DNA of 64,000 nt, from NCBI GenBank assembly GCA_964354085.1, contig CAYGYA010000049.1, positions 3,887-67,886 of the forward strand, written 5' to 3'. The notes under the pieces are model-generated. The model ran no database searches. It saw only the letters and a list, made by a program, of their open reading frames with translations, and was not told where the DNA came from. Source of the stretch: an uncultured Methanosarcinales archaeon (GTDB taxonomy: Archaea; Nanobdellota; Nanobdellia; Woesearchaeales; SM23-78). This document shows positions 1 through 64,000 of this stretch, piece after piece. The translations under genes were made by a program, and so were the position numbers. How positions within the stretch are numbered: the first letter of the stretch is position 1; every line of letters begins with the position of its first letter.

Positions 1-2
1 GG

Positions 3-263
3 ATGATTAATTTCTCAGATGGAATGAACGCAATTCTCACCTATGTTGAACAAATGGGAGAGAGCATTGCAAATAAAACAGGGCTGATATGGAAAGGTAA
101 GCTTTTAGCAGCTAAAAGATACCTGAAAACTCACTTCGACGTTAAGCTAAGCCTTTCTGAGCTAGCCCAAGACGTGAACATAATCAGGGAAGCTATCATA
201 AAAAATTATGAGCAGTACGAAAACCAGTTAATTGAAACCAGGTATGCTCCAAGCAAGCGCTGA
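3..263 (+). CDS. hypothetical protein (window-edge ORF, possibly partial)
   Basis: 86-aa ORF starting 2 nt from the window edge. No recognisable motif. Confidence 0.25.
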   Translation: MINFSDGMNAILTYVEQMGESIANKTGLIWKGKLLAAKRYLKTHFDVKLSLSELAQDVNIIREAIIKNYEQYENQLIETRYAPSKR

Positions 264-375
264 ATTCTTCAGAACATAGAATATAAGTCATAAGGCTCGC
301 CGCCGTTTGAGGCGCTGGAAATTATTAGAATATTCTTGGTTTAAGGTTTTGCGCGCGAAAAATCAGCCATAAGAA

Positions 376-621
376 CTAAATAACAACCAATACCTTCTCT
401 TTGCTCGTATGCCCGCTCTTTATCCTGACATGTCTTTTCAGAAGCTTGTAAAAGAACTTGATTACTTCTTTATTTGCTCTATTATCATAAGCAGGAGCCT
501 TTACTTCAACTATCAATGCCTTCTTGTCATAATCATAGCCAAGCACATAGTTCTGCTTCTTGCCAGGCTTGACTATTATTCTCAGAGAATTATCTTTAAT
601 ATAGTCAGCAGGATTAATCAT
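376..621 (-). CDS. DUF167/YggU-like small protein
   Basis: The segment KAPAYDNRANKEVIKFFYKLL...IKSGHTSKEKVLVV matches the DUF167 pattern (A.P..G.AN.ali.fl ... sG.tSr.K.l). 81 aa. Confidence 0.4.
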   Translation of the reverse strand: MINPADYIKDNSLRIIVKPGKKQNYVLGYDYDKKALIVEVKAPAYDNRANKEVIKFFYKLLKRHVRIKSGHTSKEKVLVVI

Positions 622-625
622 CTTA

Positions 626-949
626 TTAGTTTGAATCGCGCCAGGTATGCTTGCACTTCTTGCATTTCATAAACTTGGTCTCTGCCTCATCCCCTGCTCT
701 CATCTGCTGGGTCCAGAAATAAGCTTTTTCAAAGCCGCACTCAGGGCACTTGACTTCTGTCTCAGGCAGGCCTGTGTCATCCTCTTTAACAACATTGACC
801 TTCTTCTCGTCCTTAGTAATCCTTTCCTTTATCTCTGCAGAGCCAACGTCTTTAGAAGCATAGCCGCAGCTGCATGCAAGCACCTTCTTTTTCTTATCAG
901 TTCTCGGCTTTAGCAATGAGCCACACTTGGGACAAAAAATAGTTGCCAT
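626..949 (-). CDS. tfs: transcription factor S (TFIIS-type zinc-ribbon RNA cleavage factor, RpoM paralog)
   Basis: N-terminal zinc ribbon CPKCGSLL...CSCG and C-terminal TFIIS-type ribbon CPECGFEKAYFWTQQMRAGDEAETKFMKCKKCKHTWR. Start taken at the internal Met (MATIFCPKCG), giving ~108 aa. Confidence 0.85.
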   Translation of the reverse strand: MATIFCPKCGSLLKPRTDKKKKVLACSCGYASKDVGSAEIKERITKDEKKVNVVKEDDTGLPETEVKCPECGFEKAYFWTQQMRAGDEAETKFMKCKKCKHTWRDSN

Positions 950-995
950 ATTACAGAACTCTTTTTTAAGCAGGCGGTTTAAATATTTTGTGCTT

Positions 996-1709
996 TTAAA
1001 GCTGAGGGCTGAACAAACCATAAATGCCTGTTACTTTCATCAGGTCAACAAACCATATCTTTACATAGCCAAGGAAAGGAGCTCTGAACACTGCCTTGCC
1101 TAGAACCTGCTTTTCAAGAACACGAGTCTCATCAAGCTCACTATCCCTTATCTGCATCTTATTATTATCTCCTTTGGTCTGGAACACCCACATACTCATA
1201 TCATCTTTCTTAATAACCCTGTGAATAATCGGATAAGGCTTGCCTGACTGGAAAACAATAACATCTCCAAGCTTTATGTCCCCTGGCTTCTTGCCAATAA
1301 GGAACATTATGTCTCCTCTGTTAAATCCATTCTTAAAAGGGTAAGTTTCAAAATCATCTTTAGTGAGATTCAAGGCAAGGTAATAGTCTTCATTAGTAGT
1401 CCACCACTGGTCAAATGACTGGTGATGTTCCATGCTATTACTCACAACAGCGACTATGGGGAAGTGCGTGCCGAAAATTAGGCCTAAGCCAGGATACACA
1501 ATGAACTTGATAATCACATACGCTAGAATAATATTAACAATCCAGCTGGCTACAGAATTATCATGCCAAATAAAATACCAGACCTTGCCATACCAGGTAG
1601 TAGGGTTCTTAGGCTCTTTCTTATATTCTTTTTTATCAGGAAAACTCTGTTTTCCTGGAACAGCAAGCTTTTGCTTGCTTGTCTCTTTCCTATCTTTTTT
1701 ATTAAACAT
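996..1709 (-). CDS. signal peptidase I, S26B/Sec11-like (archaeal type)
   Basis: N-terminal TM anchor. Catalytic-Ser region VVSNSMEH, GDIMF and GDVIVF boxes, then a C-terminal beta region. Fits S26 family topology. Confidence 0.7.
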   Translation of the reverse strand: MFNKKDRKETSKQKLAVPGKQSFPDKKEYKKEPKNPTTWYGKVWYFIWHDNSVASWIVNIILAYVIIKFIVYPGLGLIFGTHFPIVAVVSNSMEHHQSFDQWWTTNEDYYLALNLTKDDFETYPFKNGFNRGDIMFLIGKKPGDIKLGDVIVFQSGKPYPIIHRVIKKDDMSMWVFQTKGDNNKMQIRDSELDETRVLEKQVLGKAVFRAPFLGYVKIWFVDLMKVTGIYGLFSPQL

Positions 1710-1884
1710 TAAGCATCGTGAAAAGATGAGGGTTAAAAAAGCTTGCGGTTTTAAAACAGCTTAAGCTTATCCCAAACCTTTAAATACCATCTTATCTTCC
1801 CCTTTTTATTAAGGGAGAGGGTGTTAGTATATATGAAAGCTATCAAAACTAGCGTTTTGGAGCTTCATAAAATCCGGTGATTTT

Positions 1885-2757
1885 ATGAAAGCGATTAATC
1901 TCACTCTGTGCTCTTGCAACAAGTACGTAGAGAAAAACCAGTGGAAGCCTTATAAGGGCATTGAAAAGCTCATAACAGACTTGGTGAAAAAGCAAGTTCC
2001 GAATTCTAAGGTTATCTTTAAAAGCCTTGAGATTCCAATGGCAGTCAAGGAGAAGAAGCAGTTCGAGGTCATTGCCAAACTCAAAAAGCAAGAGCATGTT
2101 ATTGATGTTGTTCTCAAGCTTGCCAAGTGCAATCTTTGCGAAAAAGAAGGCACACAGTATTATGAAGCTGTTCTCCAGGTCAGGAGCAATAATTATGACA
2201 TTCTTGACAAAAGCATTGAGTATTTGCAGAAAAGAGTTGAGAATCTCAGGCACAGGGGAATGTTTATTAACCAGGTCGAGAGGCTTGATGATGGCTATGA
2301 CTTGTATGTCACTAACAAGAGCATCGCCCAGAACCTGGGGAGAGAGTTGCAGGATTTATTTGGCGGAGAATACAGGAGCAGTTCTCGCCTTTTCTCCAAG
2401 AGCAGGCAGACCAGCAAGAACATATACAGATTAGCATTATTTGTCAGGCTTCCAGGGTTTGAAAAAAGCGATATTATCCTGGTTGATGACAAGGTTTACA
2501 AGGTAGACAAGCTAGGCTCAAAAATAACATTATTAGACCTGTTAAAAAATAATCATCTCATTATTGACTTCTCAAAGCTAGATTATGCTGTTCTCAAGAA
2601 GCACGTCACCTATGTTGCAAGGACTCATCCCTATCTTGAAGTTATTAATCCTTATGATTTCCAGTCAAGCATGGTAAGAAACCATCCGACTAATAGCTTT
2701 GAGCTCGGACAGGAAGTAAAAGTGGTGGTTCACAAAGGGATATATGTTGTTGATTGA
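1885..2757 (+). CDS. NMD3-family protein (60S export adaptor homolog)
   Basis: N-terminal Cys clusters (CSCNKY, CNLCEKE) and the NMD3-typical LQVRS motif. 290 aa is typical of short archaeal NMD3 homologs. Confidence 0.5.
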   Translation: MKAINLTLCSCNKYVEKNQWKPYKGIEKLITDLVKKQVPNSKVIFKSLEIPMAVKEKKQFEVIAKLKKQEHVIDVVLKLAKCNLCEKEGTQYYEAVLQVRSNNYDILDKSIEYLQKRVENLRHRGMFINQVERLDDGYDLYVTNKSIAQNLGRELQDLFGGEYRSSSRLFSKSRQTSKNIYRLALFVRLPGFEKSDIILVDDKVYKVDKLGSKITLLDLLKNNHLIIDFSKLDYAVLKKHVTYVARTHPYLEVINPYDFQSSMVRNHPTNSFELGQEVKVVVHKGIYVVD

Positions 2758-2785
2758 GAATTTTTTATTTCTATTTTATTTTTTC

Positions 2786-3940
2786 TCATTCTTCCTTCTT
2801 CCTCTCTTTTTTGTACTCATCAACAATGTTCTTTAGAAGGTCGCGTTTTTTCAAAGCTTCTTCAATCGCATTTTTTTCAGCAATTGCAAAATTAGCATTT
2901 TCTTTTGTTATGATACCTTCAGGTTTTAGGAATACAAAAGTGTCGTCGCCGCGCTTGGGAACATTATCAGTTATTATCAATTTAACCTTGCCTTTTAATT
3001 CATCAACCACTTTCTGGCTGATGCTTCCAGGGTTATTAACAAAAATAATATCGCCTTGCTGTATGTCCAAAAATTTTTTTGCGCTGAACTCATCCCAGCT
3101 AAGGTCATCCAGCTTCTTGACCAATACCTTGTTTTTCAAGGCAATCAAGAACTCGTCTTTTCTCCTAAGCTCTTTTTCATAGTGCTGGATAAGCCGCGTA
3201 TTGTCTTTTAGCTGTTTTGTGTAGTGCTTAATACGCTTCTCTTTGAAATCAACAAGCTCTTCCTTGGGAGCGCCCAATACTTTTTTACCTAATCTTTTTA
3301 TCAGGTTATCTTTCTCCCTAATCAGAAAGCTCAGATTCCTATTCTGCTCTTCAAGAAGAATAATCTTTTCCTGCATCTCTCTCAGCATCTTCTCGCTAAA
3401 AGCACTCTTCTCAGTCTCCTTGACAATTTGCCTTGGAGTCTCAATAATCTTTTCCTTGTCTTTCTGCTCTGCCATCGCAAGGCTAGCTTCAAGAGGAAGG
3501 TCTTCATTACGCACCATGATTAGCTTGACAGCTTCTTCAAGCTCTTTCTTATCTTTCTCTTCGAGAAATCTTTCTATCTTGCCAAAAAAATTTTTGTGCT
3601 TATCAAATGCAAGAATAGCAGATGCCAGTGCATCAACTTCATGGGCATTAAGCTTGACATCATAATCCTTTGCAAGCATTCTTTTTTCAGCAACAAGCAG
3701 GTCTTGCCTTGGAAAGAAAAGCTTAGCACCCAGCTTTACTGCAAGGCTTTCTGCAAACCATGGCGGAGGATTCTTGTCACATCCAACAATCAAAGGCCTG
3801 CCAAAGCTGATGATGTTGTTGATGAGCTCGCTCATGGTGAATTCTTTGCCAGAGCCGCTAGTGATGAAATCTCCCTTGTCATTGATTATAGCATAGCCTA
3901 AAGTAGTGCCTGGGTCTACGCCGATGATTAATAATGCCAT
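2786..3940 (-). CDS. DUF460-type archaeal protein with N-terminal RNase-H-like fold and C-terminal coiled coil
   Basis: Begins MALLIIGVDPGTTLGYAIIN, a RuvC/YqgF-like first beta strand with an acidic residue. Long lysine/glutamate-rich coiled-coil middle. Start set at the internal Met. Confidence 0.45.
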   Translation of the reverse strand: MALLIIGVDPGTTLGYAIINDKGDFITSGSGKEFTMSELINNIISFGRPLIVGCDKNPPPWFAESLAVKLGAKLFFPRQDLLVAEKRMLAKDYDVKLNAHEVDALASAILAFDKHKNFFGKIERFLEEKDKKELEEAVKLIMVRNEDLPLEASLAMAEQKDKEKIIETPRQIVKETEKSAFSEKMLREMQEKIILLEEQNRNLSFLIREKDNLIKRLGKKVLGAPKEELVDFKEKRIKHYTKQLKDNTRLIQHYEKELRRKDEFLIALKNKVLVKKLDDLSWDEFSAKKFLDIQQGDIIFVNNPGSISQKVVDELKGKVKLIITDNVPKRGDDTFVFLKPEGIITKENANFAIAEKNAIEEALKKRDLLKNIVDEYKKERKKEE

Positions 3941-3994
3941 ATTCTCAATAGTGAGAAAATTTATATAGTATATTAAGTTTGTCAAAATACAGGG

Positions 3995-5029
3995 GTGATT
4001 GTTATGGATGCTTTTACACGAGGCAAACTAGGCATACTCGCCTGCGATTCTGGAGGGTTTTTTGCACAAAAAGTAGTTGAGGAACTAAATAAAATAATTG
4101 AAAAAGAAGAAGGCTCTGATGGCATTGAGCTTATCAAGACCAAAGAAACCAAGTTCAGCAACACTGAATTAAAAACAGAGATTGAGGAGAGCATCAGGAA
4201 CCAGGACGTATACATTTTTCAGGATGTTGCCAATCAGAATGCTGGCTTAAGTGTTAATGATAATTTCGTAGCCTTAAAAACAGCAATCAACGCAACCAAG
4301 ATGGCTGATGCGCATTACATCACAGCAGTAATACCTGTATTCCCTTATGCAAGGCAGGACAAGGCAAAGACCAGGGAAGGAGTAACAGCTGCCATGGCTG
4401 CAAGGGAACTAGAAGATGCTGGGGCAACGCGCGTAATAACCCTTGATGTTCACAACGAGGCAATTGCTGGCTTTTTCAGGAAAGCCATTCTTGAGAATCT
4501 TCGCGCTTCAAAGAATTTCATGGATTACATAAAAGAGAATATAGGGTTTAATGACCTTGTTATTGTTGCTCCTGATGCTGGCGGAGCTGCAAGAGCTATT
4601 TATTATGCAAAAAAACTAGGCATAAAGCTGGCCTTGCTTCACAAGGAAAGGGATTATTCCAAGGCTAATGTTGTTGAGAACACGCATCTTCTTGGGGATG
4701 TGAAAGGCAAGAAAGCCTTTATTATAGACGATATCCTGGACACAGCAGGCACTATTCTTAATTCCCTGAAAAAAATGAAAGAGCAAGGAGCAAAAGAGAT
4801 TTATGTAGCAGCAAGCCTGCCCTTGCTTACAGGCCCTGCGATTGAGAGGCTGAGCAATGCACACCAAGAAGGAACCCTGACAAGAGTAATAGGCACAGAT
4901 GCGGTTTATCACGGACAAGGATTTGCAAACAAATACCCTTGGTACGTTGAAGTAAGCGTAGCTAAGTATTTTGCAAGAGTCATCTATAACATCAACAGAG
5001 GGATATCAATAAGCAGGCTGCTGGAGTGA
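3995..5029 (+). CDS. prs: ribose-phosphate pyrophosphokinase (PRPP synthetase)
   Basis: PFPYARQDKAKTREGVTAAMAARELEDAGATRVITLDVH and the PRPP-binding loop FIIDDILDTAGT. Start may be the Met 3 codons downstream. Confidence 0.85.
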   Translation: MIVMDAFTRGKLGILACDSGGFFAQKVVEELNKIIEKEEGSDGIELIKTKETKFSNTELKTEIEESIRNQDVYIFQDVANQNAGLSVNDNFVALKTAINATKMADAHYITAVIPVFPYARQDKAKTREGVTAAMAARELEDAGATRVITLDVHNEAIAGFFRKAILENLRASKNFMDYIKENIGFNDLVIVAPDAGGAARAIYYAKKLGIKLALLHKERDYSKANVVENTHLLGDVKGKKAFIIDDILDTAGTILNSLKKMKEQGAKEIYVAASLPLLTGPAIERLSNAHQEGTLTRVIGTDAVYHGQGFANKYPWYVEVSVAKYFARVIYNINRGISISRLLE

Positions 5030-5290
5030 TTATTCCTCCAGGAACTCTTCTACCTCTTTCTTTTTCATTATGTTAAGGGAAACATGCACTTCTCCTGTCT
5101 TCATATAACGATTGAGGAATTCCATCTTGTAAAGTTCTTCTAAAGCCTTCTTTACTTCTTTTGTGCCGCGCATGTGTGTTTTAAATCTTTTAAAGAGGTT
5201 TATTTCTTCTGTATGAGAGGCGCCCCATTTAGGGTGAGTATCATATTTAAGTCTTCTCAGCATTATTTTTTGGATAGTAATCTTATCCAT
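5030..5290 (-). CDS. hypothetical small basic protein
   Basis: 86-aa ORF abutting the prs stop on the opposite strand. No motif recognised. Confidence 0.3.
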   Translation of the reverse strand: MDKITIQKIMLRRLKYDTHPKWGASHTEEINLFKRFKTHMRGTKEVKKALEELYKMEFLNRYMKTGEVHVSLNIMKKKEVEEFLEE

Positions 5291-5437
5291 GAACCTGGCT
5301 ATTTTTCTGCATCTTTATATAATGCCTTGACTAATTTTCGCGATAATTCCGAGCAAAATAAAAAGTATTCGCATCATAATGATACATCCATGTATCAAAA
5401 CGAAACATTTAAATATTTGCCTATATTCTTAAACCTC

Positions 5438-5782
5438 ATGGAAGAAGAAACAATCATAACACATATGCTTGGACACAGCCCAAAAGTAAAGTTAATGGAC
5501 TTGCTGATAATAGGAAGGGAAGCAGAATACTCCATCACAGACATGGCAGAAGCAGCAGGCGTAGGAAGATCAAGCATCTATCGCATGCTGGATGACATGC
5601 TCAAAGACAAGGTGCTGGTAAAAAAAGGAAAATATGGGAGGATACAATTATACCAGCTAAACATGGAAAACCCAGAAGTAAAGCTGCTGGTCAAGTTCTT
5701 TGACGAAGTATCAAAAATAGAATCAGAGAAAGAAATAGCAAGGCAGACCATGAAGATAAAAGTCAAGGCTGCAAAGAACTAG
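5438..5782 (+). CDS. winged-helix transcriptional regulator (TrmB/MarR-like HTH)
   Basis: ITDMAEAAGVGRSSIYRMLDDMLKDKVLVKK is a classic HTH followed by a wing. The internal Met was chosen because the longer ORF overlaps the convergent upstream gene. Confidence 0.5.
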   Translation: MEEETIITHMLGHSPKVKLMDLLIIGREAEYSITDMAEAAGVGRSSIYRMLDDMLKDKVLVKKGKYGRIQLYQLNMENPEVKLLVKFFDEVSKIESEKEIARQTMKIKVKAAKN

Positions 5783-5792
5783 CCATACTATC

Positions 5793-6485
5793 TTATTTAA
5801 TTATTTTCTCCAATGCACTTGGCTTGTCAACTGTATAATCTGCAAATTCTTTTTCTCCGCCAGAAGCATGGCCCCAGCTTACAAAAATTGTTTTTGCTCC
5901 TAGTTTCTTGCCTGCTTCTAAATCACTCAGCTTATCACCTACAATAAACATCAGCTTGCCCCGGGCTTCTAGTCTTCTAAGGTTCTCTTCATTGCTCACT
6001 CCAAGAACAGGAGGCTGCGCATAGATGTAGTCAAACTCAACAGCTATTCCAGCTATCTGGAGCATTCCTGAGATTGTGTCATTCCTTATGCCAGAAACAA
6101 TTGCGAGCTTGTAGCCCAGGCTCTTCACTCTTGATAGTTCATCAACCAAGCCTTTGGGCATTATTTCTTTGCCATATTTCTTTGCAGCCATCCACATGCC
6201 TATCTGAAAAAGATTAGTGGATACTTGGTTCTGGTAAGTTCCTCCATTTATGCTCATGAATTCCAGGTTGTTCTCCCGGTAATTGACCTTCATATCTTTC
6301 TTAAGACCTGTTAATTTCTCAACAAATTCATTATTAACCTTGTAAAGATCATTTGGGTTAGAATGTTCATTTTTAGTTGGCAAGCTCCTCTTAAGGACTT
6401 TTGCCCTGAACAGGTTAGCTTCCTCTATAATGTCAGCTCTTATCAGAGTTCCTGCAAAGTCAAATACAACAATTTTATCAGCCAT
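5793..6485 (-). CDS. HAD-superfamily hydrolase
   Basis: Motif I VVFDFAGTL, motif II-like LAIVSG, C-terminal FIVGDKLSDLEAGKKLGAKTIFV (K...GD.x.D). Start at internal Met MADKIVVFDF. Confidence 0.6.
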   Translation of the reverse strand: MADKIVVFDFAGTLIRADIIEEANLFRAKVLKRSLPTKNEHSNPNDLYKVNNEFVEKLTGLKKDMKVNYRENNLEFMSINGGTYQNQVSTNLFQIGMWMAAKKYGKEIMPKGLVDELSRVKSLGYKLAIVSGIRNDTISGMLQIAGIAVEFDYIYAQPPVLGVSNEENLRRLEARGKLMFIVGDKLSDLEAGKKLGAKTIFVSWGHASGGEKEFADYTVDKPSALEKIIK

Positions 6486-6528
6486 ATAAAGAAGGTAGCT
6501 ATACCGGCTTAATAAAAGTTTCTGAAAA

Positions 6529-8097
6529 TTACTCCTCATCATATTTGCCAAGTGCCATCTGGCCTTTTCTTTTGCTTTTATTTACTTGAACTTTTTCTTC
6601 TCTTAAGTCTTCTCCTACTTGTTTCTTTATAGAGAGAGCAACTTGTTTTCCAACAAGTTGAGTTAGCAGTGGCAAATCTGCTTTCTTCACATCTTCAATA
6701 CCCTTAATCTTATTATTAAATAATTTTCTTGCCCTTATTCTTCCAATGTTTCTAAGCCTGAGCAATGGCAATAATTCTTCTTTTGCACCGTAAGTCAGCC
6801 TCATCCTGACTTTCTCAAACTCTTTTATTAACCCATGCAATTTTATAAGCTTGGATATTTCAACGCAGGAGTAGAGCAGCCAGTCTGCAAGGCTTAGCTT
6901 AACCCTGATCTCTCCTGGCCTGATATTGTATTTCTCAAGCAAGGCTTCTTCATCAACTTCATTAATCCAGTCATAGAAGAACAATGCAGTCTTTATGCTC
7001 TTTAGGTATTCCTCGTATTCTGGCTCAAACATGCTGGGCTCAAGGCTTAATATTGATGAACTGAACATATTATTTTTTTCCTCAATATCATCGTATTCGC
7101 TTACCTTGACATTTAGCAAAGGACGAAGCTCAAGAGTGTATGATACCATTTGCAGGAATGAGAAGTCCTTGAGTATTTTGCTCTCTGCCCTTCTCATGCA
7201 GGTAATCAGGTAATGAACAGTGTATGGGTCAAGGTAGAGTTGGCTTACTCTCTGGCCAAGCAAGGTTGCTTCCAGCTCAATATTCTTGTCATCTTCCTTG
7301 ATAGTAATCATCTCCCATTCCTGCAATAGCTTGAGAATCCTGGTGATTATTGCTTCTATTTCCTTGACATTGCCGAACTGGTGAGCATAAAAGGTTTTCT
7401 TGAAAAAATCCATTAAGCTCTTTTTTGAGCTGGCATAATCTGTTGCTATTAAGCTGAGAACATAAGTCCTTAGCACAGGCTCAACAGCTAGTTTGCTAAG
7501 AATCTCTTCTGGCTCTCCTTGGATATAAGTGCGGATTATCTTTTCTTTTTCTCCATTTGTTTCTGCAAGGCAGATTGCTTCTCCATATTCGTCATTAAAA
7601 TCAGGTCGTCCGGCGCGACCGCAGAACTGCAAGAATTCAAGAACAGGAATCCAAGCCATACCTCTTGGTGATGAAAACCTTTTCAAGTCACGGACTATAA
7701 CGCGAAATGCTGGTAAATTAACTCCGTAAGCTAAAGTCGGCGTCGCGCAAATTATCTTTATATTGCCATTTCTAAAATTATCCTCTATCAATTCCCTTTG
7801 CTGGGAGTGCAAGCCAGCGTGATGAAAAGCAACTCCTTTTTTTGCACATAAAGCAAGCCTCTGGCATTGTTTTGTAGATTTGTCAAGCACCCCGAGGATT
7901 TTTCCAGCCAATTCATCAAGAGCTTCCTTATCCTTGTCATCAACTTTTAATTTAACAGCAATGCGCTCAGCCTCTGCCTCTGCACCGCTCTTAGTATTGA
8001 CAAAAACCAAAGCCTGCTTTTTCTTCTCAAGAGTATCAAGGCAGATGTTAAGAACAGCATGCTCATACACGTGCTTTATCTTTGAGGTTTTTTGCAT
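6529..8097 (-). CDS. Ski2/Hel308-type helicase, C-terminal half only (RecA2 + winged helix + ratchet + HhH); N-terminal RecA1/Walker domain absent
   Basis: Starts directly at the RecA2 domain, with motif IV LVFVNTK, motif V TPTLAYGVNLPA and motif VI QFCGRAGRPDF. WH, Sec63-like ratchet helices and a C-terminal HhH region follow. An in-frame stop lies 4 codons upstream and a tRNA gene sits 24 nt upstream. Confidence 0.7.
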   Translation of the reverse strand: MQKTSKIKHVYEHAVLNICLDTLEKKKQALVFVNTKSGAEAEAERIAVKLKVDDKDKEALDELAGKILGVLDKSTKQCQRLALCAKKGVAFHHAGLHSQQRELIEDNFRNGNIKIICATPTLAYGVNLPAFRVIVRDLKRFSSPRGMAWIPVLEFLQFCGRAGRPDFNDEYGEAICLAETNGEKEKIIRTYIQGEPEEILSKLAVEPVLRTYVLSLIATDYASSKKSLMDFFKKTFYAHQFGNVKEIEAIITRILKLLQEWEMITIKEDDKNIELEATLLGQRVSQLYLDPYTVHYLITCMRRAESKILKDFSFLQMVSYTLELRPLLNVKVSEYDDIEEKNNMFSSSILSLEPSMFEPEYEEYLKSIKTALFFYDWINEVDEEALLEKYNIRPGEIRVKLSLADWLLYSCVEISKLIKLHGLIKEFEKVRMRLTYGAKEELLPLLRLRNIGRIRARKLFNNKIKGIEDVKKADLPLLTQLVGKQVALSIKKQVGEDLREEKVQVNKSKRKGQMALGKYDEE

Positions 8098-8120
8098 TAC
8101 GATACCTTCAGAATCATTAA

Positions 8121-8256
8121 TGGGCCCGCGGAGAGTTGAACTCCGGACCCCACGATATCTGTGCTGGCGTCCGCAGAAATCAGAGATTTCTGGGTTCTCG
8201 CGCTGATGCGCTTCGAATATCAGTCGTGTGCTCCAGCCAGGCTAAGCTACGGGCCC
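8121..8256 (-). tRNA. tRNA-Ile (anticodon GAU) with a ~61-nt intron at the canonical 37/38 position
   Basis: Hand fold of the reverse complement. Acceptor GGGCCCG/CGGGCCC, D-stem GCUU/GAGC, anticodon stem CACGA/UCGUG with loop CU-GAU-A, T-arm CGGAG-UUCAACU-CUCCG, discriminator A, no encoded CCA. Confidence 0.55.
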
Positions 8257-8267
8257 AATGATAAAAA

Positions 8268-8382
8268 CGCCTCCAGCCGGATTTGAACCGACGACCGCGC
8301 GGTTACTTTCCTTCTCTTACCCAGATATTTCTGAGCAAGGCGAAGCTAACAGCCGCGAGCTCCACCGCTAAGCTATGGAGGC
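8268..8382 (-). tRNA. tRNA-Asn (anticodon GUU) with a ~43-nt intron after position 37
   Basis: Hand fold. Acceptor GCCUCCA/UGGAGGC, D-stem GCUU/GAGC, anticodon stem CGCGG/CCGCG with loop CU-GUU-A, T-arm GUCGG-UUCAAAU-CCGGC, discriminator G. Confidence 0.5.
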
Positions 8383-8571
8383 ATTTCGTCTCTTCTTTCG
8401 AAGAATACACCTTTTTAAATAGTTTATGGTTAAGAGCAATCTTTGATTTGTAACCACTGTTTAATAGGAACAAAACGAAACATTTATATAGTAAGCTCAT
8501 CACATATAGAAGAAAGATATATATAGTTTAAAATCATAGGTTACGTGTTTTCCAAAAAGGGAGGGACAACC

Positions 8572-9213
8572 ATGGACACACCTGGAACGCCAGTTAAAAT
8601 ACCAAGATTAGAAGAGATAATAATAAATAATAAAAGAGTAAGAGACTTGATACAAAGTGTAGAACCAGAATACAGAGAATTCTTTGTAATCAACACCCAA
8701 TCAGTCATGCTTGAGAAAGGCTTACCCCTAGAAAGGTTTTCAGATGTACTATACCTAAGAAGGTGCGCTCCTGAGTTTGTTGACCAATTAATAGAAGCTG
8801 CTAACAAAGTAGAGTACAAAGCACAAAAGCTCAATCTGAAATTTGAAGAAGTGGTGTATGGTGCGCTCGAAAGGGCAGGAATAGAAAACTTAAAATACAG
8901 TCATGACTGCCCTAGCTATTGTTATCTCCTTACTGCTGTTGATGCTCTAGGAGGCATGGATTTTCAAAAGAACAGGGAATCTATACTTAGAGAAGCTAAA
9001 GCAGACAGATTTTCAGGTGACAGCGCTAAAAATCAAGAAATAATCAGACTGCGAGGGCTAAAAGTACTGGATAACTTGCTTTGCCCAGGAATAGGCATTG
9101 CAGAAGAACTAACCGCAAAAGCTATGAGTGAACCTCAAATGCCAAAACAGGATTATGCCAAGATGTTAGGACCTGGAAAAAAAGAATATCAGCCACTGCC
9201 AAAGAAATTGTGA
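8572..9213 (+). CDS. hypothetical protein
   Basis: 213 aa. Start chosen at the ATG preceded by GGGAGGG 7 nt upstream. No recognisable domain. Confidence 0.45.
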   Translation: MDTPGTPVKIPRLEEIIINNKRVRDLIQSVEPEYREFFVINTQSVMLEKGLPLERFSDVLYLRRCAPEFVDQLIEAANKVEYKAQKLNLKFEEVVYGALERAGIENLKYSHDCPSYCYLLTAVDALGGMDFQKNRESILREAKADRFSGDSAKNQEIIRLRGLKVLDNLLCPGIGIAEELTAKAMSEPQMPKQDYAKMLGPGKKEYQPLPKKL

Positions 9214-9226
9214 AACAGTAAAAAAA

Positions 9227-10630
9227 TCATTTCTTCTTAACCCTGACACCGTCAGCAGTATCTTCAAGAACAAAGCCTTTTGAGCTAATCTCATTCCTTA
9301 ACTTATCAGCAAGCTTGAAATCTTTTTTCTTCCTTGCTTCTTCTCTTTTGTCAACCAGCTCTTGAATCACTTTTGGAACTTCAATCTCTTCTTCTTTTAG
9401 CAAGTCCAAGCCAAACACCTTGTCAAACTTCTCAATCAGCTCAAGTTTTTCCTTGCTGCCAAGCTCAGAATCCTTAATCATGTCATTAAGAAGAGCAACT
9501 GCCTGAGGCATGTTCAAATCATCATTAATCCTTTTCAAGAATTCCTCATCATAATATTTTTTCTTAGCCTTCTTGTCAAGGCTCTTATTTTCTTTCTTAA
9601 GCATTGCAATCCTGTTCTTCAAAGTCTTATAAGCATTATTTGCTCCTTCAACAGCTTCCCAGCTAAAAGTAAGAGGCATTCGGTAATGGGCGCTAAAAGT
9701 AAAATACCTGAAAGCCAAAGGATTGATTCCTTTTTCTATCAGGTCAGCTACTCTTGTAAAGCTTCCCTTTGACTTTGACATCTTGCCCTCTGGGATTACC
9801 AGCCATTCTGCATGCAGCCAGTACTTCACCCAGGGCTTCTTGCCAGTTGCTGCTTCTGACTGGGCAATCTCATTAGTGTGATGAACCTGTATGTGCTCTT
9901 TTCCTCCGCAATGAATGTCAAACTGCTCTCCTAGGTATTTCATGCTCATTGCAGAACATTCAAGATGCCAGCCAGGAAATCCCTTGCCCCAGGGAGAATC
10001 CCATAGCATTATATGATTAGGCTGATTAGTAATCCAAAGAGCAAAATCACTAGAGTTTTTTCTTTCCTCATCTTTCTTGCCTCTTGCTCCTTCTTCCAAT
10101 TGCTCAAGCTTAAGCATTGCCATCTTTGCATAATCCTTGAATTTTGCAGTATCAAAGATTAACCCAACACTAGTATTGTAGGTGTAACCGTTCTTCTCAA
10201 TCTTCTTGACCAGCTCTATCATTTCAGGAACATGCTCAGTAGCCTTGCACCACACATCAGGCTGAAGAATATTTAACCTGATAAAATCATTCTTAAACTC
10301 GTCAAAATACATGTTAGCAAGCTTAACCATCGATTCCTTGGTCAAAGGCAAGCCTTCTCTTTTCAAAGCTTTCATGAGCTTGTCCTCACCTTCATCAGCA
10401 TCAGAAGTCAAATGGCCGACATCAGTGATATTAACCACATGCTTCACCTTGAAGCCATTCAATAGAAGAACTCTCTTAAGCACGTCCTCAAAAACATAAG
10501 TTCTCAGATTGCCAATATGCTGATACCAGTAAACAGTAGGGCCACAGCAATAAACACCCGTAAATCCAGGTTTGACAGGCTTGAACTCCTCTTTCTTCCT
10601 GCCCATAGTGTTAAAGAGCTTTAAACCCAT
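9227..10630 (-). CDS. cysS: cysteinyl-tRNA synthetase
   Basis: N-terminus [18 protein letters not shown] matches the CysRS N-terminus. HIGN motif ([11 protein letters not shown]), KMSKS motif ([10 protein letters not shown]), Zn-binding Cys residues. Confidence 0.9.
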
Positions 10631-10711
10631 AATACAGACTAATAATATATAGGCTTTTTTAAAGGTTGTCATAAAGAAACATTAATAAACCCTCTTATCA
10701 AGATTAGGCTT

Positions 10712-11347
10712 ATGAGCAATTATCAAAGCAATGTTATTGAAGTGAACATCCAGTATGATGCTAACAAGGCTCCTGATTACAAGGCAATCCAAGAGAAGAT
10801 TGATGAGCACTTGAAAAAGCACTTTAAAGGGCAGAAAATTGTTGTTCATCCTATTAGTGGAGAAGAGCATCCTGATAGGAACATTGAGGATGTTCTGAAG
10901 CATCTTCTTGAGCATGGGACTGAAAAAGTTGAAGAAAATATCAAAGAGCAGCCAGGTAAAGAGAACGCATATGATTTCTTGGGCAATTATCACGAGATTC
11001 ATGATAAGTCTGACATAATGAGCGCATATGCCAAGGATAATAAGATGAATGTCGACCTTATTGCTGTTTACGACTCTGAACATGTTGAGAAAATACCTTA
11101 TTCTGACAAATCTAAAGGAATCGGCGATGCTTATAAGTTCAAGCACCCTGACAAGAAGTCATCAGCGCTCAAGGCAGTGCTCAAAATAGTGCCTGAAAAA
11201 AAAGCTGATGAAAAAGAATCAGGAGCAGAGCAAAAGACAGCAATGAAGCCAAAAGAAGGAGCAAACCCAGAGCAAGGAGAACCAACACAAGAAGAGCTTG
11301 AGCAGCTTGCAGCAGAACTTGGCTTAGATTATCAGGGAGCTAACTAA
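10712..11347 (+). CDS. hypothetical acidic protein
   Basis: 211-aa lysine/glutamate-rich ORF. No motif recognised. Confidence 0.4.
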   Translation: MSNYQSNVIEVNIQYDANKAPDYKAIQEKIDEHLKKHFKGQKIVVHPISGEEHPDRNIEDVLKHLLEHGTEKVEENIKEQPGKENAYDFLGNYHEIHDKSDIMSAYAKDNKMNVDLIAVYDSEHVEKIPYSDKSKGIGDAYKFKHPDKKSSALKAVLKIVPEKKADEKESGAEQKTAMKPKEGANPEQGEPTQEELEQLAAELGLDYQGAN

Positions 11348-11409
11348 ACAAAATATTTTTCTTAGGTTTTAAGAATAATTATTTAAACTTATATAACAAG
11401 AATACATGA

Positions 11410-12600
11410 ATGCTCTTCAAAAAGGATGAACTGAGATTGCTGTGGCCTTTTTATCTTTATTACCTGGTTTTTGGCTTGTCAATCATGATTATGCCTTTCT
11501 TGATTATATATTTCAGGGATTTGGGCTTTTCTTTTTTTCAGATTGCATTAATCACTTCTGCCTTTGGAATTGCCATGTTCTTGTTTGAGACTCCTACAGG
11601 AGCTTTTGCCGACAGCATCAGCAGGAAATACTCAGTTATCCTTGGTTTTGTACTAACAGGCATAGCTGTTTCCTTAATGCCCTTATTCACAAGTTTCTAT
11701 ACGCTGCTTATTCTCTGGGCAGTAGCTGGCATTGGCATGACTTTTGTAAGCGGAGCAGAAGAAGCATGGGTCATTGACAACCTTAACCATTATGAAAGAA
11801 AAGATTTGCACCACGAGTATTTCATTAAAAGCTCAAGTTTAACGGCTTTTGGCGCAGTATTTGCTCCGATTCTAGGAGCTATTATTGTTAAGAGCCACCC
11901 GATTAGTACCTTATGGTATGTTTTCGGATTTGGCTTCTTAGTGAATGCAATCGTCCTTTCTATCTTTGCAAAAGAATTGTACAGGCCGGAAAAAACTGGC
12001 TTTATCAAAACAATGAAGCAGACCTTTGACAACAGCAAGCAAGGTTTAAAATTCACTTTTACTCATAAGATTGTTTTTCTCCTCACTCTCGGAAGTATTT
12101 TTTCATTCCTGATGATTATAGGAGACACCGGGTGGCAACCTTTCCTTGTCAGCCTCTCAATGCCAAGATACGCTTTAGGAATTATGTGGTCTATTGGAGC
12201 AGCTATTATGATGATTACTCCTTTCCTATCAAAGCTATTTGTAAAGATGAAAGTCAAGAATGTTGTTGCTGTTACAACCTTAATCAGGATGCTGCTTCTC
12301 TTATCAGTATTATTCATTTACCCGCCTTTTTATTTAATCGCGGCAATCGTCTATGTTTTTGACGATGGACTAAGAGGTTTAAAGGATCCTTTGCTCCAAA
12401 CCTATTTTCATAAGTTTGTTCCTGAGAATATCAGGGCAACAGTTGTTTCTGTCGGCAGCATGCTAACAAGAATCACCATTGCTTTGGCAAGCTTGGCTGC
12501 TGGGGCTCTAATGGATGTTCTAGGACCACAAAAAATTATCGGGATAGGAAGCTTGTTTGGGATATTCGCCATCGCAACATACCTGAAAATAAAAGATTAG
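11410..12600 (+). CDS. MFS-type transporter
   Basis: About 12 predicted hydrophobic segments in 6+6 layout. An MFS-like loop (GAFADSISRKYSV) follows TM2. Confidence 0.65.
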   Translation: MLFKKDELRLLWPFYLYYLVFGLSIMIMPFLIIYFRDLGFSFFQIALITSAFGIAMFLFETPTGAFADSISRKYSVILGFVLTGIAVSLMPLFTSFYTLLILWAVAGIGMTFVSGAEEAWVIDNLNHYERKDLHHEYFIKSSSLTAFGAVFAPILGAIIVKSHPISTLWYVFGFGFLVNAIVLSIFAKELYRPEKTGFIKTMKQTFDNSKQGLKFTFTHKIVFLLTLGSIFSFLMIIGDTGWQPFLVSLSMPRYALGIMWSIGAAIMMITPFLSKLFVKMKVKNVVAVTTLIRMLLLLSVLFIYPPFYLIAAIVYVFDDGLRGLKDPLLQTYFHKFVPENIRATVVSVGSMLTRITIALASLAAGALMDVLGPQKIIGIGSLFGIFAIATYLKIKD

Positions 12601-13009
12601 CAAAAAAATTTCTGACAAGAAAATGCAAAACTTTTCTAACAACAACTAAAACCTTTAATCAGTTTTGCAAGAAAAATTTTCAATAATGATTTCTCGTATA
12701 TCTTTTCAATAGTGCAAATAACTTTTCAGAAAAGTTTTATAAAAAAAATATTTTTTCGAAAAATTTCAAAATGAAAATATTTAAATATAGGGCTTCACAT
12801 AATAATTATATAAAAAATATAATAGTCGAGAAAAAAAAAATCAAAAAAACTGCTGGAAATCTGGGTGATCGTGTAGACAACTACTACAACGGCAAACATG
12901 AACAATACTTCTAATATTTCTGATGAAAATGATGAAGAGCCTGGCGGCAAACTAGGAGCTTTTACGAGATTTTTCTATTCACAAGCACGAAGGAGGTTTG
13001 ATTTGTAAA

Positions 13010-15106
13010 ATGAACTTAAAAGAATTCTCTGAGAAATTCCCTGATGTCATAGATGAAGTAAAAAAAGTTAGGAAAACTTATCCTATGAAAATTTCTGAAT
13101 ACTATTTAGGGCTTATGAAGGAGAAGAATGACCCTATCTGGAAGCAGTGCATTCCTGACTTGAAAGAGCTTGAAGATAATGTTAATGAGGAAGACCCGTT
13201 ATTAGAGGAAGAGTACAGTCCTGTTCCTTGCCTTGTTCACAGGTATCCTGACAGAGTCCTATTATTGGCTAGCAACAAGTGCGCCATGTACTGCAGGTTC
13301 TGCACAAGAAAGAGAAAGGTTGGCAAGGAAGTAGTGATAAGCAAGGACATGATTGCTAATGCTATTGATTACATTTCAAAGCACAATGAAGTCAGGGATG
13401 TAATAATCTCAGGGGGAGACCCTTTAATGCTTGATGATGATTTCCTGGAATGGATTGTCAAGAGCATCAGGGAGATTCCTCATGTTGAGATTATCAGGAT
13501 TGGAACCAGGGTTCCCTGCACCATGCCAGCAAGGATTACTCCAGAGCTGGTTGATATGCTCAAGAAGTATCATCCTGTTTTTGTTAATGTTCATTTCGAG
13601 CACCCGATGGAGATTACTCCTGAAAGCAAGAAGGCTTGTGAGTTGTTGGTAGATGCAGGCATTCCAGTGGCAAACCAGGCAGTAATGCTCAAAGGAATTA
13701 ATGATGACCCAAAAGTTTTGAGGGAATTATTCCACAAACTCATAGCAATGAGAGTTAAGCCTTATTACTTGTACCAGGCAGACTGCGTCAAGGGAACAGA
13801 GCACTTCAGGACCAGCATTGAACAGGGGCTTGAAGTCATGAAGAGCCTTTATGGTTTTACTTCTGGCATGTGCGTTCCGCAGTTCATGGTTGATGTTCCT
13901 GGAGGAGGAAAGATTCCTCTGCTGCCAGAATACCTGAAGTACAGGAATGATGAAAGCATTGTGCTTGAGAATTTTGAAGGAAAGATTGTTGAGTACAAGA
14001 ACCCATTGACTGTTGAGGAAAAAAAGAAAGCAGCCAATGGAAAGATGAGGATTGCAGTTGCTTTCAACCTCAAGAAAGAAGCTCCTAATGATCAGCCGGT
14101 TGATGCTTTTGCAGATTTCGACGAGATAGATGTGCCATTAGCCATCAAGAAAGCCCTGGAAAAGAAAGGGCATATTGCAGAAATAGTTGAGGCTAATGAG
14201 GAGTTCTTTGAAAAGATAAAGAATGGCAATTATGATTTTGTGTTTAACATGGCAGAAGGATTGAACACAGGAGCAAGAGAGAGCCAGATACCAGCTATTC
14301 TTGACATGCTAGGAATTCCTTACACAGGCTCTGGAATCCTGACCCAGGCAATCACTCTTGACAAGACCAAAACCAAAGAAATATTGACCTATCACGGAGT
14401 TCCTACTCCAAGATACCAGCTTTTCAATCACTGGGATGAGAAGATAAGTTCTGACCTGGTGTTCCCATTGTTTGTCAAGCCAAATGCAGAAGGCTCTTCA
14501 AAGGGAATAAGGAATAATTCTCTTGTTAATAATGAGAAAGAGCTTAAGAAGATGGTGAAGTATGTCATCTCAACCTACAAGCAGCCCGCACTGGCTGAAG
14601 AATACCTTGATGGAAGAGAATTCACAGTTGGAGTGATTGGAAACAGCCCTCCAAGAGTGCTTCCTATTGTTGAGATAACTTTCGACTACCTGCCTGCTGG
14701 GATTAACAAATTTGATTCTTATGAGGTCAAGTGGTATTGGGACAACCCAAACAACCCTGTTGACCCTATTGTGTGCCCTGCAAAAGTTGATGATGAACTC
14801 AAGCAAAGGATTGAGGAAGTAGCCTTGAGAACTTACAAGGTGCTCGGCATTCTTGACTTGTGTAGGATGGACATGAGGCTGGACAAGGAAGGGATACCGC
14901 ACGTCATTGATGTTAATGCCTTGCCAGGCATGATGCCTAACCCAATTGATAACTCAAGATTCCCAAAAGCCTGCTATGCTGCAGGCATGAACTATGACAA
15001 GATAGTCAATACTGTGCTAAACGAGGCTATGAAGAGGTATGGCTTGCTGACAGAGACTAAGAGAGTGAAAAATGAGAGTAGGAATTCTGTACAACTTAGT
15101 CGATAA
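13010..15106 (+). CDS. fusion protein: KamA-family radical-SAM 2,3-aminomutase (N-terminal ~340 aa) + D-Ala-D-Ala-ligase-like ATP-grasp ligase (C-terminal ~350 aa)
   Basis: N-terminal half carries the KamA signature CAMYCRFCTRKR (CxxxCxxC) and the PLP-region IISGGDPL. The C-terminal half restarts with a Ddl-like N-domain (MRIAVAFNLKKE...) and an ATP-grasp core (FPLFVKPNAEGSSKGI, EEYLDGREFTVGVIGN, LCRMDMRLDKEGIPHVIDVNALPG). AGGAGG lies 14 nt upstream of the ATG. Confidence 0.8.
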   Translation: MNLKEFSEKFPDVIDEVKKVRKTYPMKISEYYLGLMKEKNDPIWKQCIPDLKELEDNVNEEDPLLEEEYSPVPCLVHRYPDRVLLLASNKCAMYCRFCTRKRKVGKEVVISKDMIANAIDYISKHNEVRDVIISGGDPLMLDDDFLEWIVKSIREIPHVEIIRIGTRVPCTMPARITPELVDMLKKYHPVFVNVHFEHPMEITPESKKACELLVDAGIPVANQAVMLKGINDDPKVLRELFHKLIAMRVKPYYLYQADCVKGTEHFRTSIEQGLEVMKSLYGFTSGMCVPQFMVDVPGGGKIPLLPEYLKYRNDESIVLENFEGKIVEYKNPLTVEEKKKAANGKMRIAVAFNLKKEAPNDQPVDAFADFDEIDVPLAIKKALEKKGHIAEIVEANEEFFEKIKNGNYDFVFNMAEGLNTGARESQIPAILDMLGIPYTGSGILTQAITLDKTKTKEILTYHGVPTPRYQLFNHWDEKISSDLVFPLFVKPNAEGSSKGIRNNSLVNNEKELKKMVKYVISTYKQPALAEEYLDGREFTVGVIGNSPPRVLPIVEITFDYLPAGINKFDSYEVKWYWDNPNNPVDPIVCPAKVDDELKQRIEEVALRTYKVLGILDLCRMDMRLDKEGIPHVIDVNALPGMMPNPIDNSRFPKACYAAGMNYDKIVNTVLNEAMKRYGLLTETKRVKNESRNSVQLSR

Positions 15107-16067
15107 AGTTGATCACGGCAAGGACCTTGACAAACTGGCAGACAACGAAGTTCTAGAAACATCTAAAGCTGTCAAAGCTGCTCTTGAAAAGAGAAGTCAT
15201 GCTGCTGTCCTTGAAAAGATTAACCCTGATGAATTGGAAAAATTAAAGCAAAAGTATGACCTGATTTTTAATCTTGCAGAAGGGATTGGAGGCGACCCAT
15301 TAAAGGAGCCTGAGATTGCTGCTGTTTTTGAAAAAGCAGGCTTGCCTTTCACAGGAGCAGGCTCAAAAGCACTTGCACTATGCCTTAACAAGGAAAAAGC
15401 CAAGGAAGTACTGATAAAAAATAATATACCAACGCCAAAATACCAGCTTATCAAGAAGCTGCCTGCAAAAAAAAATAAGGATTTGAAATACCCCTTGATT
15501 ATAAAGCCAGTGCATGAAGACGGAAGTATTGGCATAAACTCTGATTCTGTTGTTAATGATGATCCAAGCTTTGAAAAGAAAGTCAATGAGATACTTGAGG
15601 TTTACAAGCAGCCAGCCCTGGTTGAAGAATATATTGATGGGCGAGAAATTAACGTGGGGATTCTTGGCAATGGTAAGGGCATAGAAGCTCTTCCTCTCTC
15701 AGAGATAATATTTGATTTTCCAGAAGGAGTTCCTAAAATTGTTTCTTTTGAAGCCAAATGGATTGAAGAGTCAGCTCTGTGCAAGAAAAGCATAGGAAAA
15801 TGCCCTACAAATGTTCCAGAGCAAATAAGGAATAATATAGTTGAGCTTGCAAAAAAAGCATTCCTGGCAATGGGATGTGCAGACTATGGGCGAGTTGATT
15901 TCAGGCTCAGGGGAGAAGAATTGTTTGTCCTCGAAGTCAATCCAAATCCTTGCATCAACCCCGACGGAGCAGGGTTTATACGCTCTGCAAATGCAGCAGG
16001 CTACACCTATGATGACATCATCAACAAGATTGTTGAGCTTGCACTGAAGCGTTATTCTAATTCTTAG
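15072..16067 (+). CDS. D-Ala-D-Ala-ligase-like ATP-grasp ligase, paralog 2
   Basis: MRVGILYNL start, YPLIIKPVHEDGSIGI, EEYIDGREINVGILGN, GRVDFRLRGEELFVLEVNPNPC. Overlaps the upstream fusion gene by 35 nt. Confidence 0.75.
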   Translation: MRVGILYNLVDKVDHGKDLDKLADNEVLETSKAVKAALEKRSHAAVLEKINPDELEKLKQKYDLIFNLAEGIGGDPLKEPEIAAVFEKAGLPFTGAGSKALALCLNKEKAKEVLIKNNIPTPKYQLIKKLPAKKNKDLKYPLIIKPVHEDGSIGINSDSVVNDDPSFEKKVNEILEVYKQPALVEEYIDGREINVGILGNGKGIEALPLSEIIFDFPEGVPKIVSFEAKWIEESALCKKSIGKCPTNVPEQIRNNIVELAKKAFLAMGCADYGRVDFRLRGEELFVLEVNPNPCINPDGAGFIRSANAAGYTYDDIINKIVELALKRYSNS

Positions 16068-16229
16068 AAAAAATTTAGAATAAAATTCTGAATAATAAAA
16101 ATAATTTGAAAACATTTTTAAAGCTCTAAAATAAATTATTATATGTAAAAAAATATTACGACGAGAAAAATATTTGATAAAAAAATTATAAAAAACAAAA
16201 AACGGATAATTTTTTGGGGAAAATTCATT

Positions 16230-17255
16230 ATGAAAGTAGTTATTGTTTATTCAGACGGGGAAGTTGCATCGCATACATCTGCTGATTACAAGGGAAGAAC
16301 TGATGACGCTAACATACAGAACGTGAACGACGCTCTGATTAGCCTAGGCCACGAAGTAATCAGGGTGGTTGCTGACGAGACAATATTCCAGAAATTACTT
16401 GAGCTAAAGGACAGCACAGACATAGTCTTTAACCTTGCAGAGGAAGGATATAAGCAGGACATCCACACAGAGCCTCACATGGCTGCGCTGCTGGAGATGC
16501 TGGGCTTCAAGTTCACAGGCTCAAATTATTTATGCCTTGCAAACTGCCTTGACAAGGCAAGGGCAAAACAATTGTTTGTGGTGAATGGATTATCAACACC
16601 CAAGTTCATTATCTTCAACAAGGAAATAAATGCGGATGTAAAAATAAATGGATTAACCTTCCCGTTGATAGTCAAGCCTGGAAAGAGCGACGGCAGCGTA
16701 GGCATAAGGCGTAATTCTGTTGTTGAAGATGTAGAAAGCCTGGTATTAAGAGTGAATGAGGTTATCCAGACCTATGAACAACCAGCACTTGTGGAAGAAT
16801 TCATTGACGGCAGGGAGATAAATGTGGGAATATTCGGAAACAAAAGGCTCACAGTGCTTCCGATGTCTGAAATAATATTCAATCTTAAACCTGAAGAAAG
16901 AAATTTCCTGCCTTACGAGGCTAAATGGCTTACCAGGACCAAGTATTACAAAGGCACAACTCCGCAATGCCCAGCAGAAATAGAGCCTGGCCTGAAAGCA
17001 GAGATTGAAGAGCTTGCAAGAAAAGCTTACACTCTCATGGGAGTGAGAGGCTATGGAAGAGTTGATTTCAGGATTGACGCTAACAATAAGCCTTACATCC
17101 TAGAAGTAAATCCTAATCCTGATATATCTAGTGACGCAGGGCTTTCAAGGATGATAGCTGCCCACGGGATTACATATAAAGAACTAATAGAGAAGATTGT
17201 CAGGATGGGCATCAACAAGGACGAGCAGGAGTTCAGGATAATTATCTATGAATAA
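16230..17255 (+). CDS. D-Ala-D-Ala-ligase-like ATP-grasp ligase, paralog 3
   Basis: FPLIVKPGKSDGSVGI, EEFIDGREINVGIFGN, GRVDFRIDANNKPYILEVNPNPD. Clearly paralogous to the two upstream ATP-grasp units. Confidence 0.75.
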   Translation: MKVVIVYSDGEVASHTSADYKGRTDDANIQNVNDALISLGHEVIRVVADETIFQKLLELKDSTDIVFNLAEEGYKQDIHTEPHMAALLEMLGFKFTGSNYLCLANCLDKARAKQLFVVNGLSTPKFIIFNKEINADVKINGLTFPLIVKPGKSDGSVGIRRNSVVEDVESLVLRVNEVIQTYEQPALVEEFIDGREINVGIFGNKRLTVLPMSEIIFNLKPEERNFLPYEAKWLTRTKYYKGTTPQCPAEIEPGLKAEIEELARKAYTLMGVRGYGRVDFRIDANNKPYILEVNPNPDISSDAGLSRMIAAHGITYKELIEKIVRMGINKDEQEFRIIIYE

Positions 17256-17305
17256 AATGCTTATTTTCTAATTCACAAATCTTTATATATTACTTGTTGC
17301 TCTAA

Positions 17306-18937
17306 TTGGTAATGCCTGTTAGAAAGAATCATTCCAACAAAAAATTTATTGTTGTCACAGGCGGTGTTCTCTCTGGCTTGGGAAAAGGAGTTGCTGCAGC
17401 TACAATTGGAAACCTGATAACAAAGGCAGGATTAAGAGTTATTCCTATTAAGTGCGACGGCTATCTTAATGTTGACCCCGGCACTATGAATCCTATTGAG
17501 CATGGCGAAGTATTTGTTCTTGATGATGGCGGAGAAGTTGACATGGACTTTGGCCATTATGAAAGATTTCTTGGCGTTACCTGCAAATTCAACTGGAATC
17601 TTACCATGGGCAAGGTTTATGAAGCAATAAGAACTAAGGAGAGGCGCGGTGATTATCTTGGAAAAACAGTCCAGCTCATACCCCATGTTACTGATTTGAT
17701 TAAGGATTGGTTCTACAAGGTTGCTGAGGATGAAAAAGCAGATGTTGTGATGATAGAAGTAGGAGGAACTGTCGGCGATATTGAGAATGAATTATATATT
17801 GAGGCTTGCAGAGAATTAAAAAGAGAAGTTGGCCATGAGAATATTCTTTATGTTCACCTGACTTATGTTCCTATTCCTACTAATGTGCATGAGCAAAAGA
17901 GCAAGCCAACTCAGCAATCAGTAATCCTGCTAAGAGAAAGAGGGATTGAGCCTGACATAATAATAGGCAGGTGCGCAGAATACCTTGATGAGAAGATAAA
18001 GAACAAGATAAGTGTTTTCTGCGATATAGAGCAAAAAGCAGTAATCACAGGCCTGGATGTTGACTGCGTCTACAAGATACCAGTTGTTTTCTCAGATGAA
18101 GGGATTAATTACATAATAAAGGAAAGATTGGGAATTGATTCTGGAGTCAAGCCCGAATGGAAGAAATTAGTTGATAACTTGTCAAAGCTTGACAAAGAAT
18201 TGAATATTGCAATATGTGGCAAGTATACTAAGCTCGAGGACTCATATGCTAGCATTCTCGAAGCCTTGAAGCACTGCAGCGCAAATCTGAAAGCAAAGAT
18301 TAATGTGAAAATGATAGAGACAACTGACGTGAACAATCAGGAAGATGCAAAAAAATTACTCAAGGGTATTGACGGAGTAATTGTTCCTGGAGGCTTTGGA
18401 AGCAGAGGAGTAGAAGGCAAGATAGAAGTGATACGTTATTGCAGAGAGAAAAACATTCCATTCCTAGGGCTTTGCTATGGACTCCAGCTTGCAACAGTTG
18501 AGTTTGCTCGTAATGTTTGCGGATTAAAAGATGCAAACACAACTGAAGTTGATGAGAAAACCAAATATCCTGTGATTGACATAATGCCTGAGCAGAAGAA
18601 CATAGAGAACAAGGGCGGGACAATGAGACTTGGAGCTTATCCTGCTGTCATGAAAGAAAAAACAATTATCTGGGAGCTCTATGGCAAGCAAAAAGAAGTT
18701 AGTGAAAGGCACAGGCACAGGTATGAAGTAAATCCTGAATACCACGAGATACTGCAAAAGCATGGATTAATATTCTCAGGCATGAGCCCTGACAAAAGAT
18801 TAGTTGAATTCATTGAATTGCCAAAGGAAAAGCACAAATACTTTGTAGGAACACAAGCACATCCAGAGCTAAAGAGCAAATTAGAAAAGCCAGGGCCACT
18901 ATTCTATGGACTGGTTAAGGCTTGCTTGGAGAAATAG
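17306..18937 (+). CDS. pyrG: CTP synthase
   Basis: FIVVTGGVLSGLGKG P-loop, synthetase-domain motifs, and a C-terminal glutamine amidotransferase with LGLCYGLQL (catalytic Cys) and HRHRYEVN. Confidence 0.9.
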   Translation: MVMPVRKNHSNKKFIVVTGGVLSGLGKGVAAATIGNLITKAGLRVIPIKCDGYLNVDPGTMNPIEHGEVFVLDDGGEVDMDFGHYERFLGVTCKFNWNLTMGKVYEAIRTKERRGDYLGKTVQLIPHVTDLIKDWFYKVAEDEKADVVMIEVGGTVGDIENELYIEACRELKREVGHENILYVHLTYVPIPTNVHEQKSKPTQQSVILLRERGIEPDIIIGRCAEYLDEKIKNKISVFCDIEQKAVITGLDVDCVYKIPVVFSDEGINYIIKERLGIDSGVKPEWKKLVDNLSKLDKELNIAICGKYTKLEDSYASILEALKHCSANLKAKINVKMIETTDVNNQEDAKKLLKGIDGVIVPGGFGSRGVEGKIEVIRYCREKNIPFLGLCYGLQLATVEFARNVCGLKDANTTEVDEKTKYPVIDIMPEQKNIENKGGTMRLGAYPAVMKEKTIIWELYGKQKEVSERHRHRYEVNPEYHEILQKHGLIFSGMSPDKRLVEFIELPKEKHKYFVGTQAHPELKSKLEKPGPLFYGLVKACLEK

Positions 18938-19084
18938 AGTTTTCTTGAAATTACATCCTTCTAGTCCAATTGTTCTTATTTGCTAATCAAAAACCCACTC
19001 GTAATTAAACATAACCGGTAAAGCATTTAAATATGATAAAGTATTTAAATTTTGCTTTAAAGGATAGTCTTGAGGAGGGTGTGA

Positions 19085-19738
19085 TTGAAAAACATAAATA
19101 TTGAAAATCAAAGGAGTGGAGAATCTCGAGCATATGCTTCTCTAGAAGGGGATGTTAGGAACCTTATTAAAGCATTCATGAAGTCAGATGACAAAAGTTT
19201 AGTAATCCCTTACACTGGAAAAAGGCTTTCTGCAATAAATGAGTGGAAGAGAATGAGGTTCAACCCAAAGCTTTTTTTTAACTGTATTGTTACCGAGATG
19301 CTTAAAAAATTGCCTCCTTCTAACTTCAAGAATTCATGTTACAGGCTGCTAGGGTTTAAGATAGGTCGTGACGTAGCAATATGCAATGACGTTCATATTG
19401 ATCCTTTTTTCCCGGAACTGACAATTATCGGCGATGGTGTCCTTTTGGGATACAAATCCACAATTAATGTTCATGACTATGTTATGAGAGATCTGAAAGT
19501 CGGGAGGGTTGTAATCAATAGCGGCTCTCTAATAGGAGGCAGGTCGCTGGTGAACTGCGGGGTGACTATAGGCAAGAACTGCGTTGTGGCAATCAACAGC
19601 GTTGTTGATCATGACATACCTGATAATACTGTAGTGGGAGGAAATCCCTTGAAAAAGCTTATAACTCTTCAGGAAGGAGAGATTTTCCGTTTCAAAAAGG
19701 CATACATCGGTAAAGATGGGCTTGAGCACGAGTATTGA
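19085..19738 (+). CDS. hexapeptide-repeat (left-handed beta-helix) acyl/acetyltransferase
   Basis: Repeated [LIV]G..... hexads: IGDGVLLGYKSTINVHD, VINSGSLIGGRSLVNCGVTIGKNCVVAINSVV, VVGGNPLKKL. The listed ORF starts at TTG; an ATG 31 codons in is an alternative start. Confidence 0.6.
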   Translation: MKNINIENQRSGESRAYASLEGDVRNLIKAFMKSDDKSLVIPYTGKRLSAINEWKRMRFNPKLFFNCIVTEMLKKLPPSNFKNSCYRLLGFKIGRDVAICNDVHIDPFFPELTIIGDGVLLGYKSTINVHDYVMRDLKVGRVVINSGSLIGGRSLVNCGVTIGKNCVVAINSVVDHDIPDNTVVGGNPLKKLITLQEGEIFRFKKAYIGKDGLEHEY

Positions 19739-19766
19739 AACGAAAATTTGGCTGTTTAAGGAAAAT

Positions 19767-20126
19767 ATGTATATCGGGACTGATTGTGAGGATATTGAAA
19801 GGTTTGAAAACCTTGAAAAGCAGTTTATTTCTAAAGTGTTTTCAAGGAAAGAAACTGATTATTGCCTGTCCACACAAAAGCCTGCTGAGCATTTTGCTGT
19901 AAGGTTTGCTGCAAAAGAAGCAGTAATAAAAGCATTTATGCAGGCAGGCTGTAGCATAGGATTGGATTTGTGTGACATAGAAATCCTTAAAGACCGTGCG
20001 GGAGTTCCTTTTGCCAAGCTGCATGCTGATAAGCAAGATAAATTAAACAGCTACACCATAAGGGTTAGCATGTCGCATTCAAAAAATATGGCTTTGGCTT
20101 TTGCAATAGTTTTTCAGAAAAATTAA
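19767..20126 (+). CDS. acpS: holo-ACP synthase-type 4'-phosphopantetheinyl transferase
   Basis: YIGTDCEDIERFE is the AcpS GxDxxE Mg site. FSRKETDYC, FAAKEAVIKA, LDLCDIEILKD...GVPF and the C-terminal VSMSHSKNMALAFAIV match the AcpS fold signature. ~119 aa from the internal Met. Confidence 0.65.
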   Translation: MYIGTDCEDIERFENLEKQFISKVFSRKETDYCLSTQKPAEHFAVRFAAKEAVIKAFMQAGCSIGLDLCDIEILKDRAGVPFAKLHADKQDKLNSYTIRVSMSHSKNMALAFAIVFQKN

Positions 20127-20153
20127 TAAACCGCAACGCCAGTTAAGGTTTTC

Positions 20154-21977
20154 ATGAGTGATTTTTTTGAAGAAAAGTCCTTGCTTGACAAGCTTACCTT
20201 TGAGTCTCCCATCTATGATTATATTTCTGCTTATTCAAAATTGCATTCCCTGGACCTATCGCCGCTCAAGCTGAAAAAGCTAAGAATCGCTTTTGTCTGC
20301 AGTTTCACTATTTCAAACATTGAAAAAGTTTTTTTCACTCTCTGCATAAAAAACAACATCATGCCTGAGTTTTACTTCTCGGATTATAACCAGTATACCC
20401 AGGACATCTTAGACGAAAAGAGCAAGCTATACTCTTTTCACCCCGATATTACTTTTCTGTTTATTGATTCAAGAGCCCTGCTTGCGGAATCATATTTTGT
20501 TCCTTATCCTTCCTCTGAAGAAAGCATGAAAAAAAATGCTGAGGAAATTACCAATTATCTTATTAATTTGGTTGACAAGCTTCAAAAATTTTGCCCCAAA
20601 ACAGTTGTTCATAACCTGGAAATACCTTTCTATTCACCCCTGGGAATTGCGGAAAACAAGGAGGCTTTCGGGTTTTTGGATATTTTTTCATCAGTAAACA
20701 ATGCTTTAAGAAAAAAGTATGAGGAAAACAGCTCTGTTTTTGTTTTTGATTTTGACCAGTTCCTGTCTAAAATAGGCAAAGAAAATGCATTTGATTACAA
20801 GATGTATTATTTAGGTGACATGAAGATTGCCATGCAAATCTTTCCAAAACTGGTAAACGAATACCTGGCATATCTTATTCCTACAGCCTCCTTTACAAGA
20901 AGGTGCATTGTCCTTGACCTGGATAACACTCTTTGGGGAGGAAATGTGGGAGATGATGGGTTTAATGGAATTCAGCTTGGCCCAAAGCCTCCTGGGAACC
21001 AGTTCATGGATTTCCAAAAACATCTCCTGGCCCTGCACAATAGGGGCATTCTCCTGGCTATCAACAGCAGCAACAACTATGAGGAAGCAATGAATGTGAT
21101 TGAGAAACACCAGTTCATGGTATTAAAGAAAAAAAATTTCTCATCGATTAAGATAAACTGGGAGCCAAAAGATGAGAATATGAAGAATATCGCTAAGGAG
21201 ATTAACATAGGACTTGATTCCTTTGTTTTCATAGATGACCTAGCAGAGAACAGGGAAAGAATCAAGGAGCTGCTTCCTGAAGTTGAGACGATAGATATGC
21301 CTGAAGATCCTGCCCTTTATACAAAAACGCTTCTTGACCTAAAATTGTTTTCATCATTTGCAATTACTGAGGAAGACTTCTGCAGGGGCGAACTGTATGC
21401 CCAGCGAAGCCAGCGTGACAGTTTAAGACTATCATCTAACAGTATGGAGAAATTCTTAGAGAATCTGGGATTGTCAGTCAATATTGCACAGGCAGACTTG
21501 CCTTCAATTCCAAGGATTTCCCAGCTATGCATGAAAACCAACCAATTCAACGTCACCACAAGAAGATATTCTGAATCAGACATCAAAGCATTTTATGAAA
21601 ACAATAATTGCGTAGTATACCAATTGGATGCAACTGACCGCTTTGGCGACCATGGGCTGGTAGGAGTTTGTATCATAAAAAAAGAGGGTGACAAGGCGTT
21701 CATTGACAGCTTTTTGCTGAGTTGCAGAGTTATGGGATTTCATATAGAAAATGCTTTTTATAATTATGTTGCAGATGACCTAAAGAAGCAGGGTATTACA
21801 AGCATATCTTCTCTCTACATCCCTACTACAAAAAATTCTCCTGTAAAGGATTTGTACGCCTCGTTTGGTTTTAGCAAGGCAAAGGAAAATGATGATGGTT
21901 CAGTTCAATGGGATAAAAGCCTACAGGATTTCACACCTGAGTATCCCAAATGGATTTTAATGGAGATAAAAAAATGA
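20154..21977 (+). CDS. FkbH-like protein (HAD-IIIC phosphatase domain + C-terminal acyl/GNAT-like domain); predicted glyceryl-S-carrier-protein loading enzyme
   Basis: The FkbH/HAD-IIIC signature CIVLDLDNTLWGGNVGDDGFNGIQLG is an exact match to the family core. LAINSSNN and FIDDLAENRE complete the HAD motifs. 607 aa is typical of FkbH proteins. Confidence 0.7.
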   Translation: MSDFFEEKSLLDKLTFESPIYDYISAYSKLHSLDLSPLKLKKLRIAFVCSFTISNIEKVFFTLCIKNNIMPEFYFSDYNQYTQDILDEKSKLYSFHPDITFLFIDSRALLAESYFVPYPSSEESMKKNAEEITNYLINLVDKLQKFCPKTVVHNLEIPFYSPLGIAENKEAFGFLDIFSSVNNALRKKYEENSSVFVFDFDQFLSKIGKENAFDYKMYYLGDMKIAMQIFPKLVNEYLAYLIPTASFTRRCIVLDLDNTLWGGNVGDDGFNGIQLGPKPPGNQFMDFQKHLLALHNRGILLAINSSNNYEEAMNVIEKHQFMVLKKKNFSSIKINWEPKDENMKNIAKEINIGLDSFVFIDDLAENRERIKELLPEVETIDMPEDPALYTKTLLDLKLFSSFAITEEDFCRGELYAQRSQRDSLRLSSNSMEKFLENLGLSVNIAQADLPSIPRISQLCMKTNQFNVTTRRYSESDIKAFYENNNCVVYQLDATDRFGDHGLVGVCIIKKEGDKAFIDSFLLSCRVMGFHIENAFYNYVADDLKKQGITSISSLYIPTTKNSPVKDLYASFGFSKAKENDDGSVQWDKSLQDFTPEYPKWILMEIKK

Positions 21978-22210
21978 GCAAGCTATTCGAGATTGTCGGG
22001 AAAATACTTGGCGCAAATCCTTTAAAAATAAATGATGAAAGTTCAGCAGCAACTTTAAGCGAATGGGACTCGATGAATAATCTCGTCATTTTCTCTGCCA
22101 TAGAAAAGGAATTCAATGTGAAATTCACCATGAAAGAGATTAATTCTGTAAAGAATCTTGGCGCTGTGAAACAACTATTAATGGCAAAGACAGGAAGATC
22201 TGATTTTTAA
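21974..22210 (+). CDS. acyl/peptidyl carrier protein (PP-binding)
   Basis: 78-aa 4-helix-sized ORF with LSEWDSMNNLVIFSAIEKEF. The Ser in DSM sits at the start of helix 2, as in ACP/DltC. Start overlaps the FkbH stop (ATGA), indicating translational coupling. Confidence 0.6.
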   Translation: MSKLFEIVGKILGANPLKINDESSAATLSEWDSMNNLVIFSAIEKEFNVKFTMKEINSVKNLGAVKQLLMAKTGRSDF

Positions 22211-22255
22211 ACTTATTTTATACGAGATTAATCAAGGCTTGCCTGGAGAAATAGT

Positions 22256-23041
22256 TTATTTCTTTCTGCACACATAAATAGAGAAGATGGGTATTCTTGT
22301 GAATATATTGTATTCTTCAGGATTGTATTTCTTGAAAGACTGTACTGGCTTACAATCAATAATGTCAATCAGTTCAAAACCTGCCTGCCTTATTGCTTTC
22401 AAAATGATCCTAAAACTTCTTTGGTGCTCCTTGGTTATCATTCCAGGAACCATTTCATAGTTGGTTATGGCTTCAGAAAAAGCATTTCCCAAGTCAATTC
22501 TCTTATTAGTTCTCTTATCAACAACGTATCCTAATCCACGGATTCTCAGGTTCTCATCTTCATAATACTCCCTTGCTGAAGCTATTGGGCTAAGGCAAGA
22601 AAAAAACAATTCACCTGCTTTTTTAAGCACCCTGCCAGCTTCTCTAAAGGCTTTATCAAGGTTATCAACATGGTCAATGCAAAGGCTCGATGTGACTATA
22701 TCAAAGAATTTATTTTCATACGGAAGCTTCTCAGCAGAGCCAACTATAAACTCTGCTCCTTTGCATCGCACTTTTGCAAGCTCAATCATAGTCTTGCTAA
22801 CATCCATGCCCCACACTTTTGCTCCTCTTCGTAAGTATTCTTTTGCATGCACTCCTGCTCCGCAACCAACATCCAACAGTTTCTTGCCCCTTATATTGCC
22901 TATTGCTTTGAACATACAAGGCATTTCAAGAAATTCATTAAAAGCTCTCTCTGCCTTATGTTTTTCTCGGCTCTTCTGGTATTCTGCCCCAAATTCATCA
23001 TACATTCTTTTTGTGTATTTTTCAATAGATTTGCTTGACAT
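22256..23041 (-). CDS. class I SAM-dependent methyltransferase
   Basis: Motif I LLDVGCGAGVHA, an acidic motif II GMDVS, and motif post-I/IV FDIVTSSLCIDHV. Confidence 0.7.
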   Translation of the reverse strand: MSSKSIEKYTKRMYDEFGAEYQKSREKHKAERAFNEFLEMPCMFKAIGNIRGKKLLDVGCGAGVHAKEYLRRGAKVWGMDVSKTMIELAKVRCKGAEFIVGSAEKLPYENKFFDIVTSSLCIDHVDNLDKAFREAGRVLKKAGELFFSCLSPIASAREYYEDENLRIRGLGYVVDKRTNKRIDLGNAFSEAITNYEMVPGMITKEHQRSFRIILKAIRQAGFELIDIIDCKPVQSFKKYNPEEYNIFTRIPIFSIYVCRKK

Positions 23042-23627
23042 TTTTCACACTCTCCTCAACCAGTTCATCAATATCCAGTTTAGCTTCCTCATACTCAACC
23101 TTCTCAAGCCGTGAAGTTGTTGCTGGATGCGATGGCAGGAATGGGCAGCCAGGGCTTTTCTGGATTGACATTTCATAGGTTCCTAATTTCCTGGCTAATT
23201 TGATTGTATCGTTCTTGTCAAAGCCTAGCAAGGGTTGCAACACAGTCATCTTGACTGCTCCTTGTATTACTGCCATATTATCAAGAGTCTGGCTTGCTAC
23301 CTGGCCCATGTTCTCCCCTGTTATTATGAAATCGCACTTCTGCTTTTCAGCAAGCTTTTCTGCTATCCTTAGCATCATTCTCTTGCAATAGATGCAGGTG
23401 TAACGAGGATTGCACTTTTCTCTATAAGCATCATGTGCAAATCTTAGCTCTGCAAAAAATAAGTGCTGCACATTTACCTTTTTTGCCAAATCAATAACTT
23501 TCTGATTTTCTTTTTCATTATCCCAGAAATTCAGGTGGAGAGCAATTAACTCAACGCCTTTCTCTGCTGCCAATTTGCCAGCTACTGGGCTGTCAATTCC
23601 TGAGCTGAGCAATAACAAGCCTTTCAT
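23022..23627 (-). CDS. ThiI-like PP-loop ATP pyrophosphatase domain protein (tRNA sulfurtransferase catalytic domain without THUMP)
   Basis: PP-loop LLSSGIDSPVA, ITGENMGQVASQTLDNM and LQPLLGFDKNDTIKLARKLGT match the ThiI C-terminal domain. Start at internal Met MKGLL. Confidence 0.6.
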   Translation of the reverse strand: MKGLLLLSSGIDSPVAGKLAAEKGVELIALHLNFWDNEKENQKVIDLAKKVNVQHLFFAELRFAHDAYREKCNPRYTCIYCKRMMLRIAEKLAEKQKCDFIITGENMGQVASQTLDNMAVIQGAVKMTVLQPLLGFDKNDTIKLARKLGTYEMSIQKSPGCPFLPSHPATTSRLEKVEYEEAKLDIDELVEESVKNVKQIY

Positions 23628-23735
23628 AAAACCAAGGGAATAAAATGGGTTTATAATGGTTGCTAACCCAAAAAAAGATAAATAATACATTTCGTAGTGG
23701 TAACATTTATAAAGGGGTAATTTTCCCACGCGTAT

Positions 23736-24596
23736 ATGACTGGAAAACATAATTCTCGTCGATACAATAAAAAGTCTGATGAGAAGAAAGGATTGACTAT
23801 AGGTCACTTGGGAGTAACTGGGTTAGCATGTGCAACAGGATTGGCTGCATTCCTGAGACCTTATAACATTTCAAATAGCTATGTCGCTGAACAATTTAAA
23901 AATACTCCTAGTATTACAAGACCTGTTCAAACACAAGCTTCAAAGCCTGTGCAACCAATCATCACTCAATACAATAAACCTAGCACAACAGATTATAATA
24001 CTCTTGTTGAAAAGATAAGAGAGGACGCTAGCAACATCCAGCCTGCTAACTACAAGAATTATCTGGAATCTAGCTTAGAACGAGTGCTTGAGCAATGGTA
24101 TGGCACTAAGTGGTCTATGAACGGAGCTTCGCAGCAGCCAAGAAAGGGGAGCGTGGGCTGCGATTATCTTGTAATCAGGGCTTTAGAGGCTCTGGGATAT
24201 AATTTTGACAAGCATGAGCTTGGCTGGGAAACAATTACACAAAACCCTACCAACTGGCTAGCCTCTGAGAACATAGTAAAGGCTGCATCCAGCCAGGTAA
24301 GAGAATTCTGGGGTATGTCATACAAGAACTTAAAAAGATATCTTAATATTCAAGGCAATGGCATTTACGCTTTAGGCACAGATACACATGTAGGTTTCTT
24401 ACAAAAAAAAGGTAACGATTTGTATTTCTACCACAGCAGCCAAAGGCCTCACGGTAAAGTTGTAAAGGAAAAAGCAGACAATGTATCTACGTTAAAACAT
24501 TCAAATGTCTATGTTATTGGAAAACTTTTCACTCCCGATATGTATGACAGGTATTTTCAGAAAGAACCAAAGCCTGTGAGCGCTAGCGGAATGTAA
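23736..24596 (+). CDS. hypothetical protein, probably membrane-anchored/secreted
   Basis: N-terminal hydrophobic segment LTIGHLGVTGLACATGLAAFL, then a polar Thr/Gln/Pro-rich linker and a globular C-terminus. Confidence 0.4.
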   Translation: MTGKHNSRRYNKKSDEKKGLTIGHLGVTGLACATGLAAFLRPYNISNSYVAEQFKNTPSITRPVQTQASKPVQPIITQYNKPSTTDYNTLVEKIREDASNIQPANYKNYLESSLERVLEQWYGTKWSMNGASQQPRKGSVGCDYLVIRALEALGYNFDKHELGWETITQNPTNWLASENIVKAASSQVREFWGMSYKNLKRYLNIQGNGIYALGTDTHVGFLQKKGNDLYFYHSSQRPHGKVVKEKADNVSTLKHSNVYVIGKLFTPDMYDRYFQKEPKPVSASGM

Positions 24597-24600
24597 AAGA

Positions 24601-25278
24601 TTATTTTTTCTTGCAGACAAACATTGCATGGTCTCTTTCAAAAGGCTCGAGCTCTCTGTAATCAACAACCACCATGCTGCTCTTGTCTAGCTGCATTCTC
24701 ACGTCCCTGAAGATTTCCCTTGGCCTTTTTGCAACATCAACACTCCTGGCTTTTAATGCCAGAAGCCCAAATCCTCCTTTTTTCAGGAATGCATCGCAGT
24801 TCTTTAGGAAAATCTCAACCTGGTTTCTCTGGGCAATATCCTGGAACACAACATTAACCTGGGGGCTTATTAGCTCTTTATATTCTTCAGGGTGATTAGC
24901 ATCAGCAAGTATAGGAGCCATGTTAATCCTTTCCTCGCAAACAAAAACCAGATCTCGCACAACACGGGGCGCATTGTCTAAGCAGAAAACAAATCCTTCA
25001 TTACCAACCAAGTCTGATACATAGCTTGGAGTGAATCCATGGGCAGCTCCCAAGTAGAGCACAATATCCTTGTCCTTTATCCCTATCTGTGATATGCCTT
25101 TCTTTATTGCTGCTCCTAGCTTGCTTCTTGAAACATCCCAGCTCCTGAACTCAACTCCTTGCTCTCTTATCAGCTCTTCTGCAAAAAATGATTTGCCAGG
25201 AGTCAGGTTTCTAGTGTACACTGCTCTTCTCTGCCTATTATCCTCAAACACATTGAACTTCTTGATTTCTTCTAGCAT
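24601..25278 (-). CDS. flpA: fibrillarin-like rRNA/tRNA 2'-O-methyltransferase
   Basis: VLYLGAAHGFTPSYVSDLV (SAM motif), LDNAPRVVRDL, archaeal fibrillarin length (225 aa). Lies immediately downstream of nop5. Confidence 0.9.
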   Translation of the reverse strand: MLEEIKKFNVFEDNRQRRAVYTRNLTPGKSFFAEELIREQGVEFRSWDVSRSKLGAAIKKGISQIGIKDKDIVLYLGAAHGFTPSYVSDLVGNEGFVFCLDNAPRVVRDLVFVCEERINMAPILADANHPEEYKELISPQVNVVFQDIAQRNQVEIFLKNCDAFLKKGGFGLLALKARSVDVAKRPREIFRDVRMQLDKSSMVVVDYRELEPFERDHAMFVCKKK

Positions 25279-25298
25279 AAAAACACCTTTCTAAAACC

Positions 25299-25673
25299 TC
25301 ACCTAAACACTGCCTTGTAAAGGATTATCCTGCTCAAAGCTATGCTGTACATTATCACGCTGATTATCATGCAGATGATTACAAGGAAATCAACAAACAA
25401 GTAGGCAAACAAAAAGCTGAGCACAAGAGTGGCCTGGCCTATTACAATATAGCTTGATGTGTGCTCAAAATAGCTGTGCTTCTTTCCAATTCGATAAACT
25501 TTTTCCTCGTAAATCATCCAGAAATATAACGCAAACCCTATGAGCAGAGTAATGAAATAAAATAATGGTTTTGTTTTCAGGGAGTAAAACACAAAACTAA
25601 GCACAATAATCAGCAACAATGTAAGGAATTCATTTTCAAACAGCAAATACTTATTATGCCTGCTTATCTTCAT
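25299..25673 (-). CDS. small integral membrane protein
   Basis: Three or four hydrophobic helices in 124 aa. No motif recognised. Confidence 0.3.
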   Translation of the reverse strand: MKISRHNKYLLFENEFLTLLLIIVLSFVFYSLKTKPLFYFITLLIGFALYFWMIYEEKVYRIGKKHSYFEHTSSYIVIGQATLVLSFLFAYLFVDFLVIICMIISVIMYSIALSRIILYKAVFR

Positions 25674-25687
25674 AAAGTTCGCCTCCT

Positions 25688-26422
25688 TTACCTGAACTTC
25701 GCCTCTAGTTCTTTTAATAATTTGTCTGCAATAAATTCTCCTTTGAAAAAGTCAATCCTGACAGCAAGGAATATCTTGTCAGCCAGTTGCCTTGCAGCCC
25801 TGCCCCGGTCAGATTTTTTTGCTTTTTGCACAAGCTGGTGCTGTAACAGATACCCGTACTTCGGAGGCCTGGCTCCCGTCCTTATGTGCCTGAACAAAGC
25901 CTTCTCAGCTCCTAGCAACTGTATTGTACTGCTTCTCATCATGGCTAATTTTTTCAAGCTGCCTGCTCCACGCAGCAGCTTTGCTCCAATCAAAGAGCCC
26001 GCAAGCACTGTGAGGTTAGGGCAGTAGGCTTTCATAGTCTTCTCAAGATAATCCTCAAGCAGCTGAGACTCTCTCATTAAGTCAGATATTATGCTTGCCA
26101 GCGAGAGTATAGGCTCAAAGTCTTTTTTTTCAAAATGAGCACCCATCTCATCCTTTATCTTAAGTTCTTTCACCAATTCCTTCTTATCTGCCTTTAATAC
26201 GAGCTTTACAAAGTTCTCATGCTCAGCAATCTTCTTGTCAAGCTCTGGAAAATAAAGAGAATACCACTCCCTAAGCCTCTTGCTCAGGTTATTAATTATT
26301 TTCTGCAACTCCTCAACATTATTCACAGCATTGATTATGAAAACGTCAGGATTAACACTGTCCTTAACGCCTTTTTTTGCAAGCTCAAGGTTCTTTTTCC
26401 TCAAATCAGCCAACTTAGCCAT
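25688..26422 (-). CDS. nop5: Nop5/Nop56/58 C/D-box sRNP protein (short form)
   Basis: NOP domain LAGSLIGAKLLRGAGSLKKLAMMRSSTIQLLGAEKALFRH...PKYGYLLQHQLV. Standard nop5-flpA operon arrangement. Confidence 0.85.
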   Translation of the reverse strand: MAKLADLRKKNLELAKKGVKDSVNPDVFIINAVNNVEELQKIINNLSKRLREWYSLYFPELDKKIAEHENFVKLVLKADKKELVKELKIKDEMGAHFEKKDFEPILSLASIISDLMRESQLLEDYLEKTMKAYCPNLTVLAGSLIGAKLLRGAGSLKKLAMMRSSTIQLLGAEKALFRHIRTGARPPKYGYLLQHQLVQKAKKSDRGRAARQLADKIFLAVRIDFFKGEFIADKLLKELEAKFR

Positions 26423-26656
26423 TACAAGCTATAATTAGTGAGGAGAATCTTTTAAATGTTGCTATAAATGAGCACAAAACAATCACCTTTAAAAACCAGA
26501 CCCGCCTCCTTTGTTCTATGATTAACGCATTTGTTTATGGGGCATATTGCCATTTGAGAGTTTAGCTAGTTCTAGCGCTATTGTTTAGTTATTAACTTCA
26601 TTAATTTTTTTGATTCGGTTTTTTATTCAATTCAAAAAACAACAAGGTGATTTAAT

Positions 26657-27727
26657 ATGGTCAAGAAAGAAAATAACAAAGAAAAAAAAGCAAATAAAGA
26701 AAAAAAGGTTCCAAAGTACCAAGATCAAACCAAGTTCATGAGAAGATATGAGTCATTAGAAGGCTTTCCTGAGATTAAGGGCTATGATTTTGAAAAAGAT
26801 TTTCATTTTGACGAGTTTGTAGAATCATACAGCTCAATGGGAATACAAGCCTCTAATCTTGGCAAAGCCATTGAAATAACCAATGAGATGATAGACGGCA
26901 AAGCAACTATCTTCTTGTCATGCACTTCTAATATGATAAGCTCAGGAACAAGAGAGATTATCAAGTTCCTTGTGAAGCACAAGTTTGTGCAAGTTCTCTC
27001 AATGAGTGTTGGGGGAGTTGAAGAGGATATTATCAAGTGCATTAAGCCATTTGTTGCAGGCAGCTTTGATGTGCCTGGCAGAGTGCTTTTTGAAAAAGGA
27101 GTTGGCAGGATAGGAAACATATTTGCTCCCTATGACAGATACCTTTATTTTGAGAAGTTCATGGAGCCATTGTTTGAGAGAGTATACAAAGAGTCAAAAA
27201 AAAGGAATAGGCCATTCACACCTTCAGAGTTCATCAAGGAAATGGGCAAGGAGATTAATAATGAGGAATCAATAATTTACTGGGCTTATAAGAACAACAT
27301 ACCAGTGTTCTGCCCTGCACTGACAGACGGAAGCGTTGGAGACTTGTTCTATTTCCAGAAGTTCAATAAGAAAGACTTTTGCATAGACATTGTAGAAGAC
27401 CATGTGAAAATAATCAATCTTGCGCTTAACTCTGAAAAAACAGGAGCAATAATCCTCGGAGGAGGAGTTGCAAAGCACTATGTGCTTAATGCAAATATTT
27501 TCAGGGAAGGGCTTGATTATGCTGTTTACATCACAACAGCAACAGAGCATGATGCGAGCGACTCAGGAGGCAACTTACAGGAAGCAATGACCTGGGCAAA
27601 GATAAAACTCAATGCGTCGAATGTCAAGGTGATTGCAGAAGCCAGCCTTGTGTTCCCACTGCTTGTTGCTGCTACGTTTGCTAAGAGGCAAAGGGAAGAC
27701 AAGGAAGAAAAAGGTGGGAGAAAATAA
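26657..27727 (+). CDS. dys: deoxyhypusine synthase
   Basis: DHS-family motifs FLSCTSNMISSG, PALTDGSVGDLFYF, GGGVAKHY, and a TEHDASDSGG block containing the conserved acidic/Ser region. Confidence 0.85.
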   Translation: MVKKENNKEKKANKEKKVPKYQDQTKFMRRYESLEGFPEIKGYDFEKDFHFDEFVESYSSMGIQASNLGKAIEITNEMIDGKATIFLSCTSNMISSGTREIIKFLVKHKFVQVLSMSVGGVEEDIIKCIKPFVAGSFDVPGRVLFEKGVGRIGNIFAPYDRYLYFEKFMEPLFERVYKESKKRNRPFTPSEFIKEMGKEINNEESIIYWAYKNNIPVFCPALTDGSVGDLFYFQKFNKKDFCIDIVEDHVKIINLALNSEKTGAIILGGGVAKHYVLNANIFREGLDYAVYITTATEHDASDSGGNLQEAMTWAKIKLNASNVKVIAEASLVFPLLVAATFAKRQREDKEEKGGRK

Positions 27728-27728
27728 A

Positions 27729-28172
27729 ATGTTGAGCAAAGCTGTAAAAGAAAAACTAAAGAATAATCAGAAGGTGCTTGCGTTATGGGCTGCTGACTGC
27801 GCAGAGCATGTGCTCCCATATTTTGAGAAAAAATATCCAAGAGATGAACGCCCTAGAAAAGCCATTGAGGCAGCAAGAGCTTGGACACATGGAGAGATAC
27901 GCGTTAGCGAGGCTCGCACAGCAGCTCTTGCTGCTCATGCTGCTGCAAGGGCCACAGATGATCCTTCAGCTCGTACTGCTGCACGCTCAGCTGGTCACGC
28001 CGCAGCAACTGCGCATGTTGCTAGCCATTCTAAGGCTGCAGCTAGCTATGCTGCTAGTGCTGCCGGAGCTGCAGCTCTCTCTGAAGAGCACGAATGGCAA
28101 AAAAACCGTCTTAAAAAAAGCCTTCGAAAGATTATACTAACACGTCATCCTAGGATTAAGCAACTTTTATAA
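27729..28172 (+). CDS. Ala-rich alpha-helical repeat protein (resembles Imm5-type immunity-protein family)
   Basis: LALWAADCAEHVLPYFE...PRKAIEAARAWTHGEIRVSEARTAALAAHAAARA... followed by repeated AA.AA.A helical repeats. The ATG directly follows the dys stop (TAAAATG). Confidence 0.4.
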   Translation: MLSKAVKEKLKNNQKVLALWAADCAEHVLPYFEKKYPRDERPRKAIEAARAWTHGEIRVSEARTAALAAHAAARATDDPSARTAARSAGHAAATAHVASHSKAAASYAASAAGAAALSEEHEWQKNRLKKSLRKIILTRHPRIKQLL

Positions 28173-28174
28173 AT
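28165..28174 (+). promoter_or_regulatory. TATA-box-like element (TTTTATAAAT) ~26-35 nt upstream of the aRF1 ATG; implies a leaderless transcript
   Basis: AT-rich octamer at the archaeal TATA-to-start spacing. No SD motif before the ATG. Confidence 0.35.
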
Positions 28175-28199
28175 CCATATTAATAATCTAGGTATTAAG

Positions 28200-29324
28200 A
28201 TGAGCGAGGATAAAAAAGACCAGATAAAAGTAAGTGCTAAGGAAAAGCTCAGACTAAAGCACATCATGAAGGAACTTGAGCGATATAGAGGCAGGCATAC
28301 AGAACTGGTGTCTGTTTATATTCCATCAGGCTATGACATGAACAAGATTATCAATCACTTGCAGCAAGAGCAAGGGACTGCAACTAACATCAAGAGTGCA
28401 GGCACAAGGAACAATGTTATTAGCGCGCTAGAAAGGATGGTTCAGCACCTAAAGCTTTTCAAGCAGACTCCTCCTAATGGTTTAGCTGTTTTCTCAGGCA
28501 ATGTTGCTGAGAGAGAAGGAGCCCAGGATTTCAAGGTTTGGAGCCTTGAGCCGCCAGTACCTCTTAATATTCGTATTTATCGCTGTGACAAGGAATTTGT
28601 TCTTGAGCCAATCCAACAAATGGTTGAGCATGAAGAAGTATATGGCATGGTAGTGCTTGACAGGAGGGATGCAAATATTGCATTGCTAAAAGGCAAGACA
28701 ATTGTTCCATTGCAAAAGACTCACTCGGAAGTTCCTGGCAAGATAAGAGCTGGAGGACAGAGCGCGCCTCGTTTTGCTCGCCTAAGAGAAGGCGCTATAA
28801 AAGACCATTATAAGAAAGTAGCTGATTACATGAAGGAGCAGTTCCTTTTTCTAAAAGAACTGAAAGGAATACTGATTGGCGGGCCAAGCACTACAACCAC
28901 TGATTTTCTTAACAAGGGATACCTTACAGCTGATGTGAGGAACAAGATTATTGCTGTCAAAGACCTAAGCTATACAGGAGAGTTCGGGCTTCAAGAGCTT
29001 CTAGAGAGAAGCCAGGACGTGCTTGCAGAAGAAGAAGTTGCAAAGGAAAAAGTTCTGATGCAGAAATTCTTCAATCTGCTGGCTACAAAAGCAGAGATGG
29101 TCAGCTACGGAGAAAAGCATGTCAAAGAATGCCTGGCCATGGGAGCAGTTGATATTCTTATATTATCAGAGACTATTGATGAAAAACTAATGGACGAGTT
29201 TGATAATGAATCAAAGAAGTACGGCACTAATATTGAAGTAATCTCAGTTGAGACAAGGGAAGGATTTCAGCTCAAGGAAATGGGAGGTATAGCAGCCATC
29301 CTGAGATATCCTGTGCATGTATAA
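28200..29324 (+). CDS. prf1: peptide chain release factor aRF1
   Basis: NIKS motif (TATNIKSAG), GGQ motif (RAGGQSAPRFARLRE), and three-domain length (374 aa). Confidence 0.9.
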   Translation: MSEDKKDQIKVSAKEKLRLKHIMKELERYRGRHTELVSVYIPSGYDMNKIINHLQQEQGTATNIKSAGTRNNVISALERMVQHLKLFKQTPPNGLAVFSGNVAEREGAQDFKVWSLEPPVPLNIRIYRCDKEFVLEPIQQMVEHEEVYGMVVLDRRDANIALLKGKTIVPLQKTHSEVPGKIRAGGQSAPRFARLREGAIKDHYKKVADYMKEQFLFLKELKGILIGGPSTTTTDFLNKGYLTADVRNKIIAVKDLSYTGEFGLQELLERSQDVLAEEEVAKEKVLMQKFFNLLATKAEMVSYGEKHVKECLAMGAVDILILSETIDEKLMDEFDNESKKYGTNIEVISVETREGFQLKEMGGIAAILRYPVHV

Positions 29325-29435
29325 GGTTCTAGACAATAGACAACAATAACCTTTTTAAGCACAATAAATTTCTTTTGATTATAAGAGAGGTGCGCGCGCC
29401 TCAGATGCGTATTCTGAGAGATTTGGAGCAGAAAA

Positions 29436-30113
29436 ATGTCTGATCAAACCATATACAACAAGGAATATGCCAAGAAATGGATTAAATATGCAAAAGCCAA
29501 GAAGGATGTGTTCAGAGACAAGCATTTATACCCTTACCTGCAAAAAACCATAGCTGACAGCATTAAGCCTGGCGAGCCTGTTTCTCTCCTAGATATTGGC
29601 TGCGGCTGGGGAGGATTGTTAGATTATTTGCCAGAAAACATCACCTACTTTGGGGTTGATCCTGTGCCAGAATTTTTTCTATTCATAAGCAAGAAGAATC
29701 TTTGCAGGAATTTGCTCCTAAAAACTGGTGAATTGCCGAGCAAGATTCATGTGCAGGATAATTCTTTTGATATTGTTGTGTGCAGCATGGCTCTTCATTG
29801 CGTTCCTGACTTAGAAACCTCTGTCAACACTATTTTCTCAAAGGTTAAGAACAATGGAAAAGTGATTATCACAGAGTTCAATGACAATGCCCCGCCTATT
29901 GTGAGAAAAACCTTTCGCCGAATTGAAGAGGACATAGGTAATTATGTCAGGGGGCTGTACCTTCTGTCAAATCATGTTCCTGTCATTGCAGAAGCTTATT
30001 TTCACGGTGAAGAAAGAATTGAAAAAGCAATTAAGGCTCATTCTAATTTCAGGAAAACCCTTGTCGGGCCAATGTTTGTGGGCTACGAAGCTGAGAAGGG
30101 GAAATTTTTATAA
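29436..30113 (+). CDS. class I SAM-dependent methyltransferase
   Basis: Motif I LLDIGCGWGG, motif II GVDPV, and FDIVVCSMALHCVPD. Confidence 0.65.
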   Translation: MSDQTIYNKEYAKKWIKYAKAKKDVFRDKHLYPYLQKTIADSIKPGEPVSLLDIGCGWGGLLDYLPENITYFGVDPVPEFFLFISKKNLCRNLLLKTGELPSKIHVQDNSFDIVVCSMALHCVPDLETSVNTIFSKVKNNGKVIITEFNDNAPPIVRKTFRRIEEDIGNYVRGLYLLSNHVPVIAEAYFHGEERIEKAIKAHSNFRKTLVGPMFVGYEAEKGKFL

Positions 30114-30137
30114 ACCAGCAATAAACCATGCCTTTAA

Positions 30138-31157
30138 ATGGTAGAATTATATGTTTCTTGGTGCAAGGGATTAGCGCAGAGCAAGCAAGCTTTGGCTATT
30201 CTTAGTGCCAGCCCCTTTGTTAGTGGTGTTGAGAGCAGGGATGTCAGGCAAGAGCTTGATTTGTTCAATGCAGCAGGATTAAAGGTTTCTGTGCATAATC
30301 CTATAAGGATTATTAACCTGGGCTTGGACTATGAAAAACTAATTTCTAGCCTTAAGCTAAAGGTAAATGAGCATATGCTGAACAATATCAGAAAAGCACA
30401 GGCAGGCGCAGTTGGCTTCCATTCCTATAATAAAGAGCTAATGGTTGAGGATAATCTTTTCAGGGCTGCTTCTTTACCTGAAAACTTTTATGATAGTGAA
30501 AGCTTGGAGCAGATAAGAGAGCAGATAATATTAAATCTTGTGTTCCTAGAAAATGAGATTAACAAAAACATGGAAAAGGGTAAGGAGAAAAAAATCCTTT
30601 TTGAGACTCATCCTTATGTTAATTTAGCTAATTTAAAAGAAACTAAGGATAAAATAACAAAACCACAGTTAGAAATAATGAGAAACGCGGGATTGATGAA
30701 TAAGCCTGAATTCATAGCTAGCATCTTCAATGATGAAAGAATAAGGGCTAACAAGAATATAGGCCTCCTGTTTGATACAGCTCACATGTTCATATCTCTC
30801 AGGACCATGATTGACAATGGCGATGTCAAAGGAGATATTAATCACTCCATTAAAAAAATAATTGATGTTTCAAAAGGCAGGGTTTATGAAATGCACATTG
30901 CGCGCCCAACCAAACTAGAGGATAATGTCTATGTTGATGACCAGCATGCACTGATAAAAGGAGAAGCTATGAGCAATTTTGTTCTTAACATTGCAAAAAA
31001 AGTTCTTGAGAAAAATCATGGTATGATGTCAATAACCCTTGAGATTAATACTTCTTCTGATCCTGAAAATCATCCTGATCCTGTTAGTCACGCAAAAAAG
31101 CTGGTCCAGCAGGCAGAACTGGTTGTCAAGGAATTAGGACTTGAAGTGAAAAAATGA
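30138..31157 (+). CDS. hypothetical protein (possible TIM-barrel sugar-phosphate isomerase/endonuclease-like fold)
   Basis: 339 aa. Weak resemblance to xylose-isomerase-like TIM barrels (LFDTAHMF, EMHIAR). Not firmly assignable. Confidence 0.35.
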   Translation: MVELYVSWCKGLAQSKQALAILSASPFVSGVESRDVRQELDLFNAAGLKVSVHNPIRIINLGLDYEKLISSLKLKVNEHMLNNIRKAQAGAVGFHSYNKELMVEDNLFRAASLPENFYDSESLEQIREQIILNLVFLENEINKNMEKGKEKKILFETHPYVNLANLKETKDKITKPQLEIMRNAGLMNKPEFIASIFNDERIRANKNIGLLFDTAHMFISLRTMIDNGDVKGDINHSIKKIIDVSKGRVYEMHIARPTKLEDNVYVDDQHALIKGEAMSNFVLNIAKKVLEKNHGMMSITLEINTSSDPENHPDPVSHAKKLVQQAELVVKELGLEVKK

Positions 31158-31846
31158 ATCTTGCAGAGCGCGCATTCTCAGAATTATTCCCAGATAAACA
31201 GCTAAACAAGGAGCTAAGAATAAAATATTCCCGCGCCTTTAATGCCTATAACGCTAATGTTAAGTACGCTCCTTATTCAATGACTTTCAAGCTTTCTTAT
31301 GAGTGGAAAAAAGTGAGTGATGAGATAAAGATGGGCCTGATACAGCTGCTGCTGTTGAAAGTTTATCATGAGAAAAAGAGAACCCTTAACCTTGATTTGT
31401 ATGAGAAGTTCATCAAGAGCGTGGGAGATTATGCTCATGTTACAGAAACAGACCTAATCCTTGAGCAGAGCTTTAAAAGAGTGAGTGAAAAATACTTTTA
31501 TGGAATGCTTGACCAGCCTAACCTGCGCTGGGGAACAGACAGCTTTTCCAAGCTTGGGAGCTATGAGTACGGCGCAAACATGGTGACCATCTCTAATATT
31601 TTCAAAGGAGAGGATGAGCAAAGCCAGGAACTGCTGGATTATATCATGTATCATGAGTTGCTTCACAAGAAGCACAAGTTCCACACCAAGAACGGCAGGA
31701 GCTATCATCACACCAAGAATTTCAGGAACAAGGAAAAGGCATTTGAAAATCCTCGCATTGAAGAAGAGCTAAAAATATTTCTTGCAAAGAAAAGAATAAA
31801 AAAAGTGTTCAGCAGAAAAAAGAAAAGCTTCTGGCAGTGGTGGTAG
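31154..31846 (+). CDS. HExxH zinc-metallopeptidase-like protein (SprT/DUF45-like)
   Basis: IMYHELLHKKH contains HExxH followed by a basic tail. Overlaps the upstream ORF by 4 nt (ATGA). Confidence 0.45.
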   Translation: MNLAERAFSELFPDKQLNKELRIKYSRAFNAYNANVKYAPYSMTFKLSYEWKKVSDEIKMGLIQLLLLKVYHEKKRTLNLDLYEKFIKSVGDYAHVTETDLILEQSFKRVSEKYFYGMLDQPNLRWGTDSFSKLGSYEYGANMVTISNIFKGEDEQSQELLDYIMYHELLHKKHKFHTKNGRSYHHTKNFRNKEKAFENPRIEEELKIFLAKKRIKKVFSRKKKSFWQWW

Positions 31847-31883
31847 AAACAACTTTATAAATAAAATCGCATTACCCCACTTC

Positions 31884-32342
31884 ATGGCAGTCCCATCAGC
31901 AGGTAATGGCAAATCTCTTGAAGAAAGAGCAAATGATACCAAGGAAAAAGGCAGGTTGTTAGCTGAGACTTTTAATCAGGTTAGATATATCCACGTCAGC
32001 GGCTATGCTCATAATTCAGGGGATAGCTTTAGCATAGTATATGACCGTGATGAAGCATTTCAAAGTGATTGGGAAACTCTCAAGAATAGCATCACAGCGA
32101 ATCTAAACGGCTTAAGGGCAGAAGTCATCCTGCACGGAGATGAGCAATTATATCCGCCTATAAATTACCAAACAAAAAATAATGACGCAACAAAATTAGA
32201 GATACTAATCAGGCCTGCTGATAGGGTGACAGATGCTTATGCTAGGGAAGAGATTATTTCTAAGGTGATAAAAAAAATAACAGCCGGGATAACGGATTAT
32301 CTAGAAAAACATCCGAACGCAGTAAAAAAGAGTGATAACTAG
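31884..32342 (+). CDS. hypothetical protein
   Basis: 152 aa. No motif recognised. Confidence 0.35.
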   Translation: MAVPSAGNGKSLEERANDTKEKGRLLAETFNQVRYIHVSGYAHNSGDSFSIVYDRDEAFQSDWETLKNSITANLNGLRAEVILHGDEQLYPPINYQTKNNDATKLEILIRPADRVTDAYAREEIISKVIKKITAGITDYLEKHPNAVKKSDN

Positions 32343-32394
32343 AAACTTAACACGATGATAAAAGAAGCACTAAATAAAGGGTTAGGGTGATAAA

Positions 32395-32874
32395 ATGAAA
32401 CAACTAGTTGTGTATTATTCAAGGACTGGGAATACAAAGAAAGCTGCTGAGGCACTCGCAGCAATGCTCAAGTGCGAGGTTGAGGAATTAACTGACAAGA
32501 AAGGTGCAAAGAGCAGGAAGGGCTTGTTCGGCTGGCTGCGCTGCGGCAGAGAAGGAATGAAGAGGATAATGCCAGAAATAGAGGCAACAAAAAATGATTC
32601 TGCAAAATATGATTTAGTTATCATCGGCGCTCCTAACTGGGGCAGCAACATGGCAAGCCCAGTGAGGGCTTATCTTACAAATAACAAAGGCAAATTCAAG
32701 AAAGTTGCTTTTTTCTGCACCATGGGCGGAGAATCACCTGGCAGGATTTTTATTGAAATGGAAGAAATCTGCAATAAAAAGCCAGTGGCCTGCCTTGGGC
32801 TAAGAAGTAAAGCAGTGAAAAAAGGAGAGCACATTCCTAAGCTCAAAGAGTTTGCCAAGAAAATAATGCAATAG
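32395..32874 (+). CDS. flavodoxin-like protein
   Basis: MKQLVVYYSRTGNTKKAAEALA is the flavodoxin FMN-phosphate-binding loop (S/T-x-T-G-x-T). Length 159 aa. Confidence 0.65.
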   Translation: MKQLVVYYSRTGNTKKAAEALAAMLKCEVEELTDKKGAKSRKGLFGWLRCGREGMKRIMPEIEATKNDSAKYDLVIIGAPNWGSNMASPVRAYLTNNKGKFKKVAFFCTMGGESPGRIFIEMEEICNKKPVACLGLRSKAVKKGEHIPKLKEFAKKIMQ

Positions 32875-32891
32875 ACTGTATTTTGCCTGCT

Positions 32892-33587
32892 CTAGAACAA
32901 CAATACTACAAGCACTGCCATTATTATCATGTTTCCAAAGTCTGCTACTGATGTTATTATTGGTATCAGGAAATTGTTAGGGTCTTCTTTTTTATTGAAG
33001 TAATGCAATCCCAGGACTACAGAGGAAATGAACATTATTATGACTAGCAAGGCAACATCCACTATTGTAATGGTGAACACTTTTAAAATAATAAGGGCAT
33101 TCAGCTGGTAGTTTGAAAAAAGAGACACAATAAGGGCTACGGTAGTGCTAATGAGGGTTGTAAGCAAGGCTATAATAAATATCTGCCAGAATAATATCTT
33201 TATGCTTGATTCCATCCACCATTTCTTTTTAACCTTGCCTTCATAAAGCATGGTTGAGAATCTTGAAGAAATTATGGTCCCGTAGTCCCCGACCATGTCA
33301 TTGAGCGTCGGCATGAGAATGATTAATGGCACGATGACTATAAAAATCTCTTTTATGTTTTCAAGGGCCATGCCTCCTGCTGCGCTTAATATTGCAGAGA
33401 GCAATAGGATCTGGACGCTTTCTCTGAGTATTGTGTCAGGCACATTTGAGTGAGGCCCATATTCCTTGACATAGAAAAGTGTTTTCCTTGAAATCTTGTA
33501 TTTGGTATGAATCTCATGGATAAGAGAGTGGCGCGCGCGCTTCCTAATCTTTCTCAATGCTTCCAAATGCTTTCTTATTTCCTTCAT
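32892..33587 (-). CDS. MgtE-like divalent-cation transporter membrane-domain protein
   Basis: N-terminal soluble region, then 5 TM helices ending in the MgtE-like pore motif DPNNFLIPIITSVADFGNM. Confidence 0.5.
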   Translation of the reverse strand: MKEIRKHLEALRKIRKRARHSLIHEIHTKYKISRKTLFYVKEYGPHSNVPDTILRESVQILLLSAILSAAGGMALENIKEIFIVIVPLIILMPTLNDMVGDYGTIISSRFSTMLYEGKVKKKWWMESSIKILFWQIFIIALLTTLISTTVALIVSLFSNYQLNALIILKVFTITIVDVALLVIIMFISSVVLGLHYFNKKEDPNNFLIPIITSVADFGNMIIMAVLVVLLF

Positions 33588-33627
33588 TTAATTATTCTCC
33601 TTGTAAATTAATCTCATGATTTTATGC

Positions 33628-34176
33628 TCATATAAGCACCAAGGCAATGAGCAATGAAACAATGCTTGTAATGTCTCCTGATGATGTTACAAAAGGCCCT
33701 AGTATGTTATTTGGGTCATGCCCTTTCTTGAAAAAGTAAAAAGTCAGCACTATTGTTAAGGGGACTTCAATCATATTGGCTATTATGCCTGCTATCAGGA
33801 AAAGCCATATTATCTCAGGAGTGAATACGTGCAAAACAAAGTTGTTGAACAGGAAGGTTATTAATCCAAGAAACAAAGCAATTATTACTGCAAGCAAGAG
33901 AGAGGCATATATATTGCCTCTGATTATTTTGGTTCTTATGGTGTTGGGCTTAATCACTCCCAAGAACAAGCCAGAGCTCAGCCTCGAAGAGAGCGAGCCG
34001 CTAATATTTCCTCGCATATCCAGGAATGCTGGGAGAGTAAGGAGCATGCCAGGGATAAGAAGGATTTTATTTGTATTATAGGCAAGAATAATTCCTGCTA
34101 TCAAGCCACCGATTATAGATACTATCTGGAAAGACAGTATTTCCTTGAAATTCTTGTCAAAAACTCCCTTAATCAT
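33628..34176 (-). CDS. MgtE-like divalent-cation transporter membrane-domain protein (TM-only paralog)
   Basis: 5 TM helices with DPNNILGPFVTSSGDITS, paralogous to the adjacent gene. Confidence 0.5.
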   Translation of the reverse strand: MIKGVFDKNFKEILSFQIVSIIGGLIAGIILAYNTNKILLIPGMLLTLPAFLDMRGNISGSLSSRLSSGLFLGVIKPNTIRTKIIRGNIYASLLLAVIIALFLGLITFLFNNFVLHVFTPEIIWLFLIAGIIANMIEVPLTIVLTFYFFKKGHDPNNILGPFVTSSGDITSIVSLLIALVLI

Positions 34177-34238
34177 GAATATTCTAGCCTTGGCAAGATT
34201 AGCTTATATATTTTTTCTAAAATACTAGGTGCCTGTCT

Positions 34239-35756
34239 CTAGATTAAAGCCTGTGAAGAACTATGATGTGACAAACTTTTCAGATATTTCATATATGCCT
34301 TGTTCTGCATTAACCATTTGTTCACTATCTGCCTTCCTCCTACTCTTAGCAATGCAGGTTCAAATGAGGGCAGTTTAATTATTGGAAGCTTAATTGCAGG
34401 CAACTTTACTGTTGGCAAATGAGGCATATGCGGCATACGAGGTAAATGTGGCAAGCGCACTTTAGAATACATGCCCTTGGCTGTTGTCACAGCCGAATCA
34501 ATAAAAGCATCAACTGTTTTCTTCATTGCATTGGTGTATGAATAAAATTCTGCAAAGCATTTTATCATTCCATGCTGAAGCTCATGGGCACTCATTTGGC
34601 TGGGCTTGAAAACAGCGTGCAAGCCGTCATAATATTGCCAGTCAGTGTGCAAAAGCCTTTGCTCATTCAACAGCTTGAAATAGGTCTGAGTGCCTGGCAG
34701 AGGAGTGAGTATAGCGTACTGCACAGAATCAAGGTCGCTCTTATGGCAGAATTCAGAAGTGTTCTTGAAAACATCCTTGTCGTCAGCATCATTCCCAAGC
34801 ATGAACATTCCATGTATGGCTATTCCACGGTCATGAAAAACTTTTATTGCCCTCTCAACATCCTGGCGAGTCTGGTGCTTATTCATATCCCGCAGACTCT
34901 TATCATTAATTGATTCAAACCCAATATAAACTCTTTCGCAGCCTGCTTCTCTCATCTTTGCAACAAACTCAGGGTTCCTGGTTACATCTGATCTTACTTG
35001 CGCGCCCCAAGGCCTACTAAATCCTTTTTCAAGCATTAGGTCAAGAATTCTGTTAGTTCTGGTAAGGTTAGCTGCAAAGTGGTCATCTGCAAAAAACACA
35101 TATCCTTTCTTGAATTGCATAATCTCATCAATAACTCTTTCTGGGCTCTGGGTCCTGTATTTTCTTCCAAACATCTCTGTTACTGCGCAAAAATTGCAAC
35201 CATAAGGGCAACCTCTTGATGACATGACAGAATGAGTGAATCCTTTTTTCCATCCCTGGACTAGGTTAAAATCAGGTATTGGAAACTCGTCAAGATTCTC
35301 TGGCCTTTGCGCATAAACAATCTTATCCTTAAATCTGCCTGCAAGGAGGTCAAGGATTATGTGCTCTGCTTCTCCAACAACAACCTGGTCAAAATAAGGA
35401 ACAACATCATTGGGAATTGTGCTTGCATGAATGCCTCCAATAATAGCTCTTGAGTCAAGTCCTCTGGATTTTCTTATTGCCTTGTACTGCTTTGCAATCT
35501 CCTTGCCTCTTGTTGAGGTTGCTGTTATGCAGCTCAGGCAGAGAATGTCTGCACTTTCAAGCTCTTTTTCTGAAATATTCCTCCTAAGGATATTCTCATT
35601 AAGCACAACAGCATCATAGCCAGCTCTCTGAGCAATTGTTGCAAGATAAACAGGCCCTAATAATGGGATAGTCATGCTTTTGGCAAATACATTAGAAGCA
35701 GCTCCTCTTGGCTCTACAAAAACAACCTTTTTATTTCTAATTGTTTTATGCTCCAT
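34239..35756 (-). CDS. B12-binding-domain radical SAM protein (class B radical SAM)
   Basis: N-terminal Rossmann-like cobalamin-binding region (VVFVEPRGAAS...LGPVYLA), radical-SAM cluster CPYGCNFC, and a repetitive Pro-rich C-terminal tail. Confidence 0.75.
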   Translation of the reverse strand: MEHKTIRNKKVVFVEPRGAASNVFAKSMTIPLLGPVYLATIAQRAGYDAVVLNENILRRNISEKELESADILCLSCITATSTRGKEIAKQYKAIRKSRGLDSRAIIGGIHASTIPNDVVPYFDQVVVGEAEHIILDLLAGRFKDKIVYAQRPENLDEFPIPDFNLVQGWKKGFTHSVMSSRGCPYGCNFCAVTEMFGRKYRTQSPERVIDEIMQFKKGYVFFADDHFAANLTRTNRILDLMLEKGFSRPWGAQVRSDVTRNPEFVAKMREAGCERVYIGFESINDKSLRDMNKHQTRQDVERAIKVFHDRGIAIHGMFMLGNDADDKDVFKNTSEFCHKSDLDSVQYAILTPLPGTQTYFKLLNEQRLLHTDWQYYDGLHAVFKPSQMSAHELQHGMIKCFAEFYSYTNAMKKTVDAFIDSAVTTAKGMYSKVRLPHLPRMPHMPHLPTVKLPAIKLPIIKLPSFEPALLRVGGRQIVNKWLMQNKAYMKYLKSLSHHSSSQALI

Positions 35757-35936
35757 TCTTCTTCCTCTTTTGGTTTTTTTCTAGAATAAGTTTTTGAGAC
35801 AAAACCCAAAATCAATTAAAAAAATTGGATGCCTGAATAAACTTACTATGTCCTAATAACTCAAACCCATATTAATATTTTATGTATTATAACTCATTTT
35901 CAGAGAATTTATATAATAAGTGATGATTTCACTCTG

Positions 35937-36914
35937 TTGATGAAAAAAATAACCCTGATAATCATAGTTTGCTTTTCAATATTCTTAATCAGTGCATTAT
36001 TGTTGACCAATTACAAGCCAAAAGTTCCTGAGGTTCCTAAAAATAATACCCAGAACAATACCCAAGCCCAGAATAACACTCCCAGAATCTTCTTGTCAAA
36101 GTATCCAATCATTCTTGTCCACGGCTGGATGGGAAAGGCAGTTGACTTTGCACCCTATGGGCTCAAGCTTCAGGAAGATAGGATTGCTGAGTACAAAGGC
36201 ACGCTAACCAGGTATGATAACAAGTCAATTTGCCCAGAGCAATGGCCTAAAGCAGTGAGTGCGAGTGCAGAATACTATTATGATTTTAACAAGGACAATG
36301 GAATAGAGAATTATTCTTCTGAACTAGAACCAATAATCCAGCTCTTAAAGAATTGCACAGGCTCTGACCAAGTAATACTTATCGCACACAGCATGGGAGG
36401 ATTAGTTTCAAGAAAGTACATGGTTGATTATGGCAATTCAAGCATTAATAAGCTAATCACACTAGCAACTCCTCATTATGGGTTTAACCAATTCACCAGG
36501 TCAGAAATTATTTTTATGATGATTGACATATTCACTAATAGGATGTTTGAGATTGAGCAGATGAGGCCTGAAAGTGATTTTCTCAAAGAGCTTGACAAGG
36601 CAGATGTTATTTACAGAAACCAAATAGTAAGCATCGGCACATACAACCTGGGTAACAAAACCAGCATTTTTGGGCTTCGTGTTTTTTCATCTCAAATAGA
36701 TGACTTTGAAAAGCAGCACTTTGATAATACTGACATTGCTGTATCATTAGACTCAACCAAGCTTGCAGGCTGCAAATACTACCAGGTAGAGGGCTGTAGC
36801 CACACAGAAATCCTGAATTTCAAAGCAGTCTACCCAAAAGGGCCGATTAATAATCCTAACACTTGCAAAGATGCTTATGAGATTGTTAAGAATGAGATAT
36901 TAGGGGCTGACTGA
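35937..36914 (+). CDS. secreted alpha/beta-hydrolase (lipase/esterase-like, GxSxG)
   Basis: N-terminal signal/TM anchor, PIILVHGWMG, and the nucleophile elbow LIAHSMGGLVSR. Confidence 0.6.
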   Translation: MMKKITLIIIVCFSIFLISALLLTNYKPKVPEVPKNNTQNNTQAQNNTPRIFLSKYPIILVHGWMGKAVDFAPYGLKLQEDRIAEYKGTLTRYDNKSICPEQWPKAVSASAEYYYDFNKDNGIENYSSELEPIIQLLKNCTGSDQVILIAHSMGGLVSRKYMVDYGNSSINKLITLATPHYGFNQFTRSEIIFMMIDIFTNRMFEIEQMRPESDFLKELDKADVIYRNQIVSIGTYNLGNKTSIFGLRVFSSQIDDFEKQHFDNTDIAVSLDSTKLAGCKYYQVEGCSHTEILNFKAVYPKGPINNPNTCKDAYEIVKNEILGAD

Positions 36915-36938
36915 CTAAATAAGAAGAAATAATTAGCC

Positions 36939-37532
36939 TTAGACTTTCTTAGAAATCTCTTTTTTCCTCTCTTGCATCATCTGGTTGTAGAATTTTTCAA
37001 TCTCGCTATTGTACCATTTTACTCCGCGCTTCTCATTGTTCTCCTGATACACTTTTATTTGTTCATAGAACTCTGCGGGCGATTGTTTAGTGAACTTTCT
37101 CACAATATCAAATCCCTCTTTGCTTGTCATCCAAATAAAGTCGAAATTATTGAATATCCTTAGGATTGGCTCATCTGCGAATGAATCCCCAAAAGCCCAA
37201 TTATCATGCTTCAATATCAATCGTTCAATCTCAGAAATCATCTCTTTGGGATAAACCAACTCTGACAAAATCTGGCTTGCAATTTTTGCCCCTTCCTCTG
37301 AATGGAGCTTTCTGATGTCCAAGTTAAAAGGGTCAGAGCCTTTTTTAACCTTTGAATAGCCGGCGTCATGCAAGATTGCTACTGGCATTAGAATATCAAA
37401 ATCAATCTCCTTAGGGCTGATGTGCTCTGGAATTGTCTTGTACAACCATTTAACATGCAAAACATCGCCTTCTCTTCCTTTTTCATAGAATGGGATGGCT
37501 TTCTTAAGTATTTCACTGTAAATCTTTTTCAA
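36939..37532 (-). CDS. HD-domain phosphohydrolase
   Basis: HVKWLYK...ILHDAGY carries the H...HD metal-binding signature. 197 aa. Confidence 0.55.
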   Translation of the reverse strand: MKKIYSEILKKAIPFYEKGREGDVLHVKWLYKTIPEHISPKEIDFDILMPVAILHDAGYSKVKKGSDPFNLDIRKLHSEEGAKIASQILSELVYPKEMISEIERLILKHDNWAFGDSFADEPILRIFNNFDFIWMTSKEGFDIVRKFTKQSPAEFYEQIKVYQENNEKRGVKWYNSEIEKFYNQMMQERKKEISKKV

Positions 37533-37547
37533 TTGCGCACCACTTTC

Positions 37548-38732
37548 CTATCTCCCTCTCAGGTAAAGCTTCTTTATTGTTTCCTTGCTGGCATACTTTG
37601 CCATTTCCTTCATCTTTTCAAAGTCTATCTGGCCGCCTTCAAATGCTTTTTCCAGCTTGTACTTGTCAAGGCTGCTGAACTCCTCCCACAAGCCTTGTTT
37701 TTTCAAGAGAGCAACAAGCTCATTATAATTAGGGTTTTCGCGAGCAGGAAATTTCAGGCATTCTTTTTTCCATAAAGTGACCATGGCGTCTGAGCCATAT
37801 ATTCTCTCGACTTTTTTCTGCTCTCCGAAATTAAAAATATTATCCTTCAGCTCCTCAAGCCTCTTTTGCACTTCACCTTCCTTTGCCTTTAGTATTGCAT
37901 ACTCATTAACCATTTTTACCCCATCATCTGCAAGGAACTCCTTAGGCTCCTTACCATCAATTTCTGTGAGATGGCTGAACTTAGGGCATATTGTCCTGTA
38001 ATCGCACCAACCGCACAAAGCACTTTCTTGAGGCTTGAATTCTGTGGTGCTCTCAATCTGCTTTATTGCTTCAATAACTTCTTTTTTCAGCTCTCCAAGC
38101 TGTTCCTCACTTCTCTCGCTCCTGATTTCCTTGTCAAAAGCAAGATAATGCCATATCAGAACCACCTGCTTACAGTCCTTGAACATCTCCCTAACTGCCA
38201 TTGAGTAAAGCGCGAGCTGCCTGTCAGTATCAACATGGTCCTGGGTTGGCAAAGAGTTGCTTGTCTTGTAGTCATGAATCTCATAAACTCCGTCGCCAGG
38301 AGAGGCTAGCCTGTCAACATATCCTTGAAGAACATATTTCCCACTACTATCCAGATTAAGAATGATTTGCATCTCCAAGCCAATGGTCTTTGCCTGATTA
38401 AATGGCTGGTACCTATTATAATAATCAGCTATGAACTGCTCTCCCATCTTCCTGAAGTTTTCCTCTACATAACCGTCTCTAACAATCTTTATGTTCTCAT
38501 TCCAGCTCTTAAGCCATTCGTCGTTATAGAAATGAAGCAGCTCCTGTAGGGTGTTCTGTTTCTGGAATTTAAGGTCTTTGTAAAGCTTTTCCAGGGTTTC
38601 GTGCACTCTTGAGCCCAGGAAGGCTTCTGCAGTTGCCTCAATGTCTGTCTCTGCCTCGTCAATGTACTCAAACTTGAACTTGAGAGGGCACTGCTCAAAA
38701 GTCGATATTCTTGAGTGTGAGTAAACAGTCAT
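37548..38732 (-). CDS. PD-(D/E)XK nuclease with 4Fe-4S cysteines (Cas4/RecB-family exonuclease-like) plus ~130-aa C-terminal extension
   Basis: N-terminal SHSRISTFEQCPLKFKFEY (first Cys). YEIHDYKTS contains the D/E-x-K core. C-terminal CGWCDYRTICP is C-x2-C-x5-C, as in Cas4/AddB. No CRISPR or other cas gene in the window. Confidence 0.6.
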   Translation of the reverse strand: MTVYSHSRISTFEQCPLKFKFEYIDEAETDIEATAEAFLGSRVHETLEKLYKDLKFQKQNTLQELLHFYNDEWLKSWNENIKIVRDGYVEENFRKMGEQFIADYYNRYQPFNQAKTIGLEMQIILNLDSSGKYVLQGYVDRLASPGDGVYEIHDYKTSNSLPTQDHVDTDRQLALYSMAVREMFKDCKQVVLIWHYLAFDKEIRSERSEEQLGELKKEVIEAIKQIESTTEFKPQESALCGWCDYRTICPKFSHLTEIDGKEPKEFLADDGVKMVNEYAILKAKEGEVQKRLEELKDNIFNFGEQKKVERIYGSDAMVTLWKKECLKFPARENPNYNELVALLKKQGLWEEFSSLDKYKLEKAFEGGQIDFEKMKEMAKYASKETIKKLYLRGR

Positions 38733-38863
38733 ATCATCTGCGAAGATGCTTGCTTATTTAAAGCTTTTTCATATGATTAATAAAAAAAAACCATTTAGAG
38801 TAAAATATATAAACAAGGGCAACGTATATAAAAAAAAGGACTTATTTATTTTGAGGTTGAAGA

Positions 38864-39139
38864 ATGCGAGCAGTTTATGTTATATTTACATTATTGGCAT
38901 TGTCAGCACTGGCCTTATTAGCTTCTGGCTGCGGCAAAGGCCAGCTAAGCGCTACCTGTATGCCGACTGTGAGCACTTCTCCTGAAGCGCCTGCTCATTC
39001 ACACACCTGGTGTGTTGGAGCGGTCTATACCAAAGAATACTGCAATATTCAAAAAGAGTGCCATAATCATAAAATAAATGAGAACCAGAATCTTGCAGAA
39101 GCAGCAGGAATTGGCCCTCATACTCACAAATTGACGTAA
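38864..39139 (+). CDS. small secreted His/Cys-rich lipoprotein-like protein
   Basis: Signal peptide with lipobox-like LLASGCG, then Cys and His clusters (HSHTWC, CHNHK, HTHK) suggesting metal binding. Confidence 0.3.
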   Translation: MRAVYVIFTLLALSALALLASGCGKGQLSATCMPTVSTSPEAPAHSHTWCVGAVYTKEYCNIQKECHNHKINENQNLAEAAGIGPHTHKLT

Positions 39140-39237
39140 AGCAATGTTGGTTATTTCTCTAATTTATTATAAATTGCTATAAACATATCCGGATTATAAA
39201 AAATTTTATAAACTCTGTTCTCTGTTAAGAGCATATT

Positions 39238-40221
39238 ATGTATGATGTAATAACTATAGGCAGCAATACCATTGACTTGTTCGTCCACACAGACCAGTCA
39301 GGAGTGATAGATTTTCATTCCAGAAGAGGAGTAGAGCAATTCCTATCCTACCCTGTCGGCACAAAGATGCTTATTACCAAGCTCTTGCACAACTTTGGAG
39401 GAAATGGAACCAACTCTGCTGTTGCTTTTTCAAGACTTGGGTTAAAAACAGGCTATGTTGGGAAAGTAGGCACAGATGAGAACGGAAGAATAATACTCAA
39501 CCAGTTAAAAAAGGAGAAGATTGACTTTCTAGGGGGCAGGGGCTATGAATCAGGGTTCTCAATAATCCTTGACGCATTTGAAGAGGACAGGACCATCCTT
39601 GTTTATAAGGGATGCAATAATGACCTTAAATTAAAAGAGGTTAAAAAAGCAAAGCTCAAAACAAAATGGCTTTACCTCTCATCAATGCTTGGAGAAAGCC
39701 TTAATACTATGCAGCAAATAGCTGAATATGCAAAGAAGAACAAGGTTAAAATCGCTTTTAACCCGTCAATAACCATACTTGAGAGCGAAGGCCATAAAGC
39801 TATTAATCTTATAAGGTACTCTGACGTGCTGGTGCTTAACAAGGAAGAGGCAGAATCCCTGGTTGGGCATAATGCCCCAGAAATGGCTATCAAAGAGTTA
39901 TTGGTCTACGGCCCAAAGATAGTAGCAATAACAGATGGAAAGCACGGAGCAGTTGCTTACAAGGACGGCTATTATTACAAGATAATGCCTAGCAAGGGCT
40001 TGAAGATTGTTGAGACCACAGGAGCAGGAGATGCTTTTGCATCAACACTAATAGCTGGCATAATACTTGGCAAGCCTTTTAAATTCTGCCTAAAGATGGC
40101 TATTAATAATTCTGAAAGCGTAATTACGCATCACGGAGCCCAGAACATGCTTCTCCCAAGGAAAAAGCTCTATGAAACTGTGAGCAAAGACAAGGGGAAA
40201 GTTGAGAAGAGAAAAGCCTAG
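39238..40221 (+). CDS. PfkB-family carbohydrate/nucleoside kinase
   Basis: N-terminal GG motif (GGNGTNSAVAFSRLG) and C-terminal anion-hole motif TTGAGDAFASTLIAG. Confidence 0.8.
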   Translation: MYDVITIGSNTIDLFVHTDQSGVIDFHSRRGVEQFLSYPVGTKMLITKLLHNFGGNGTNSAVAFSRLGLKTGYVGKVGTDENGRIILNQLKKEKIDFLGGRGYESGFSIILDAFEEDRTILVYKGCNNDLKLKEVKKAKLKTKWLYLSSMLGESLNTMQQIAEYAKKNKVKIAFNPSITILESEGHKAINLIRYSDVLVLNKEEAESLVGHNAPEMAIKELLVYGPKIVAITDGKHGAVAYKDGYYYKIMPSKGLKIVETTGAGDAFASTLIAGIILGKPFKFCLKMAINNSESVITHHGAQNMLLPRKKLYETVSKDKGKVEKRKA

Positions 40222-40323
40222 ATGTCCCTATTTTCTACGAATAATTTAAATACTAGAAATACCCTATCTTAGGTAATTCATAAGGGTTGAATAGGTAAAA
40301 TATCGTATTAGGGATGGGTTATA

Positions 40324-41712
40324 ATGAGATATATTATTACGCTCAACAATGTGAACCAGTATGGGTTGGAAATGGTTGGTTTCAGGGCAATAGACCTTGC
40401 TAACCTAAGGGAGAAAAGACTTAACATCCCTTTGACTTTTGTTATTAACAACCAGGCTTTTGAGGATTTTATTGCAGAGAATGGCTTAAAGCCAAAAATT
40501 GAGAGCCTTCTCAAGGAGAAAAAGCCAGCAGAAGCTTATCCTGAGATTCTTGAAATGTTCAAACAGGCAGACCTTCCTGGCGAAGTATTGACTGAGATTT
40601 CTGAAGGTTATGATTCCCTGACCATTGAGCCTGGCTCAGATGCCAGCAGCATTGTATCAAAATGGGACTTGCCGTTTGTAAATCTTTTTAGAAGCCCCTC
40701 TTACTTGTTAGCCACAGAAGATAATGAAGGGATAATCCAGAATATAAAAGGGATAGAGGCATTGGCTGCTTCCCTGAAGCATGTCTGGGCTTCTATGTAT
40801 TCCCCTCGCTCTGTTAATTACAGGAGCAAGACAGGCATTAAGAGCGCCTTTGGATTAGGAGTGCTTGTCCAGAAGATGAGACCAGTAAAACAGTCAGCAA
40901 TAGTATACTCTCGCTCTGATGCAGATGAGAAAACCCTTGTTGTGAAAAGCTTTTTTGGCCTGCCTGATTATGGCATTGATAAAGAGATTCTTGGCAAGGA
41001 CTATTATGAAGTAGACCTTAATTCCCTCATGATCAAACAGGCAGAGGTTAATGTGCAGGAGTATGCTATCCAGAGGGATTTTGACACCGAAGAGCTTGCA
41101 GAGAAAGAGCTGAGAGATGATGGTGCAAAGCAGAAAATCAATGACAGGCTGGTGTCAGAGGTTGCCAGGATTACCAAGAGAGCTAAGAGCTTCATAGAAA
41201 AAGATGTTAAACTATACTTCGGAATAAAAGATGATTATATCTTTGTCCTATTGGCCAACAGGATGGTTGCTGGCTCAAAAAATATACTTGAATCTGTAGA
41301 GGAAATAGAAGTGAAGTTTGATGAGAATGGCAAGAAGATAATCAGCCAGAAAAAAGACTTTGTCGCAATGCAGACACAGCCAACACAGGTATTTGCAATG
41401 CCTAAGATTCTTAGCGTGGATGAAGCCAAGGAAGAGCTGTTCAAAGAGGGAAAAATAGAAATCCTTGAGGAAGCCGAAGATGAAACAAAAGAGAAGCTCA
41501 GCCTTCCAGTGCCTCCAGTCCAGGTTTTTGAGGAGAAAACTGCTCAGGAAGAGCAAGTAGACAAAGAGATTAGCCTTTTAGAGGAAGTGCTGCAGATAAA
41601 GGAAATTACTGAAAGAATGGAAGAGCACGCCCTGAACAACAACAAGGAAGCCTATGAAAGGGAAGCAAGGATTCTTAATGACAAGATAAGAAGAGTCAAG
41701 AGAGGAGAATAG
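40324..41712 (+). CDS. stand-alone PEP-utilising-enzyme N-terminal (PPDK_N-like) nucleotide-binding domain protein with acidic coiled-coil tail
   Basis: LEMVGFRAIDLANLREKRLNIPLTFVI and SMYSPRSVNYRSKTGI...GLGVLVQKM resemble the ATP-grasp-like N-domain of PEP synthase/pyruvate phosphate dikinase. No phosphohistidine or PEP-binding domains follow. Confidence 0.45.
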   Translation: MRYIITLNNVNQYGLEMVGFRAIDLANLREKRLNIPLTFVINNQAFEDFIAENGLKPKIESLLKEKKPAEAYPEILEMFKQADLPGEVLTEISEGYDSLTIEPGSDASSIVSKWDLPFVNLFRSPSYLLATEDNEGIIQNIKGIEALAASLKHVWASMYSPRSVNYRSKTGIKSAFGLGVLVQKMRPVKQSAIVYSRSDADEKTLVVKSFFGLPDYGIDKEILGKDYYEVDLNSLMIKQAEVNVQEYAIQRDFDTEELAEKELRDDGAKQKINDRLVSEVARITKRAKSFIEKDVKLYFGIKDDYIFVLLANRMVAGSKNILESVEEIEVKFDENGKKIISQKKDFVAMQTQPTQVFAMPKILSVDEAKEELFKEGKIEILEEAEDETKEKLSLPVPPVQVFEEKTAQEEQVDKEISLLEEVLQIKEITERMEEHALNNNKEAYEREARILNDKIRRVKRGE

Positions 41713-41793
41713 TTATTTTCTTCTATTGGCAATTAATTTTTTTGAGTGTTTTTCTAAACCTTTAAAAAAAGAAAGGGTTTCTTGTGCGATATT

Positions 41794-42756
41794 ATGAACA
41801 AGAAAGCAAAAAAGTGCATGAAGTGCGGAAAAAAGGTTTATTGCTCAAATCTATGCAGAGACCATTTCAGGAATTATTTTGAGAAAAAAGTAATCCGCAC
41901 CATACTGAAGTTTGGCCTGTTCTCAAAAAAAGACAAGATAGCTGTGGCTGTTAGCGGCGGAAAGGATTCAACAGTCTGCCTTTATGTGCTAAAAAAGCTT
42001 GGCTATCCTGTCGAGGCTATTACTGTTGATGCTGTTATTGGCAATTACACCAAGACTAACCTTGAAAACCTGAGAAGCGTGTGCAAGAAGTACAACCTCA
42101 AGCTTCACGAGATTTCTTTTCGAGAAGAATTTGGCATGTCTCTCTGCTACATAAAGTCAGTTAGCCAGAGCAAAGGGCTTAATTATTCTTCATGCCTGAT
42201 ATGCGGGGTTCTGCGAAGATACCTGCTTAACAAATATGCAAAAAAGCATGGCTTTGACTGCATATGCACAGGCCATAATCTTGATGATGAAGCCCAGGCT
42301 TTTGTGATGAATGTTTTCAGGAATGACTTAACCCTTGCCAAGAGGCAGGGCCCAATAACAGGAACAGGAGCTAACAAGGCTTTTGTCAAGAGAGCAAAGC
42401 CTCTTTACCTGTGCACTGAAAAAGAAACAACTGCCTATTCCAAGCTCATGAAATTCCCTGTTAATTATAAGAGGTGCCCTTGCAGCGAAGGAGCTTATAG
42501 GAGAGAATACCGTGACATGCTGAACATTTTTGAAAAAAGGCATCCGCCTATAAAGTATAATATTATCAGCTTTTTCTTGAGAACAATTTATAAGATGAAG
42601 GATTTGGATGAGAAAGCAAAGCAAGAGCAAGGAGATATTAATGCCTGCCAGTATTGCGGAGAGCCTTGCTCCAAGGATGTGTGCAAAAGGTGCGAAATCC
42701 TCATTGCATTAAAAGAGGGCAAAAAGCAAGAACCAATAACCAAAACAAATAAATAG
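41794..42756 (+). CDS. TtuA/NcsA/TtcA-family tRNA thiolation PP-loop ATPase with N- and C-terminal zinc fingers
   Basis: N-terminal CMKCGKKVYCSNLC finger, PP-loop VAVSGGKDS, central CLICG and CPC cysteines, C-terminal CQYCGEPCSKDVCKRC finger. Confidence 0.75.
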   Translation: MNKKAKKCMKCGKKVYCSNLCRDHFRNYFEKKVIRTILKFGLFSKKDKIAVAVSGGKDSTVCLYVLKKLGYPVEAITVDAVIGNYTKTNLENLRSVCKKYNLKLHEISFREEFGMSLCYIKSVSQSKGLNYSSCLICGVLRRYLLNKYAKKHGFDCICTGHNLDDEAQAFVMNVFRNDLTLAKRQGPITGTGANKAFVKRAKPLYLCTEKETTAYSKLMKFPVNYKRCPCSEGAYRREYRDMLNIFEKRHPPIKYNIISFFLRTIYKMKDLDEKAKQEQGDINACQYCGEPCSKDVCKRCEILIALKEGKKQEPITKTNK

Positions 42757-42778
42757 TAGAACCCTCATTTCATGCTTT

Positions 42779-43336
42779 ATGATATTCACTTTCCTCCTCG
42801 TATTGCTTGGAATTTTCTTTCTATGCTATGCATTATTTCTGTGCAGAAAGATGATTCTTGTATATGAAAAGCCAATTCATAAAAGAGCAGGCCGAATCAT
42901 GTTATCATTGATAGTCATTTTCTTTGTTGGCTATGTGATGTACATGCTATACAATTACGAGGCATTATTCACTGACTTTCTTGTAAGCCTGCTTTTGTTT
43001 TTAACAGCTTTTTTCATCATGCTGGTGCTCCATGTCAATCACTCTCTTATAGTCCGCCTTACCATGAAGAACCTTGAGCTGAAAGAGTTCAGCGAGCAGC
43101 TATTAATGCAGGCACAATCTGAAGCCTCAAACAAGGAGCGCCTGGAAAACATTAAGAGCATGCTCGAGGACAAGAGCAAAGAGGTGGAAGGAACCCTCAA
43201 CAAAGTCCCATCTTCCCAGCTAGAGCTTGCCAAGAACACTGCAATTGCAGAAGCCAAAAAGGCAGAAAAAGTAGAAGAAACAGAAGCTCATGAAAATACA
43301 CGTAAGCCAGAGTTACCTAGTTTTGATGAACCATAA
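42779..43336 (+). CDS. hypothetical membrane protein with C-terminal coiled coil
   Basis: Three hydrophobic helices, then a charged helical tail. Confidence 0.35.
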   Translation: MIFTFLLVLLGIFFLCYALFLCRKMILVYEKPIHKRAGRIMLSLIVIFFVGYVMYMLYNYEALFTDFLVSLLLFLTAFFIMLVLHVNHSLIVRLTMKNLELKEFSEQLLMQAQSEASNKERLENIKSMLEDKSKEVEGTLNKVPSSQLELAKNTAIAEAKKAEKVEETEAHENTRKPELPSFDEP

Positions 43337-43422
43337 GCCAATTTTCTAATAAGTGTTTTAATTCTTTTCCCTATTGACAATAATCACAACATTTAAAAAA
43401 CATAACCACCAATCCTTTTATT

Positions 43423-43764
43423 GTGATGAAAAAGAGAGGTAGACCAATCGGCAGCAGCATTCGGCAAAACCTGATTGAGATCCTCTATTTCAGGAAAAAA
43501 ACCTATGGCTATGACCTGTACAAGGATTATTGCGCATTGTTCCCAGAAGTAACTCTCAGGGTAATTTACTATCACTTGAAAAAAGGCATTAGCCTCAAGG
43601 AGTTTGAGCTTGAAGAAGTAAAGATGGAGAAAGGACACTACTCCTGGGGTGGAGAAGCTGAGAAAAAGTATTACAAGCTAGGAGCTAATGCTCATCCAAA
43701 GATTGACAAGAAAGTGAAAGATTTTTTTGAAAGAAGAGAGCTTAATAAAAAAAGAGGTAAATAA
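43423..43764 (+). CDS. small DNA-binding protein (AT-hook + winged helix-like)
   Basis: N-terminal KKRGRPIG AT-hook, followed by a wHTH-like helix-turn arrangement. Confidence 0.35.
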   Translation: MMKKRGRPIGSSIRQNLIEILYFRKKTYGYDLYKDYCALFPEVTLRVIYYHLKKGISLKEFELEEVKMEKGHYSWGGEAEKKYYKLGANAHPKIDKKVKDFFERRELNKKRGK

Positions 43765-43783
43765 TTATTAATTAATCTGGAAC

Positions 43784-44773
43784 ATGATAAGAACCTATCT
43801 GTGCAAAGAGCACAAAGTAATCAAGAACCTTCCTTTGGATAAGATAAAGGCATACCTCAAGGACAAGAAAGCTACGATCTGGGTTGATTTGCAGAAAGCC
43901 ACAGATGATGAATACAAGCAGCTTGAGGAAACATTTAAGTTCCACCCATTATCAATGGAAGATGCCAGGAAATCCATAGAGCTGCCTAAAGTAGAAGTTT
44001 TTGACGACTACATCTTCGTGGTGCTTTACAATTTTTCTCTTGAAAAAGAAAAAAATTATCCTGTAAAGAAAGAGGTTGATTTCTTTCTGGGAAAAAACTT
44101 CCTGGTGACAGTACATGAGCACTATTCTGAAAGTGTAGAGCACCTAGCCATAAGGCTTGAAAATACAAGGAATGGGAAATCCAAAACCGCTGACTTCCTC
44201 ATGCATGAGATTGTGGACCATCTGGTAGATCAGTACTTCCCGGTAGTTGTTCACTGGGAAGATTATATAGAGGAGCTTGAAGCTAATATCATAGCTCATA
44301 AGCTAATGAAGAACGCATTACAGGAGATAACCACCCTAAAAAAACACATCCTGTTCTTCAAGAGAAGCATTGCTCCTCAGAGAGAGGTTATTAACAGGCT
44401 TGCCAGGAGAGAATTCCCTTTTATACATGAACTATCAGGCATATACTTCAGGGATGTTTATGACCACATTATAAGGGTTTATACAGAGCTTGAAATCCAA
44501 AGAGACTTGATAAACAATGCTTTTGAGGCTTACATGTCTGTGCTGACCATACAGATGACTAGGGCTTCCAATAGGATGAACGAGGTCATGAAAAAACTAA
44601 CAATAATAGCAACCATATTCATGCCCTTAACATTCCTTGCGGGAGTTTACGGAATGAACTTCCATTATTTCCCAGAAATAACCTGGAAATACGGCTACCT
44701 TCTGTGGTGGGTTGCAGCAATCATTGTAGGGGTATTAATGTTCTGGTTCTTTAAGAAAAAGAAATGGACATAA
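43784..44773 (+). CDS. corA: CorA-family Mg2+/Co2+ transporter
   Basis: Two C-terminal TM helices with the YGMNF signature (LAGVYGMNFHYFPE). 329 aa. Confidence 0.85.
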   Translation: MIRTYLCKEHKVIKNLPLDKIKAYLKDKKATIWVDLQKATDDEYKQLEETFKFHPLSMEDARKSIELPKVEVFDDYIFVVLYNFSLEKEKNYPVKKEVDFFLGKNFLVTVHEHYSESVEHLAIRLENTRNGKSKTADFLMHEIVDHLVDQYFPVVVHWEDYIEELEANIIAHKLMKNALQEITTLKKHILFFKRSIAPQREVINRLARREFPFIHELSGIYFRDVYDHIIRVYTELEIQRDLINNAFEAYMSVLTIQMTRASNRMNEVMKKLTIIATIFMPLTFLAGVYGMNFHYFPEITWKYGYLLWWVAAIIVGVLMFWFFKKKKWT

Positions 44774-44783
44774 AGCACTTGGA

Positions 44784-45470
44784 CTAATTTATCTTCTTCA
44801 AAAAACCCATCAGAGCAAACGCTTCGCGTTTCGTCATGAAAGATTTACTAATCATCCTCTTCCAGACTTTCATCTGGGTTTCTTTCTTTTTTACAGTTGA
44901 GAAATCCATCTTTTCCATGGCAGCATTAAGGATCTTTAGTATCTGCTCTTTTTCCTTGCCACCAATTGGAGTGTAAGGAGCCATCATCTCTTTAGTATTT
45001 TTTTCCTTGAAAATCTCATAGAGAAGAACAGCCAGGGAATGGCTCACATTCAAGGCCTTGTAATTCCTGCTTGTTGGTATTGTGACCATAAAATCGCAGA
45101 GCTTGACTTCGTTGTTGCGCAGGCCCTGGCTTTCTCTTCCCAGTATCAGGGCTATTTTTTTATTTTTTATGCCTTTGAGCTTTTGCGCGAGCTGGCTTGG
45201 AGTCATTGGGCTTCTCGGGATATTATAATCAGTTCCGAGCTTTGAAGTCGTGCCAATCAGGTAATCGTATTTTCCTAATATGCTGAAGCCATTAATCTTT
45301 GCTTTATCAAGTATGGTGTTGGCGTTTTTTGCAAACCTTCGGGACTCGTCATTAATCTTGCACTTAGGATTAATCATAACAAGCTCGCTTATTCCAAAAT
45401 TAGCCATGACCCTTGCAACACTACCAACATTTCCAGGGTGCTCAGGCTCGACTAAAACAACAGCAATCAT
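44784..45470 (-). CDS. SpoU/TrmH-family (SPOUT) RNA 2'-O-methyltransferase
   Basis: MIAVVLVEPEHPGNVGSVARVMANFG, ALILGRESQGL, and the SPOUT knot region VTIPTSRNYKALNVSHSLAVLLYE. Confidence 0.7.
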   Translation of the reverse strand: MIAVVLVEPEHPGNVGSVARVMANFGISELVMINPKCKINDESRRFAKNANTILDKAKINGFSILGKYDYLIGTTSKLGTDYNIPRSPMTPSQLAQKLKGIKNKKIALILGRESQGLRNNEVKLCDFMVTIPTSRNYKALNVSHSLAVLLYEIFKEKNTKEMMAPYTPIGGKEKEQILKILNAAMEKMDFSTVKKKETQMKVWKRMISKSFMTKREAFALMGFLKKIN

Positions 45471-45529
45471 AAAACATAAGAATTTATAGGCGGTTTAAAA
45501 AGTTAATTGATTATACCATATTCACTGGT

Positions 45530-46720
45530 TTAAAAAAGAGAAATTATCTTGTTCCATATGTTCGTTAATATTGGGATTATGAATATCAATAGAAGGATGC
45601 CCAGGCTTAGCCTGTTGATGAAGAGCCATATCTTCTTGGACTTGACCTGGTTCTTTATTATTTTGTTCAGGGTTATCTGCAATATCCTGGCTCCGTCTGT
45701 TATGAATATGGGTAGGAAATTAATAAGCCCTATGTTAAATCCTATGAGGAAGAGCCAGAAAAAAAGCTCATTACCCCATCCAAGAACAGTGTATAATACC
45801 TTGTTTACCTGAGTAGGGTTTTTCAGAACTGATTTCTGGTAAACATTGATTCCGAATTGGCCAATGCTCTTGTTTGCAGGGTTTTCTCTTGCAGTAATTC
45901 TTAATTTTTTTCCATCATTTGTGTAAAAGACATGGGTTGTATTGGGCTGTATAACTCCGAGGCTTTTGAAATCATCAACAGTCTCTATTGAAACATTATC
46001 AATCTTAACTATTACATCATAATCTAGTAATCCACTCATGTTTGCAGGCAATCCAGGCGCCACAGTAACTTCTATTCCTCTTGGCATTAGCATTGAGCTT
46101 GTCAATGGTGTTAGCAGAAAACTTAATATTGCGAGGAAAAGAAAGCTTGTTATTATATTAGAGTTCGGGCCTGCTGCAAAAACACTCAGCTGCACGCGGG
46201 CTGGCTGTTTTGCAAGTTTTTTCTCATCAATCTCAACAAATGCCCCTGGTATTGGCCCAAAAAAAGCAAAACCAGTTGACTGTATCCTCTGCTTAAAAGC
46301 TTTGGCAACTATTCCGTGGCTGGCTTCATGGATTATTATTATGACTAACAAGCTAACCCAGCCAATAATCAGCGGGAATTTAATTCCAAGCCCTACAACA
46401 GGAACTCCTGGCAGTATTGGGGCAACTCTCATGACGGCAGGCGCTTTGAGGGTATTATATAGCAAGTCAAACAGGAAGTAGAATATGGCAAGAACTCCTA
46501 TATAGCCCAAAAAAATACCAATGACACCAAGAGTTCTTATGAGCTTTTCCTTGCTCTTAACAAATCTTTCAATGAACTTGACACCTATGCTGGTCCTGTA
46601 AAGAGCAATGACTTTTGCCTGAATATCAAACTTCTTCCTGTTAATATAAATAAGAAGGAAAACACATACATAGAACAATAACACCCACTTGTACTCTGTT
46701 AAAAAACTCACCAAAGTCAT
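45530..46720 (-). CDS. site-2 protease (M50-family intramembrane zinc metalloprotease) with PDZ domain
   Basis: HExxH in a TM helix (IIIIHEASHGIVA), a central PDZ-like region, and multiple TM helices. Confidence 0.7.
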   Translation of the reverse strand: MTLVSFLTEYKWVLLFYVCVFLLIYINRKKFDIQAKVIALYRTSIGVKFIERFVKSKEKLIRTLGVIGIFLGYIGVLAIFYFLFDLLYNTLKAPAVMRVAPILPGVPVVGLGIKFPLIIGWVSLLVIIIIHEASHGIVAKAFKQRIQSTGFAFFGPIPGAFVEIDEKKLAKQPARVQLSVFAAGPNSNIITSFLFLAILSFLLTPLTSSMLMPRGIEVTVAPGLPANMSGLLDYDVIVKIDNVSIETVDDFKSLGVIQPNTTHVFYTNDGKKLRITARENPANKSIGQFGINVYQKSVLKNPTQVNKVLYTVLGWGNELFFWLFLIGFNIGLINFLPIFITDGARILQITLNKIIKNQVKSKKIWLFINRLSLGILLLIFIIPILTNIWNKIISLF

Positions 46721-46767
46721 AATATATACCTAATTAAAGAATGCCTTTTTATTTGTTGTGGTTATTT

Positions 46768-46929
46768 TTACTTCTTCTTAATTGGCCTTAATACATTGTA
46801 GTTGCATTTCCTGCATTTAATTTTGCCAGCCATGACCTTGAGCACAGGTGCCCTTATCTTGGCCTTGCATCGCCTGCATACAAAAATGCTCTTGAAAAGC
46901 CTTCCTTCAGCTTCTGGGAATTTTGCCAT
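46768..46929 (-). CDS. rpl40e: 50S ribosomal protein L40e
   Basis: Hand translation of the minus strand gives [53 protein letters not shown] (53 aa). This matches the L40e consensus (MARFPEAEARIF...C.RC.A.N...A.KCRKCGY..LRPK). Absent from the ORF track because it is under 60 aa. Confidence 0.7.
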
Positions 46930-47120
46930 CAAAAACACCTCATGTGTTTTTGAGGGGAAAACTCAAAAATCAGCAAATCTTGGATTTGCTGGTTCATCAA
47001 ACAAGAGTTTGATGAAATTTTTAATTTTTGTTGTTTTGCCATAATTTATCACCACAAAAATCATTATATTGTTTTTAGCCAGTCTTTATTTGTTGCAAAA
47101 ATTTTTATTTTTGGACAACC

Positions 47121-47140
47121 AAAACCGCTTAGGCGGTTTT
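47121..47140 (-). terminator. hairpin (8-bp stem AAAACCGC/GCGGUUUU) followed on the minus strand by a U-rich tract; candidate transcript terminator overlapping the aIF5A stop codon
   Basis: Perfect inverted repeat aaaaccgc-ttag-gcggtttt. The minus-strand RNA continues UUUUGGUUGUCC. Confidence 0.3.
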
Positions 47141-47530
47141 GATTTGTTTCATTACTTTATCATCGAGTATAATCCAGTAAACCACTACTGTTTCTGGCGT
47201 AATCATGCCTTTGAGCTCCTCTGGAATTGCCATGTCAAATATCTCGTAAGTCTCAACGTCCATGACATTAGCCATGTCACCGCTAACGCTCAGGACCTGG
47301 GCGTTCTTCTTGTCAATCACTGGGACGTCAAGCTCTGCGTGGCCAGGAGTAAGCAGCTGCCTTTTCTTGTTGTCAATAATGCCGACAGCCTCAAGCCTGA
47401 CCTTGGAGTGGCCGTGCTTTCCAGGCCTTGAAGTCTGGATTCCTGTCACTGAACAAGCAGCTCCATCAATCACAATATAGTTGCCAATCTTAAAGTTAAC
47501 TGCTCCTTTCCTCTTAACCTCACCAGCCAT
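47129..47530 (-). CDS. eif5a: translation initiation factor 5A (aIF5A)
   Basis: Hypusine loop TSRPGKHGHSKV with the conserved Lys, N-terminal SH3-like and C-terminal OB-like parts. Start at MAGEVKRKG. Confidence 0.85.
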   Translation of the reverse strand: MAGEVKRKGAVNFKIGNYIVIDGAACSVTGIQTSRPGKHGHSKVRLEAVGIIDNKKRQLLTPGHAELDVPVIDKKNAQVLSVSGDMANVMDVETYEIFDMAIPEELKGMITPETVVVYWIILDDKVMKQIKTA

Positions 47531-47695
47531 AATTCTCACCATTAAAACTTGTTAAAAATGATTATATCCCAGAGGATAACCATATATTTAAAAAGCTTTC
47601 TAAAAAGCCTTTAAAAAAGTCTTTAGGGAAAAGTTTAAGGGGGATATTCACTGCGTTCAATCCCCCGAACCAATAAAGATAATCTTCAGCTTTAT

Positions 47696-48439
47696 TCAGG
47701 CTTTAGCAATCTTCCATATAGCTTCAAAGTATTTCCTGAAATTATCAGCTATTTCTTTTGAGTGGATAAGGTAAGCAACCGGCTTATCCCTCCATGCAGT
47801 AAACAGAATTTTATCATGATATATGTCTATCAAGGATGGAAGAGGGAAATCAACAAATTTCAATTCCATAAAGGATGGCGGGCTTTCAAAATATTTGGAT
47901 TTCTTAAAATCCAAAGTGGAGATTCCCTTTAGCTTGATTCCTAATTTCTTATAAAAGGCAAATTCTTTTTGATAAAAAGAGCTGGCAATTTCCTGGTATT
48001 CTTCGTCATAAACATAGAAGAAAAGCAGGAAATCCTTTTCTGTGTGGTCCTCAAGCAGGAGGTCATAGGCTGTTTTTAGTCCTGCCATTCCAAGGAATAT
48101 CTCTGAATCTTCTTTTGGCACAAGCCCTCTTATCTTTTCCAAGCTAGGCAATAGTTTCTTTAATAATTCCTTGTTGTCGCTAATCTCCTTTTCTTTTTTC
48201 TCAAGAAAATCTGCTAGCCTGTTAGGTGCTATGGCTTGGAAATGCTTGGTTTTCTCCTTGATAACAAAACTAACAAGGCCTTTATCTGTCAGTCTTTTCA
48301 GTACTTCATAGATTTTTGAATAGGAAATACCCGCTTCCTTCGCAATGGGCCCTACTGTCGAGGTTCCTGATTTTAATAGCGCTAAGTATGCTTTTGCTTC
48401 TCCTTCTGTTAATCCCAGCTTCTTAAGGTCTTCTTTCAT
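47696..48439 (-). CDS. TrmB-family transcriptional regulator
   Basis: N-terminal LTEGEAKAYLALLKSGTSTVGPIAKEAGISYSKIYEVLKRLTDKGLV wHTH. A C-terminal TrmB-like domain follows. Confidence 0.65.
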   Translation of the reverse strand: MKEDLKKLGLTEGEAKAYLALLKSGTSTVGPIAKEAGISYSKIYEVLKRLTDKGLVSFVIKEKTKHFQAIAPNRLADFLEKKEKEISDNKELLKKLLPSLEKIRGLVPKEDSEIFLGMAGLKTAYDLLLEDHTEKDFLLFFYVYDEEYQEIASSFYQKEFAFYKKLGIKLKGISTLDFKKSKYFESPPSFMELKFVDFPLPSLIDIYHDKILFTAWRDKPVAYLIHSKEIADNFRKYFEAIWKIAKA

Positions 48440-48546
48440 AGGGCATAAATTAGATTATCCTTATTTAAATCTTTCTATAATACACCCCTAAGGGGGGCGA
48501 TAATATATAAAAATAAAACCATATAACCACTCTTTGGTGATTAAAC

Positions 48547-49365
48547 ATGAAAGCTAAAGATTGGGCAATAAATATATGGAAAAGAGAAGAAAAGAACTGG
48601 GTAAACAGGCAACAGGACCTTAATTACAGGGAATGCCTTGTCCACCCTGCTCTTGAAGAGCAATTAAGAGGGATTCGTACGAATAACGGTGTTTTTGTTG
48701 ATTTGGGCTGCGGAGATGGCACAGAAACAAGGTTTCTTAAGCGGGTTTTGGAAAAAAAAGGCTTTAATCAGTTCTATGGATTTGATATTAACAATGGCTT
48801 CATAAAAAAAGCTCAGGACAGTGGGAAGATAAACAAAGGGATTGTGTTTGATTGCGGAGAGCTTTCAGACCTTATAAAAAAATATGAGCTTTATGAGCGC
48901 GCAGATTTAGCAACATCGTTATTTGTGATGCAGGACGAGCCTAACTGCAAAGGGTTAATTGCAGCAATGCAGAATTACATAAAAAGAAAAGGCGTGCTAC
49001 TTGCAGTCACTGTTCATCCACAGTTCGCAGAACAACTAGCAAGAAAAGATGCATTAAAAATTGATAATGAAGTAGAGAAATCTAAAAAAGATGATTACTT
49101 GTATGCAGCAAAATATCCTATAACAGAAGCCGGAAGGTCTCCATTTTATGTAACCTATTTTCAAAGGGCTTTGTCTGATTATGTCAGAATGCTTGAGAAG
49201 CACTTCCACATTGAAGAAATCAAAGGGCTTAAGCCTTCAAAACAACTGCTTGCTATTGCTGAAAAAGGAAAAATAGCTCCTTTCTTTGAAGAGAAACACA
49301 ATGTCTACTGGCCAAAGATAGCTGAAATATCTTCAACAGTCATAATCAAGGGAGTAAAGAAATAA
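48547..49365 (+). CDS. class I SAM-dependent methyltransferase
   Basis: Motif I FVDLGCGDGTET and motif II GFDIN. Confidence 0.6.
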   Translation: MKAKDWAINIWKREEKNWVNRQQDLNYRECLVHPALEEQLRGIRTNNGVFVDLGCGDGTETRFLKRVLEKKGFNQFYGFDINNGFIKKAQDSGKINKGIVFDCGELSDLIKKYELYERADLATSLFVMQDEPNCKGLIAAMQNYIKRKGVLLAVTVHPQFAEQLARKDALKIDNEVEKSKKDDYLYAAKYPITEAGRSPFYVTYFQRALSDYVRMLEKHFHIEEIKGLKPSKQLLAIAEKGKIAPFFEEKHNVYWPKIAEISSTVIIKGVKK

Positions 49366-49383
49366 GAGAGTTGATGCCTTAAG

Positions 49384-49965
49384 ATGATTACAAAAAATAA
49401 ACACACAGAGGAATTCCTGCTAAGTAAAAGTCATCCAGTGATTAATTTGTTCTTTAAATTTGCTCAACTGAAGAATTTGTATAGACAAGGATGGCTAAAA
49501 AGAGGTGTTTCAAAATTAGACTGCGAGACTGTTGCAGAACATTCCTTTGGAGTTGCTTTATTGGGATACGTAATTGCAGGAGAACATGCAAGCTTAGACC
49601 GGGATTATATTATGAAATTAGGGCTAATTCATGATATAGGAGAAGTATATGCAGGTGATATAACTCCTAAAGACAATATTAGTGCAGAGGATAAAACGCA
49701 AAAAGAATATGATGGTATTCGAAAAGTGTTTTCAGGTTTTCCTAATCCTGACAATTACGTCTCTTTATGGAAAGAATTTGAAAATCAAACATCTCCAGAA
49801 GCAAAATTTGTGAAAGAAGTAGATAGATTAGAAATGGCCTTACAGGCTTATTTATATGAAAGAATGAATTACAAAGGATTGAATGATTTATTCCCTTATA
49901 TTCAAGAAAGAATAACCTCTCAAGAATTAAAGCCCATACTAAATGAGCTCCTAAAATTAAGATGA
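49384..49965 (+). CDS. HD-domain hydrolase (YfbR-like 5'-nucleotidase type)
   Basis: AEHSFGVALLG (first His) and LIHDIGEVYAGDITP (HD ... D) match the YfbR-type HD pattern. Confidence 0.65.
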   Translation: MITKNKHTEEFLLSKSHPVINLFFKFAQLKNLYRQGWLKRGVSKLDCETVAEHSFGVALLGYVIAGEHASLDRDYIMKLGLIHDIGEVYAGDITPKDNISAEDKTQKEYDGIRKVFSGFPNPDNYVSLWKEFENQTSPEAKFVKEVDRLEMALQAYLYERMNYKGLNDLFPYIQERITSQELKPILNELLKLR

Positions 49966-49998
49966 AACAATCTGAGAGTTTTAAAAGTACAAGAAAAC

Positions 49999-50598
49999 TC
50001 ACACTCCTTTCTCCGGGTGGAATGGCTTGCCCCAATCAACAGGAGATTTTAGTTGGAGGTACTGTTTTATGGTGTTGTGCAGCCTGAAAGCTGTAAGATA
50101 CAAGTCATGCTTATAGCTCTTAATGTTCTCAAGATAAAACCTTTCCCTGAACCATCTGTCAAAAATCTTAAGGATAGGATTCTTCTGCCACTTATTCTGG
50201 TAATCAAGCTGCAGCCATGCCTCTATGAATAGGATAACATCGCCTTTATTAGTGGTAAATTTCTGTCCTTTATGCATGATCTCAATCTTTTTCATGTAAA
50301 GGACTACCCAGTCGATTTTCAAGTAATACCTGTAGTATTTATTATCCCTTGGCACCTGGACCCCTCTCCACCATATCCTATGCTCTTTCTGGCCATTAGC
50401 AAATGAGCGGTCAAGATAAAGAGCTTCAATCTTGTCATCGCCACTGTCTACAGCTACAAATCCTTCATCTCCAAGCCACTCCCATATAAGCTTGTAAAGA
50501 TTCTTGAGGTGAAAGGTTTCCTCATTCTCAAGCTCAAACCTGGTGGCTAAGATATCTCTCTCATTCCCAGGCCTTAGTTGAGCAGGTGGATTTGCCAT
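49999..50598 (-). CDS. hypothetical protein
   Basis: 199-aa Trp-rich ORF. No motif recognised. Confidence 0.4.
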   Translation of the reverse strand: MANPPAQLRPGNERDILATRFELENEETFHLKNLYKLIWEWLGDEGFVAVDSGDDKIEALYLDRSFANGQKEHRIWWRGVQVPRDNKYYRYYLKIDWVVLYMKKIEIMHKGQKFTTNKGDVILFIEAWLQLDYQNKWQKNPILKIFDRWFRERFYLENIKSYKHDLYLTAFRLHNTIKQYLQLKSPVDWGKPFHPEKGV

Positions 50599-50624
50599 AG
50601 TATAACCTCTGATTTAGGGATTAT

Positions 50625-51401
50625 TTAAATCTTTTGTAAAGCAACTTTTTTTCTCTTTTCTATGTTATTCCTTATTAAGGTTTGTTTCATAACTCCTTCC
50701 TTGATAAATGCGCCAAACATCCTCCTGAAGAATAGATATGTAGGCATTGGATTAGTATCTATCCTTATCTTATTGCGCTTAACAGCATCTATAACTGCAT
50801 CCTTGTTCTTTGCAGAATCAATCCATGTATAGGTGGAACCTAGCTCGTAGAGTTTGTGAGCATCAGAAGTGCCTATTATTGGCTTATGATATTTTTCTGC
50901 TATTGCAACAGCCCTTGGATTGCCTGCTATGAACTTAAAAAAAGGATTAATCAGGGCTTTGGTGTAAAAATGACTGAATTCTATTGCATGGAATTTGTCA
51001 ATGTGCTTTACAAGCTTGGTATCCAGGCAGTGGCCTGTTAGGAAAAAAGGATGAGGAGCAATTATCAGTGCAGAATCCTTTATTTTTTCCAGGTCTTCAA
51101 ATTTTTTTATTCTTGCAAGCTCATCATTGGTTATGTTAATTATTAAGACATCTTTGCCACGTATCCTGGCCTCTGCTCCAGGGATAAGAAGAATGCCTTT
51201 CTTTTTTGCATAACTCTTAATAGCCTGATTAAAGAACACGCTCATATGATTGGTTATGGATAATACTTCAAACTTTTGCTTAGCAGCCAGCCTTATAAGG
51301 TCTTTTGCAGAATACTTAACAAACCAGGAATCATAAAGGTCTTCATGGGTGTGAATGTGCAAATCTGATTTCAAAAAATTATTATTTTTTGATTTTAGCA
51401 T
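50625..51401 (-). CDS. PHP-domain metal-dependent phosphoesterase
   Basis: N-terminal DLHIHTH (the HxH of the PHP fold), then later His/Asp ligands (SITNH, TSDAH). Confidence 0.6.
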   Translation of the reverse strand: MLKSKNNNFLKSDLHIHTHEDLYDSWFVKYSAKDLIRLAAKQKFEVLSITNHMSVFFNQAIKSYAKKKGILLIPGAEARIRGKDVLIINITNDELARIKKFEDLEKIKDSALIIAPHPFFLTGHCLDTKLVKHIDKFHAIEFSHFYTKALINPFFKFIAGNPRAVAIAEKYHKPIIGTSDAHKLYELGSTYTWIDSAKNKDAVIDAVKRNKIRIDTNPMPTYLFFRRMFGAFIKEGVMKQTLIRNNIEKRKKVALQKI

Positions 51402-51427
51402 GAATAATATCCTCTAAAATTTGAACT

Positions 51428-52603
51428 CTAGTCCAAGAACTCCTGCTTTTTTATCTTTTCTGGCAGGTATTTTTCAGAAATAAAACTGATTCCTTTTGAT
51501 GACAATGCCTGGATTTCTACTTTTGCCCCAAAGTCTTTCATCATCTTGAACTGCCTCTGCCAAGCTTTGTGCTTCACAAACCATTCATAGTTCTGCATCT
51601 GCTTTAGCCTCGCGATGTCCTTATCTGTCAGCTTGATGAAGTGCCTTTTCAGGTCGTAGTTAACTACATCATCACAGGTTATTCCCAGGAACTTGACATC
51701 TGATATTGCCATCTCATCTGCCATGTGAGCCAAGCTTATGCTTCCAAATTTTAGTACAGAATAAATATACCATCCCCAGGGGTCGTTATCTGCAAGGACA
51801 TATATTGGCAGCTTATGCTCTGTGGAGAGCCTCTGGAGAAGCCTTCTGATTCCTCGCGTTGTCTGGCCTTGTGATGACATGATTATGCAGTTCTGCTTTG
51901 CCCAGAACTTGTCTTCGTGAAGACGTTCCCATACTGCTGCTTTCTCCATGTAAATAACGTATCTAGCTTCTACTTTCTTGAACTTGATATTCTCAACATT
52001 ACTGGGGATTGACCATCCTCCTGAACCTAGCTTTGACCAGTCTATTATGTCGCCAGAGTCTTCAACAACTACTTTGCCTGCGACGCTTCCCATCTTGTTG
52101 GCATTAACATTAAGGTTTTCTCTAGAATAGCCTGTTATCAGCTCCAAGTCTTCGATTGATTTGTCTGATTCTGTCTGTTCATCAACAACATTAATCTTGG
52201 TGTTAGGGATGGTTCTCTTTGCCATGTAGAATACGTCTCTCAGGCTTGCGTGCTTGGTAACATCAAGCAGGTTCTTGCATATGGAAGCAATCTCTATTGT
52301 TTGCAAAAATTTTTTTGAGTGCGCAACATTGAAGAAGAATCTCTGGGCTGTCTTGTCTCCTAGGCCAATGGTTTTTGATTCCTTGTCATAAACCACATTA
52401 CTTAATCCTCTCACAGAAAGTTCTATGTGAGGGTTTTTTCCCTTGTTAATATCGTCTATAATACCATAGCCTAGCTTGATGAGCTCTTTTTTTGCGTCAG
52501 CAGTGTTTGCAGCTTCTTTCCCGCTCAAGGATTCTTTCTTAGCTTCAGTCTTAGGTTCTTTCTTAGATTCTTTTTTTGCATCTTCTTCTTTTGCTTTTGG
52601 CAT
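51428..52603 (-). CDS. top6A: DNA topoisomerase VI subunit A (Spo11-like)
   Basis: Catalytic Tyr context LRDVFYMAK, TOPRIM ADNDPWGWYI, and a long Lys-rich N-terminal tail. Confidence 0.9.
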   Translation of the reverse strand: MPKAKEEDAKKESKKEPKTEAKKESLSGKEAANTADAKKELIKLGYGIIDDINKGKNPHIELSVRGLSNVVYDKESKTIGLGDKTAQRFFFNVAHSKKFLQTIEIASICKNLLDVTKHASLRDVFYMAKRTIPNTKINVVDEQTESDKSIEDLELITGYSRENLNVNANKMGSVAGKVVVEDSGDIIDWSKLGSGGWSIPSNVENIKFKKVEARYVIYMEKAAVWERLHEDKFWAKQNCIIMSSQGQTTRGIRRLLQRLSTEHKLPIYVLADNDPWGWYIYSVLKFGSISLAHMADEMAISDVKFLGITCDDVVNYDLKRHFIKLTDKDIARLKQMQNYEWFVKHKAWQRQFKMMKDFGAKVEIQALSSKGISFISEKYLPEKIKKQEFLD

Positions 52604-52640
52604 TTTATTTTTCTAACTCCTCATTATACTCTATTGTGCT

Positions 52641-54296
52641 CTATTCTTTCTCTGCTTTTTCAGAGCCATTATTCCCATTACCATTACCGTTATTGTTTTT
52701 CTCGTCTTCATCAACTTCTCCTTTTAATGACTCCATGTCCATGATTTCTTTTTGTATCTCTTCCTTCTTAATCATATCCTGTAGTTTCTTGAGAAGCTTT
52801 TCCTTGCTTTCTCCTGTTAGTCTTGAAAGAGAGTCTGCAACTTCAGGTATGTACCTTTCAAAAAGGTTGGCTCTATCGAGCTGATTCTTTACTTTGTGTT
52901 TCTTATGAACATAGGTCTGTAATCTTCTTCCTGCTTCCTGCAAAGCAAGCTTTACCTCGCTGATTATCTCCGGGTAATGAGCAATTGCTTCTTTTGATTC
53001 TGAAGTAAATGGCACCCATACGCTTGCTATGTGTACGGCAATTGTTACTGGCCCATTAGGCAGTGCGCCATTGCTCTGGTTCAGGCCATAAGGCTTCCAG
53101 TTAGTCTGGGTTACACTCTTGAAAATACTACAAGCTCCTTGCTGGTAAAGAAGAGGGACTCTGTTGGCAAACCTCAGGAGATTAATAGTTTGGTCAGTTG
53201 GCTGAGTGCCACCGTAGGCAATAGCTACTTCTACTTGAAAGGGATTGCCTCGATAAACAGCAGGGCTTCTGCTTACTGCGCAATAAAACTCTGCATTAAC
53301 TTCTTTTCTCAAGCCTTTTTCAAAAGCTTCTTCTCCAATTGGGCTTATGCAGTCTGTTGGTGGGCTGATGATTTTTGTGTTTTTGATTGCATTGATAAGC
53401 TTCTCTGCATCATCTCTTGTGATTTTCTTGGGCGAAGTGCTTGGCGGGACAAGGGCTTTCTCGCATATTTCTTTTGCAGTCCCTGGGCCTACTCGTGAGA
53501 ATTCGCTTGTCAGGAATGCCTGCAATGTCCTGTTGTCTGTGTTGCTCAGCATTTTTAGGAGTATGCCGAGCTCGATTCCATAGGGATGAGGCTTTATCTC
53601 AATGGGTTGCTTTGGCAACACCTGCGTTGCCCTAGGAAAAATTATCTGCTCTGCTTTTGGATTAACATAGGTAATGTTAACATGAGGATTAATTATTGCT
53701 GTCTGTTTCAGGTATTCGTCAACGCTCTGAGGGCCTTTTAGATAGCTTCCTTCCAAATCCAGCTCTACTCTTGTGCCCTGAGGCTTTTCCCATTCCTGCT
53801 CCTCATCCTTGAGAATTAGCGGTTTATTATTGGCAGTGTCAATTTTTAATTCATAGTAATGCGCAGGCTTATCAGGCGCTATTTTTGATATTATTTTTGC
53901 AGGCCTGCCTGTTGTGAGCTGAGCATACATGACGCTTGCGCTGATTCCTATTCCTTGCTGTCCTCTGCTCTGTTTAAGCCTGTGGAACTTGCTTCCGTAC
54001 AAGAGCTTTGCAAAAACCTTGGGTATCTGATTGGATACAATTCCAGGACCATTGTCCTCTATTACTGCCCTGAACCTGTCATTGCCCATGTCAACAAGCT
54101 CAATCATTATTTCTGGGAGTATGTCTGCTTCTTCACAAGCATCCAGAGAATTATCAACAGCTTCCTTAACTGCTGTGAGAAGAGCTTTTCTCTTATTATC
54201 AAAGCCAAGCAAGTGCCTATTCTTCTCAAAAAACTCAGCAATAGAGATTTCTCTCTGCTTTTTTGCCATTTCCTCTGCCTTGATTGCTTCAGCCAT
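52641..54296 (-). CDS. top6B: DNA topoisomerase VI subunit B (GHKL ATPase)
   Basis: Bergerat-fold motifs VKEAVDNSLDACEE, IEDNGPGI and GQQGIGISA, a transducer domain, and an acidic Asn/Gly-rich C-terminal tail. Lies immediately upstream of top6A. Confidence 0.9.
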   Translation of the reverse strand: MAEAIKAEEMAKKQREISIAEFFEKNRHLLGFDNKRKALLTAVKEAVDNSLDACEEADILPEIMIELVDMGNDRFRAVIEDNGPGIVSNQIPKVFAKLLYGSKFHRLKQSRGQQGIGISASVMYAQLTTGRPAKIISKIAPDKPAHYYELKIDTANNKPLILKDEEQEWEKPQGTRVELDLEGSYLKGPQSVDEYLKQTAIINPHVNITYVNPKAEQIIFPRATQVLPKQPIEIKPHPYGIELGILLKMLSNTDNRTLQAFLTSEFSRVGPGTAKEICEKALVPPSTSPKKITRDDAEKLINAIKNTKIISPPTDCISPIGEEAFEKGLRKEVNAEFYCAVSRSPAVYRGNPFQVEVAIAYGGTQPTDQTINLLRFANRVPLLYQQGACSIFKSVTQTNWKPYGLNQSNGALPNGPVTIAVHIASVWVPFTSESKEAIAHYPEIISEVKLALQEAGRRLQTYVHKKHKVKNQLDRANLFERYIPEVADSLSRLTGESKEKLLKKLQDMIKKEEIQKEIMDMESLKGEVDEDEKNNNGNGNGNNGSEKAEKE

Positions 54297-54410
54297 TTTA
54301 ATTAGAACTTTAAAAAGGTTATAAGTTATTTATAAACCTTTGCTTAATGCCTACAATTTTTTTTCAGATTATTAGGAAGTTATTTATATTAAATACGCTT
54401 CTTTTATGAC

Positions 54411-54854
54411 GTGATTCCAAACTTTTTTTCAAAAAAGGAAATGCCAAAGAACATACCTGAAGCTATGGAGAAAATAGTTAAAGAGCTAAAGAAGTCAGCA
54501 AGCAAACAAGCCTGTCTTAGAAAAGCTTATGAGCTGCTTGCCAAAAAATATTACGGGGACAGGTTAATGACTTACACTCATTTATTTGAACTATTTAATG
54601 CTGATCCTGTTGTTTTATGGGACAAAAGAGGTTATTTGCATTGCACACACATTAACTATTTGTTAAGAATACTCCTAGTTAAGAGTGGTTGTTTCAAGGA
54701 TGAAGATATAAAACTTAAATGGACTGTTATATGGTACCTCAGCCCTCACCAATACCTAGAAATAAGACTGAATGACCAGAAAACTGTGAATGTTGATGTC
54801 TGGGGAATTAAATATGGCATAAAATTTGGAGATTATGCTCACGGATTCCATTAA
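54411..54854 (+). CDS. hypothetical protein
   Basis: 147-aa ORF. No motif recognised. Confidence 0.35.
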   Translation: MIPNFFSKKEMPKNIPEAMEKIVKELKKSASKQACLRKAYELLAKKYYGDRLMTYTHLFELFNADPVVLWDKRGYLHCTHINYLLRILLVKSGCFKDEDIKLKWTVIWYLSPHQYLEIRLNDQKTVNVDVWGIKYGIKFGDYAHGFH

Positions 54855-54878
54855 AATATGTTGACCTGCAACAGTTTA

Positions 54879-55493
54879 TTACGACATTGGCGAGGCAATA
54901 TCTTTTTTGCCAGCAACCCTATGATATAATTTTTTAAATGAAGAATTGAGATAATCATTGATTCTCCTTGATACTGGATGCAATCCTGCCATTGCACTTA
55001 TCCAGCAGAGCCCGCCAAAAACCCACGAAGCAGACCTTCTTAAGCTCTCTGCCATTTCAGTATGTTCCTTGAGCATAAAGTTTGAGAATAGCATGGTTGT
55101 CTGGAAAACAGAAATGTCTGCAACATAATCAGCTGCAATAAATGTCCCAACAAATTTTCCAAATTCCTTGCTAAATATTTTCTTGTATTTTTCTTTGTTT
55201 CTTAGGTATTCAATGCCAAAAGCGGTACTATAACCGCATGCATATCCTATTACATAGCTGCCAGCAAGTGAAGCAAATTCACTAGTATACCCTAGTGCAT
55301 GAGCAGCCTTTGGTCCAATCGCTGCGCCGGCTGTAGAAGCAAAAAGAGGCACAACTAATCCTTTCATGTAATATTTCCAATTTGCAGGATAGTTTTTTAC
55401 TTGCGCTTTAAGTTCAGTCAGGAGCGTTGGTTTTTCAACTGGGTTTTCAACCCTCTGCTCTAATGATTTATCTAAAGAAGTCAGATCAGACAT
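54879..55493 (-). CDS. hypothetical (possibly membrane-associated) protein
   Basis: 204-aa ORF with a Gly/Ala-rich hydrophobic segment. Confidence 0.35.
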   Translation of the reverse strand: MSDLTSLDKSLEQRVENPVEKPTLLTELKAQVKNYPANWKYYMKGLVVPLFASTAGAAIGPKAAHALGYTSEFASLAGSYVIGYACGYSTAFGIEYLRNKEKYKKIFSKEFGKFVGTFIAADYVADISVFQTTMLFSNFMLKEHTEMAESLRRSASWVFGGLCWISAMAGLHPVSRRINDYLNSSFKKLYHRVAGKKDIASPMS

Positions 55494-56193
55494 TTATTCC
55501 ACACCCTTGAAGGCGTTTCTCAAGCTCTTTTCCAGAAGCTGCCACATAAAAATTGTGCGCTGGCCTTGAACTATCATTATGCTGTGCACGAATTGCTTCA
55601 GAAGGGTCAATGTATGGTGTGAAAAGTATTCCTGCCCATCCAAACTGCTCAATCCCTGTTCTCAGATAGCTTTCCTTGTCATCAATAAAGAGGACCCTAT
55701 TGTATCCTTTAATCTGCTGATAGATTTCAGGTTGTGGTTTTACTGAACCAACTTGAAATGAGTAAATAGCAGGCATTGAATTATCATAGAGGTTGAGAAC
55801 ATCAGGCCATTGCCTGTTTATAGTATCCAGTGCAAAAGCACTCATGTTAGACAACAATCCCACTGAATAACCTGCCCGGTATGCCCTGAATTTCAAATCA
55901 ATCATTTCTCTTATTTCTCCGGGCCAGTTGAGTTTAATTAGTCCCATTATCTGTTCCTTAGGGATAGGAGTATTTGGTGATATGAGGTTTGCTACGCCAG
56001 ATAAATTCTCTTCAACTGATATTTTTCCGAGCAGCGCGTCAATTTCAATGTTACTTTCACTATACACCTTGGCAAACTCATCTGTAGTGCATCCTCTTAT
56101 TTGTGCTGCTTTCTCATAAAAGCTTTTATAGTCCAGCTTCACAAGAACAGCGCCAACATCAAATAGAACAAGGGTCTTTCTCATTCCTTTCAT
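55486..56193 (-). CDS. HAD-like hydrolase
   Basis: N-terminal LVLFDVGAVLV (motif I-like) and C-terminal VLFIDDKESY (motif IV-like D[D]). Confidence 0.5.
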   Translation of the reverse strand: MKGMRKTLVLFDVGAVLVKLDYKSFYEKAAQIRGCTTDEFAKVYSESNIEIDALLGKISVEENLSGVANLISPNTPIPKEQIMGLIKLNWPGEIREMIDLKFRAYRAGYSVGLLSNMSAFALDTINRQWPDVLNLYDNSMPAIYSFQVGSVKPQPEIYQQIKGYNRVLFIDDKESYLRTGIEQFGWAGILFTPYIDPSEAIRAQHNDSSRPAHNFYVAASGKELEKRLQGCGINV

Positions 56194-57226
56194 AATTCAT
56201 TCCAACTCGCTGGGTTAAAATCTGGCTTGCATGCATATATTTCTCCAGTGCTCATGTAATGAGCTATAAGAGCGCCAGCACACTGGTGCAGTATTGCTCC
56301 TGTGTTTGCTGGGGTTGTCTTTTCAATATGATCAGGGTCTGCTTTTGACTTATCAAACAGTTTGGCTTTGATTACTCTGCATACAGAATTGAAATCGTCA
56401 CGATAAGCAAGCAGTTCTCTGTGTTCCTTGTAATCTATAGCAGTATTCCAACGATTAAGAACATCATTAAATGACTTGTTTGTCCTGATTCTGGTAACAT
56501 AATGAGGATTGCCTTCTATCATTCCCCCTGAGAGCTTGCCTATCAGCTCTGCAGAAATCACATCTTCTTTTGTCAGGCCAACTTCCTCAACAAGCTCAGC
56601 ATCAAGCGACTCAAAAATTGGGTCTTTGCCAGTATGGTATTCTATTGAGCCTGCTGGGACAGACATTATTGTATCAGCAAAATTATATCCTCCTCTCAAT
56701 CCCAGAACAATAAAATCATCTGCTGTAATCAGGACGTTGCTTATGGATATTGCCTTTAGGGGAGACGTTTTGATTTTTCCTCGCCTAAGAAGCTGGGTCG
56801 CGTATGAATGCGCTGTTGTTGCTTCCAGGGTAAGCATGCCTTTTTCATACTTGTCACCTGAAATATGAAGCAGCAAGTCATTCCACCATGGCAGGAATAT
56901 TGCGTCCTCGCTTTGAGCCTCTGCTGGTATTCCAGCCAGGTTCATTAAATCATGAAAGTGTTTTTTCCATTCTTCCTGAGATTTTATTGCCTGCCTTAAT
57001 TCTTCAACCTTGACCTTATCCAGGGCTATAGGAGGAATTTCAGCTATGCCTAGTTTAGCTCTTGTTGCTTTTACTAGGTCTTCAATGCTGCCAGATATTT
57101 CCTTGTTTTCTCTTAGATTATCTCTTCTCTTAGATTATCTCCCTTTTGCAGATAATTGTATTTAATGCCTTGCCCTGGCTTAAGTGCCGGCAGATATACA
57201 TATTCAATATTAAGTAAAGTATCCAT
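56190..57226 (-). pseudogene. gene (~340 aa, unknown function) interrupted by a frameshift created by a perfect 17-nt tandem duplication
   Basis: The Met at 57226 opens a frame that stops in the second copy of ttctcttagattatctc (57108-57124, 57125-57141). Deleting one 17-nt copy restores a continuous frame into ORF 56190..56945, reading MDTLL...QKGDNLREENKEISGSIEDLVKATRAKLGIAEIPP...HDLMNLAGIPAEAQ.... Confidence 0.5.
57108..57141. repeat. perfect 2 x 17-nt tandem duplication (ttctcttagattatctc)
   Basis: Exact direct repeat read from the sequence. Confidence 0.9.
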
Positions 57227-57327
57227 TTAAGTTATTATAGGGGGAGAGGTTTATAAATGTTTCGTTTTTTTATCACCAAGAAGTGAGAACATTATAAAGG
57301 GTGTGTTTGTGGCTAAAAAAGCATAAT

Positions 57328-58035
57328 CTAGGTGATAAATCCATTATCCTTCAGGAACTTGAAGCCCAGCTTTCTTAATTCCTTCAGCTCCCAAAGCGTG
57401 TGAGCATCGCTGTTAACATACACCTGATCTGCTTTTGATAGCATCAGCTTTATTGCTTCCAGATGCTTGGCTGAGTTATCAGCGTATTTCGCAGGATTAT
57501 CACCAATTAAAAGGTATTTGCAGTTCAGCTCCAATGGTATCTTGTATTTATTAGCTAGCTCCACTATCTTGGCAATATCAAGTTCTGTTCCCTCGAGAAA
57601 AGACAAGTGCAAGTGGCCTATCATCTTGATAATATCATGATGCCTTTCAATTGCATTAATAAATGCTTGCGTCAACTTTTTTTTATCCCCCTTATAAACA
57701 TTCTTGTGATGTGATAGTATGTTAAAATCTGCATTCTTATTCTGGATATGGTCGCATATGCCTCCTTTCTCATTCATCAGGTCTGCTTCAACTCCAAAAA
57801 TCACTTCCACTTTGTTAATAACGTTTTGCCATCTACCAGCTTTAATAATTGTCCTGAAAGTCTTTTTTGGAATGCCTTCTGCATCAAGAGCGGCCTAGGA
57901 ATGGTCTGCAAAAACAAGCTTTTTCATGCCAATTTCGCCGGCATACCTAACCATCTCGTCAATAGTGTTAAATCCATCTGAGAAATTTAACGAATGCACA
58001 TGATAATCTTCTTTTTCAGTATTCAGAATTTTCAT
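57328..58035 (-). pseudogene. PHP-family (histidinol-phosphatase-like) phosphoesterase with an in-frame TAG at 57895..57897
   Basis: The minus-strand frame from the Met at 58035 reads MKILNTEKEDYHVHSLNFSDG...KKLVFADHS*AALDAEG... and continues in the same frame into ORF 57328..57810 (…DAHTLWELKELRKLG). YHVHS is the PHP HxH. Confidence 0.5.
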
Positions 58036-58059
58036 TTTAGCACGTTACCTCTTTCATCC

Positions 58060-58698
58060 TCAGAATCCATGCTGTTCTCTCTTGTCTTTTCTTCTCCGGT
58101 CTTCAAGCCATTTGAAAACAGTTGAGTGCATGCTTCCCTTGATTAAGAACTCAATTGCCCTCTTTGCACTGGTTACTCCGCTGCACTCTCCAATAATGCC
58201 TATGGTCTTGCCATAGACGCACACTTCAGTGCCTGTGAGCTCTTCAACCACTCGCCTTGCTTTGCCTCCTGTTCCTATCACTCTTGCTTTAACCCTTGCG
58301 AGCTTGTTAGGCTTGTCAAGGCCATAATCCTTGAGATTGATTATTTCAAGCATATAATCAGGCTTTAATAGCAGGCTAGCAGTCTCTGGGCTAAATCCTC
58401 TTGCAATTGCCTGGATGATCTCCCTGAGCTCAAAAAGCTTCAAGGCATCCTTGCCAGTAATAACAACATCTCCCTCAGTAGAATCAACATCAATCTTTGA
58501 GCCAGACCAATCTTCCAAGTCATGCTTGTCCTTGCCCTTGACACCTATGAGAACAGCAATCCTGTCCCTGGGTATTTTGATAGTGTGAGAATAATCAGAG
58601 CCTTCAGCCAAATAATTATTAGTGTACTCAGTCTCTTCAGTCTCTTCTGGCTCAGAACTTGCTTCAACTGATTCTTCCTGCTTCTTTTTTCTTGGCAT
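58060..58698 (-). CDS. KH-domain RNA-binding protein (Dim2/Pno1-like)
   Basis: Acidic N-terminal tail, then two KH modules (IKIPRDRIAVLIGVKGK and RVIGTGGKARRVVEELTG, each with a GxxG loop). Adjacent to the RIO kinase as in archaeal ribosome-biogenesis clusters. Confidence 0.65.
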   Translation of the reverse strand: MPRKKKQEESVEASSEPEETEETEYTNNYLAEGSDYSHTIKIPRDRIAVLIGVKGKDKHDLEDWSGSKIDVDSTEGDVVITGKDALKLFELREIIQAIARGFSPETASLLLKPDYMLEIINLKDYGLDKPNKLARVKARVIGTGGKARRVVEELTGTEVCVYGKTIGIIGECSGVTSAKRAIEFLIKGSMHSTVFKWLEDRRRKDKREQHGF

Positions 58699-58847
58699 AA
58701 ATGAGCGGAGACAGATTTTTTTTATAAATGTTTGCCAAATGATAAGTTTTCATAACTTTGTCGTGTCAACGGTTCTTTTTAAATGAATGCAATTCACTGG
58801 GCCGGTACAAGAAATTTTTATAAACATCAACAACATCCTGTTCTTGC

Positions 58848-59258
58848 ATGGAACTCACAAAACCAATGATTATAAAGAGAAATGAGACCAACAAAATAGC
58901 AACTTCCAGCGGAGAATTCCTTGAATATATTAGCTGGAAGCAATGCAAAGAACTGGCAGTTGGCATTGGCGTGCATAATTCTAGGTTTCCAAAACAAGGA
59001 TTCCTTGTAAATAATAAAGTGAGTGAGATGATTTGGCTATTAAAAGGAGCAGGCAGCATTGTAGTTAAGCAAGGAACAAAGGAGCAGAAGCTGCCCCTAG
59101 AAAAAGATGCCTTGGTTTTCATTCCAAAGAAAACACCTTTTTATTTTGAGCCAGAGCCTTCAATGGAGATTCTGTCAGCAACAGGACCTGCATGGTATCC
59201 TAAGCAACAAAAAGGCTTGGATTACAGAAGAAAAGAGTCTGGAAGGATGATTCTTTGA
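58848..59258 (+). CDS. hypothetical protein (possible cupin-like small barrel)
   Basis: 136 aa. Weak cupin-like pattern (GSIVVKQG...LVFIPKKTPFYFE). Confidence 0.3.
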   Translation: MELTKPMIIKRNETNKIATSSGEFLEYISWKQCKELAVGIGVHNSRFPKQGFLVNNKVSEMIWLLKGAGSIVVKQGTKEQKLPLEKDALVFIPKKTPFYFEPEPSMEILSATGPAWYPKQQKGLDYRRKESGRMIL

Positions 59259-59293
59259 TTAAATTTATTAAGACAATCAAATAACTTCTAATA

Positions 59294-59866
59294 ATGAAAT
59301 TAATCTTGACAAGGCACGGAGAGACTATTGAAAACAAGCTTGGCATCTGCCAAGGCCATCTCCCAGGCAGCCTCTCTGGGGAAGGGCTTGCTCAGGCAAA
59401 AAAAGTTGCTCTTAGACTAAAAGATGAGAAAATCGATATAATCTATTCCAGTGACCTTGAGCGCGCAGCTGCGACTGCCAGGGAAATCATGAGATACCAT
59501 CCAGATACTCCTGCTTATTTTGTTCCTCAGTTGAGAGAAAGGGATTTTGGCAGCTATTCTGGCAAGAAATCTGATGAGCTAGACTGGAAACATACTCCGC
59601 CAGATGTGGAAACTCTGGAACAACTAAGAAAAAGAGCTGCTCTTTTCCTAGATAAACTTTATCAGTCTCATAGCCAACAGAATGTACTCTGCGTAGCTCA
59701 CGCTGGAATAAACAAAGAGTTCATAGCAGTCATCATGGACAAGCCAGCTGATTATGTTCGAGAGCTAGAGCAGCAGCACAACACTGCAATCAACATCTTT
59801 GACATAGGTGAAAATGGCAACCACAAGATTCATTTATTGAATTGCAAGAAACATCTTGAAGAATAA
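59294..59866 (+). CDS. histidine phosphatase family protein (phosphoglycerate-mutase-like)
   Basis: N-terminal LILTRHGET (RHG catalytic His), second His region CVAHAG. 190 aa. Confidence 0.7.
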   Translation: MKLILTRHGETIENKLGICQGHLPGSLSGEGLAQAKKVALRLKDEKIDIIYSSDLERAAATAREIMRYHPDTPAYFVPQLRERDFGSYSGKKSDELDWKHTPPDVETLEQLRKRAALFLDKLYQSHSQQNVLCVAHAGINKEFIAVIMDKPADYVRELEQQHNTAINIFDIGENGNHKIHLLNCKKHLEE

Positions 59867-60571
59867 TCATTTCTTCAAAATCTCATCAAGAACTTCTTTT
59901 TCATCAGCTTTTACTCCGAGCCTCTTGAAGAATTTGACAATATTATGTATGTCTCTTTCCATGAACTCTCTTGCCTGGGGGTGCTGGGTTGTTGTTGCCT
60001 GGCTCAGGTCAATAAAAACAGGCTCTTCCTCAAAGTTGAGTATGTTGAATTCTGACAAATCAGCATGGACAATGCCAACATCATACAATGCCTTGATGCT
60101 CTTAATTGTTCTCTTAAAGAAATCCTTGGGATTCTTGGGCTTTTCATTCTTTAGCATTGGAGCAAGCTCATTATCCCTGCCAATGAACTCCATGACCAGG
60201 ATGTTGTCTTTCACAGTTATTGGCTTTGGCACACGGATAACTTCCCGTGCTTTGAGCAGATTACGATATTCTCTCTGAACCCAGGAAAATATTACCAAGC
60301 GCCTTCTCTTTTTCAAGCCAGCAAACCTAGGGTCAGGAGCAATATACCTGTACATCTGGTTAAAGTTGCAGTTCTCAAGTCGATAAACCTTGACAATGAC
60401 TGTGTCCTCGCCTTTGCTCGCAGTGAATATGTTAGCTTCCTTGCCAAGGGCTATTGGGCTTTGCAATTCATCAAAGTGGCCTTCGCTCCTGAGCTTCTCA
60501 AGATTCAGGAGAGCTAGCTGGTCAAATACGTTCTTGTAAGTCTTCCATTCTTCACGTGATTCTCTTGGCAT
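59867..60571 (-). CDS. rio: RIO-type serine/threonine protein kinase
   Basis: Glycine-rich loop LGKEANIF, catalytic loop IVHADLSEFNIL, metal-binding D in IDLSQA. 234 aa. Confidence 0.85.
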   Translation of the reverse strand: MPRESREEWKTYKNVFDQLALLNLEKLRSEGHFDELQSPIALGKEANIFTASKGEDTVIVKVYRLENCNFNQMYRYIAPDPRFAGLKKRRRLVIFSWVQREYRNLLKAREVIRVPKPITVKDNILVMEFIGRDNELAPMLKNEKPKNPKDFFKRTIKSIKALYDVGIVHADLSEFNILNFEEEPVFIDLSQATTTQHPQAREFMERDIHNIVKFFKRLGVKADEKEVLDEILKK

Positions 60572-60610
60572 AAAACATAGAATAAATTATGGGTTTAAAA
60601 AATGTTGCGT

Positions 60611-62026
60611 TTAGAAACGATTATTTCTATCGTGAAAATCACCAGGCCTAAAACCTCTGTATTTTCTCTCATCATATATGTCAAATCTTTCTCCTAGCGC
60701 GTCAACTCCAAAACCTAATCCTGCGCCTGCTGCAGCTCCTGCAAGGCTCCATAAGACTACCATGTACCATTTTGAGGGATGAACATCAAATCCTCCTTTG
60801 AAGTTCTTTGAATAAGCTTTCTGTGTCTCTGATATTATCTGCCTTTTCAGGCTTCTTGCACTTGTGCTTCCTTTTTTTCCATTCAAGGTTACATCAATGT
60901 ATTCAACAATTTTCTGATGAAGTTTTGGTGCAAATGTCTTTACATAATCAATTCCTTCCTTGATCTGGGATATGCTTTGTTCTAAGGTTCTCCCATCATC
61001 AAGAGTTTTTTCTGCAGCCTGGAATTCAATAGGGCCAGAATCAGAGCGTGAAAAAGTAATGTAAGAAGTGCTGTGGGCTCTTGTTTTTGCCTTGTTCCAT
61101 AATGGGGAATCGCTGTTCAAAGCATACATCATTTCAGTAATCCTAGGCATATTTGTATTAACTGTTGAGCCACTTGCCCATGTTCCAGCATATTTAGTTA
61201 GCTCTTCTGGTGCAAGCCTTTTTCCTTTTAGCTTTTTTTCCCTGCTTTTTTCTATTGCAGATTCATTATCTGCATGGGTTACTGGCGAAACAATGAATTT
61301 TTCTTTTAGCTCTAAGCGGGGATGCTTGGCTAATAGGTCATCCAATGATATTGATGCAGCTTCTCCTGATTTCTTATCATAGCTGTATGAATGGATTGTA
61401 TAATCATACACATATTCTGATTCAGTATGAGTGTTTCCGTCTGAGTCAGTTTCTGTATGTGTTTCCCAGTGGCCAACATCCACGTGGCTATCATTCCACG
61501 CAGAGTCAAAATGATTATTCACTTGCTTTATCCTGCCAAGCACTTCAAGGAAATCCTTTAGTTTTATAAGTGCAGTATCAGCTTGATTAGGAAGGGCTTT
61601 TGTGAAGTCTGTAATCTCATAGTGATGGATTCTCATTGATGGGTCAATCCTGTTCTCAAGCTCTCTTGCAAACGAAGCTGTGTTGCTTCCAAACAAAGAA
61701 AACTGGTTTGATATGTTCCAGCTCTCAAAAACCTTCATAGCTAAATCATTGGTGCTTGCATAGTATCTTGTCAGGGTAGGCACTTCTGTTTTTTGCTTTT
61801 CTGCCTCTTTTTCTATCTGTGATATTTCAGAAAATGCTACAGGTATTATTTTTCCCTTTGTATTCTCAAAATGCAAGCTGAGCGGCAATGCAACTAAGAG
61901 TCCAATTCCTGCACCTATACCAATCTCTGCCGGGGTATCCCTTAGAAAACCTTTGAATCCCCCCCAATAGTCGCTAATTTTCTCTTTCAGTTCGAGTTTT
62001 AGCTTATCTAAATCCATTTTAAGCAC
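60611..62026 (-). CDS. hypothetical protein with N- and C-terminal transmembrane segments
   Basis: 471 aa. N-terminal TM (IGIGAGIGLLVALPL) and C-terminal TM (YMVVLWSLAGAAAGAGLGFGV) flank a large soluble domain. Confidence 0.4.
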   Translation of the reverse strand: MLKMDLDKLKLELKEKISDYWGGFKGFLRDTPAEIGIGAGIGLLVALPLSLHFENTKGKIIPVAFSEISQIEKEAEKQKTEVPTLTRYYASTNDLAMKVFESWNISNQFSLFGSNTASFARELENRIDPSMRIHHYEITDFTKALPNQADTALIKLKDFLEVLGRIKQVNNHFDSAWNDSHVDVGHWETHTETDSDGNTHTESEYVYDYTIHSYSYDKKSGEAASISLDDLLAKHPRLELKEKFIVSPVTHADNESAIEKSREKKLKGKRLAPEELTKYAGTWASGSTVNTNMPRITEMMYALNSDSPLWNKAKTRAHSTSYITFSRSDSGPIEFQAAEKTLDDGRTLEQSISQIKEGIDYVKTFAPKLHQKIVEYIDVTLNGKKGSTSARSLKRQIISETQKAYSKNFKGGFDVHPSKWYMVVLWSLAGAAAGAGLGFGVDALGERFDIYDERKYRGFRPGDFHDRNNRF

Positions 62027-62151
62027 ATCAAAACCAGGTTATTTATAAAAATTTCGATATTTAACCATCTGAAAGTAGTTACAAAACAAGAGAATGTGTT
62101 TCAAAAAGAACTAATAAAAGAATTAAATAAAAAAATTTGAAAATAATTTAT

Positions 62152-63453
62152 TTACAAGTCATCGCTTATCAATACGTTGACTCTGCCTTGGCTCTTGATT
62201 TTTGTGTCCATGGCCACTAGGAAGCTTACATTTGCTCTTTCTGCTACCATGAGCAAGTCCTTATCTATGATTCCGTCAAGAACAATTGTGTATATTCCTG
62301 ATCTCAGGCTCTTGATTGTGCCTTGGAGCTCTGACAATGGGACTTTTCCGAGAATATTGAGCTTCTCATCAAGCAGGTAAGCTCCTCTTGTTCCTATTAA
62401 GTCTTCGAGCATTTCCTCAAAAACTTCTTTCTCATGAGGTGTTGCCTCTTTTGGCTTGCCTACAGGTGCTTGTGGCGACTGTATTGGAGGCCTTGGCTGT
62501 TGTTGCTGCATTGGAGGCCTCCTGTCTCCTCCTCGGTCTCCGCGGTTGTCCCTGAAGTCTCTTACAGGAGCTTGCTGAGGAGCTCTTCTCTCTTCGATCC
62601 TTTCTCCTCTTCCTCCTTCTGTGGTAACATCTGTTTTTGCCTGCTCAAATGCAACTCTTGCCCTTAGTGCCTTGTGTATTTCTTTCTTGGTCAGCTCTTC
62701 TACTTCTTTGCCATCAGGTGCTTTGGTCACAAAGTCTATCTCTGCAACTCCTCCGAGCTCTTTGAGTATTAAGTCTCCTCCTCGGTCTCCGTCAACAAAT
62801 GCTGTCAAGGTCTTTTTCTTGCTCAATTCTATAATTGTTTCTGGGACACTGGTGCCGTTCATTGCAATCACGTTCTTGAAGCCTTGCTTTAATAGGTTGA
62901 GAACATCTGCTCTTCCTTCAACAACAATAACTTCGTCGCTCTCATCTACTGAAGGTCCTGCTGGCAACCTGTCCTTGCCATATTCCTGAATTTCCATAAC
63001 CCTGACTGCATATGATACTTCATCTGCCAGTTCCTGGCTGTCAGGCATTACTGACTCTATCAGTTCTTTCAAGAGCTCTTTTGCCCTGTCAATAACAAAC
63101 TGCCTCTTGGAAACTCTTACATCCTCAATATTAGCTACTTTTATCTTTGCATTGCAAGGTCCTATCCTCTGGATTACTTCAAGGCTTGCAGCTACTATGC
63201 ATGTCTCTGATTTATCTAAAGAACTAGGAACAATAATCACACCTGCTGATTTTCCGCTCTTAGTGTCAATATTAACTTCTATTCTTCCTATTCTTCCGCT
63301 TCTCTGAAGTTCTCTTAGCTCCAAATCCGCTCCTAAAAGCCCTTCTGTCTGGCCAAATATTGCGCCTATCACATCAGGCCTGTCTACTACTCCTTCAATC
63401 TGTATCTCAGCATGAACAATATATTTTGCTGATACTTGTGCTATCTTTGCCAT
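62152..63453 (-). CDS. dnaG: archaeal DnaG-type primase (TOPRIM) with RG/Q-rich low-complexity insertion
   Basis: TOPRIM core VIVVEGRADVLNLLKQGFKNVIAMNGT and FVDGDRGGD, and an archaeal DnaG N-terminal region. A ~60-aa insertion is rich in R, G, Q and P (RGERIEERRAPQQAPVRDFRDNRGDRGGDRRPPMQQQQPRPPIQSPQAPV). Confidence 0.85.
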   Translation of the reverse strand: MAKIAQVSAKYIVHAEIQIEGVVDRPDVIGAIFGQTEGLLGADLELRELQRSGRIGRIEVNIDTKSGKSAGVIIVPSSLDKSETCIVAASLEVIQRIGPCNAKIKVANIEDVRVSKRQFVIDRAKELLKELIESVMPDSQELADEVSYAVRVMEIQEYGKDRLPAGPSVDESDEVIVVEGRADVLNLLKQGFKNVIAMNGTSVPETIIELSKKKTLTAFVDGDRGGDLILKELGGVAEIDFVTKAPDGKEVEELTKKEIHKALRARVAFEQAKTDVTTEGGRGERIEERRAPQQAPVRDFRDNRGDRGGDRRPPMQQQQPRPPIQSPQAPVGKPKEATPHEKEVFEEMLEDLIGTRGAYLLDEKLNILGKVPLSELQGTIKSLRSGIYTIVLDGIIDKDLLMVAERANVSFLVAMDTKIKSQGRVNVLISDDL

Positions 63454-64000
63454 TTTAAATCACCTTTATATTAATTTTAAACATTATTTTAGTCCGCCTG
63501 GGGCCTGTTAATCTTTTAGTTTTCTTAACTTAAACTTAGTTTTAGGCGCCTCATTCGCCGGCGGGGCTCACTTACTTTCTAGCTTTTCAGAAGGAGTCTA
63601 ATTTATCATCTGCTAGCACAAGCTTATAATACCTGCAATGTTCAGTTATAATATTTATGAGCATGGTGTAATAGCAAATAATTGCTCCTTCTTTAGAACA
63701 AGCACCTAAAACTTTTCCCTTACTCTCTCTTTTTCCTTTTCAAAAATAAAAAATCCTTCTTATCCATGAATACTTTCTGAATAATTGAAGTGAGTATGAT
63801 GAAAAGGCTTTTTGTGCCTGTTCCCTATCTGTCTTTCTTTCTAACTTTTGTCTTTTTTCTGACTTTCGTTGTACTTGATTGAACATTAAAGCTAATTGTA
63901 GCCCAACACTAACTCACAATGCTCACAGCCAAAAGCTTTGTGCTTAGGCTCGCATGAGCAACTCTGTGCCGGGCCAAAGAAAAGGTAGTGGTCAGGGGTT

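Follow-up and report, generated by a model that had tools for sequence, protein, structure and literature searches.

The helicase Hel308 belongs to the core machinery that repairs replication forks in archaea and corresponds to human HELQ and to the helicase domain of Pol-theta. The characterised enzymes are single chains of about 700 aa, and archaeal Hel308/Hjm (2zj2, 2p6r, 2va8) belongs to the Ski2-like SF2 helicases; its activity, 3′-5′ DNA translocation at stalled forks, is presumed for the enzyme described here as well. Proteins encoded by two separate genes are already known from the DPANN archaea. The halves of the N. equitans DNA polymerase are joined by a split intein. Other split genes in N. 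equitans and Nst1 include those for reverse gyrase, the Lhr-type "large helicase-related protein" NEQ003/NEQ409, Glu-tRNA amidotransferase and others, and Woesearchaeota, Pacearchaeota and other DPANN have a split Dph1/2 (PMC3655853, PMC6349945). A split Hel308 is absent from the published split-gene lists that we compared (PMC3655853, PMC6349945), and we found no description of it in the full-text literature searched, outside which most subscription-journal papers lie.

The ORF at positions 6529..8097 (minus strand) of the 64-kb stretch of DNA analysed here, which we call the window, is very probably a functional gene for the C-terminal subunit of a two-gene, unlinked Hel308/Hjm of the Woesearchaeota (order Woesearchaeales, DPANN), with the gene for the RecA1 part, of about 220 aa, lying outside the window. 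The ORF, whose stop codon is at 6529-6531 on the same strand, encodes 522 aa, and its best match among solved structures was P. furiosus Hjm (2zj2, E 1e-87), with residues 18-498 aligned to chain residues 229-703 of 720. The identity to archaeal Hel308/Hjm is 35-37% over about 480 residues, and domains 2-5 come in the same order, namely, RecA2, winged helix (domain 3), ratchet (domain 4), and helix-hairpin-helix (HhH, domain 5), in an alignment that is continuous to Hjm residue 703. All of these features are encoded on the minus strand. The RecA2 core (7603..7875, aa 75-165) was recognized by Pfam Helicase_C with an E value of 1.6e-12 and contains HHAGL (aa 92-96), motif V TPTLA (aa 119-123), and the arginine finger of motif VI, GRAGR (aa 160-164, nt 7606-7620). 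The ratchet domain (6787..7161, aa 313-437) gave a strong match to Helicase_dom4_arc (PF21280; 104.9 bits, E 3e-30). The winged-helix domain (7303..7560, aa 180-265) scored 23.8 bits with HTH_61, slightly below the cut-off of 24.3 bits, and lies within the span aligned to Hjm, while the match of domain 5 (6619..6768, aa 444-493) to HHH_5 was weak (E 0.037); this region aligns to Hjm domain 5, and HHH_5 is significant in the relatives. An AlphaFold model of the C-half built with 48 homologues (pLDDT 84) had Hjm/Hel308 structures as the top solved folds, and its structured part opens with a helix at residues 14-24.

The preliminary description of this locus had proposed a Hel308/Ski2-type helicase without its RecA1 half, in which motifs IV-VI, winged helix, ratchet and HhH are present, and both points are borne out, the two weaker Pfam scores being those given above. 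Pfam detected neither a DEAD/RecA1 domain nor an intein domain in the ORF, which also lacks the Walker A and DExH motifs. No ORF of the window contains a Walker A and DExH pair, and when the N-terminal 232 residues of five full-length relatives were run against the window by tblastn, no frame gave a RecA1-like match (best E 0.21). The frame upstream of the ATG contains no start codon and has no helicase similarity. The in-frame stop closest to the ATG is TAG at 8244..8242, which lies 48 codons upstream, inside a tRNA-Ile gene, and not 4 codons upstream as had been stated.

To the extent that the databases cover it, the RecA1-less form is the rule among the close relatives of this protein. The best 120 homologues of the C-half (54-100% identity) are 490-578 aa long, 110 of them 510-529 aa, and have Helicase_C and domain 4; a DEAD domain was found in none of the 120, and those that carry a name are labelled Woesearchaeota or Nanoarchaeota. 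In a scan of one genome per GTDB species, the 80 loci reported of 221 that matched all have the RecA1-less form; the query was a chimeric alignment of the C-part and the N-half in which both peptide patterns came from the C-part, so that only C-half loci were reported. Complete orthologous ORFs from the fetched loci (n = 81) measured 485-596 aa with a median of 519, all without RecA1, and each of the 81 has an in-frame stop 0-49 codons ahead of its first start codon. Full-length relatives were sought exhaustively among the 50%-identity representatives. The closest of them (P0132, P0134 and P0135, 726-730 aa) are 46-48% identical to the C-half, and the match begins at about their residue 230. 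By neighbour joining, the split C-halves group as a single clade, to which the full-length P0132 is sister. The gene of P0132 is on a 3.7-kb contig, and its context is uninformative.

The selection acting on the C-half gene is strongly purifying, with dN/dS values of 0.076, 0.051 and 0.080 against orthologues at 92, 84 and 81% identity, respectively. The arginine finger of motif VI is present in all 120 database homologues and all 81 locus ORFs. The relaxed selection that a pseudogene would show was thus not seen, and neither were the narrow occurrence and the remnants of a lost part that would mark a truncated gene. We therefore regard the RecA1-less Hel308 as an old, conserved arrangement and not as a broken gene.

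When a profile built from five full-length N-termini was used as the query, hundreds of separate proteins with a DEAD domain alone were found, most of them 219-227 aa long. They consist of a DEAD/ResIII domain only, are 57-65% identical to the N-terminus of P0132, and are named Woesearchaeota or Nanoarchaeota. They rank below a few contig-end fragments, and a second search gave about a hundred further members. Of the 216 listed, 208 are 210-245 aa long and retain Walker A, DExH and SAT intact without exception. The genes are complete and lie well inside contigs, the longest of 857 kb, among unrelated neighbours. A typical member of 220 aa (P0359) aligns to Hjm residues 9-216, through its final residue. 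The N-half carries RecA1 (motifs I-III), a conserved WRPV segment and a terminal beta-hairpin, and its AlphaFold model (pLDDT 89) shows the RecA fold, the WRPV segment and the hairpin in this order. We take this hairpin to be part of the RecA2 sheet in Hel308 structures, and here it would tether the two chains. In scans of IMG/VR viral sequences, the N-half found only distant giant-virus helicases and the C-half found nothing.

The two families cover single-chain Hjm without gap or spare sequence. Residue 18 of the C-half corresponds to Hjm 229, which places residue 1 near Hjm 212, and the N-half ends at Hjm 216; the sum of 220 and 522 aa is close to the 714-730 aa of the full-length relatives. 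The chain is cut about 15-20 residues past the WRPV segment. The ORF had been said to begin precisely at RecA2, but the cut is displaced from the RecA1/RecA2 border, since the N-half family reaches Hjm residue 216 with the WRPV segment and the terminal beta-hairpin. In this way, domain 1 and motifs I-III of archaeal Hel308/Hjm are covered by the separate family of about 220 aa.

On the basis of these features, we infer that the two halves assemble and act together. The C-half and N-half polypeptides would be translated independently and would most likely associate without a covalent bond, and the ratchet and winged helix of the C-half, together with the C-terminal hairpin of the N-half, would hold RecA1 against RecA2. 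The ATP site would be rebuilt between one chain's Walker A and DExH motifs and the arginine finger of its partner, which would restore 3′-5′ translocation on DNA. Against activity in two chains, the isolated RecA domains of some SF2 helicases, such as eIF4A, fail to reconstitute in trans.

As one of two alternatives, the partner had been suggested to lie elsewhere in the genome, as with the split genes of Nanoarchaeota-like genomes, and a search for a RecA1 ORF of about 250 aa had been proposed. At the level of the lineage this reading is strongly supported: the C-half is conserved and under purifying selection, and a RecA1 family of about 220 aa exists in Woesearchaeota assemblies of the same taxon. 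For this genome the partner was not found, and the 64-kb window contains none, although the genome presumably holds a RecA1 gene of this family. The fetched surroundings (6-10 kb) of 91 C-half loci contained no N-half, 28 N-half loci had no C-half next to them, and no degraded remnant of either partner was seen at E ≤ 1 around these loci. No contig was common to both halves among the 216 N-half entries and the approximately 200 C-half database entries plus 80 GTDB loci, and the fetched N-half and C-half loci showed no overlap by blastn. The two families agree in their taxon names and in the sequencing projects that yielded them, with no common contig or assembly found, and the nearest pair of NCBI accession numbers between N-half and C-half entries is about 119,000 apart. 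The GC content of the fetched N-half loci is 31-38% or 51%, compared with 39-44% in the clade of the window, to which none of these loci belongs. Two candidates for the N-half of this clade were rejected: P0326, which was picked by amino-acid composition, sits in DNA of 51% GC and belongs to the wrong clade, and P0337 is from a tiny clade for which no contig matched.

Compared with the known split genes, the Hel308 split resembles those of N. equitans and Nst1 in that a housekeeping protein of a genome-reduced DPANN archaeon is encoded by two distant genes, with assembly after translation (PMC3655853). However, the latter concern Lhr and reverse gyrase in hyperthermophilic Nanoarchaeales and are known from one or two genomes, whereas Hel308 is split in mesophilic Woesearchaeales at one site in hundreds of genomes. 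The split Dph1/2 is a precedent for a lineage-wide split in Woesearchaeota, but it concerns an unrelated radical-SAM-type enzyme and not a helicase cut through its ATP site. The "fractured" genes with split inteins, such as that of the N. equitans DNA polymerase, likewise yield one protein from two distant genes, while the Hel308 split has no intein at the junction. Split genes in DPANN are therefore already known, and the split Hel308 adds an order-wide, single-site case, notable for its breadth, for the cut through the ATPase cleft and for its link to tRNA-Ile.

Upstream of the C-half gene, and on the same minus strand, the window contains two tRNA genes with introns. The nearer one is tRNA-Ile(GAU) at 8121-8256, with a 62-nt intron after position 37 (Rfam tRNA, 45.5 bits; ARAGORN -i, c[8120,8257]), and the other is tRNA-Asn(GUU) at 8268-8382, with a 44-nt intron (Rfam, ARAGORN -i), which is followed by a run of five T at 8267-8263. 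The ARAGORN defaults missed both; the whole-window Rfam gathering scan found tRNA-Asn and missed tRNA-Ile. An intron-bearing tRNA-Ile beside the ORF had been noted before, and this stands, but the tRNA does not begin 24 nt away; it is its 3′ end that lies 23 nt from the ATG, with both genes on the minus strand. This spacer (8098..8120) contains the SD-like GAAGGT at 8109..8104. A TATA-like TTTAAAAA at 8412..8419, 30-37 nt upstream of tRNA-Asn, can be read from the sequence as a candidate promoter.

Of 83 C-half loci, 71 have a TATA box (consensus CTTTATAAA) at −28 to −32 from the ATG, with a mode of −29, implying a leaderless, independently transcribed C-half mRNA in most lineages. The window and its 92% relative (L106) have no TATA box; the tRNA-Ile 3′ end is at −23 or −22, and an SD-like GAAGGT or TGGTGA precedes the ATG by 7-8 nt. 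Since the spacer of the window is only 23 nt and tRNA-Ile occupies the TATA position, there is no room for a TATA box at −29. Considering this and the SD-like motif, the C-half gene of the window is probably co-transcribed with the two tRNAs by read-through from the candidate TTTAAAAA promoter.

The adjacency to tRNA-Ile extends well beyond the window. Of the 91 loci, 13 have tRNA-Ile(GAU) 22-374 nt ahead of the C-half start; they represent at least six lineages, the earliest-branching among them, and the tRNA occurs in either orientation. Four lineages have it on the same strand, mostly with tRNA-Asn before it (the window with L106-109; L074, L090 and L092; and L082), whereas it is on the opposite strand in L051, L060, L081, L089 and L093. 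By contrast, none of 80 full-length Hel308 genes from metagenomes has this neighbour. A tRNA-Ile gene is presumably present in one or a few copies per genome, and chance adjacency to one particular tRNA gene would then be negligible; we therefore interpret the adjacency as inherited synteny specific to the split clade, which may mark the original breakpoint.

This leads to a possible, though doubtful, origin that is compatible with a two-subunit Hel308, namely, that the ancient split was produced by a rearrangement or deletion that had one of its ends next to tRNA-Ile(GAU), and not by an in-place mutation creating a stop and a start, followed by dispersal. The distribution of tRNA-Ile just described argues for it, but some downstream neighbours do not. 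A PRPP synthetase gene (opposite strand) comes after the C-half in the clade of the window and, in the largest clade, lies past FtsY and prefoldin downstream of the N-half; a topoisomerase I gene is found after the C-half in L044 and after the N-half in L002. Downstream neighbours common to both halves fit an in-place fission at one ancestral locus with later separation. Nor was a lineage with adjacent halves found among the 91 C-half and 28 N-half loci.

It is improbable that the split, instead of being an accident tolerated during genome reduction, is a working switch between independently transcribed subunits, in which the C-half alone would provide ATP-independent DNA binding and annealing, both halves together would form a translocating helicase, and the old tRNA-Ile(GAU) link would tie C-half expression to tRNA transcription. 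Slightly more improbable is the proposal that the C-half acts by itself, without an ATPase, as a DNA-binding or strand-annealing factor, while the RecA1-only protein is unrelated or has an occasional role, with assembly being conditional or regulatory. The annealing activity of Hel308/HELQ has been tied to motif IVa of RecA2 and domain 5 (PMC13623763), and the two genes are unlinked and have different promoters and neighbours, which would permit separate regulation. However, the arginine finger of motif VI, which is meaningful only when it faces an ATP bound to RecA1, is kept in 201 of 201 C-halves, the ATPase motifs are intact in 208 of 208 N-halves, and the narrow lengths of both families tile the full-length protein.

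The possibility that a full-length gene was recently cut at this site by a tRNA-targeted integration or a rearrangement, leaving a decaying 3′ fragment, was raised in the preliminary description and is very unlikely. In its favour, the tRNA-Ile gene ends 23 nt before the ATG, and the upstream frame enters this gene. The synteny with relatives, which had been suggested as a check, speaks against it: clade members that are 81-85% identical share both the start codon and the lack of RecA1, with an M3 peptidase gene upstream and no adjoining tRNA. The tRNA adjacency is thus not the scar of a recent truncation. In addition, the form occurs in at least 80 GTDB genomes, dN/dS is 0.05-0.08, and no RecA1 remnants are found upstream at E ≤ 1. 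The claim is accordingly refuted as a recent local event, while a weaker form of it, an ancient breakpoint beside tRNA-Ile, may stand on the recurrence of this tRNA in at least six lineages of split genes and in 0 of 80 full-length ones.

It is extremely unlikely that the halves become one molecule after expression, be it through a split intein or through trans-splicing of RNA by the tRNA-intron endonuclease. Such joining has a precedent in the DNA polymerase of N. equitans, LAGLIDADG inteins are present in the RecA2 of three relatives (P0121, P0123 and P0125), and the C-half gene adjoins intron-bearing tRNAs. However, these inteins are inside RecA2 and not at the split site, and there are no residues at the junction for intein fragments, of which one would take about 100 aa and the other about 35 aa; with no spare residues, there is no room for a split intein. 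Moreover, the N-halves end in stop codons, and in most C-half genes the TATA box precedes the ATG by 29 nt, so that the mRNA has no 5′ leader available for pairing with a second RNA. An assembly or sequencing error, by which a frameshift or mis-join upstream of position 8097 would hide the N-terminal third, has nothing but the abrupt start of the ORF in its favour and is just as hard to credit, given that five independent assemblies (Logan, ENA) at 92% identity all contain tRNA-Asn, tRNA-Ile and the ATG in this arrangement, that no frame of the window holds RecA1-like sequence, and that no RecA1 remnant lies upstream of 8097 from which correction of a local error could yield a full-length helicase.

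The two-gene Hel308 has consequences for how the enzyme is counted. Current annotation gives the halves unrelated names: one is called a "DEAD/DEAH box helicase", the other a "helicase-related protein" or a "hypothetical protein". The enzyme of Woesearchaeota will be missed by surveys that exclude "partial" helicases or score Hel308 by length, and partial sequences were left out of a 2024 survey of archaeal Ski2-like helicases. A two-chain Hel308 would also be a natural experiment on whether an SF2 motor needs the covalent linkage between RecA1 and RecA2 and on the part that the accessory domains play in holding the motor together. Finally, a split of Hel308 throughout an order bears on the question of whether the gene splits of DPANN are ancient or are by-products of genome reduction.

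A recurrent arrangement, seen in four lineages (L096, L099, and L191-L199; L002; L103), places an opposite-strand FtsY/SRP54-family gene after the gene for the N-half, the stand-alone RecA1 protein that complements the RecA1-less helicase part (C-half). In the largest clade, prefoldin and then PRPP synthetase lie beyond the FtsY/SRP54-family gene, and PRPP synthetase is also the convergent neighbor of the C-half gene in the clade of the window, where it lies at 3995-5029 of the window. The window carries a cluster of Topo VI-A, Topo VI-B, a KH protein, and RIO1 kinase (51431-60571) that is syntenic with L007, a locus of another lineage in which the N-half adjoins RIO1. No N-half is located beside RIO1 in the window (59867-60571, minus strand), where a His_Phos gene (59294-59866, plus strand) abuts RIO1 with zero spacer. 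An ORF of unknown function (60611-62026, minus strand), 471 aa long and predicted to have a membrane segment at either end, separates RIO1 from the DnaG-like Toprim gene at 62152-63453.

In relatives, an M3-family peptidase gene is present between CysRS and the helicase gene, whereas the window instead contains two tRNA genes and a 222-aa ORF without a Pfam match (8545-9213, plus strand); near-identical relatives have a called ORF of 182 aa in the same slot and on the same strand. Both tRNA genes are interrupted at the canonical 37/38 site, tRNA-Ile (8121-8256) by a 62-nt intron and tRNA-Asn (8268-8382) by one of 44 nt. In L106, the 92%-identical relative (tRNA genes at 9575-9979), the tRNA-Asn intron is 65 nt long and tRNA-Ile has a second intron of approximately 31 nt in the D-loop. 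These differences therefore indicate rapid turnover of tRNA intron content among close relatives. These intron-bearing genes escape ARAGORN at default settings.

Some RecA1-less C-half homologues (P0121, P0123, and P0125) reach approximately 1000 aa because a LAGLIDADG intein sits inside RecA2. The insertion points vary among several positions, and the inteins are insertions in a gene that was already split.

Many GTDB records with a Woesearchaeota-type C-half, from binchicken bins (L016, L017, L019, and others), are titled "uncultured Methanosarcinales archaeon," and one (L094) bears the name "Candidatus Binatia bacterium." The bins behind these titles seem to be either mislabelled or contaminated.

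A promoter-like element, (A/C)AA(C/T)CTTTATAAA, is strongly conserved in the upstream regions of L016-L095; in 71 of 83 loci it precedes the start codon of the C-half by approximately 29 nt. This spacing implies that C-half transcripts would be leaderless across Woesearchaeota.

Follow-up and report, generated by a model that had tools for sequence, protein, structure and literature searches.

Do the radical SAM, ATP-grasp and carrier-protein genes that stand together in one archaeal contig serve a single pathway, as the first-pass annotation had proposed, or do they belong to separate systems? The window analysed here is a stretch of 64,000 nucleotides from a Woesearchaeota/Nanoarchaeia (DPANN) genome. 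Profile searches placed all eight domain identities at their expected positions on the + strand and bore out the gene assignments made earlier: a KamA/Ddl-like ATP-grasp fusion, two further Ddl-like ATP-grasps, PyrG, an LbH acyltransferase, AcpS, FkbH and a small carrier protein. The archaeal host assumed in that annotation held up as well, with flanks encoding TFS, topo VI A/B, Nop5, fibrillarin, eRF1, deoxyhypusine synthase and CysRS in a profile search of the window, a GC content that stays flat at 0.38-0.42 throughout, and synteny with related genomes kept on both sides of the region. With a probability of roughly 0.6, we read the region as two independent functional units juxtaposed by insertion at the 3' end of pyrG. 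In the best joint reading, module A (uORF, KamA-F, Ddl2 and Ddl3; 12898-17255, + strand) would synthesise a beta-lysine oligo-amide, and module B (LbH acyltransferase, AcpS, FkbH and carrier protein; 18938-22254, + strand) would be a separate glyceryl-S-ACP acylation cassette acting on a glycan.

A KamA-ATP-grasp operon shared with DPANN relatives

KamA-F (13010..15106, + strand) was recognised from profile and PDB matches as a lysine-2,3-aminomutase-type radical SAM/PLP domain (about aa 1-340) joined to a Ddl-like ATP-grasp domain of clade F (about aa 350-698). Its reading frame is open from 12998 to 15106, and the true start is probably the ATG at 13010; the ATG at the start taken earlier, 12898, turned out to open a distinct upstream ORF of 36 aa, read in a different frame. 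The protein matches Radical_SAM (1.7e-19), LAM_C (5e-16) and Dala_Dala_lig_C (2e-36), scores 310 bits against the KamA family model TIGR00238 (cutoff 199) and matches the lysine 2,3-aminomutase structure 2A5H at 5e-111, with its motifs YLYQAD and FMVDVPGG.GK aligned to that protein. CxxxCxxC, R134, D293, D330 and K337 (2A5H numbering) are invariant in 114 of 114 fusion homologues; we take K337 to be the PLP lysine, D293 and D330 the residues for the substrate epsilon-ammonium, and R134 that for the carboxylate. Since these active-site residues are invariant, we strongly infer that the KamA domain would turn L-lysine into beta-lysine, in agreement with the beta-lysine-type aminomutase first suggested. 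The Zn-site cysteines have not been kept: D takes the place of C268, and the segment with C375/377/380 has been deleted, with the ATP-grasp in its stead. Of the 120 clusters that match KamA-F best, almost all have this fusion architecture.

Two further ligases follow on the + strand. Ddl2 (15072..16067; clade type-2; PF07478 1.5e-30) starts within the end of KamA-F, and the 35-nt overlap suggests that the two are translationally coupled. Ddl3 (16230..17255; clade type-3; PF07478 5e-36) is possibly under its own TATA-like promoter. Ahead of module A lies a conserved, promoter-like archaeal region (12780..12838, + strand), identified by invariant alignment columns in 7 genomes, with the TATA box TTTAAATA at 12780-12787 and the conserved motif GTCGAGAAAAAAA starting at 12825; CGAGAAAAA is found again at 16162, ahead of Ddl3. 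The three ATP-grasps represent three old paralogue clades. That of Ddl2 includes Ddl-GNAT fusions of Thermoplasmatota and Methanocellaceae, its family amounting to 1416 representative clusters at E<=1e-30 that contain both GNAT fusions and tandem ATP-grasp fusions, and Ddl3 groups with the partner ligases of two of the numbered loci compared here, L020 of the Methanocellales and L007 of DPANN. Tandem ATP-grasp and ATP-grasp-GNAT fusions also exist in the wider family, where they count as Rosetta-stone evidence for predicted coupled steps.

About 13 related DPANN genomes have kept module A by vertical descent. Fusions of KamA with an ATP-grasp are found as well in Thermoplasmatota, Methanocellales, Omnitrophica and one spirochaete, and outside DPANN their usual companions are another ligase plus a GNAT, the two frequently joined in one protein. 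An operon of KamA-F, ligase and GNAT recurs in Methanocellales, Omnitrophica and Thermoplasmatota, the partner ligase and GNAT being fused in L021, L010 and L106; a fusion of reversed domain order adjoins a peptidase S51 gene. The GNATs of these other phyla are of the RimL/Acetyltransf_3 type and do not match TIGR03827 (AblB). A homologue search found no GNAT in the window or the DPANN loci, and because the woesearchaeal operon is without the GNAT of other phyla, its product may differ from that of the GNAT-bearing operons.

Module A probably turns lysine into small beta-lysine peptides. After the radical-SAM/PLP domain had supplied beta-lysine, the fused ATP-grasp and then the two paralogous ligases would form amide bonds via acyl-phosphate intermediates, and the predicted product is a small beta-lysine-containing oligo-amide of 2-4 residues. 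Because the core in other phyla carries one partner ligase and a RimL-type GNAT, the product there is probably N-acetylated. By analogy with known solutes, the module A product would most likely be a cytoplasmic solute, an osmolyte or organic polycation. Two known systems come closest. The AblA/AblB pathway makes N-epsilon-acetyl-beta-lysine, a compatible solute of methanogens. KamA-F shares with it and with clostridial KamA (2A5H) the CxxxCxxC motif, the PLP lysine and both epsilon-amine Asp residues, and a GNAT also accompanies the operon, but in other phyla. KamA-F has AblA (TIGR03820) as its best NCBIfam match, yet its 458 bits lie under the equivalog cutoff of 525, and an ATP-grasp ligase replaces the C-terminal Zn-cysteine region of AblA; module A-type operons moreover carry 1-2 further ligases, and the GNATs of other phyla are RimL/Acetyltransf_3-type rather than AblB, whereas the window is without any GNAT. 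Ngg is a bifunctional GNAT and ATP-grasp enzyme that makes the osmolyte NAGGN (N-acetylglutaminylglutamine amide). The likeness here would lie in a small, N-acetylated, non-ribosomal peptide solute and in the coupling of an ATP-grasp ligase with a GNAT, since proteins that combine the two domains are frequent in the Ddl-like family of module A. The differences are the domain order, the class of ligase (Ddl-like in module A, cyanophycin-synthetase/RimK-like in Ngg), a module A without an AsnO-type amidotransferase, and a substrate that would be beta-lysine.

The upstream transporter and the small upstream ORF

Immediately 5' of module A lies a gene for an MFS transporter (11410..12600, + strand; PF07690 MFS_1 9e-29). 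Among the relatives' loci compared, this neighbour (54% identity) is shared with L003 only, and in L018 just the 3' end of the gene finds a short match; the transporter might export or import for module A, although the association is weak. Module A might, on a different view, make a bioactive beta-lysine peptide for export, either an antibiotic or a polycation that manipulates a host, with the GNAT of other phyla as self-immunity and the MFS protein as exporter. The position of the MFS gene in the window and L003 fits such a role, as do the GNATs that accompany the operon in other phyla, given that streptothricin resistance GNATs acetylate a beta-lysine amine. We nevertheless regard this as unlikely: the MFS association is confined to 2-3 of about 13 DPANN loci, the operon belongs to the conserved core synteny of a reduced genome, fusion of the GNAT to a ligase is more in keeping with biosynthesis than with immunity, and no matches to defence or toxin families were obtained.

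The small upstream ORF (uORF; 12898..13008, + strand) encodes 36 aa, MNNTSNISDENDEEPGGKLGAFTRFFYSQARRRFDL, and is present as a single copy at constant position in the window, L018/19, L015-17 and L001-L004. Only 1 nt separates its stop from the KamA-F ATG in the window, and the distance is 1-28 nt across the six loci measured (window, L018/19, L001-L004). The motif (D/E)(D/E)EPG is invariant, with synonymous changes at the third codon position, and the tail differs in length and sequence among loci. The ORF is limited to a close clade (fusion identity at least 71%) and, among the loci compared, is absent from L005-L010, L020-23 and L106-108; because it is missing from these more distant loci, the core system does not depend on it. 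We see in it either a leader peptide or a candidate peptide substrate. If it were a substrate, module A would modify a ribosomal peptide or protein, its ligases adding beta-lysine or a beta-lysyl chain to the EEPG-motif peptide, with PGM1/pheganomycin and the LysW/LysX amino-group carrier system as precedents for a peptide substrate or scaffold. The seemingly translationally coupled position right before KamA-F and the invariant acidic motif with its synonymous third-position changes speak for this. It is improbable all the same, as the confinement of the uORF to the close clade counts against it, the variable tail suits a regulatory leader peptide better, and the ligases are of the small-molecule Ddl type and not of the RimK/LysX or MdnB/C types. 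The synthesis of a small beta-lysine oligo-amide stays the preferred reading of module A.

A repeat-bounded cassette behind pyrG

The CTP synthase gene pyrG (17306..18937, + strand; TIGR00337 753 bits), syntenic 3' of Ddl3 in L001, L002, L015 and L018, is a housekeeping gene outside both pathways, and its 3' end is the insertion point. Its last codons and stop make up the left copy, AAGGCTTGCTTGGAGAAATAG (18917..18937, + strand), of a 21-nt direct repeat whose right copy, AAGGCTTGCCTGGAGAAATAG (22234..22254, + strand), is identical at 20 of 21 positions (blastn-short E=2e-4 against the whole window), so that 18938-22254 is bracketed by the pyrG end. L018, at 93% nucleotide identity, matches the window over 12620-18936 and then again from 23044. 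In L015/16 a 46-55-nt copy of the pyrG end brackets different cargo, and the slot between pyrG and a ThiI-like gene has a different gene content in each relative; no integrase was found to account for the repeat-flanked insertion. On this sequence evidence, module B is a strain-specific inserted cassette. The lateral acquisition proposed at first is accordingly upheld in part only: it applies to the FkbH/ACP/PPTase set as a unit, flanked by the 21-nt repeat and absent from all relatives, but not to module A, which is part of the conserved backbone between cysS and pyrG.

The same comparisons bear on whether the island is one pathway, in which all the genes would make a beta-amino-acid peptide or amide on, or joined to, a glycerate unit held by the carrier. 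The genes do stand side by side on one strand within 9 kb, and ATP-grasp enzymes that load ACPs exist, such as BtrJ in butirosin biosynthesis. Against this, the acyltransferase, AcpS, FkbH and ACP genes are absent from every module-A-bearing relative, including the one 93% identical in DNA, although module A itself is syntenic in these DPANN genomes; no KamA, Ddl, PyrG or MFS matches occur in 82 FkbH loci (742 kb); and FkbH is found in 0 of 23 KamA loci. With a housekeeping gene standing between the modules and the cassette having direct-repeat borders of its own, the idea of one island and one pathway is very improbable, and two independent units remain our reading.

All four genes of module B lie on the + strand. 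The LbH (hexapeptide) acyltransferase (19085..19738; Hexapep_2 1e-7, 31.8 bits against a cutoff of 27) is of the maltose/galactoside O-acetyltransferase/WcaF type; its best PDB matches are maltose O-acetyltransferases (3e-11), and it reaches no equivalog cutoff, scoring 100 bits against NF058585 (cutoff 300). The AcpS-type 4'-phosphopantetheinyl transferase (19767..20126), whose ORF opens at 19716 with its ATG at 19767, belongs to the ACPS family as anticipated for this 119-aa ORF (PF01648 64 bits, cutoff 25; TIGR00516 70.9 bits, cutoff 59.8). The FkbH-like loading enzyme (20154..21977; TIGR01686 311.5 bits, cutoff 146.65; PDB 3SLR 3.6e-44) comprises FkbH_N, a HAD-IIIC phosphatase domain (DLDNT) and a C-terminal acyl-transfer domain (LLSCR cysteine), and its D255, D257, T259 and S523-C524-R525 do not vary across 16 homologues. 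The 78-aa carrier protein with its WDSM serine (21974..22210; ORF open from 21950) has an ATG overlapping the FkbH stop (ATGA); its expected place in the PP-binding family is confirmed by a margin that is slight (PF00550 21.9 bits against 20.8), and its best PDB match is the putative ACP 2LML (5.7e-6), in which WDSL aligns with WDSM. It reached only 16-18 bits against the NCBIfam acyl_carrier models, compared with cutoffs of about 70, and is therefore not a FAS AcpP.

FkbH cassettes are common in Woesearchaeota. Contrary to the expectation that these genes would be exotic for the lineage, there are hundreds of 44-48% identical FkbH clusters, several of them named Woesearchaeota or Nanoarchaeota. 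Across the 82 FkbH loci the FkbH-ACP pair recurs with or without MaoC, AcpS and LbH: the carrier protein is directly 3' of FkbH in 57, AcpS adjoins FkbH in 35 and an LbH homologue does so in 25, and in L024 and L025 the cassette contains a MaoC/Antibiotic_NAT pair. One such cassette lies inside a glycan cluster of a Woesearchaeote, a marine contig carries cassette homologues with GT2/GT4, FkbM/TylF methyltransferases, an epimerase and a deacetylase, and a homologue of 47% identity is found in a bacterial flagellar locus beside fliD/fliS and an MptE-like gene. The window itself has no glycosyltransferase or sugar-nucleotide gene among the best 25 of 67 families.

Module B is probably a self-contained cassette for glyceryl-S-ACP acylation that would decorate a surface sugar. 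AcpS would convert the apo-carrier to its holo form; FkbH would take a glycolytic 1,3-bisphosphoglycerate unit, dephosphorylate it and load glyceryl on the carrier via its conserved Cys; and the LbH enzyme would pass the acyl group to an acceptor hydroxyl (or amine), most likely on a sugar of a surface glycan. We deduce these three steps from the families of the proteins and from the glycan clusters in which the homologues lie. Because we know of no biochemical characterisation of the FkbH-type enzymes of glycan clusters, the acyl group could be other than glyceryl. Just beyond the cassette, a class I SAM methyltransferase gene (22256..23041, - strand; Methyltransf_11 7e-26) overlaps the end of the ThiI-like gene; it too is missing from the relatives, with no homologue in L001-L014, and L018 synteny resumes at 23044, after it. 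The enzyme may O-methylate the module B product, although the link is weak.

FkbH/OzmB-type enzymes form glyceryl-S-ACP in methoxymalonyl-ACP and tetronate polyketide pathways. The FkbH of module B resembles them in exceeding the TIGR01686 cutoff, in its HAD DxDxT motif and conserved Cys, and in being followed by a dedicated small carrier protein. The polyketide or tetronate context suggested at first did not stand, however: the cassette and its flanks have no FkbG/I/J/K-type enzymes, FabH-like ketosynthase or PKS; no polyketide tailoring or PKS families appear elsewhere in the window among the best 25 of 67 families; and the partners of FkbH are instead an LbH O-acyltransferase and AcpS, with homologous cassettes in glycan clusters. 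Bacterial glycan-decoration loci offer another parallel, the FkbH-domain gene cj1302 lying in the C. jejuni flagellin glycosylation locus (PMC7099621). They share with module B an FkbH-domain gene with a carrier protein and, through its homologues, the context of surface-glycan modification. Module B differs in its DPANN host, in standing away from any glycan cluster, in having its own PPTase, and in relying on an LbH transferase where L024 and L025 have the MaoC/Antibiotic_NAT pair.

Divergence from D-Ala-D-Ala ligases and integrity of the assembly

Ddl and VanA are the best structural and profile matches of the module A ligases, which share their fold and ATP/Mg catalytic residues: K97, K144, E180, E187, K215, R255, D257, E/D270 and N272 (E. 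coli DdlB) are kept in all three ATP-grasps, position 270 being D in the fused ATP-grasp of KamA-F. This family resemblance is what might commend a murein- or pseudomurein-type cell-wall peptide as the product, with the Ddl-like proteins as D-Ala-D-Ala-type ligases. The D-Ala-binding residues are not kept, however: the D-Ala1 site lacks the GGxSxEREVS motif of E15, and E and W stand at the positions of H63 and Y216, respectively. The Ddl-like domains score 161-190 bits (Ddl2, 161 bits against a cutoff of 243), under all Ddl cutoffs (243-246), and against the pseudomurein model NF053643 Ddl_archaea (cutoff 500) only Ddl2 gives a match, of 58.5 bits. As to genomic context, the ligases keep company with a lysine aminomutase, whose fusion suggests a beta-lysine substrate, and not with mur genes; no Mur-type ligase was found in the operon or the loci examined. 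The cell-wall reading is thus most improbable, and the earlier view that these ligases are not murein enzymes is sustained.

That 13-22 kb is a chimeric or misassembled bacterial fragment, as the typically bacterial families FkbH, ACP and AcpS might hint, is scarcely credible in view of the flat GC, the continuous synteny with several independent DPANN assemblies on either side of the cassette, cassette flanks formed by the duplicated end of the host's own pyrG, an identical FkbH protein on record in a 69.7-kb NCBI contig, and the commonness of FkbH cassettes in Woesearchaeota.

Conclusions

We found no publication on module A or module B in archaea. Module A is a conserved, uncharacterised operon, and module B would act independently of it, although through their physical adjacency there could be cross-talk between the modules in this one strain. 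The conserved 36-aa uORF ahead of KamA-F is a new lead.

Host assignment and gene content of the region

When KamA-F, the KamA-type aminomutase fused to a Ddl-like ATP-grasp, was used as a protein query, 13 species-level genomes matched at 56-81% identity, their labels being Woesearchaeota, Nanoarchaeia or Nanoarchaeota, and metagenome contigs matched it at up to 98% identity. DNA synteny with related genomes extended over the greater part of the window up to 34 kb, and GC content was flat across the window (0.38-0.42). Given the KamA-F relatives and this synteny, the contig derives from a DPANN archaeon and a bacterial misassembly of the stretch is ruled out. The archaeal host proposed in the first-pass annotation was thus borne out, both by the 13 DPANN genomes and by the archaeal housekeeping genes elsewhere in the window (TFS, topo VI A and B, Nop5, eRF1, RIO1 and deoxyhypusine synthase). 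The region itself is flanked by genes for CysRS, an MFS transporter, a ThiI-like protein and fibrillarin. Rfam also reported a full-length tRNA of 115 nt (49 bits) at 8268-8382 on the minus strand, unreported by ARAGORN, which is probably an intron-containing archaeal tRNA.

Profile searches recovered every family that the first-pass annotation had named, from the KamA fusion to the carrier protein, and both gene modules of the region are assembled from known enzyme families. Module A opens on the plus strand with a small upstream ORF of 36 aa (uORF, 12898-13008), followed on the same strand by KamA-F (698 or 702 aa, from 13010 or 12998 to 15106; Radical_SAM, LAM_C and Dala_Dala_lig_C) and by two further Ddl-like ligases of ~335 aa each, Ddl2 (15072-16067) and Ddl3 (16230-17255), both matching Dala_Dala_lig_C. 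Next on the plus strand comes pyrG (17306-18937, an equivalog match) and then module B, a cassette (18938-22254) with four plus-strand genes: a hexapeptide-repeat (LbH) acyltransferase of 217 aa (19085-19738), AcpS of 119 or 136 aa (19767 or 19716 to 20126; ACPS 64 bits versus a cutoff of 25), FkbH of 607 aa (20154-21977; TIGR01686 311 bits versus a cutoff of 147) and a carrier protein of 78 or 86 aa (21974 or 21950 to 22210). The PP-binding score of the carrier protein was marginal (21.9 bits versus a cutoff of 20.8), and the call is supported by alignment of its WDSM serine motif with the WDSL of 2LML, a solved putative ACP (E=5.7e-6), by the overlap of its start codon with the FkbH stop as ATGA, and by the post-FkbH position of its homologues in 57 of 82 other loci.

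Two modules joined at the 3' end of pyrG

The first-pass annotation had treated these genes as a single island and pathway, a reading that the comparison with other genomes did not support. When all window proteins were searched by tblastn, KamA-F, Ddl2, Ddl3 and PyrG were found in the same order in the related DPANN loci L001, L002, L003, L015-17 and L018, none of which had a match to the acyltransferase, AcpS, FkbH or the carrier protein. Conversely, homologues of KamA, Ddl-like, PyrG and MFS proteins were all absent from the 82 loci with FkbH homologues (742 kb). The two gene sets adjoin only in this strain. At the DNA level, L018 was 93% identical to window positions 12620-18936, with the identity breaking off at the pyrG stop codon and resuming at 23044. 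The slot after pyrG is occupied by a DUF1846 gene in L018, by a gene for a Yip1-domain protein in L001, by glnA and asnC in L002, and by glnA, asnC and a GNAT gene in L015. A separate difference lies between Ddl3 and pyrG, where L015 carries a 590-aa gene with no Pfam match (14648-16420, minus strand); the gene is present in the 92%-identical relatives L015-L017 and missing from the window.

The cassette is bounded by a 21-nt direct repeat (20/21 identical) of the last pyrG codons, at 18917-18937 and 22234-22254 (E=2e-4 against the whole window, blastn-short). In L015 and L016, a pseudo-copy of the pyrG end of 46-55 nt flanks cargo other than that of the window (copies at 18098-18143 and 20917-20971 in L015), and the downstream copy is closer to the pyrG end of the window than to the functional end of L015 itself. 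This pattern is the one expected when DNA integrates at a gene's 3' end. Since pyrG-end copies bracket different cargo in the window and in L015/L016, the pyrG 3' end seems to be an att-like insertion hot spot; the window cassette and the L015 cargo both lack an integrase.

The FkbH cassette

FkbH retains the HAD DxDxT motif and the SCR cysteine, which are invariant in 16 homologues. Its relatives number in the hundreds, several of them labelled Woesearchaeota or Nanoarchaeota, and apart from a 100% self-match on a 69.7-kb NCBI contig the best were only 48% identical, with none between these values. The LbH acyltransferase, by comparison, has an 89%-identical relative (P0241) on a 21.5-kb JGI contig, and because FkbH has none comparable the cassette may be a mosaic.

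Gene neighborhoods were counted in 82 FkbH loci (80 from a metagenome scan plus L024 and L025), and the counts are lower bounds since many contigs were short. A homologous small carrier-protein ORF directly followed FkbH in at least 57 of the 82, and FkbH was adjoined by AcpS in at least 35, by an LbH acyltransferase, usually divergent and just upstream, in at least 25, and by a MaoC dehydratase in at least 23. Where the flanks were long, the cassette lay inside glycan biosynthesis clusters: one woesearchaeote locus carried glycosyltransferases, epimerases, a DegT aminotransferase, UDP-glucose dehydrogenases and a formyltransferase; a marine contig carried GT4, GT2, FkbM and TylF methyltransferases, an epimerase and a polysaccharide deacetylase; and in a bacterial locus fliD, fliS and an MptE-like gene adjoined. 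An FkbH-domain gene, cj1302, likewise belongs to the flagellin glycosylation locus of Campylobacter (PMC7099621). No glycan genes were among the best 25 of 67 families in the window scan. The LbH protein of the window is closest to maltose/galactoside O-acetyltransferases. We infer from these features that AcpS would prime the carrier protein, FkbH would place a glycerate-derived acyl group on it, and the LbH enzyme would pass this group to a surface-glycan hydroxyl. The cassette is followed by a gene for a 261-aa class I SAM methyltransferase (22256-23041, minus strand), which lies outside the repeat-bounded segment and so has an uncertain association with the cassette.

Another version of the cassette was observed in L024 (9634-13360) and L025 (10001-14415), with a MaoC dehydratase, an Antibiotic_NAT-type N-acyltransferase and a methyltransferase, the first two being fused in the bacterial one of the pair. 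The composition of this version suggests dehydration of an ACP-bound unit and then N-acylation of an amino sugar. The literature collection searched yielded no publication on FkbH cassettes in archaea.

A proposed beta-lysine ligase system

At the sequence level, module A proteins unambiguously matched KamA and Ddl proteins of known structure. The aminomutase domain of KamA-F matched the lysine 2,3-aminomutase of Clostridium subterminale (2A5H) at 5e-111 and, in the alignment to it, retained CxxxCxxC, R134, the PLP lysine K337, D293 and D330, all of which were invariant across 114 fusion homologues. D293 and D330 of 2A5H hold the epsilon-ammonium group of lysine, and in glutamate 2,3-aminomutase the two lysine-binding Asp residues are replaced. 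The 2A5H match and the invariant active-site residues argue strongly that the domain converts lysine to beta-lysine. Its AblA equivalog score was 458 bits, below the cutoff of 525, and in the fusions the ATP-grasp stands where the cysteines of the Zn site and the C-terminal region would be.

All catalytic residues of E. coli DdlB are kept in the ATP-grasp domains of KamA-F, Ddl2 and Ddl3, which on this ground look like active ligases. They are not D-Ala-D-Ala ligases: the D-Ala1 motif is missing, H63 is changed to E and Y216 to W, and the scores lay under every Ddl cutoff, that of the pseudomurein Ddl model by far. A neighbor-joining tree resolved three clades, F (the fused domain), type-2 (Ddl2) and type-3 (Ddl3); type-2 takes in the partner ligases of Thermoplasmatota and Methanocellaceae, and type-3 takes in the partners of Methanocellales L020 and DPANN L007. 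An exhaustive search placed 1416 representative clusters in the Ddl2 family at E<=1e-30, including many tandem double ATP-grasp proteins (~640-790 aa) and many ATP-grasp-GNAT fusions (~500-545 aa; examples of the two types are P0268, P0281, P0285, P0295, P0305 and others). Both kinds of fusion point to a single pathway that comprises the ligation steps and the acetylation step.

The KamA-ATP-grasp fusion and the partner ligases dedicated to it are abundant, with nearly all of the best 120 clusters for KamA-F being fusions. The system was found in Woesearchaeota, Thermoplasmatota, Methanocellales and some bacteria, where its annotation goes no further than "KamA family radical SAM protein" or "D-alanine-D-alanine ligase". 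KamA-F is accompanied by a ligase and a GNAT in Methanocellales L020 and Omnitrophica L023 and by a ligase-GNAT fusion in Thermoplasmatota L021 and in L106; Methanocellaceae L010 has KamA, a ligase and a ligase-GNAT, and the fusion stands alone in spirochaete L022 and in L108. The operon GNATs are RimL/Acetyltransf_3-like and mutually homologous, and their identity as AblB was not supported; tblastn with four of them found no GNAT in the window. In L107 (2341-5196) the fusion has the reverse order, with the ATP-grasp N-terminal and KamA C-terminal, and lies between an AMP-binding-like gene and a following peptidase S51 gene, of the cyanophycinase/dipeptidase E family; the fusion and the peptidase may be a synthesis-plus-degradation pair. 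A PADLOC search for anti-phage defence returned only generic radical-SAM and methyltransferase similarity, and the literature collection searched yielded no publication on the KamA-ATP-grasp operon.

Taken in order, KamA-F would form beta-lysine and up to three ATP-dependent amide-bond formations would then yield a small beta-lysine oligo-amide, which in other phyla would be N-acetylated. For the product, the most plausible role is that of a solute or polycation in the cytoplasm, the grounds being the analogy with N-epsilon-acetyl-beta-lysine and NAGGN and the conserved core synteny in a reduced genome. An exported bioactive peptide is possible, in that an MFS gene adjoins module A both in the window and in L003.

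Upstream region and the small ORF

The 400 nt upstream of KamA-F are conserved in seven genomes and contain a strong TATA box (TTTAAATA, 12780-12787). The uORF, whose ATG is the start coordinate assigned to the island by the first-pass annotation, was found in exactly one copy in the window and at each of the loci L018/19, L015-17 and L001-L004, and is missing from more distant loci. Its peptides (36 aa in the window, 36-85 aa elsewhere) have in common an N-terminal part that closes with (D/E)(D/E)EPG, a motif whose codons vary at the third position, and in the six loci measured (the window, L018/19 and L001-L004) the uORF stop lies 1-28 nt ahead of the KamA-F ATG, the distance in the window being 1 nt. 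In L018 the database gene call (1130-3307, P0001, 725 aa) begins ~80 nt too early and overruns the uORF region; the conserved KamA-F start is the ATG at 1211.

The peptide encoded by the uORF would act either as a leader in regulation or, for the ligases, as substrate or carrier, and the limitation of the uORF to close relatives favors the leader. It is improbable that module A is a new ribosomal/ATP-grasp hybrid in which the ligases put beta-lysine made in situ on the 36-aa EEPG peptide as substrate or carrier; if true, DPANN archaea would have a beta-lysylated peptide or an amino-group carrier system of the LysW kind. In a related reading, the ligases would build a class of beta-lysine oligo-amides not known before and common among uncultivated anaerobic archaea.

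TATA-like boxes followed by a CGAGAAAAA motif were also observed ahead of both KamA-F (12780-12838) and Ddl3 (16120-16172). The motif has four matches in the window, where chance alone would give 0.75, and may be a shared promoter-proximal element. As for a riboswitch upstream of KamA-F, Rfam at the gathering threshold returned only the one tRNA in the whole window, and a permissive scan of 12550-13100 gave nothing credible. A sigma-70 promoter and terminator scan showed no enrichment, the sigma-70 model being irrelevant to an archaeal host.

Implications

Module B shows that carrier-protein chemistry enters ACP-less archaea in the form of a self-contained cassette that includes a PPTase, a mobile carrier-protein unit whose position points to the pyrG 3' end as a recurrent insertion point in this lineage. 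Matches to "Ddl" in DPANN genomes are easily mistaken for peptidoglycan genes, and the context of module A suggests that they belong instead to beta-lysine chemistry. The predicted beta-lysine ligase system is widespread and uncharacterized; its product, once identified, would provide a tractable target for work in vitro and a further metabolite class, either a solute or a polycation, for organisms in which hardly any biosynthesis is known.

What the first reader, a model, noticed from the sequence alone, without database searches (positions are those of the whole stretch)
13010..15106. In-frame fusion of KamA-family aminomutase with a D-Ala-D-Ala-ligase-like ATP-grasp
The reading frame runs without a stop from the radical-SAM CxxxCxxC aminomutase core into a second module that itself begins like a stand-alone Ddl (MRIAVAFN...). 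Fusion implies channelling of the beta-amino acid product straight into ATP-dependent ligation. I know of no described aminomutase-ligase fusion. It would differ from the methanogen AblA/AblB (acetyl-beta-lysine) route and from the bacterial EpmB/EpmA route.
Basis: seen in the sequence. Interest (0 to 1): 0.75.

Follow-up and report, generated by a model that had tools for sequence, protein, structure and literature searches.

The report
Lysine aminomutase fused to amide ligase
A real, evolutionarily old gene fusion joins an enzyme that makes beta-lysine to an ATP-driven amide-bond-forming enzyme; it is one layout of a four-enzyme gene cassette found across many bacterial and archaeal phyla, and no product for that cassette is named in the annotation libraries or papers I could search.

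Summary
One uninterrupted ORF (13010-15106, +, 698 aa from the ATG) encodes a KamA-type radical-SAM/PLP aminomutase, a 10-residue Lys-rich linker, then a complete Ddl-like ATP-grasp ligase. It is not a frameshift artefact: 115 of the best 120 database homologues carry both modules, and independent assemblies keep the frame with different junction nucleotides.

The aminomutase keeps the Fe-S cysteines, the PLP lysine and both lysine-binding aspartates. All are invariant in 114 two-module homologues, so beta-lysine is the likely product, not beta-glutamate. It lacks the zinc cysteines, as do its unfused relatives.

The ligase keeps the ATP/Mg/catalytic residues but not the D-Ala-specific ones, and it scores below the Ddl cut-offs.

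The fusion is one layout of a conserved cassette: KamA, ligase "grasp1", ligase "grasp2" and usually a GNAT acetyltransferase. The cassette is split in most bacteria sampled, fused in either order elsewhere, and grasp2 is often fused to the GNAT. This window has the fusion plus two grasp2 paralogues and no GNAT.

The most likely function is synthesis of a beta-lysine-containing peptide or amide; the product is unknown. I found no description in the literature I could search. Physical channelling is not shown. Interest 0.6.

The parts
13010..15106 (+). Gene for the 698-aa bifunctional protein (KamA-type aminomutase + grasp1 ATP-grasp ligase), stop codon included
   Evidence: AlphaFold2 model: mean pLDDT 89.4, two confident domains.
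13010..14014 (+). Aminomutase module (residues 1-335): short-form lysine 2,3-aminomutase without the zinc/oligomerisation C-terminus
   Evidence: 50% identity to C. subterminale LAM 2A5H over residues 17-334, E 1e-111. Foldseek E 7e-38. TIGR00238 KamA subfamily: 310 bits against a cut-off of 199.
13280..13303 (+). CxxxCxxC motif (Cys91, Cys95, Cys98 = LAM Cys125/129/132), the ligands of the radical-SAM [4Fe-4S] cluster
   Evidence: Invariant in 114/114 two-module homologues.
13910..13912 (+). Codon of Lys301 (= LAM Lys337, the PLP Schiff-base lysine). Nearby are Asp258 (= Asp293) and Asp295 (= Asp330); Arg100 (= Arg134) lies in the Fe-S region.
   Evidence: All invariant in 114/114. The residue roles are from my memory of Lepore et al. 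2005.
14015..14044 (+). Linker (residues 336-345, EEKKKAANGK): short, basic, variable in sequence
   Evidence: Alignment of 114 homologues. pLDDT 60-75 across residues 331-350.
14045..15052 (+). grasp1 ligase module (residues 346-681): Ddl-like ATP-grasp with all three subdomains. Residues 682-698 (15053-15103) form a disordered tail.
   Evidence: Foldseek TM 0.84-0.86 to Ddl chains. Catalytic residues mapped.
15072..16067 (+). grasp2 paralogue A (331 aa), a stand-alone Ddl-like ligase. Its start overlaps the fusion gene's 3' end by 35 nt.
   Evidence: Falls in the grasp2 clade with L001 and L010. The same 35-nt overlap is present in L091.
16230..17255 (+). grasp2 paralogue B (341 aa), a second stand-alone Ddl-like ligase
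   Evidence: Falls in the grasp2 clade with the Methanocellales gene L003_g2. Conserved in L091 and L092.
12601..13009 (+). AT-rich intergenic region upstream of the cassette; presumed promoter/leader with a GGAGG ribosome-binding site at 12992-12996
   Evidence: Sequence read. Function not tested. The small ORFs here are not conserved in relatives.

Best explanation
The ORF encodes a genuine bifunctional enzyme.

Aminomutase module. The N-terminal module is a short-form radical-SAM/PLP lysine 2,3-aminomutase that converts L-lysine to beta-lysine. This is inferred from the conserved residues and 50% identity to a solved LAM.

Ligase module. The C-terminal module (grasp1) is a D-Ala-D-Ala-ligase-like ATP-grasp enzyme. 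It would activate a carboxylate as an acyl phosphate and join it to an amine. Its substrate is most likely beta-lysine, probably as the acyl donor, joined to a second amino acid. This is inferred from obligate gene linkage and from fusion in both orders.

Downstream ligases. The two downstream grasp2-type ligases (15072-16067 and 16230-17255) would add further amide bonds.

Capping step. In most other lineages a GNAT acetyltransferase, often fused to grasp2, caps an amine. This window has no GNAT but has a duplicated grasp2.

Product. The end product would be a small beta-lysine-containing peptide or amide. My best guess is a cytoplasmic solute, by analogy with N-epsilon-acetyl-beta-lysine and with N-acetylglutaminylglutamine amide (NAGGN). 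The product and its role are not established.

What the fusion does. It guarantees 1:1 stoichiometry and proximity of the two activities. True substrate channelling is possible but not required, because most bacterial relatives sampled run the same chemistry with separate proteins.
For: Shown:
- The ORF is continuous and its domains are clear.
- 115 of the 120 best hits carry both modules, at 39-98% identity. They come from Woesearchaeota, Nanoarchaeota, Thermoplasmatota, Methanocellales, Spirochaetales and Omnitrophica.
- The frame is kept with different junction nucleotides in independent assemblies.
- LAM residues C125, C129, C132, R134, D293, D330 and K337 are invariant in 114/114 two-module homologues.
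- Both ligase clades keep K97, K144, E180, E187, K215, R255, D257, E270 and N272 of E. coli DdlB.
- Both domains are modelled confidently and match LAM and Ddl folds.
- Reverse-order fusions (ligase then aminomutase) exist.
- Of 80 GTDB loci, 46 carry the split cassette, in the order kamA-grasp1-grasp2-GNAT or grasp1-grasp2-GNAT-kamA. They come from more than ten bacterial groups plus one Asgard MAG.
- grasp1 forms its own clade, always paired with KamA. Fused forms sit in at least three separate places in the tree.
- Minimal loci hold only KamA and grasp1: L005, L011, L017, L033.
- grasp2~GNAT fusions are common.

Analogies:
- Ngg performs both N-acetylation and peptide-bond formation in NAGGN synthesis (PMC8070244).
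- The negamycin cluster combines beta-lysine formation with an ATP-grasp enzyme (bioRxiv 10.1101/2025.05.27.656397).
Against: - No biochemical data exist for any member.
- The AblA equivalog cut-off is not reached (458 bits against 525), so lysine specificity rests on two aspartates and 50% identity to LAM.
- The zinc site of the clostridial LAM is absent.
- Which substrate grasp1 takes, and whether beta-lysine is the donor or the acceptor, is pure inference.
- The cultured Asgard archaeon Promethearchaeum syntrophicum has grasp1 and grasp2~GNAT with no KamA within 8 kb. A search for its KamA was inconclusive.
- Carriers come from groundwater, peat, rumen and lakes (record titles), which does not point to salt adaptation.
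- No transporter or regulator is conserved next to the cassette.
- Interdomain geometry is uncertain (pTM 0.65), so channelling cannot be judged.
Confidence: 0.7

Rival explanations
1. Assembly or sequencing artefact: two adjacent translationally coupled genes (kamA ending ...TGA, overlapping the ATG of a ligase gene) were merged by a 1-nt error in the A7 homopolymer at 14023-14029.
For: A -1 shift in the A7 run would give a stop (TGA) overlapping the Met346 ATG, the classic ATGA junction. In many bacteria the two genes are in fact separate and adjacent.
Against: Independent assemblies at 92, 80 and 65% aa identity are in frame with different nucleotides at this spot. 115 of 120 top hits carry both modules, and in most of them the ligase module does not begin with Met.
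Confidence: 0.02
2. The two modules are coupled, but the amino acid is not lysine. The aminomutase would make beta-glutamate or beta-arginine, and the ligases would build a peptide from that.
For: The glutamate 2,3-aminomutase model scores nearly as high as AblA (431 against 458 bits), and neither reaches its cut-off. The arginine model scores 343 bits.
Against: Asp293 and Asp330, which hold the lysine epsilon-ammonium in LAM, are invariant in 114/114. From memory of Ruzicka & Frey 2007, glutamate 2,3-aminomutase has Lys and Asn at these positions; I could not check this in the held library. Identity to the lysine enzyme 2A5H is 50%. A basic substrate other than lysine (ornithine, arginine) is not excluded.
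Confidence: 0.1
3. The product is not a small solute but a polymer, oligomer or bioactive compound. Examples would be an epsilon-linked oligo-beta-lysine polycation, a cyanophycin-like reserve, or an antibiotic-type beta-lysine amide as in negamycin or streptothricin.
For: - This window carries three ligases and no capping enzyme.
- Reverse-fusion loci L007 and L094 pair the enzyme with a weakly cyanophycinase-like S51 peptidase and a weakly F390-synthetase/PaaK-like adenylate-forming enzyme.
- The negamycin pathway unites KamA and an ATP-grasp enzyme.
- Carrier habitats are not saline.
Against: - Ddl-family ligases usually make one defined bond.
- The cassette is small, self-contained, and lacks conserved export or immunity genes.
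- It occurs in tiny DPANN genomes, where an antibiotic pathway would be unusual.
- The S51 and adenylating-enzyme hits are far below their cut-offs.
Confidence: 0.2
4. The system modifies a protein or a ribosomal peptide, for example an EF-P/aIF5A-type beta-lysylation or a RiPP, rather than making a free metabolite.
For: - EpmB, a KamA relative, supplies beta-lysine for EF-P modification (established knowledge).
- Some ATP-grasp enzymes (RimK, LysX, graspetide ligases) act on proteins or peptides.
- Small ORFs lie upstream of some loci, including an extremely acidic 26-aa ORF in L001.
- In Promethearchaeum the ligase genes sit next to deoxyhypusine synthase.
Against: - The EpmB model is well below its cut-off (250 against 369 bits).
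- No EpmA-like gene and no conserved small ORF accompany the cassette.
- The ligases are Ddl-like rather than RimK/LysX-like, and score weakly or not at all on those models.
- The aminomutase keeps Arg134, which binds a free alpha-carboxylate.
Confidence: 0.07
5. The ATP-grasp genes are ordinary D-Ala-D-Ala ligases for a murein or pseudomurein-like wall, and the link to KamA is incidental.
For: Best family and structure matches are Ddl. JGI labels many homologues 'D-alanine-D-alanine ligase'.
Against: - All Ddl models are below their cut-offs (190 against 243; 155 against 246).
- The archaeal pseudomurein ATP-grasp model scores 58 against 500 on grasp2A.
- Tyr216 is Trp, Leu282 is Arg or Gly, and Ser150 is Gly in grasp2.
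- The genes are tied to KamA by fusion in both orders.
- Carriers include Thermoplasmatota.
Confidence: 0.03

Closest known systems
Lysine 2,3-aminomutase KamA/AblA (Clostridium subterminale LAM, PDB 2A5H; methanogen AblA)
   Same: Same fold. 50% identity over 320 residues. Same CxxxCxxC, PLP lysine, Arg134, Asp293 and Asp330.
   Different: It stops at about LAM residue 370 and lacks Cys268 and the C-terminal Cys triad that bind zinc. It scores below the AblA equivalog cut-off. It is covalently joined to a ligase.
AblA/AblB pathway for the osmolyte N-epsilon-acetyl-beta-lysine
   Same: An aminomutase makes beta-lysine, and a GNAT in the same operon (in most relatives of this cassette) modifies an amine.
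   Different: Here two or three ATP-grasp ligases are added. The cassette GNATs do not match the AblB model and are of two unrelated GNAT types. This window has no GNAT at all.
D-alanine--D-alanine ligase (Ddl; E. coli DdlB, PDB 2DLN)
   Same: Same three-subdomain ATP-grasp fold (TM 0.84). Same ATP, Mg and catalytic residues.
   Different: The D-Ala-specific residues are changed (Y216W, L282R/G, S150G in grasp2). It scores below all curated Ddl cut-offs. Its genomic partner is KamA rather than the neighbours expected of a wall-synthesis Ddl.
Ngg/AsnO pathway for the dipeptide osmolyte N-acetylglutaminylglutamine amide
   Same: A cytoplasmic, non-ribosomal route in which one protein both N-acetylates an amino acid and forms a peptide bond (PMC8070244). 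This matches the common grasp2~GNAT fusion of the cassette.
   Different: Homology between Ngg and grasp2~GNAT was not tested. No aminomutase and no beta-amino acid is involved in NAGGN. No glutamine-amidotransferase partner is conserved here.
Negamycin biosynthesis (Kitasatospora purpeofusca neg cluster)
   Same: A KamA-type aminomutase that supplies beta-lysine sits in one cluster with an ATP-grasp superfamily enzyme, a family that usually forms amide bonds.
   Different: The proteins are separate. It is an actinomycete secondary-metabolite cluster with hydroxylase, N-N-bond and methylation enzymes, none of which occur here.
EpmB/EpmA beta-lysylation of EF-P
   Same: A short-form KamA-family enzyme (from memory, E. 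coli EpmB is 342 aa and lacks the long LAM C-terminus) makes beta-lysine for an ATP-dependent ligation.
   Different: The ligase there is a lysyl-tRNA-synthetase paralogue acting on a protein, not an ATP-grasp enzyme. The EpmB model is not met (250 against 369 bits).

Membership tests
KamA family radical-SAM/PLP aminomutases (NCBIfam TIGR00238) | Score at or above the curated subfamily cut-off | tested here: met
   310.2 bits against a cut-off of 199.2.
KamA family radical-SAM/PLP aminomutases (NCBIfam TIGR00238) | CxxxCxxC cluster motif and the PLP-binding lysine (LAM Lys337) | tested here: met
   Cys91/95/98 and Lys301 align to Cys125/129/132 and Lys337 of 2A5H. Invariant in 114/114 two-module homologues.
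Lysine 2,3-aminomutase proper (AblA/KamA, TIGR03820) | Equivalog cut-off | tested here: not met
   457.9 bits against 525.4. The unfused cassette KamAs also fall short, at 457 and 469 bits.
Lysine 2,3-aminomutase proper (AblA/KamA, TIGR03820) | Lysine-binding residues Arg134, Asp293, Asp330 | tested here: met
   Arg100, Asp258 and Asp295 are invariant in 114/114. Residue roles are from memory of Lepore et al. 2005.
Lysine 2,3-aminomutase proper (AblA/KamA, TIGR03820) | Structural zinc site (Cys268 plus the C-terminal Cys375/377/380) | tested here: not met
   Cys268 is Asp233. Across homologues this position is D/S/N, with Cys in only 5 of 114. The C-terminal region is replaced by the linker. 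Unfused relatives lack it too.
Lysine 2,3-aminomutase proper (AblA/KamA, TIGR03820) | Catalytic conversion of L-lysine to beta-lysine | not testable with these tools
   Needs an anaerobic enzyme assay.
Glutamate 2,3-aminomutase (TIGR04368) | Equivalog cut-off, and Lys/Asn in place of Asp293/Asp330 | tested here: not met
   430.9 bits against 650. Both positions are Asp. The Lys/Asn signature is from memory.
D-alanine--D-alanine ligase (TIGR01205 / NF002378) | Curated cut-offs | tested here: not met
   Fused module: 190 against 243 and 154.6 against 245.65. Both stand-alone ligases are also below the cut-offs.
D-alanine--D-alanine ligase (TIGR01205 / NF002378) | ATP-grasp fold with ATP/Mg/catalytic residues (DdlB K97, K144, E180, E187, K215, R255, D257, E270, N272) | tested here: met
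   All are present (E270 is Asp in the window protein). Foldseek TM 0.84-0.86 to Ddl chains.
D-alanine--D-alanine ligase (TIGR01205 / NF002378) | D-Ala-site residues (the Glu15-Ser150-Tyr216 triad; Ser281/Leu282) | tested here: not met
   grasp1: Y216W and L282R, with S150 and S281 kept. grasp2 paralogues: S150G, Y216W, S281A, L282G, G276C/D.
AblA/AblB N-epsilon-acetyl-beta-lysine system | An adjacent AblB-type GNAT | tested here: not met
   tblastn with the cassette GNATs of related loci finds nothing in the 64-kb window; other GNAT types were not searched for. GNATs of related cassettes give no AblB hit at E <= 0.001.
EpmB/EpmA EF-P beta-lysylation | EpmB equivalog cut-off and an EpmA partner | tested here: not met
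   250.1 bits against 369.3. No recurrent neighbour other than ligases and GNAT in 57 loci.
Ngg-type bifunctional GNAT/ATP-grasp osmolyte synthetase | Sequence homology to Ngg | not tested
   Only a functional analogy is drawn. No Ngg sequence was compared.

The most novel reading that the evidence does not exclude
The KamA + grasp1 + grasp2 (+ GNAT) cassette, of which this fusion is the archaeal layout, makes a previously unknown beta-lysine-containing peptide metabolite. It might be an N-capped di- or tripeptide solute, or a short oligo-beta-lysine. The cassette is widespread in anaerobic bacteria and in DPANN, Asgard, Thermoplasmatota and Methanocellales archaea. The fused enzyme would hand radical-SAM-made beta-lysine directly to an ATP-grasp active site.
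Probability: 0.5. Interest if true: 0.75.

Novelty: new variant of a known kind. Interest (0 to 1): 0.6.

Why it matters
Beta-lysine is known in only a few roles: the methanogen osmolyte N-epsilon-acetyl-beta-lysine, EF-P modification, lysine fermentation and a few actinomycete antibiotics. This locus points to a further route in which beta-lysine is built into peptide or amide bonds by ATP-grasp ligases.

The route is not a curiosity of one genome. The same four enzyme types travel together across more than ten bacterial and archaeal groups. These include cultured species (Prolixibacter denitrificans DSM 27267; a partial set in Promethearchaeum syntrophicum) and very small DPANN genomes.

Fusion in both orders gives an unusually clean genomic argument that the two chemistries are coupled.

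The hypothesis is directly testable, by enzyme assays and by metabolite profiling of cultured carriers. Such work could reveal a new widespread small molecule and a new substrate class for Ddl-like ligases.

It also shows that 'D-alanine--D-alanine ligase' labels in archaeal and candidate-phylum genomes should not be read as evidence of a murein-type wall.

Tried and rejected
1. Frameshift artefact at the A7 run. Rejected: relatives keep the frame with different nucleotides.

2. A conserved small ORF or precursor peptide upstream. The window has a 36-aa ORF at 12898-13008, and L001 has a very acidic 26-aa ORF. Nothing is conserved between loci, so I dropped it.

3. The upstream MFS transporter (11410-12600) as part of the system. 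It is not conserved even in relatives at 92% and 80% identity or in 57 loci. Rejected.

4. PyrG as a functional partner. It follows the cassette here and in Acidobacteriota L028. In the window lineage it is simply syntenic, with variable insertions, and it scores as a full CTP synthase. Treated as coincidence.

5. The cassette GNAT as AblB. No AblB hit.

6. Literature. Successful searches found no description of the fusion or the cassette; two others failed on syntax. Attempts to open Iyer et al. 2009, Ruzicka & Frey 2007 and Lepore et al. 2005 failed because they are not held. The residue roles therefore rest on memory.

7. Whether Promethearchaeum has a KamA elsewhere. The search seeded with an Asgard KamA was inconclusive.

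8. The afdb50 fold library was unavailable.

9. ARAGORN found no tRNA, although Rfam found one.

It therefore says nothing about how common the fused form is in archaeal species genomes.
Full report
**1. The observation**

The ORF listing shows a single ORF at 12998..15106 on the + strand.
- From the ATG at 13010 it encodes 698 aa. The 702-aa figure counts from a TTG that lies 1 nt after the GGAGG at 12992-12996, so the ATG is the better start. Close homologues are 696-698 aa.
- Pfam finds Radical_SAM (residues 88-234), LAM_C (278-344) and Dala_Dala_lig_C (474-670).
- NCBIfam aligns KamA-family models over residues 3-344, and Ddl models over 378-675, almost end to end.
- The junction reads ...NPLTVEEKKKAANGK-MRIAVAFNLKKE..., with the Met at 14045.

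**2. Not an artefact**

The junction holds an A7 run. A -1 slip would create a TGA overlapping the ATG, which is what two coupled genes would look like. Three results exclude an error.
- Of the best 120 hits among 5.8 billion clustered proteins, 115 carry both modules. They range from 39 to 98% identity and come from many independent samples and taxa: Woesearchaeota, Nanoarchaeota, Thermoplasmatota, Methanocellales, Spirochaetales and Omnitrophica.
- Relatives at 92, 80 and 65% aa identity keep the frame with different junction nucleotides; L091, for example, has GAGGAGAAAAAG.
- In an alignment of 114 two-module homologues the linker is short (about 10-13 residues), basic and variable. The residue at the ligase start is usually Leu, Phe, Ile or Val, not Met.

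The fusion is therefore old and under selection.

**3. The aminomutase module**

It is 50% identical to the solved Clostridium subterminale lysine 2,3-aminomutase (2A5H, E 1e-111). The AlphaFold2 model matches that structure (Foldseek E 7e-38).

Mapping by the HMMER alignment:
- Cys125/129/132 correspond to Cys91/95/98.
- Arg134 corresponds to Arg100.
- Asp293 corresponds to Asp258.
- Asp330 corresponds to Asp295.
- Lys337 (PLP) corresponds to Lys301.

All seven are invariant in 114/114 homologues. The roles of these residues come from my memory of Lepore et al. 2005. Every remembered number landed on the expected residue type, which is an internal check.

Two acidic residues at 293 and 330 argue for a basic side chain, meaning lysine. 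From memory, glutamate 2,3-aminomutase has Lys and Asn there.

Curated cut-offs:
- The KamA subfamily cut-off is passed (310 against 199).
- AblA (458 against 525), glutamate (431 against 650), arginine (343 against 600) and EpmB (250 against 369) are not passed.

The zinc ligands are missing. Cys268 is Asp233, and the region that would hold Cys375/377/380 is replaced by the linker. This is not a by-product of fusion: unfused KamAs of the same cassette also end early or carry K/R-rich tails. A minority of about 870-aa fusions keep a longer LAM C-terminus. I read this as a short-form, catalytically intact subfamily.

**4. The ligase module**

The model is confident (mean pLDDT 89.4). The linker (residues 331-350) is at pLDDT 60-75 and the last 17 residues are below 50. 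The pTM of 0.65 says the relative orientation of the domains is uncertain.

The C-terminal domain superposes on Ddl structures with TM 0.84-0.86 at 24-28% identity. No solved chain covers both halves.

I aligned 108 ligase domains to E. coli DdlB.
- K97, K144, E180, E187, K215, R255, D257, E270 and N272 are conserved.
- Tyr216 is Trp and Leu282 is Arg.
- All Ddl models are below their cut-offs.

It is an active-looking ATP-grasp amide ligase, but not a D-Ala-D-Ala ligase.

**5. Context: a conserved cassette**

Directly downstream lie two more Ddl-like genes. One is at 15072-16067 and overlaps the fusion's 3' end by 35 nt. The other is at 16230-17255.

I fetched neighbourhoods of homologues and ran one scan of 185,579 species genomes. 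I then classified ORFs by BLAST. The recurrent set is KamA, ligase grasp1, ligase grasp2 and a GNAT of about 160 aa. The layouts are:
- (A) kamA-grasp1-grasp2-GNAT, in Bacteroidales, Rikenellaceae, Prolixibacter denitrificans DSM 27267, Smithella and other Deltaproteobacteria, and Planctomycetes.
- (B) grasp1-grasp2-GNAT-kamA, in Ignavibacteria, Melioribacter, Aminicenantes, Desulfuromonas, Verrucomicrobiota and Acidobacteriota.
- (C) KamA~grasp1 fused, followed by grasp2 and a GNAT or by a grasp2~GNAT fusion, in archaea and some bacteria.
- (D) The reverse fusion grasp1~KamA.

Other findings on the cassette:
- Minimal loci hold only KamA and grasp1 (L005, L011, L017, Asgard L033).
- Beyond these genes nothing is conserved in 57 loci.
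- An NJ tree puts every grasp1 in one clade. Fused forms appear in at least three separate places in the tree, so fusion happened repeatedly.
- Both downstream genes of this window are grasp2-type. They carry S150G, G276C/D and L282G.
- tblastn with the cassette GNATs of related loci finds nothing anywhere in the 64-kb window.
- Close Woesearchaeota relatives share the fusion + grasp2 + grasp2 layout.
- grasp2~GNAT fusions of 505-553 aa are frequent in archaea.

**6. Mechanism**

Shown: both modules have intact catalytic apparatus, and the two gene families are linked by fusion in both orders and by operon conservation across more than ten bacterial and archaeal groups.

Inferred:
- Lysine is converted to beta-lysine.
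- grasp1 uses beta-lysine. It keeps an acidic residue near the Ddl Glu15 position and keeps Ser150 and Ser281. This would fit an amino-acid acyl donor with a free ammonium and an amino-acid acceptor with a carboxylate.
- grasp2 has lost the conserved acid and has Asp or Cys at 276 and Asp at 280. This would fit an N-blocked or larger donor and a cationic acceptor, in line with its frequent fusion to a GNAT.
- That last arrangement recalls Ngg, which both N-acetylates and ligates glutamine in making the osmolyte NAGGN (PMC8070244).

I therefore propose a small N-capped beta-lysine peptide. A solute role is my first guess, but only weakly.

Hints in favour of a solute role:
- In one Woesearchaeota locus (L001) ion-transport genes precede the cassette: MscL, Na/H and Na/Ca exchangers, and CorA.
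- An EgtD-like N-methyltransferase is inserted after the cassette in L092.

Against it, carrier habitats are mostly non-saline.

Physical channelling is unproven and cannot be essential, because layouts A and B use separate proteins.

**7. Rivals**

- An artefact is excluded (section 2).
- A true Ddl or wall-synthesis role is excluded by the cut-offs, the changed residues and the partners.
- Another amino acid remains possible at low probability.
- Protein or peptide modification is unlikely. There is no EpmA, no conserved peptide, the ligases are Ddl-like rather than RimK-like, and Arg134 is retained.
- A polymeric or bioactive product is a serious alternative:
  - This window has three ligases and no cap.
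  - Two reverse-fusion loci add a weakly cyanophycinase-like S51 peptidase and a weakly F390-synthetase/PaaK-like adenylating enzyme.
  - The negamycin cluster unites beta-lysine formation with an ATP-grasp enzyme.

**8. An open problem**

The cultured Asgard archaeon Promethearchaeum syntrophicum has a stand-alone grasp1 (52% identical to the window module) next to grasp2~GNAT. It has no KamA within 8 kb. A search for its KamA was inconclusive.

**9. Novelty and score**

The proteins are abundant in public data under generic names: 'KamA family radical SAM protein', 'lysine 2,3-aminomutase', 'KamA family protein/D-alanine--D-alanine ligase', 'ATP-grasp domain-containing protein'. No NCBIfam equivalog covers any component. 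Full-text searches found no paper on the fusion or the cassette; subscription-only literature was not searchable.

The enzyme families and the chemistry are known. The combination, its breadth and its product are not. I rate it a new variant of a known kind, with interest 0.6.

Noticed in passing
window 8268-8382 (-): A 115-nt tRNA match in Rfam (49 bits) that ARAGORN did not report. The extra length suggests an intron-containing archaeal tRNA. This fits the archaeal origin of the window.
   Followed up: partly
window 19085-21977 (+): Three tightly packed genes right after pyrG: a hexapeptide-repeat acyltransferase, a 4'-phosphopantetheinyl transferase (ACPS) and a 607-aa FkbH-like protein. 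This is a carrier-protein-type biosynthetic trio, which is unexpected in a small DPANN-like genome. No link to the ligase cassette was tested.
   Followed up: no
window 10712-11347 (+): A 211-aa acidic protein with no Pfam hit lies between cysS and the MFS gene. A similar-sized unannotated gene (209 aa) sits at the same place in relative L091.
   Followed up: no
window 17306-18937 (+); L028 10558-12207: CTP synthase (pyrG) directly follows the cassette in this archaeal window and also in an Acidobacteriota MAG. In the window lineage this looks like plain synteny with variable insertions. I treated the bacterial case as coincidence.
   Followed up: partly
L092 13439-14371 (+): In a Woesearchaeota relative (80% identity) an EgtD-like amino-group N-methyltransferase is inserted between the last ligase gene and pyrG (Methyltransf_33; 95 bits against the EgtD model, cut-off 291). 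It could be an alternative amine-capping enzyme where the GNAT is missing.
   Followed up: partly
L095 (Promethearchaeum syntrophicum CP042905.2, 1,843,322-1,860,887): This cultured Asgard archaeon has a stand-alone grasp1 and a grasp2~GNAT fusion side by side, with no KamA within 8 kb. On the opposite strand nearby are deoxyhypusine synthase and a pyruvoyl-dependent arginine decarboxylase.
   Followed up: partly
L007 1024-5196; L094 3912-8193: Reverse-order fusions (ligase then aminomutase) are twice flanked by a ~433-aa weakly F390-synthetase/PaaK-like adenylate-forming protein and a weakly cyanophycinase-like S51 peptidase, in place of grasp2 and the GNAT. This may be a second variant of the pathway.
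   Followed up: partly
L001 7620-7703 (+): About 300 nt upstream of the Woesearchaeota fusion gene lies a 26-codon ORF encoding an extremely acidic peptide (MAYEEEYEEYEDEEEYDSGDDDDEDDW). It is not conserved in the window or in other loci and may be a chance product of AT-rich sequence.
   Followed up: partly
L005 8001-10109: An archaeal-type forward fusion (51% identity to the window protein) sits alone in a contig assigned to Spirochaetales, among an AraC regulator and a dockerin-bearing cellulase. This suggests horizontal transfer between domains, or a binning error.
   Followed up: no
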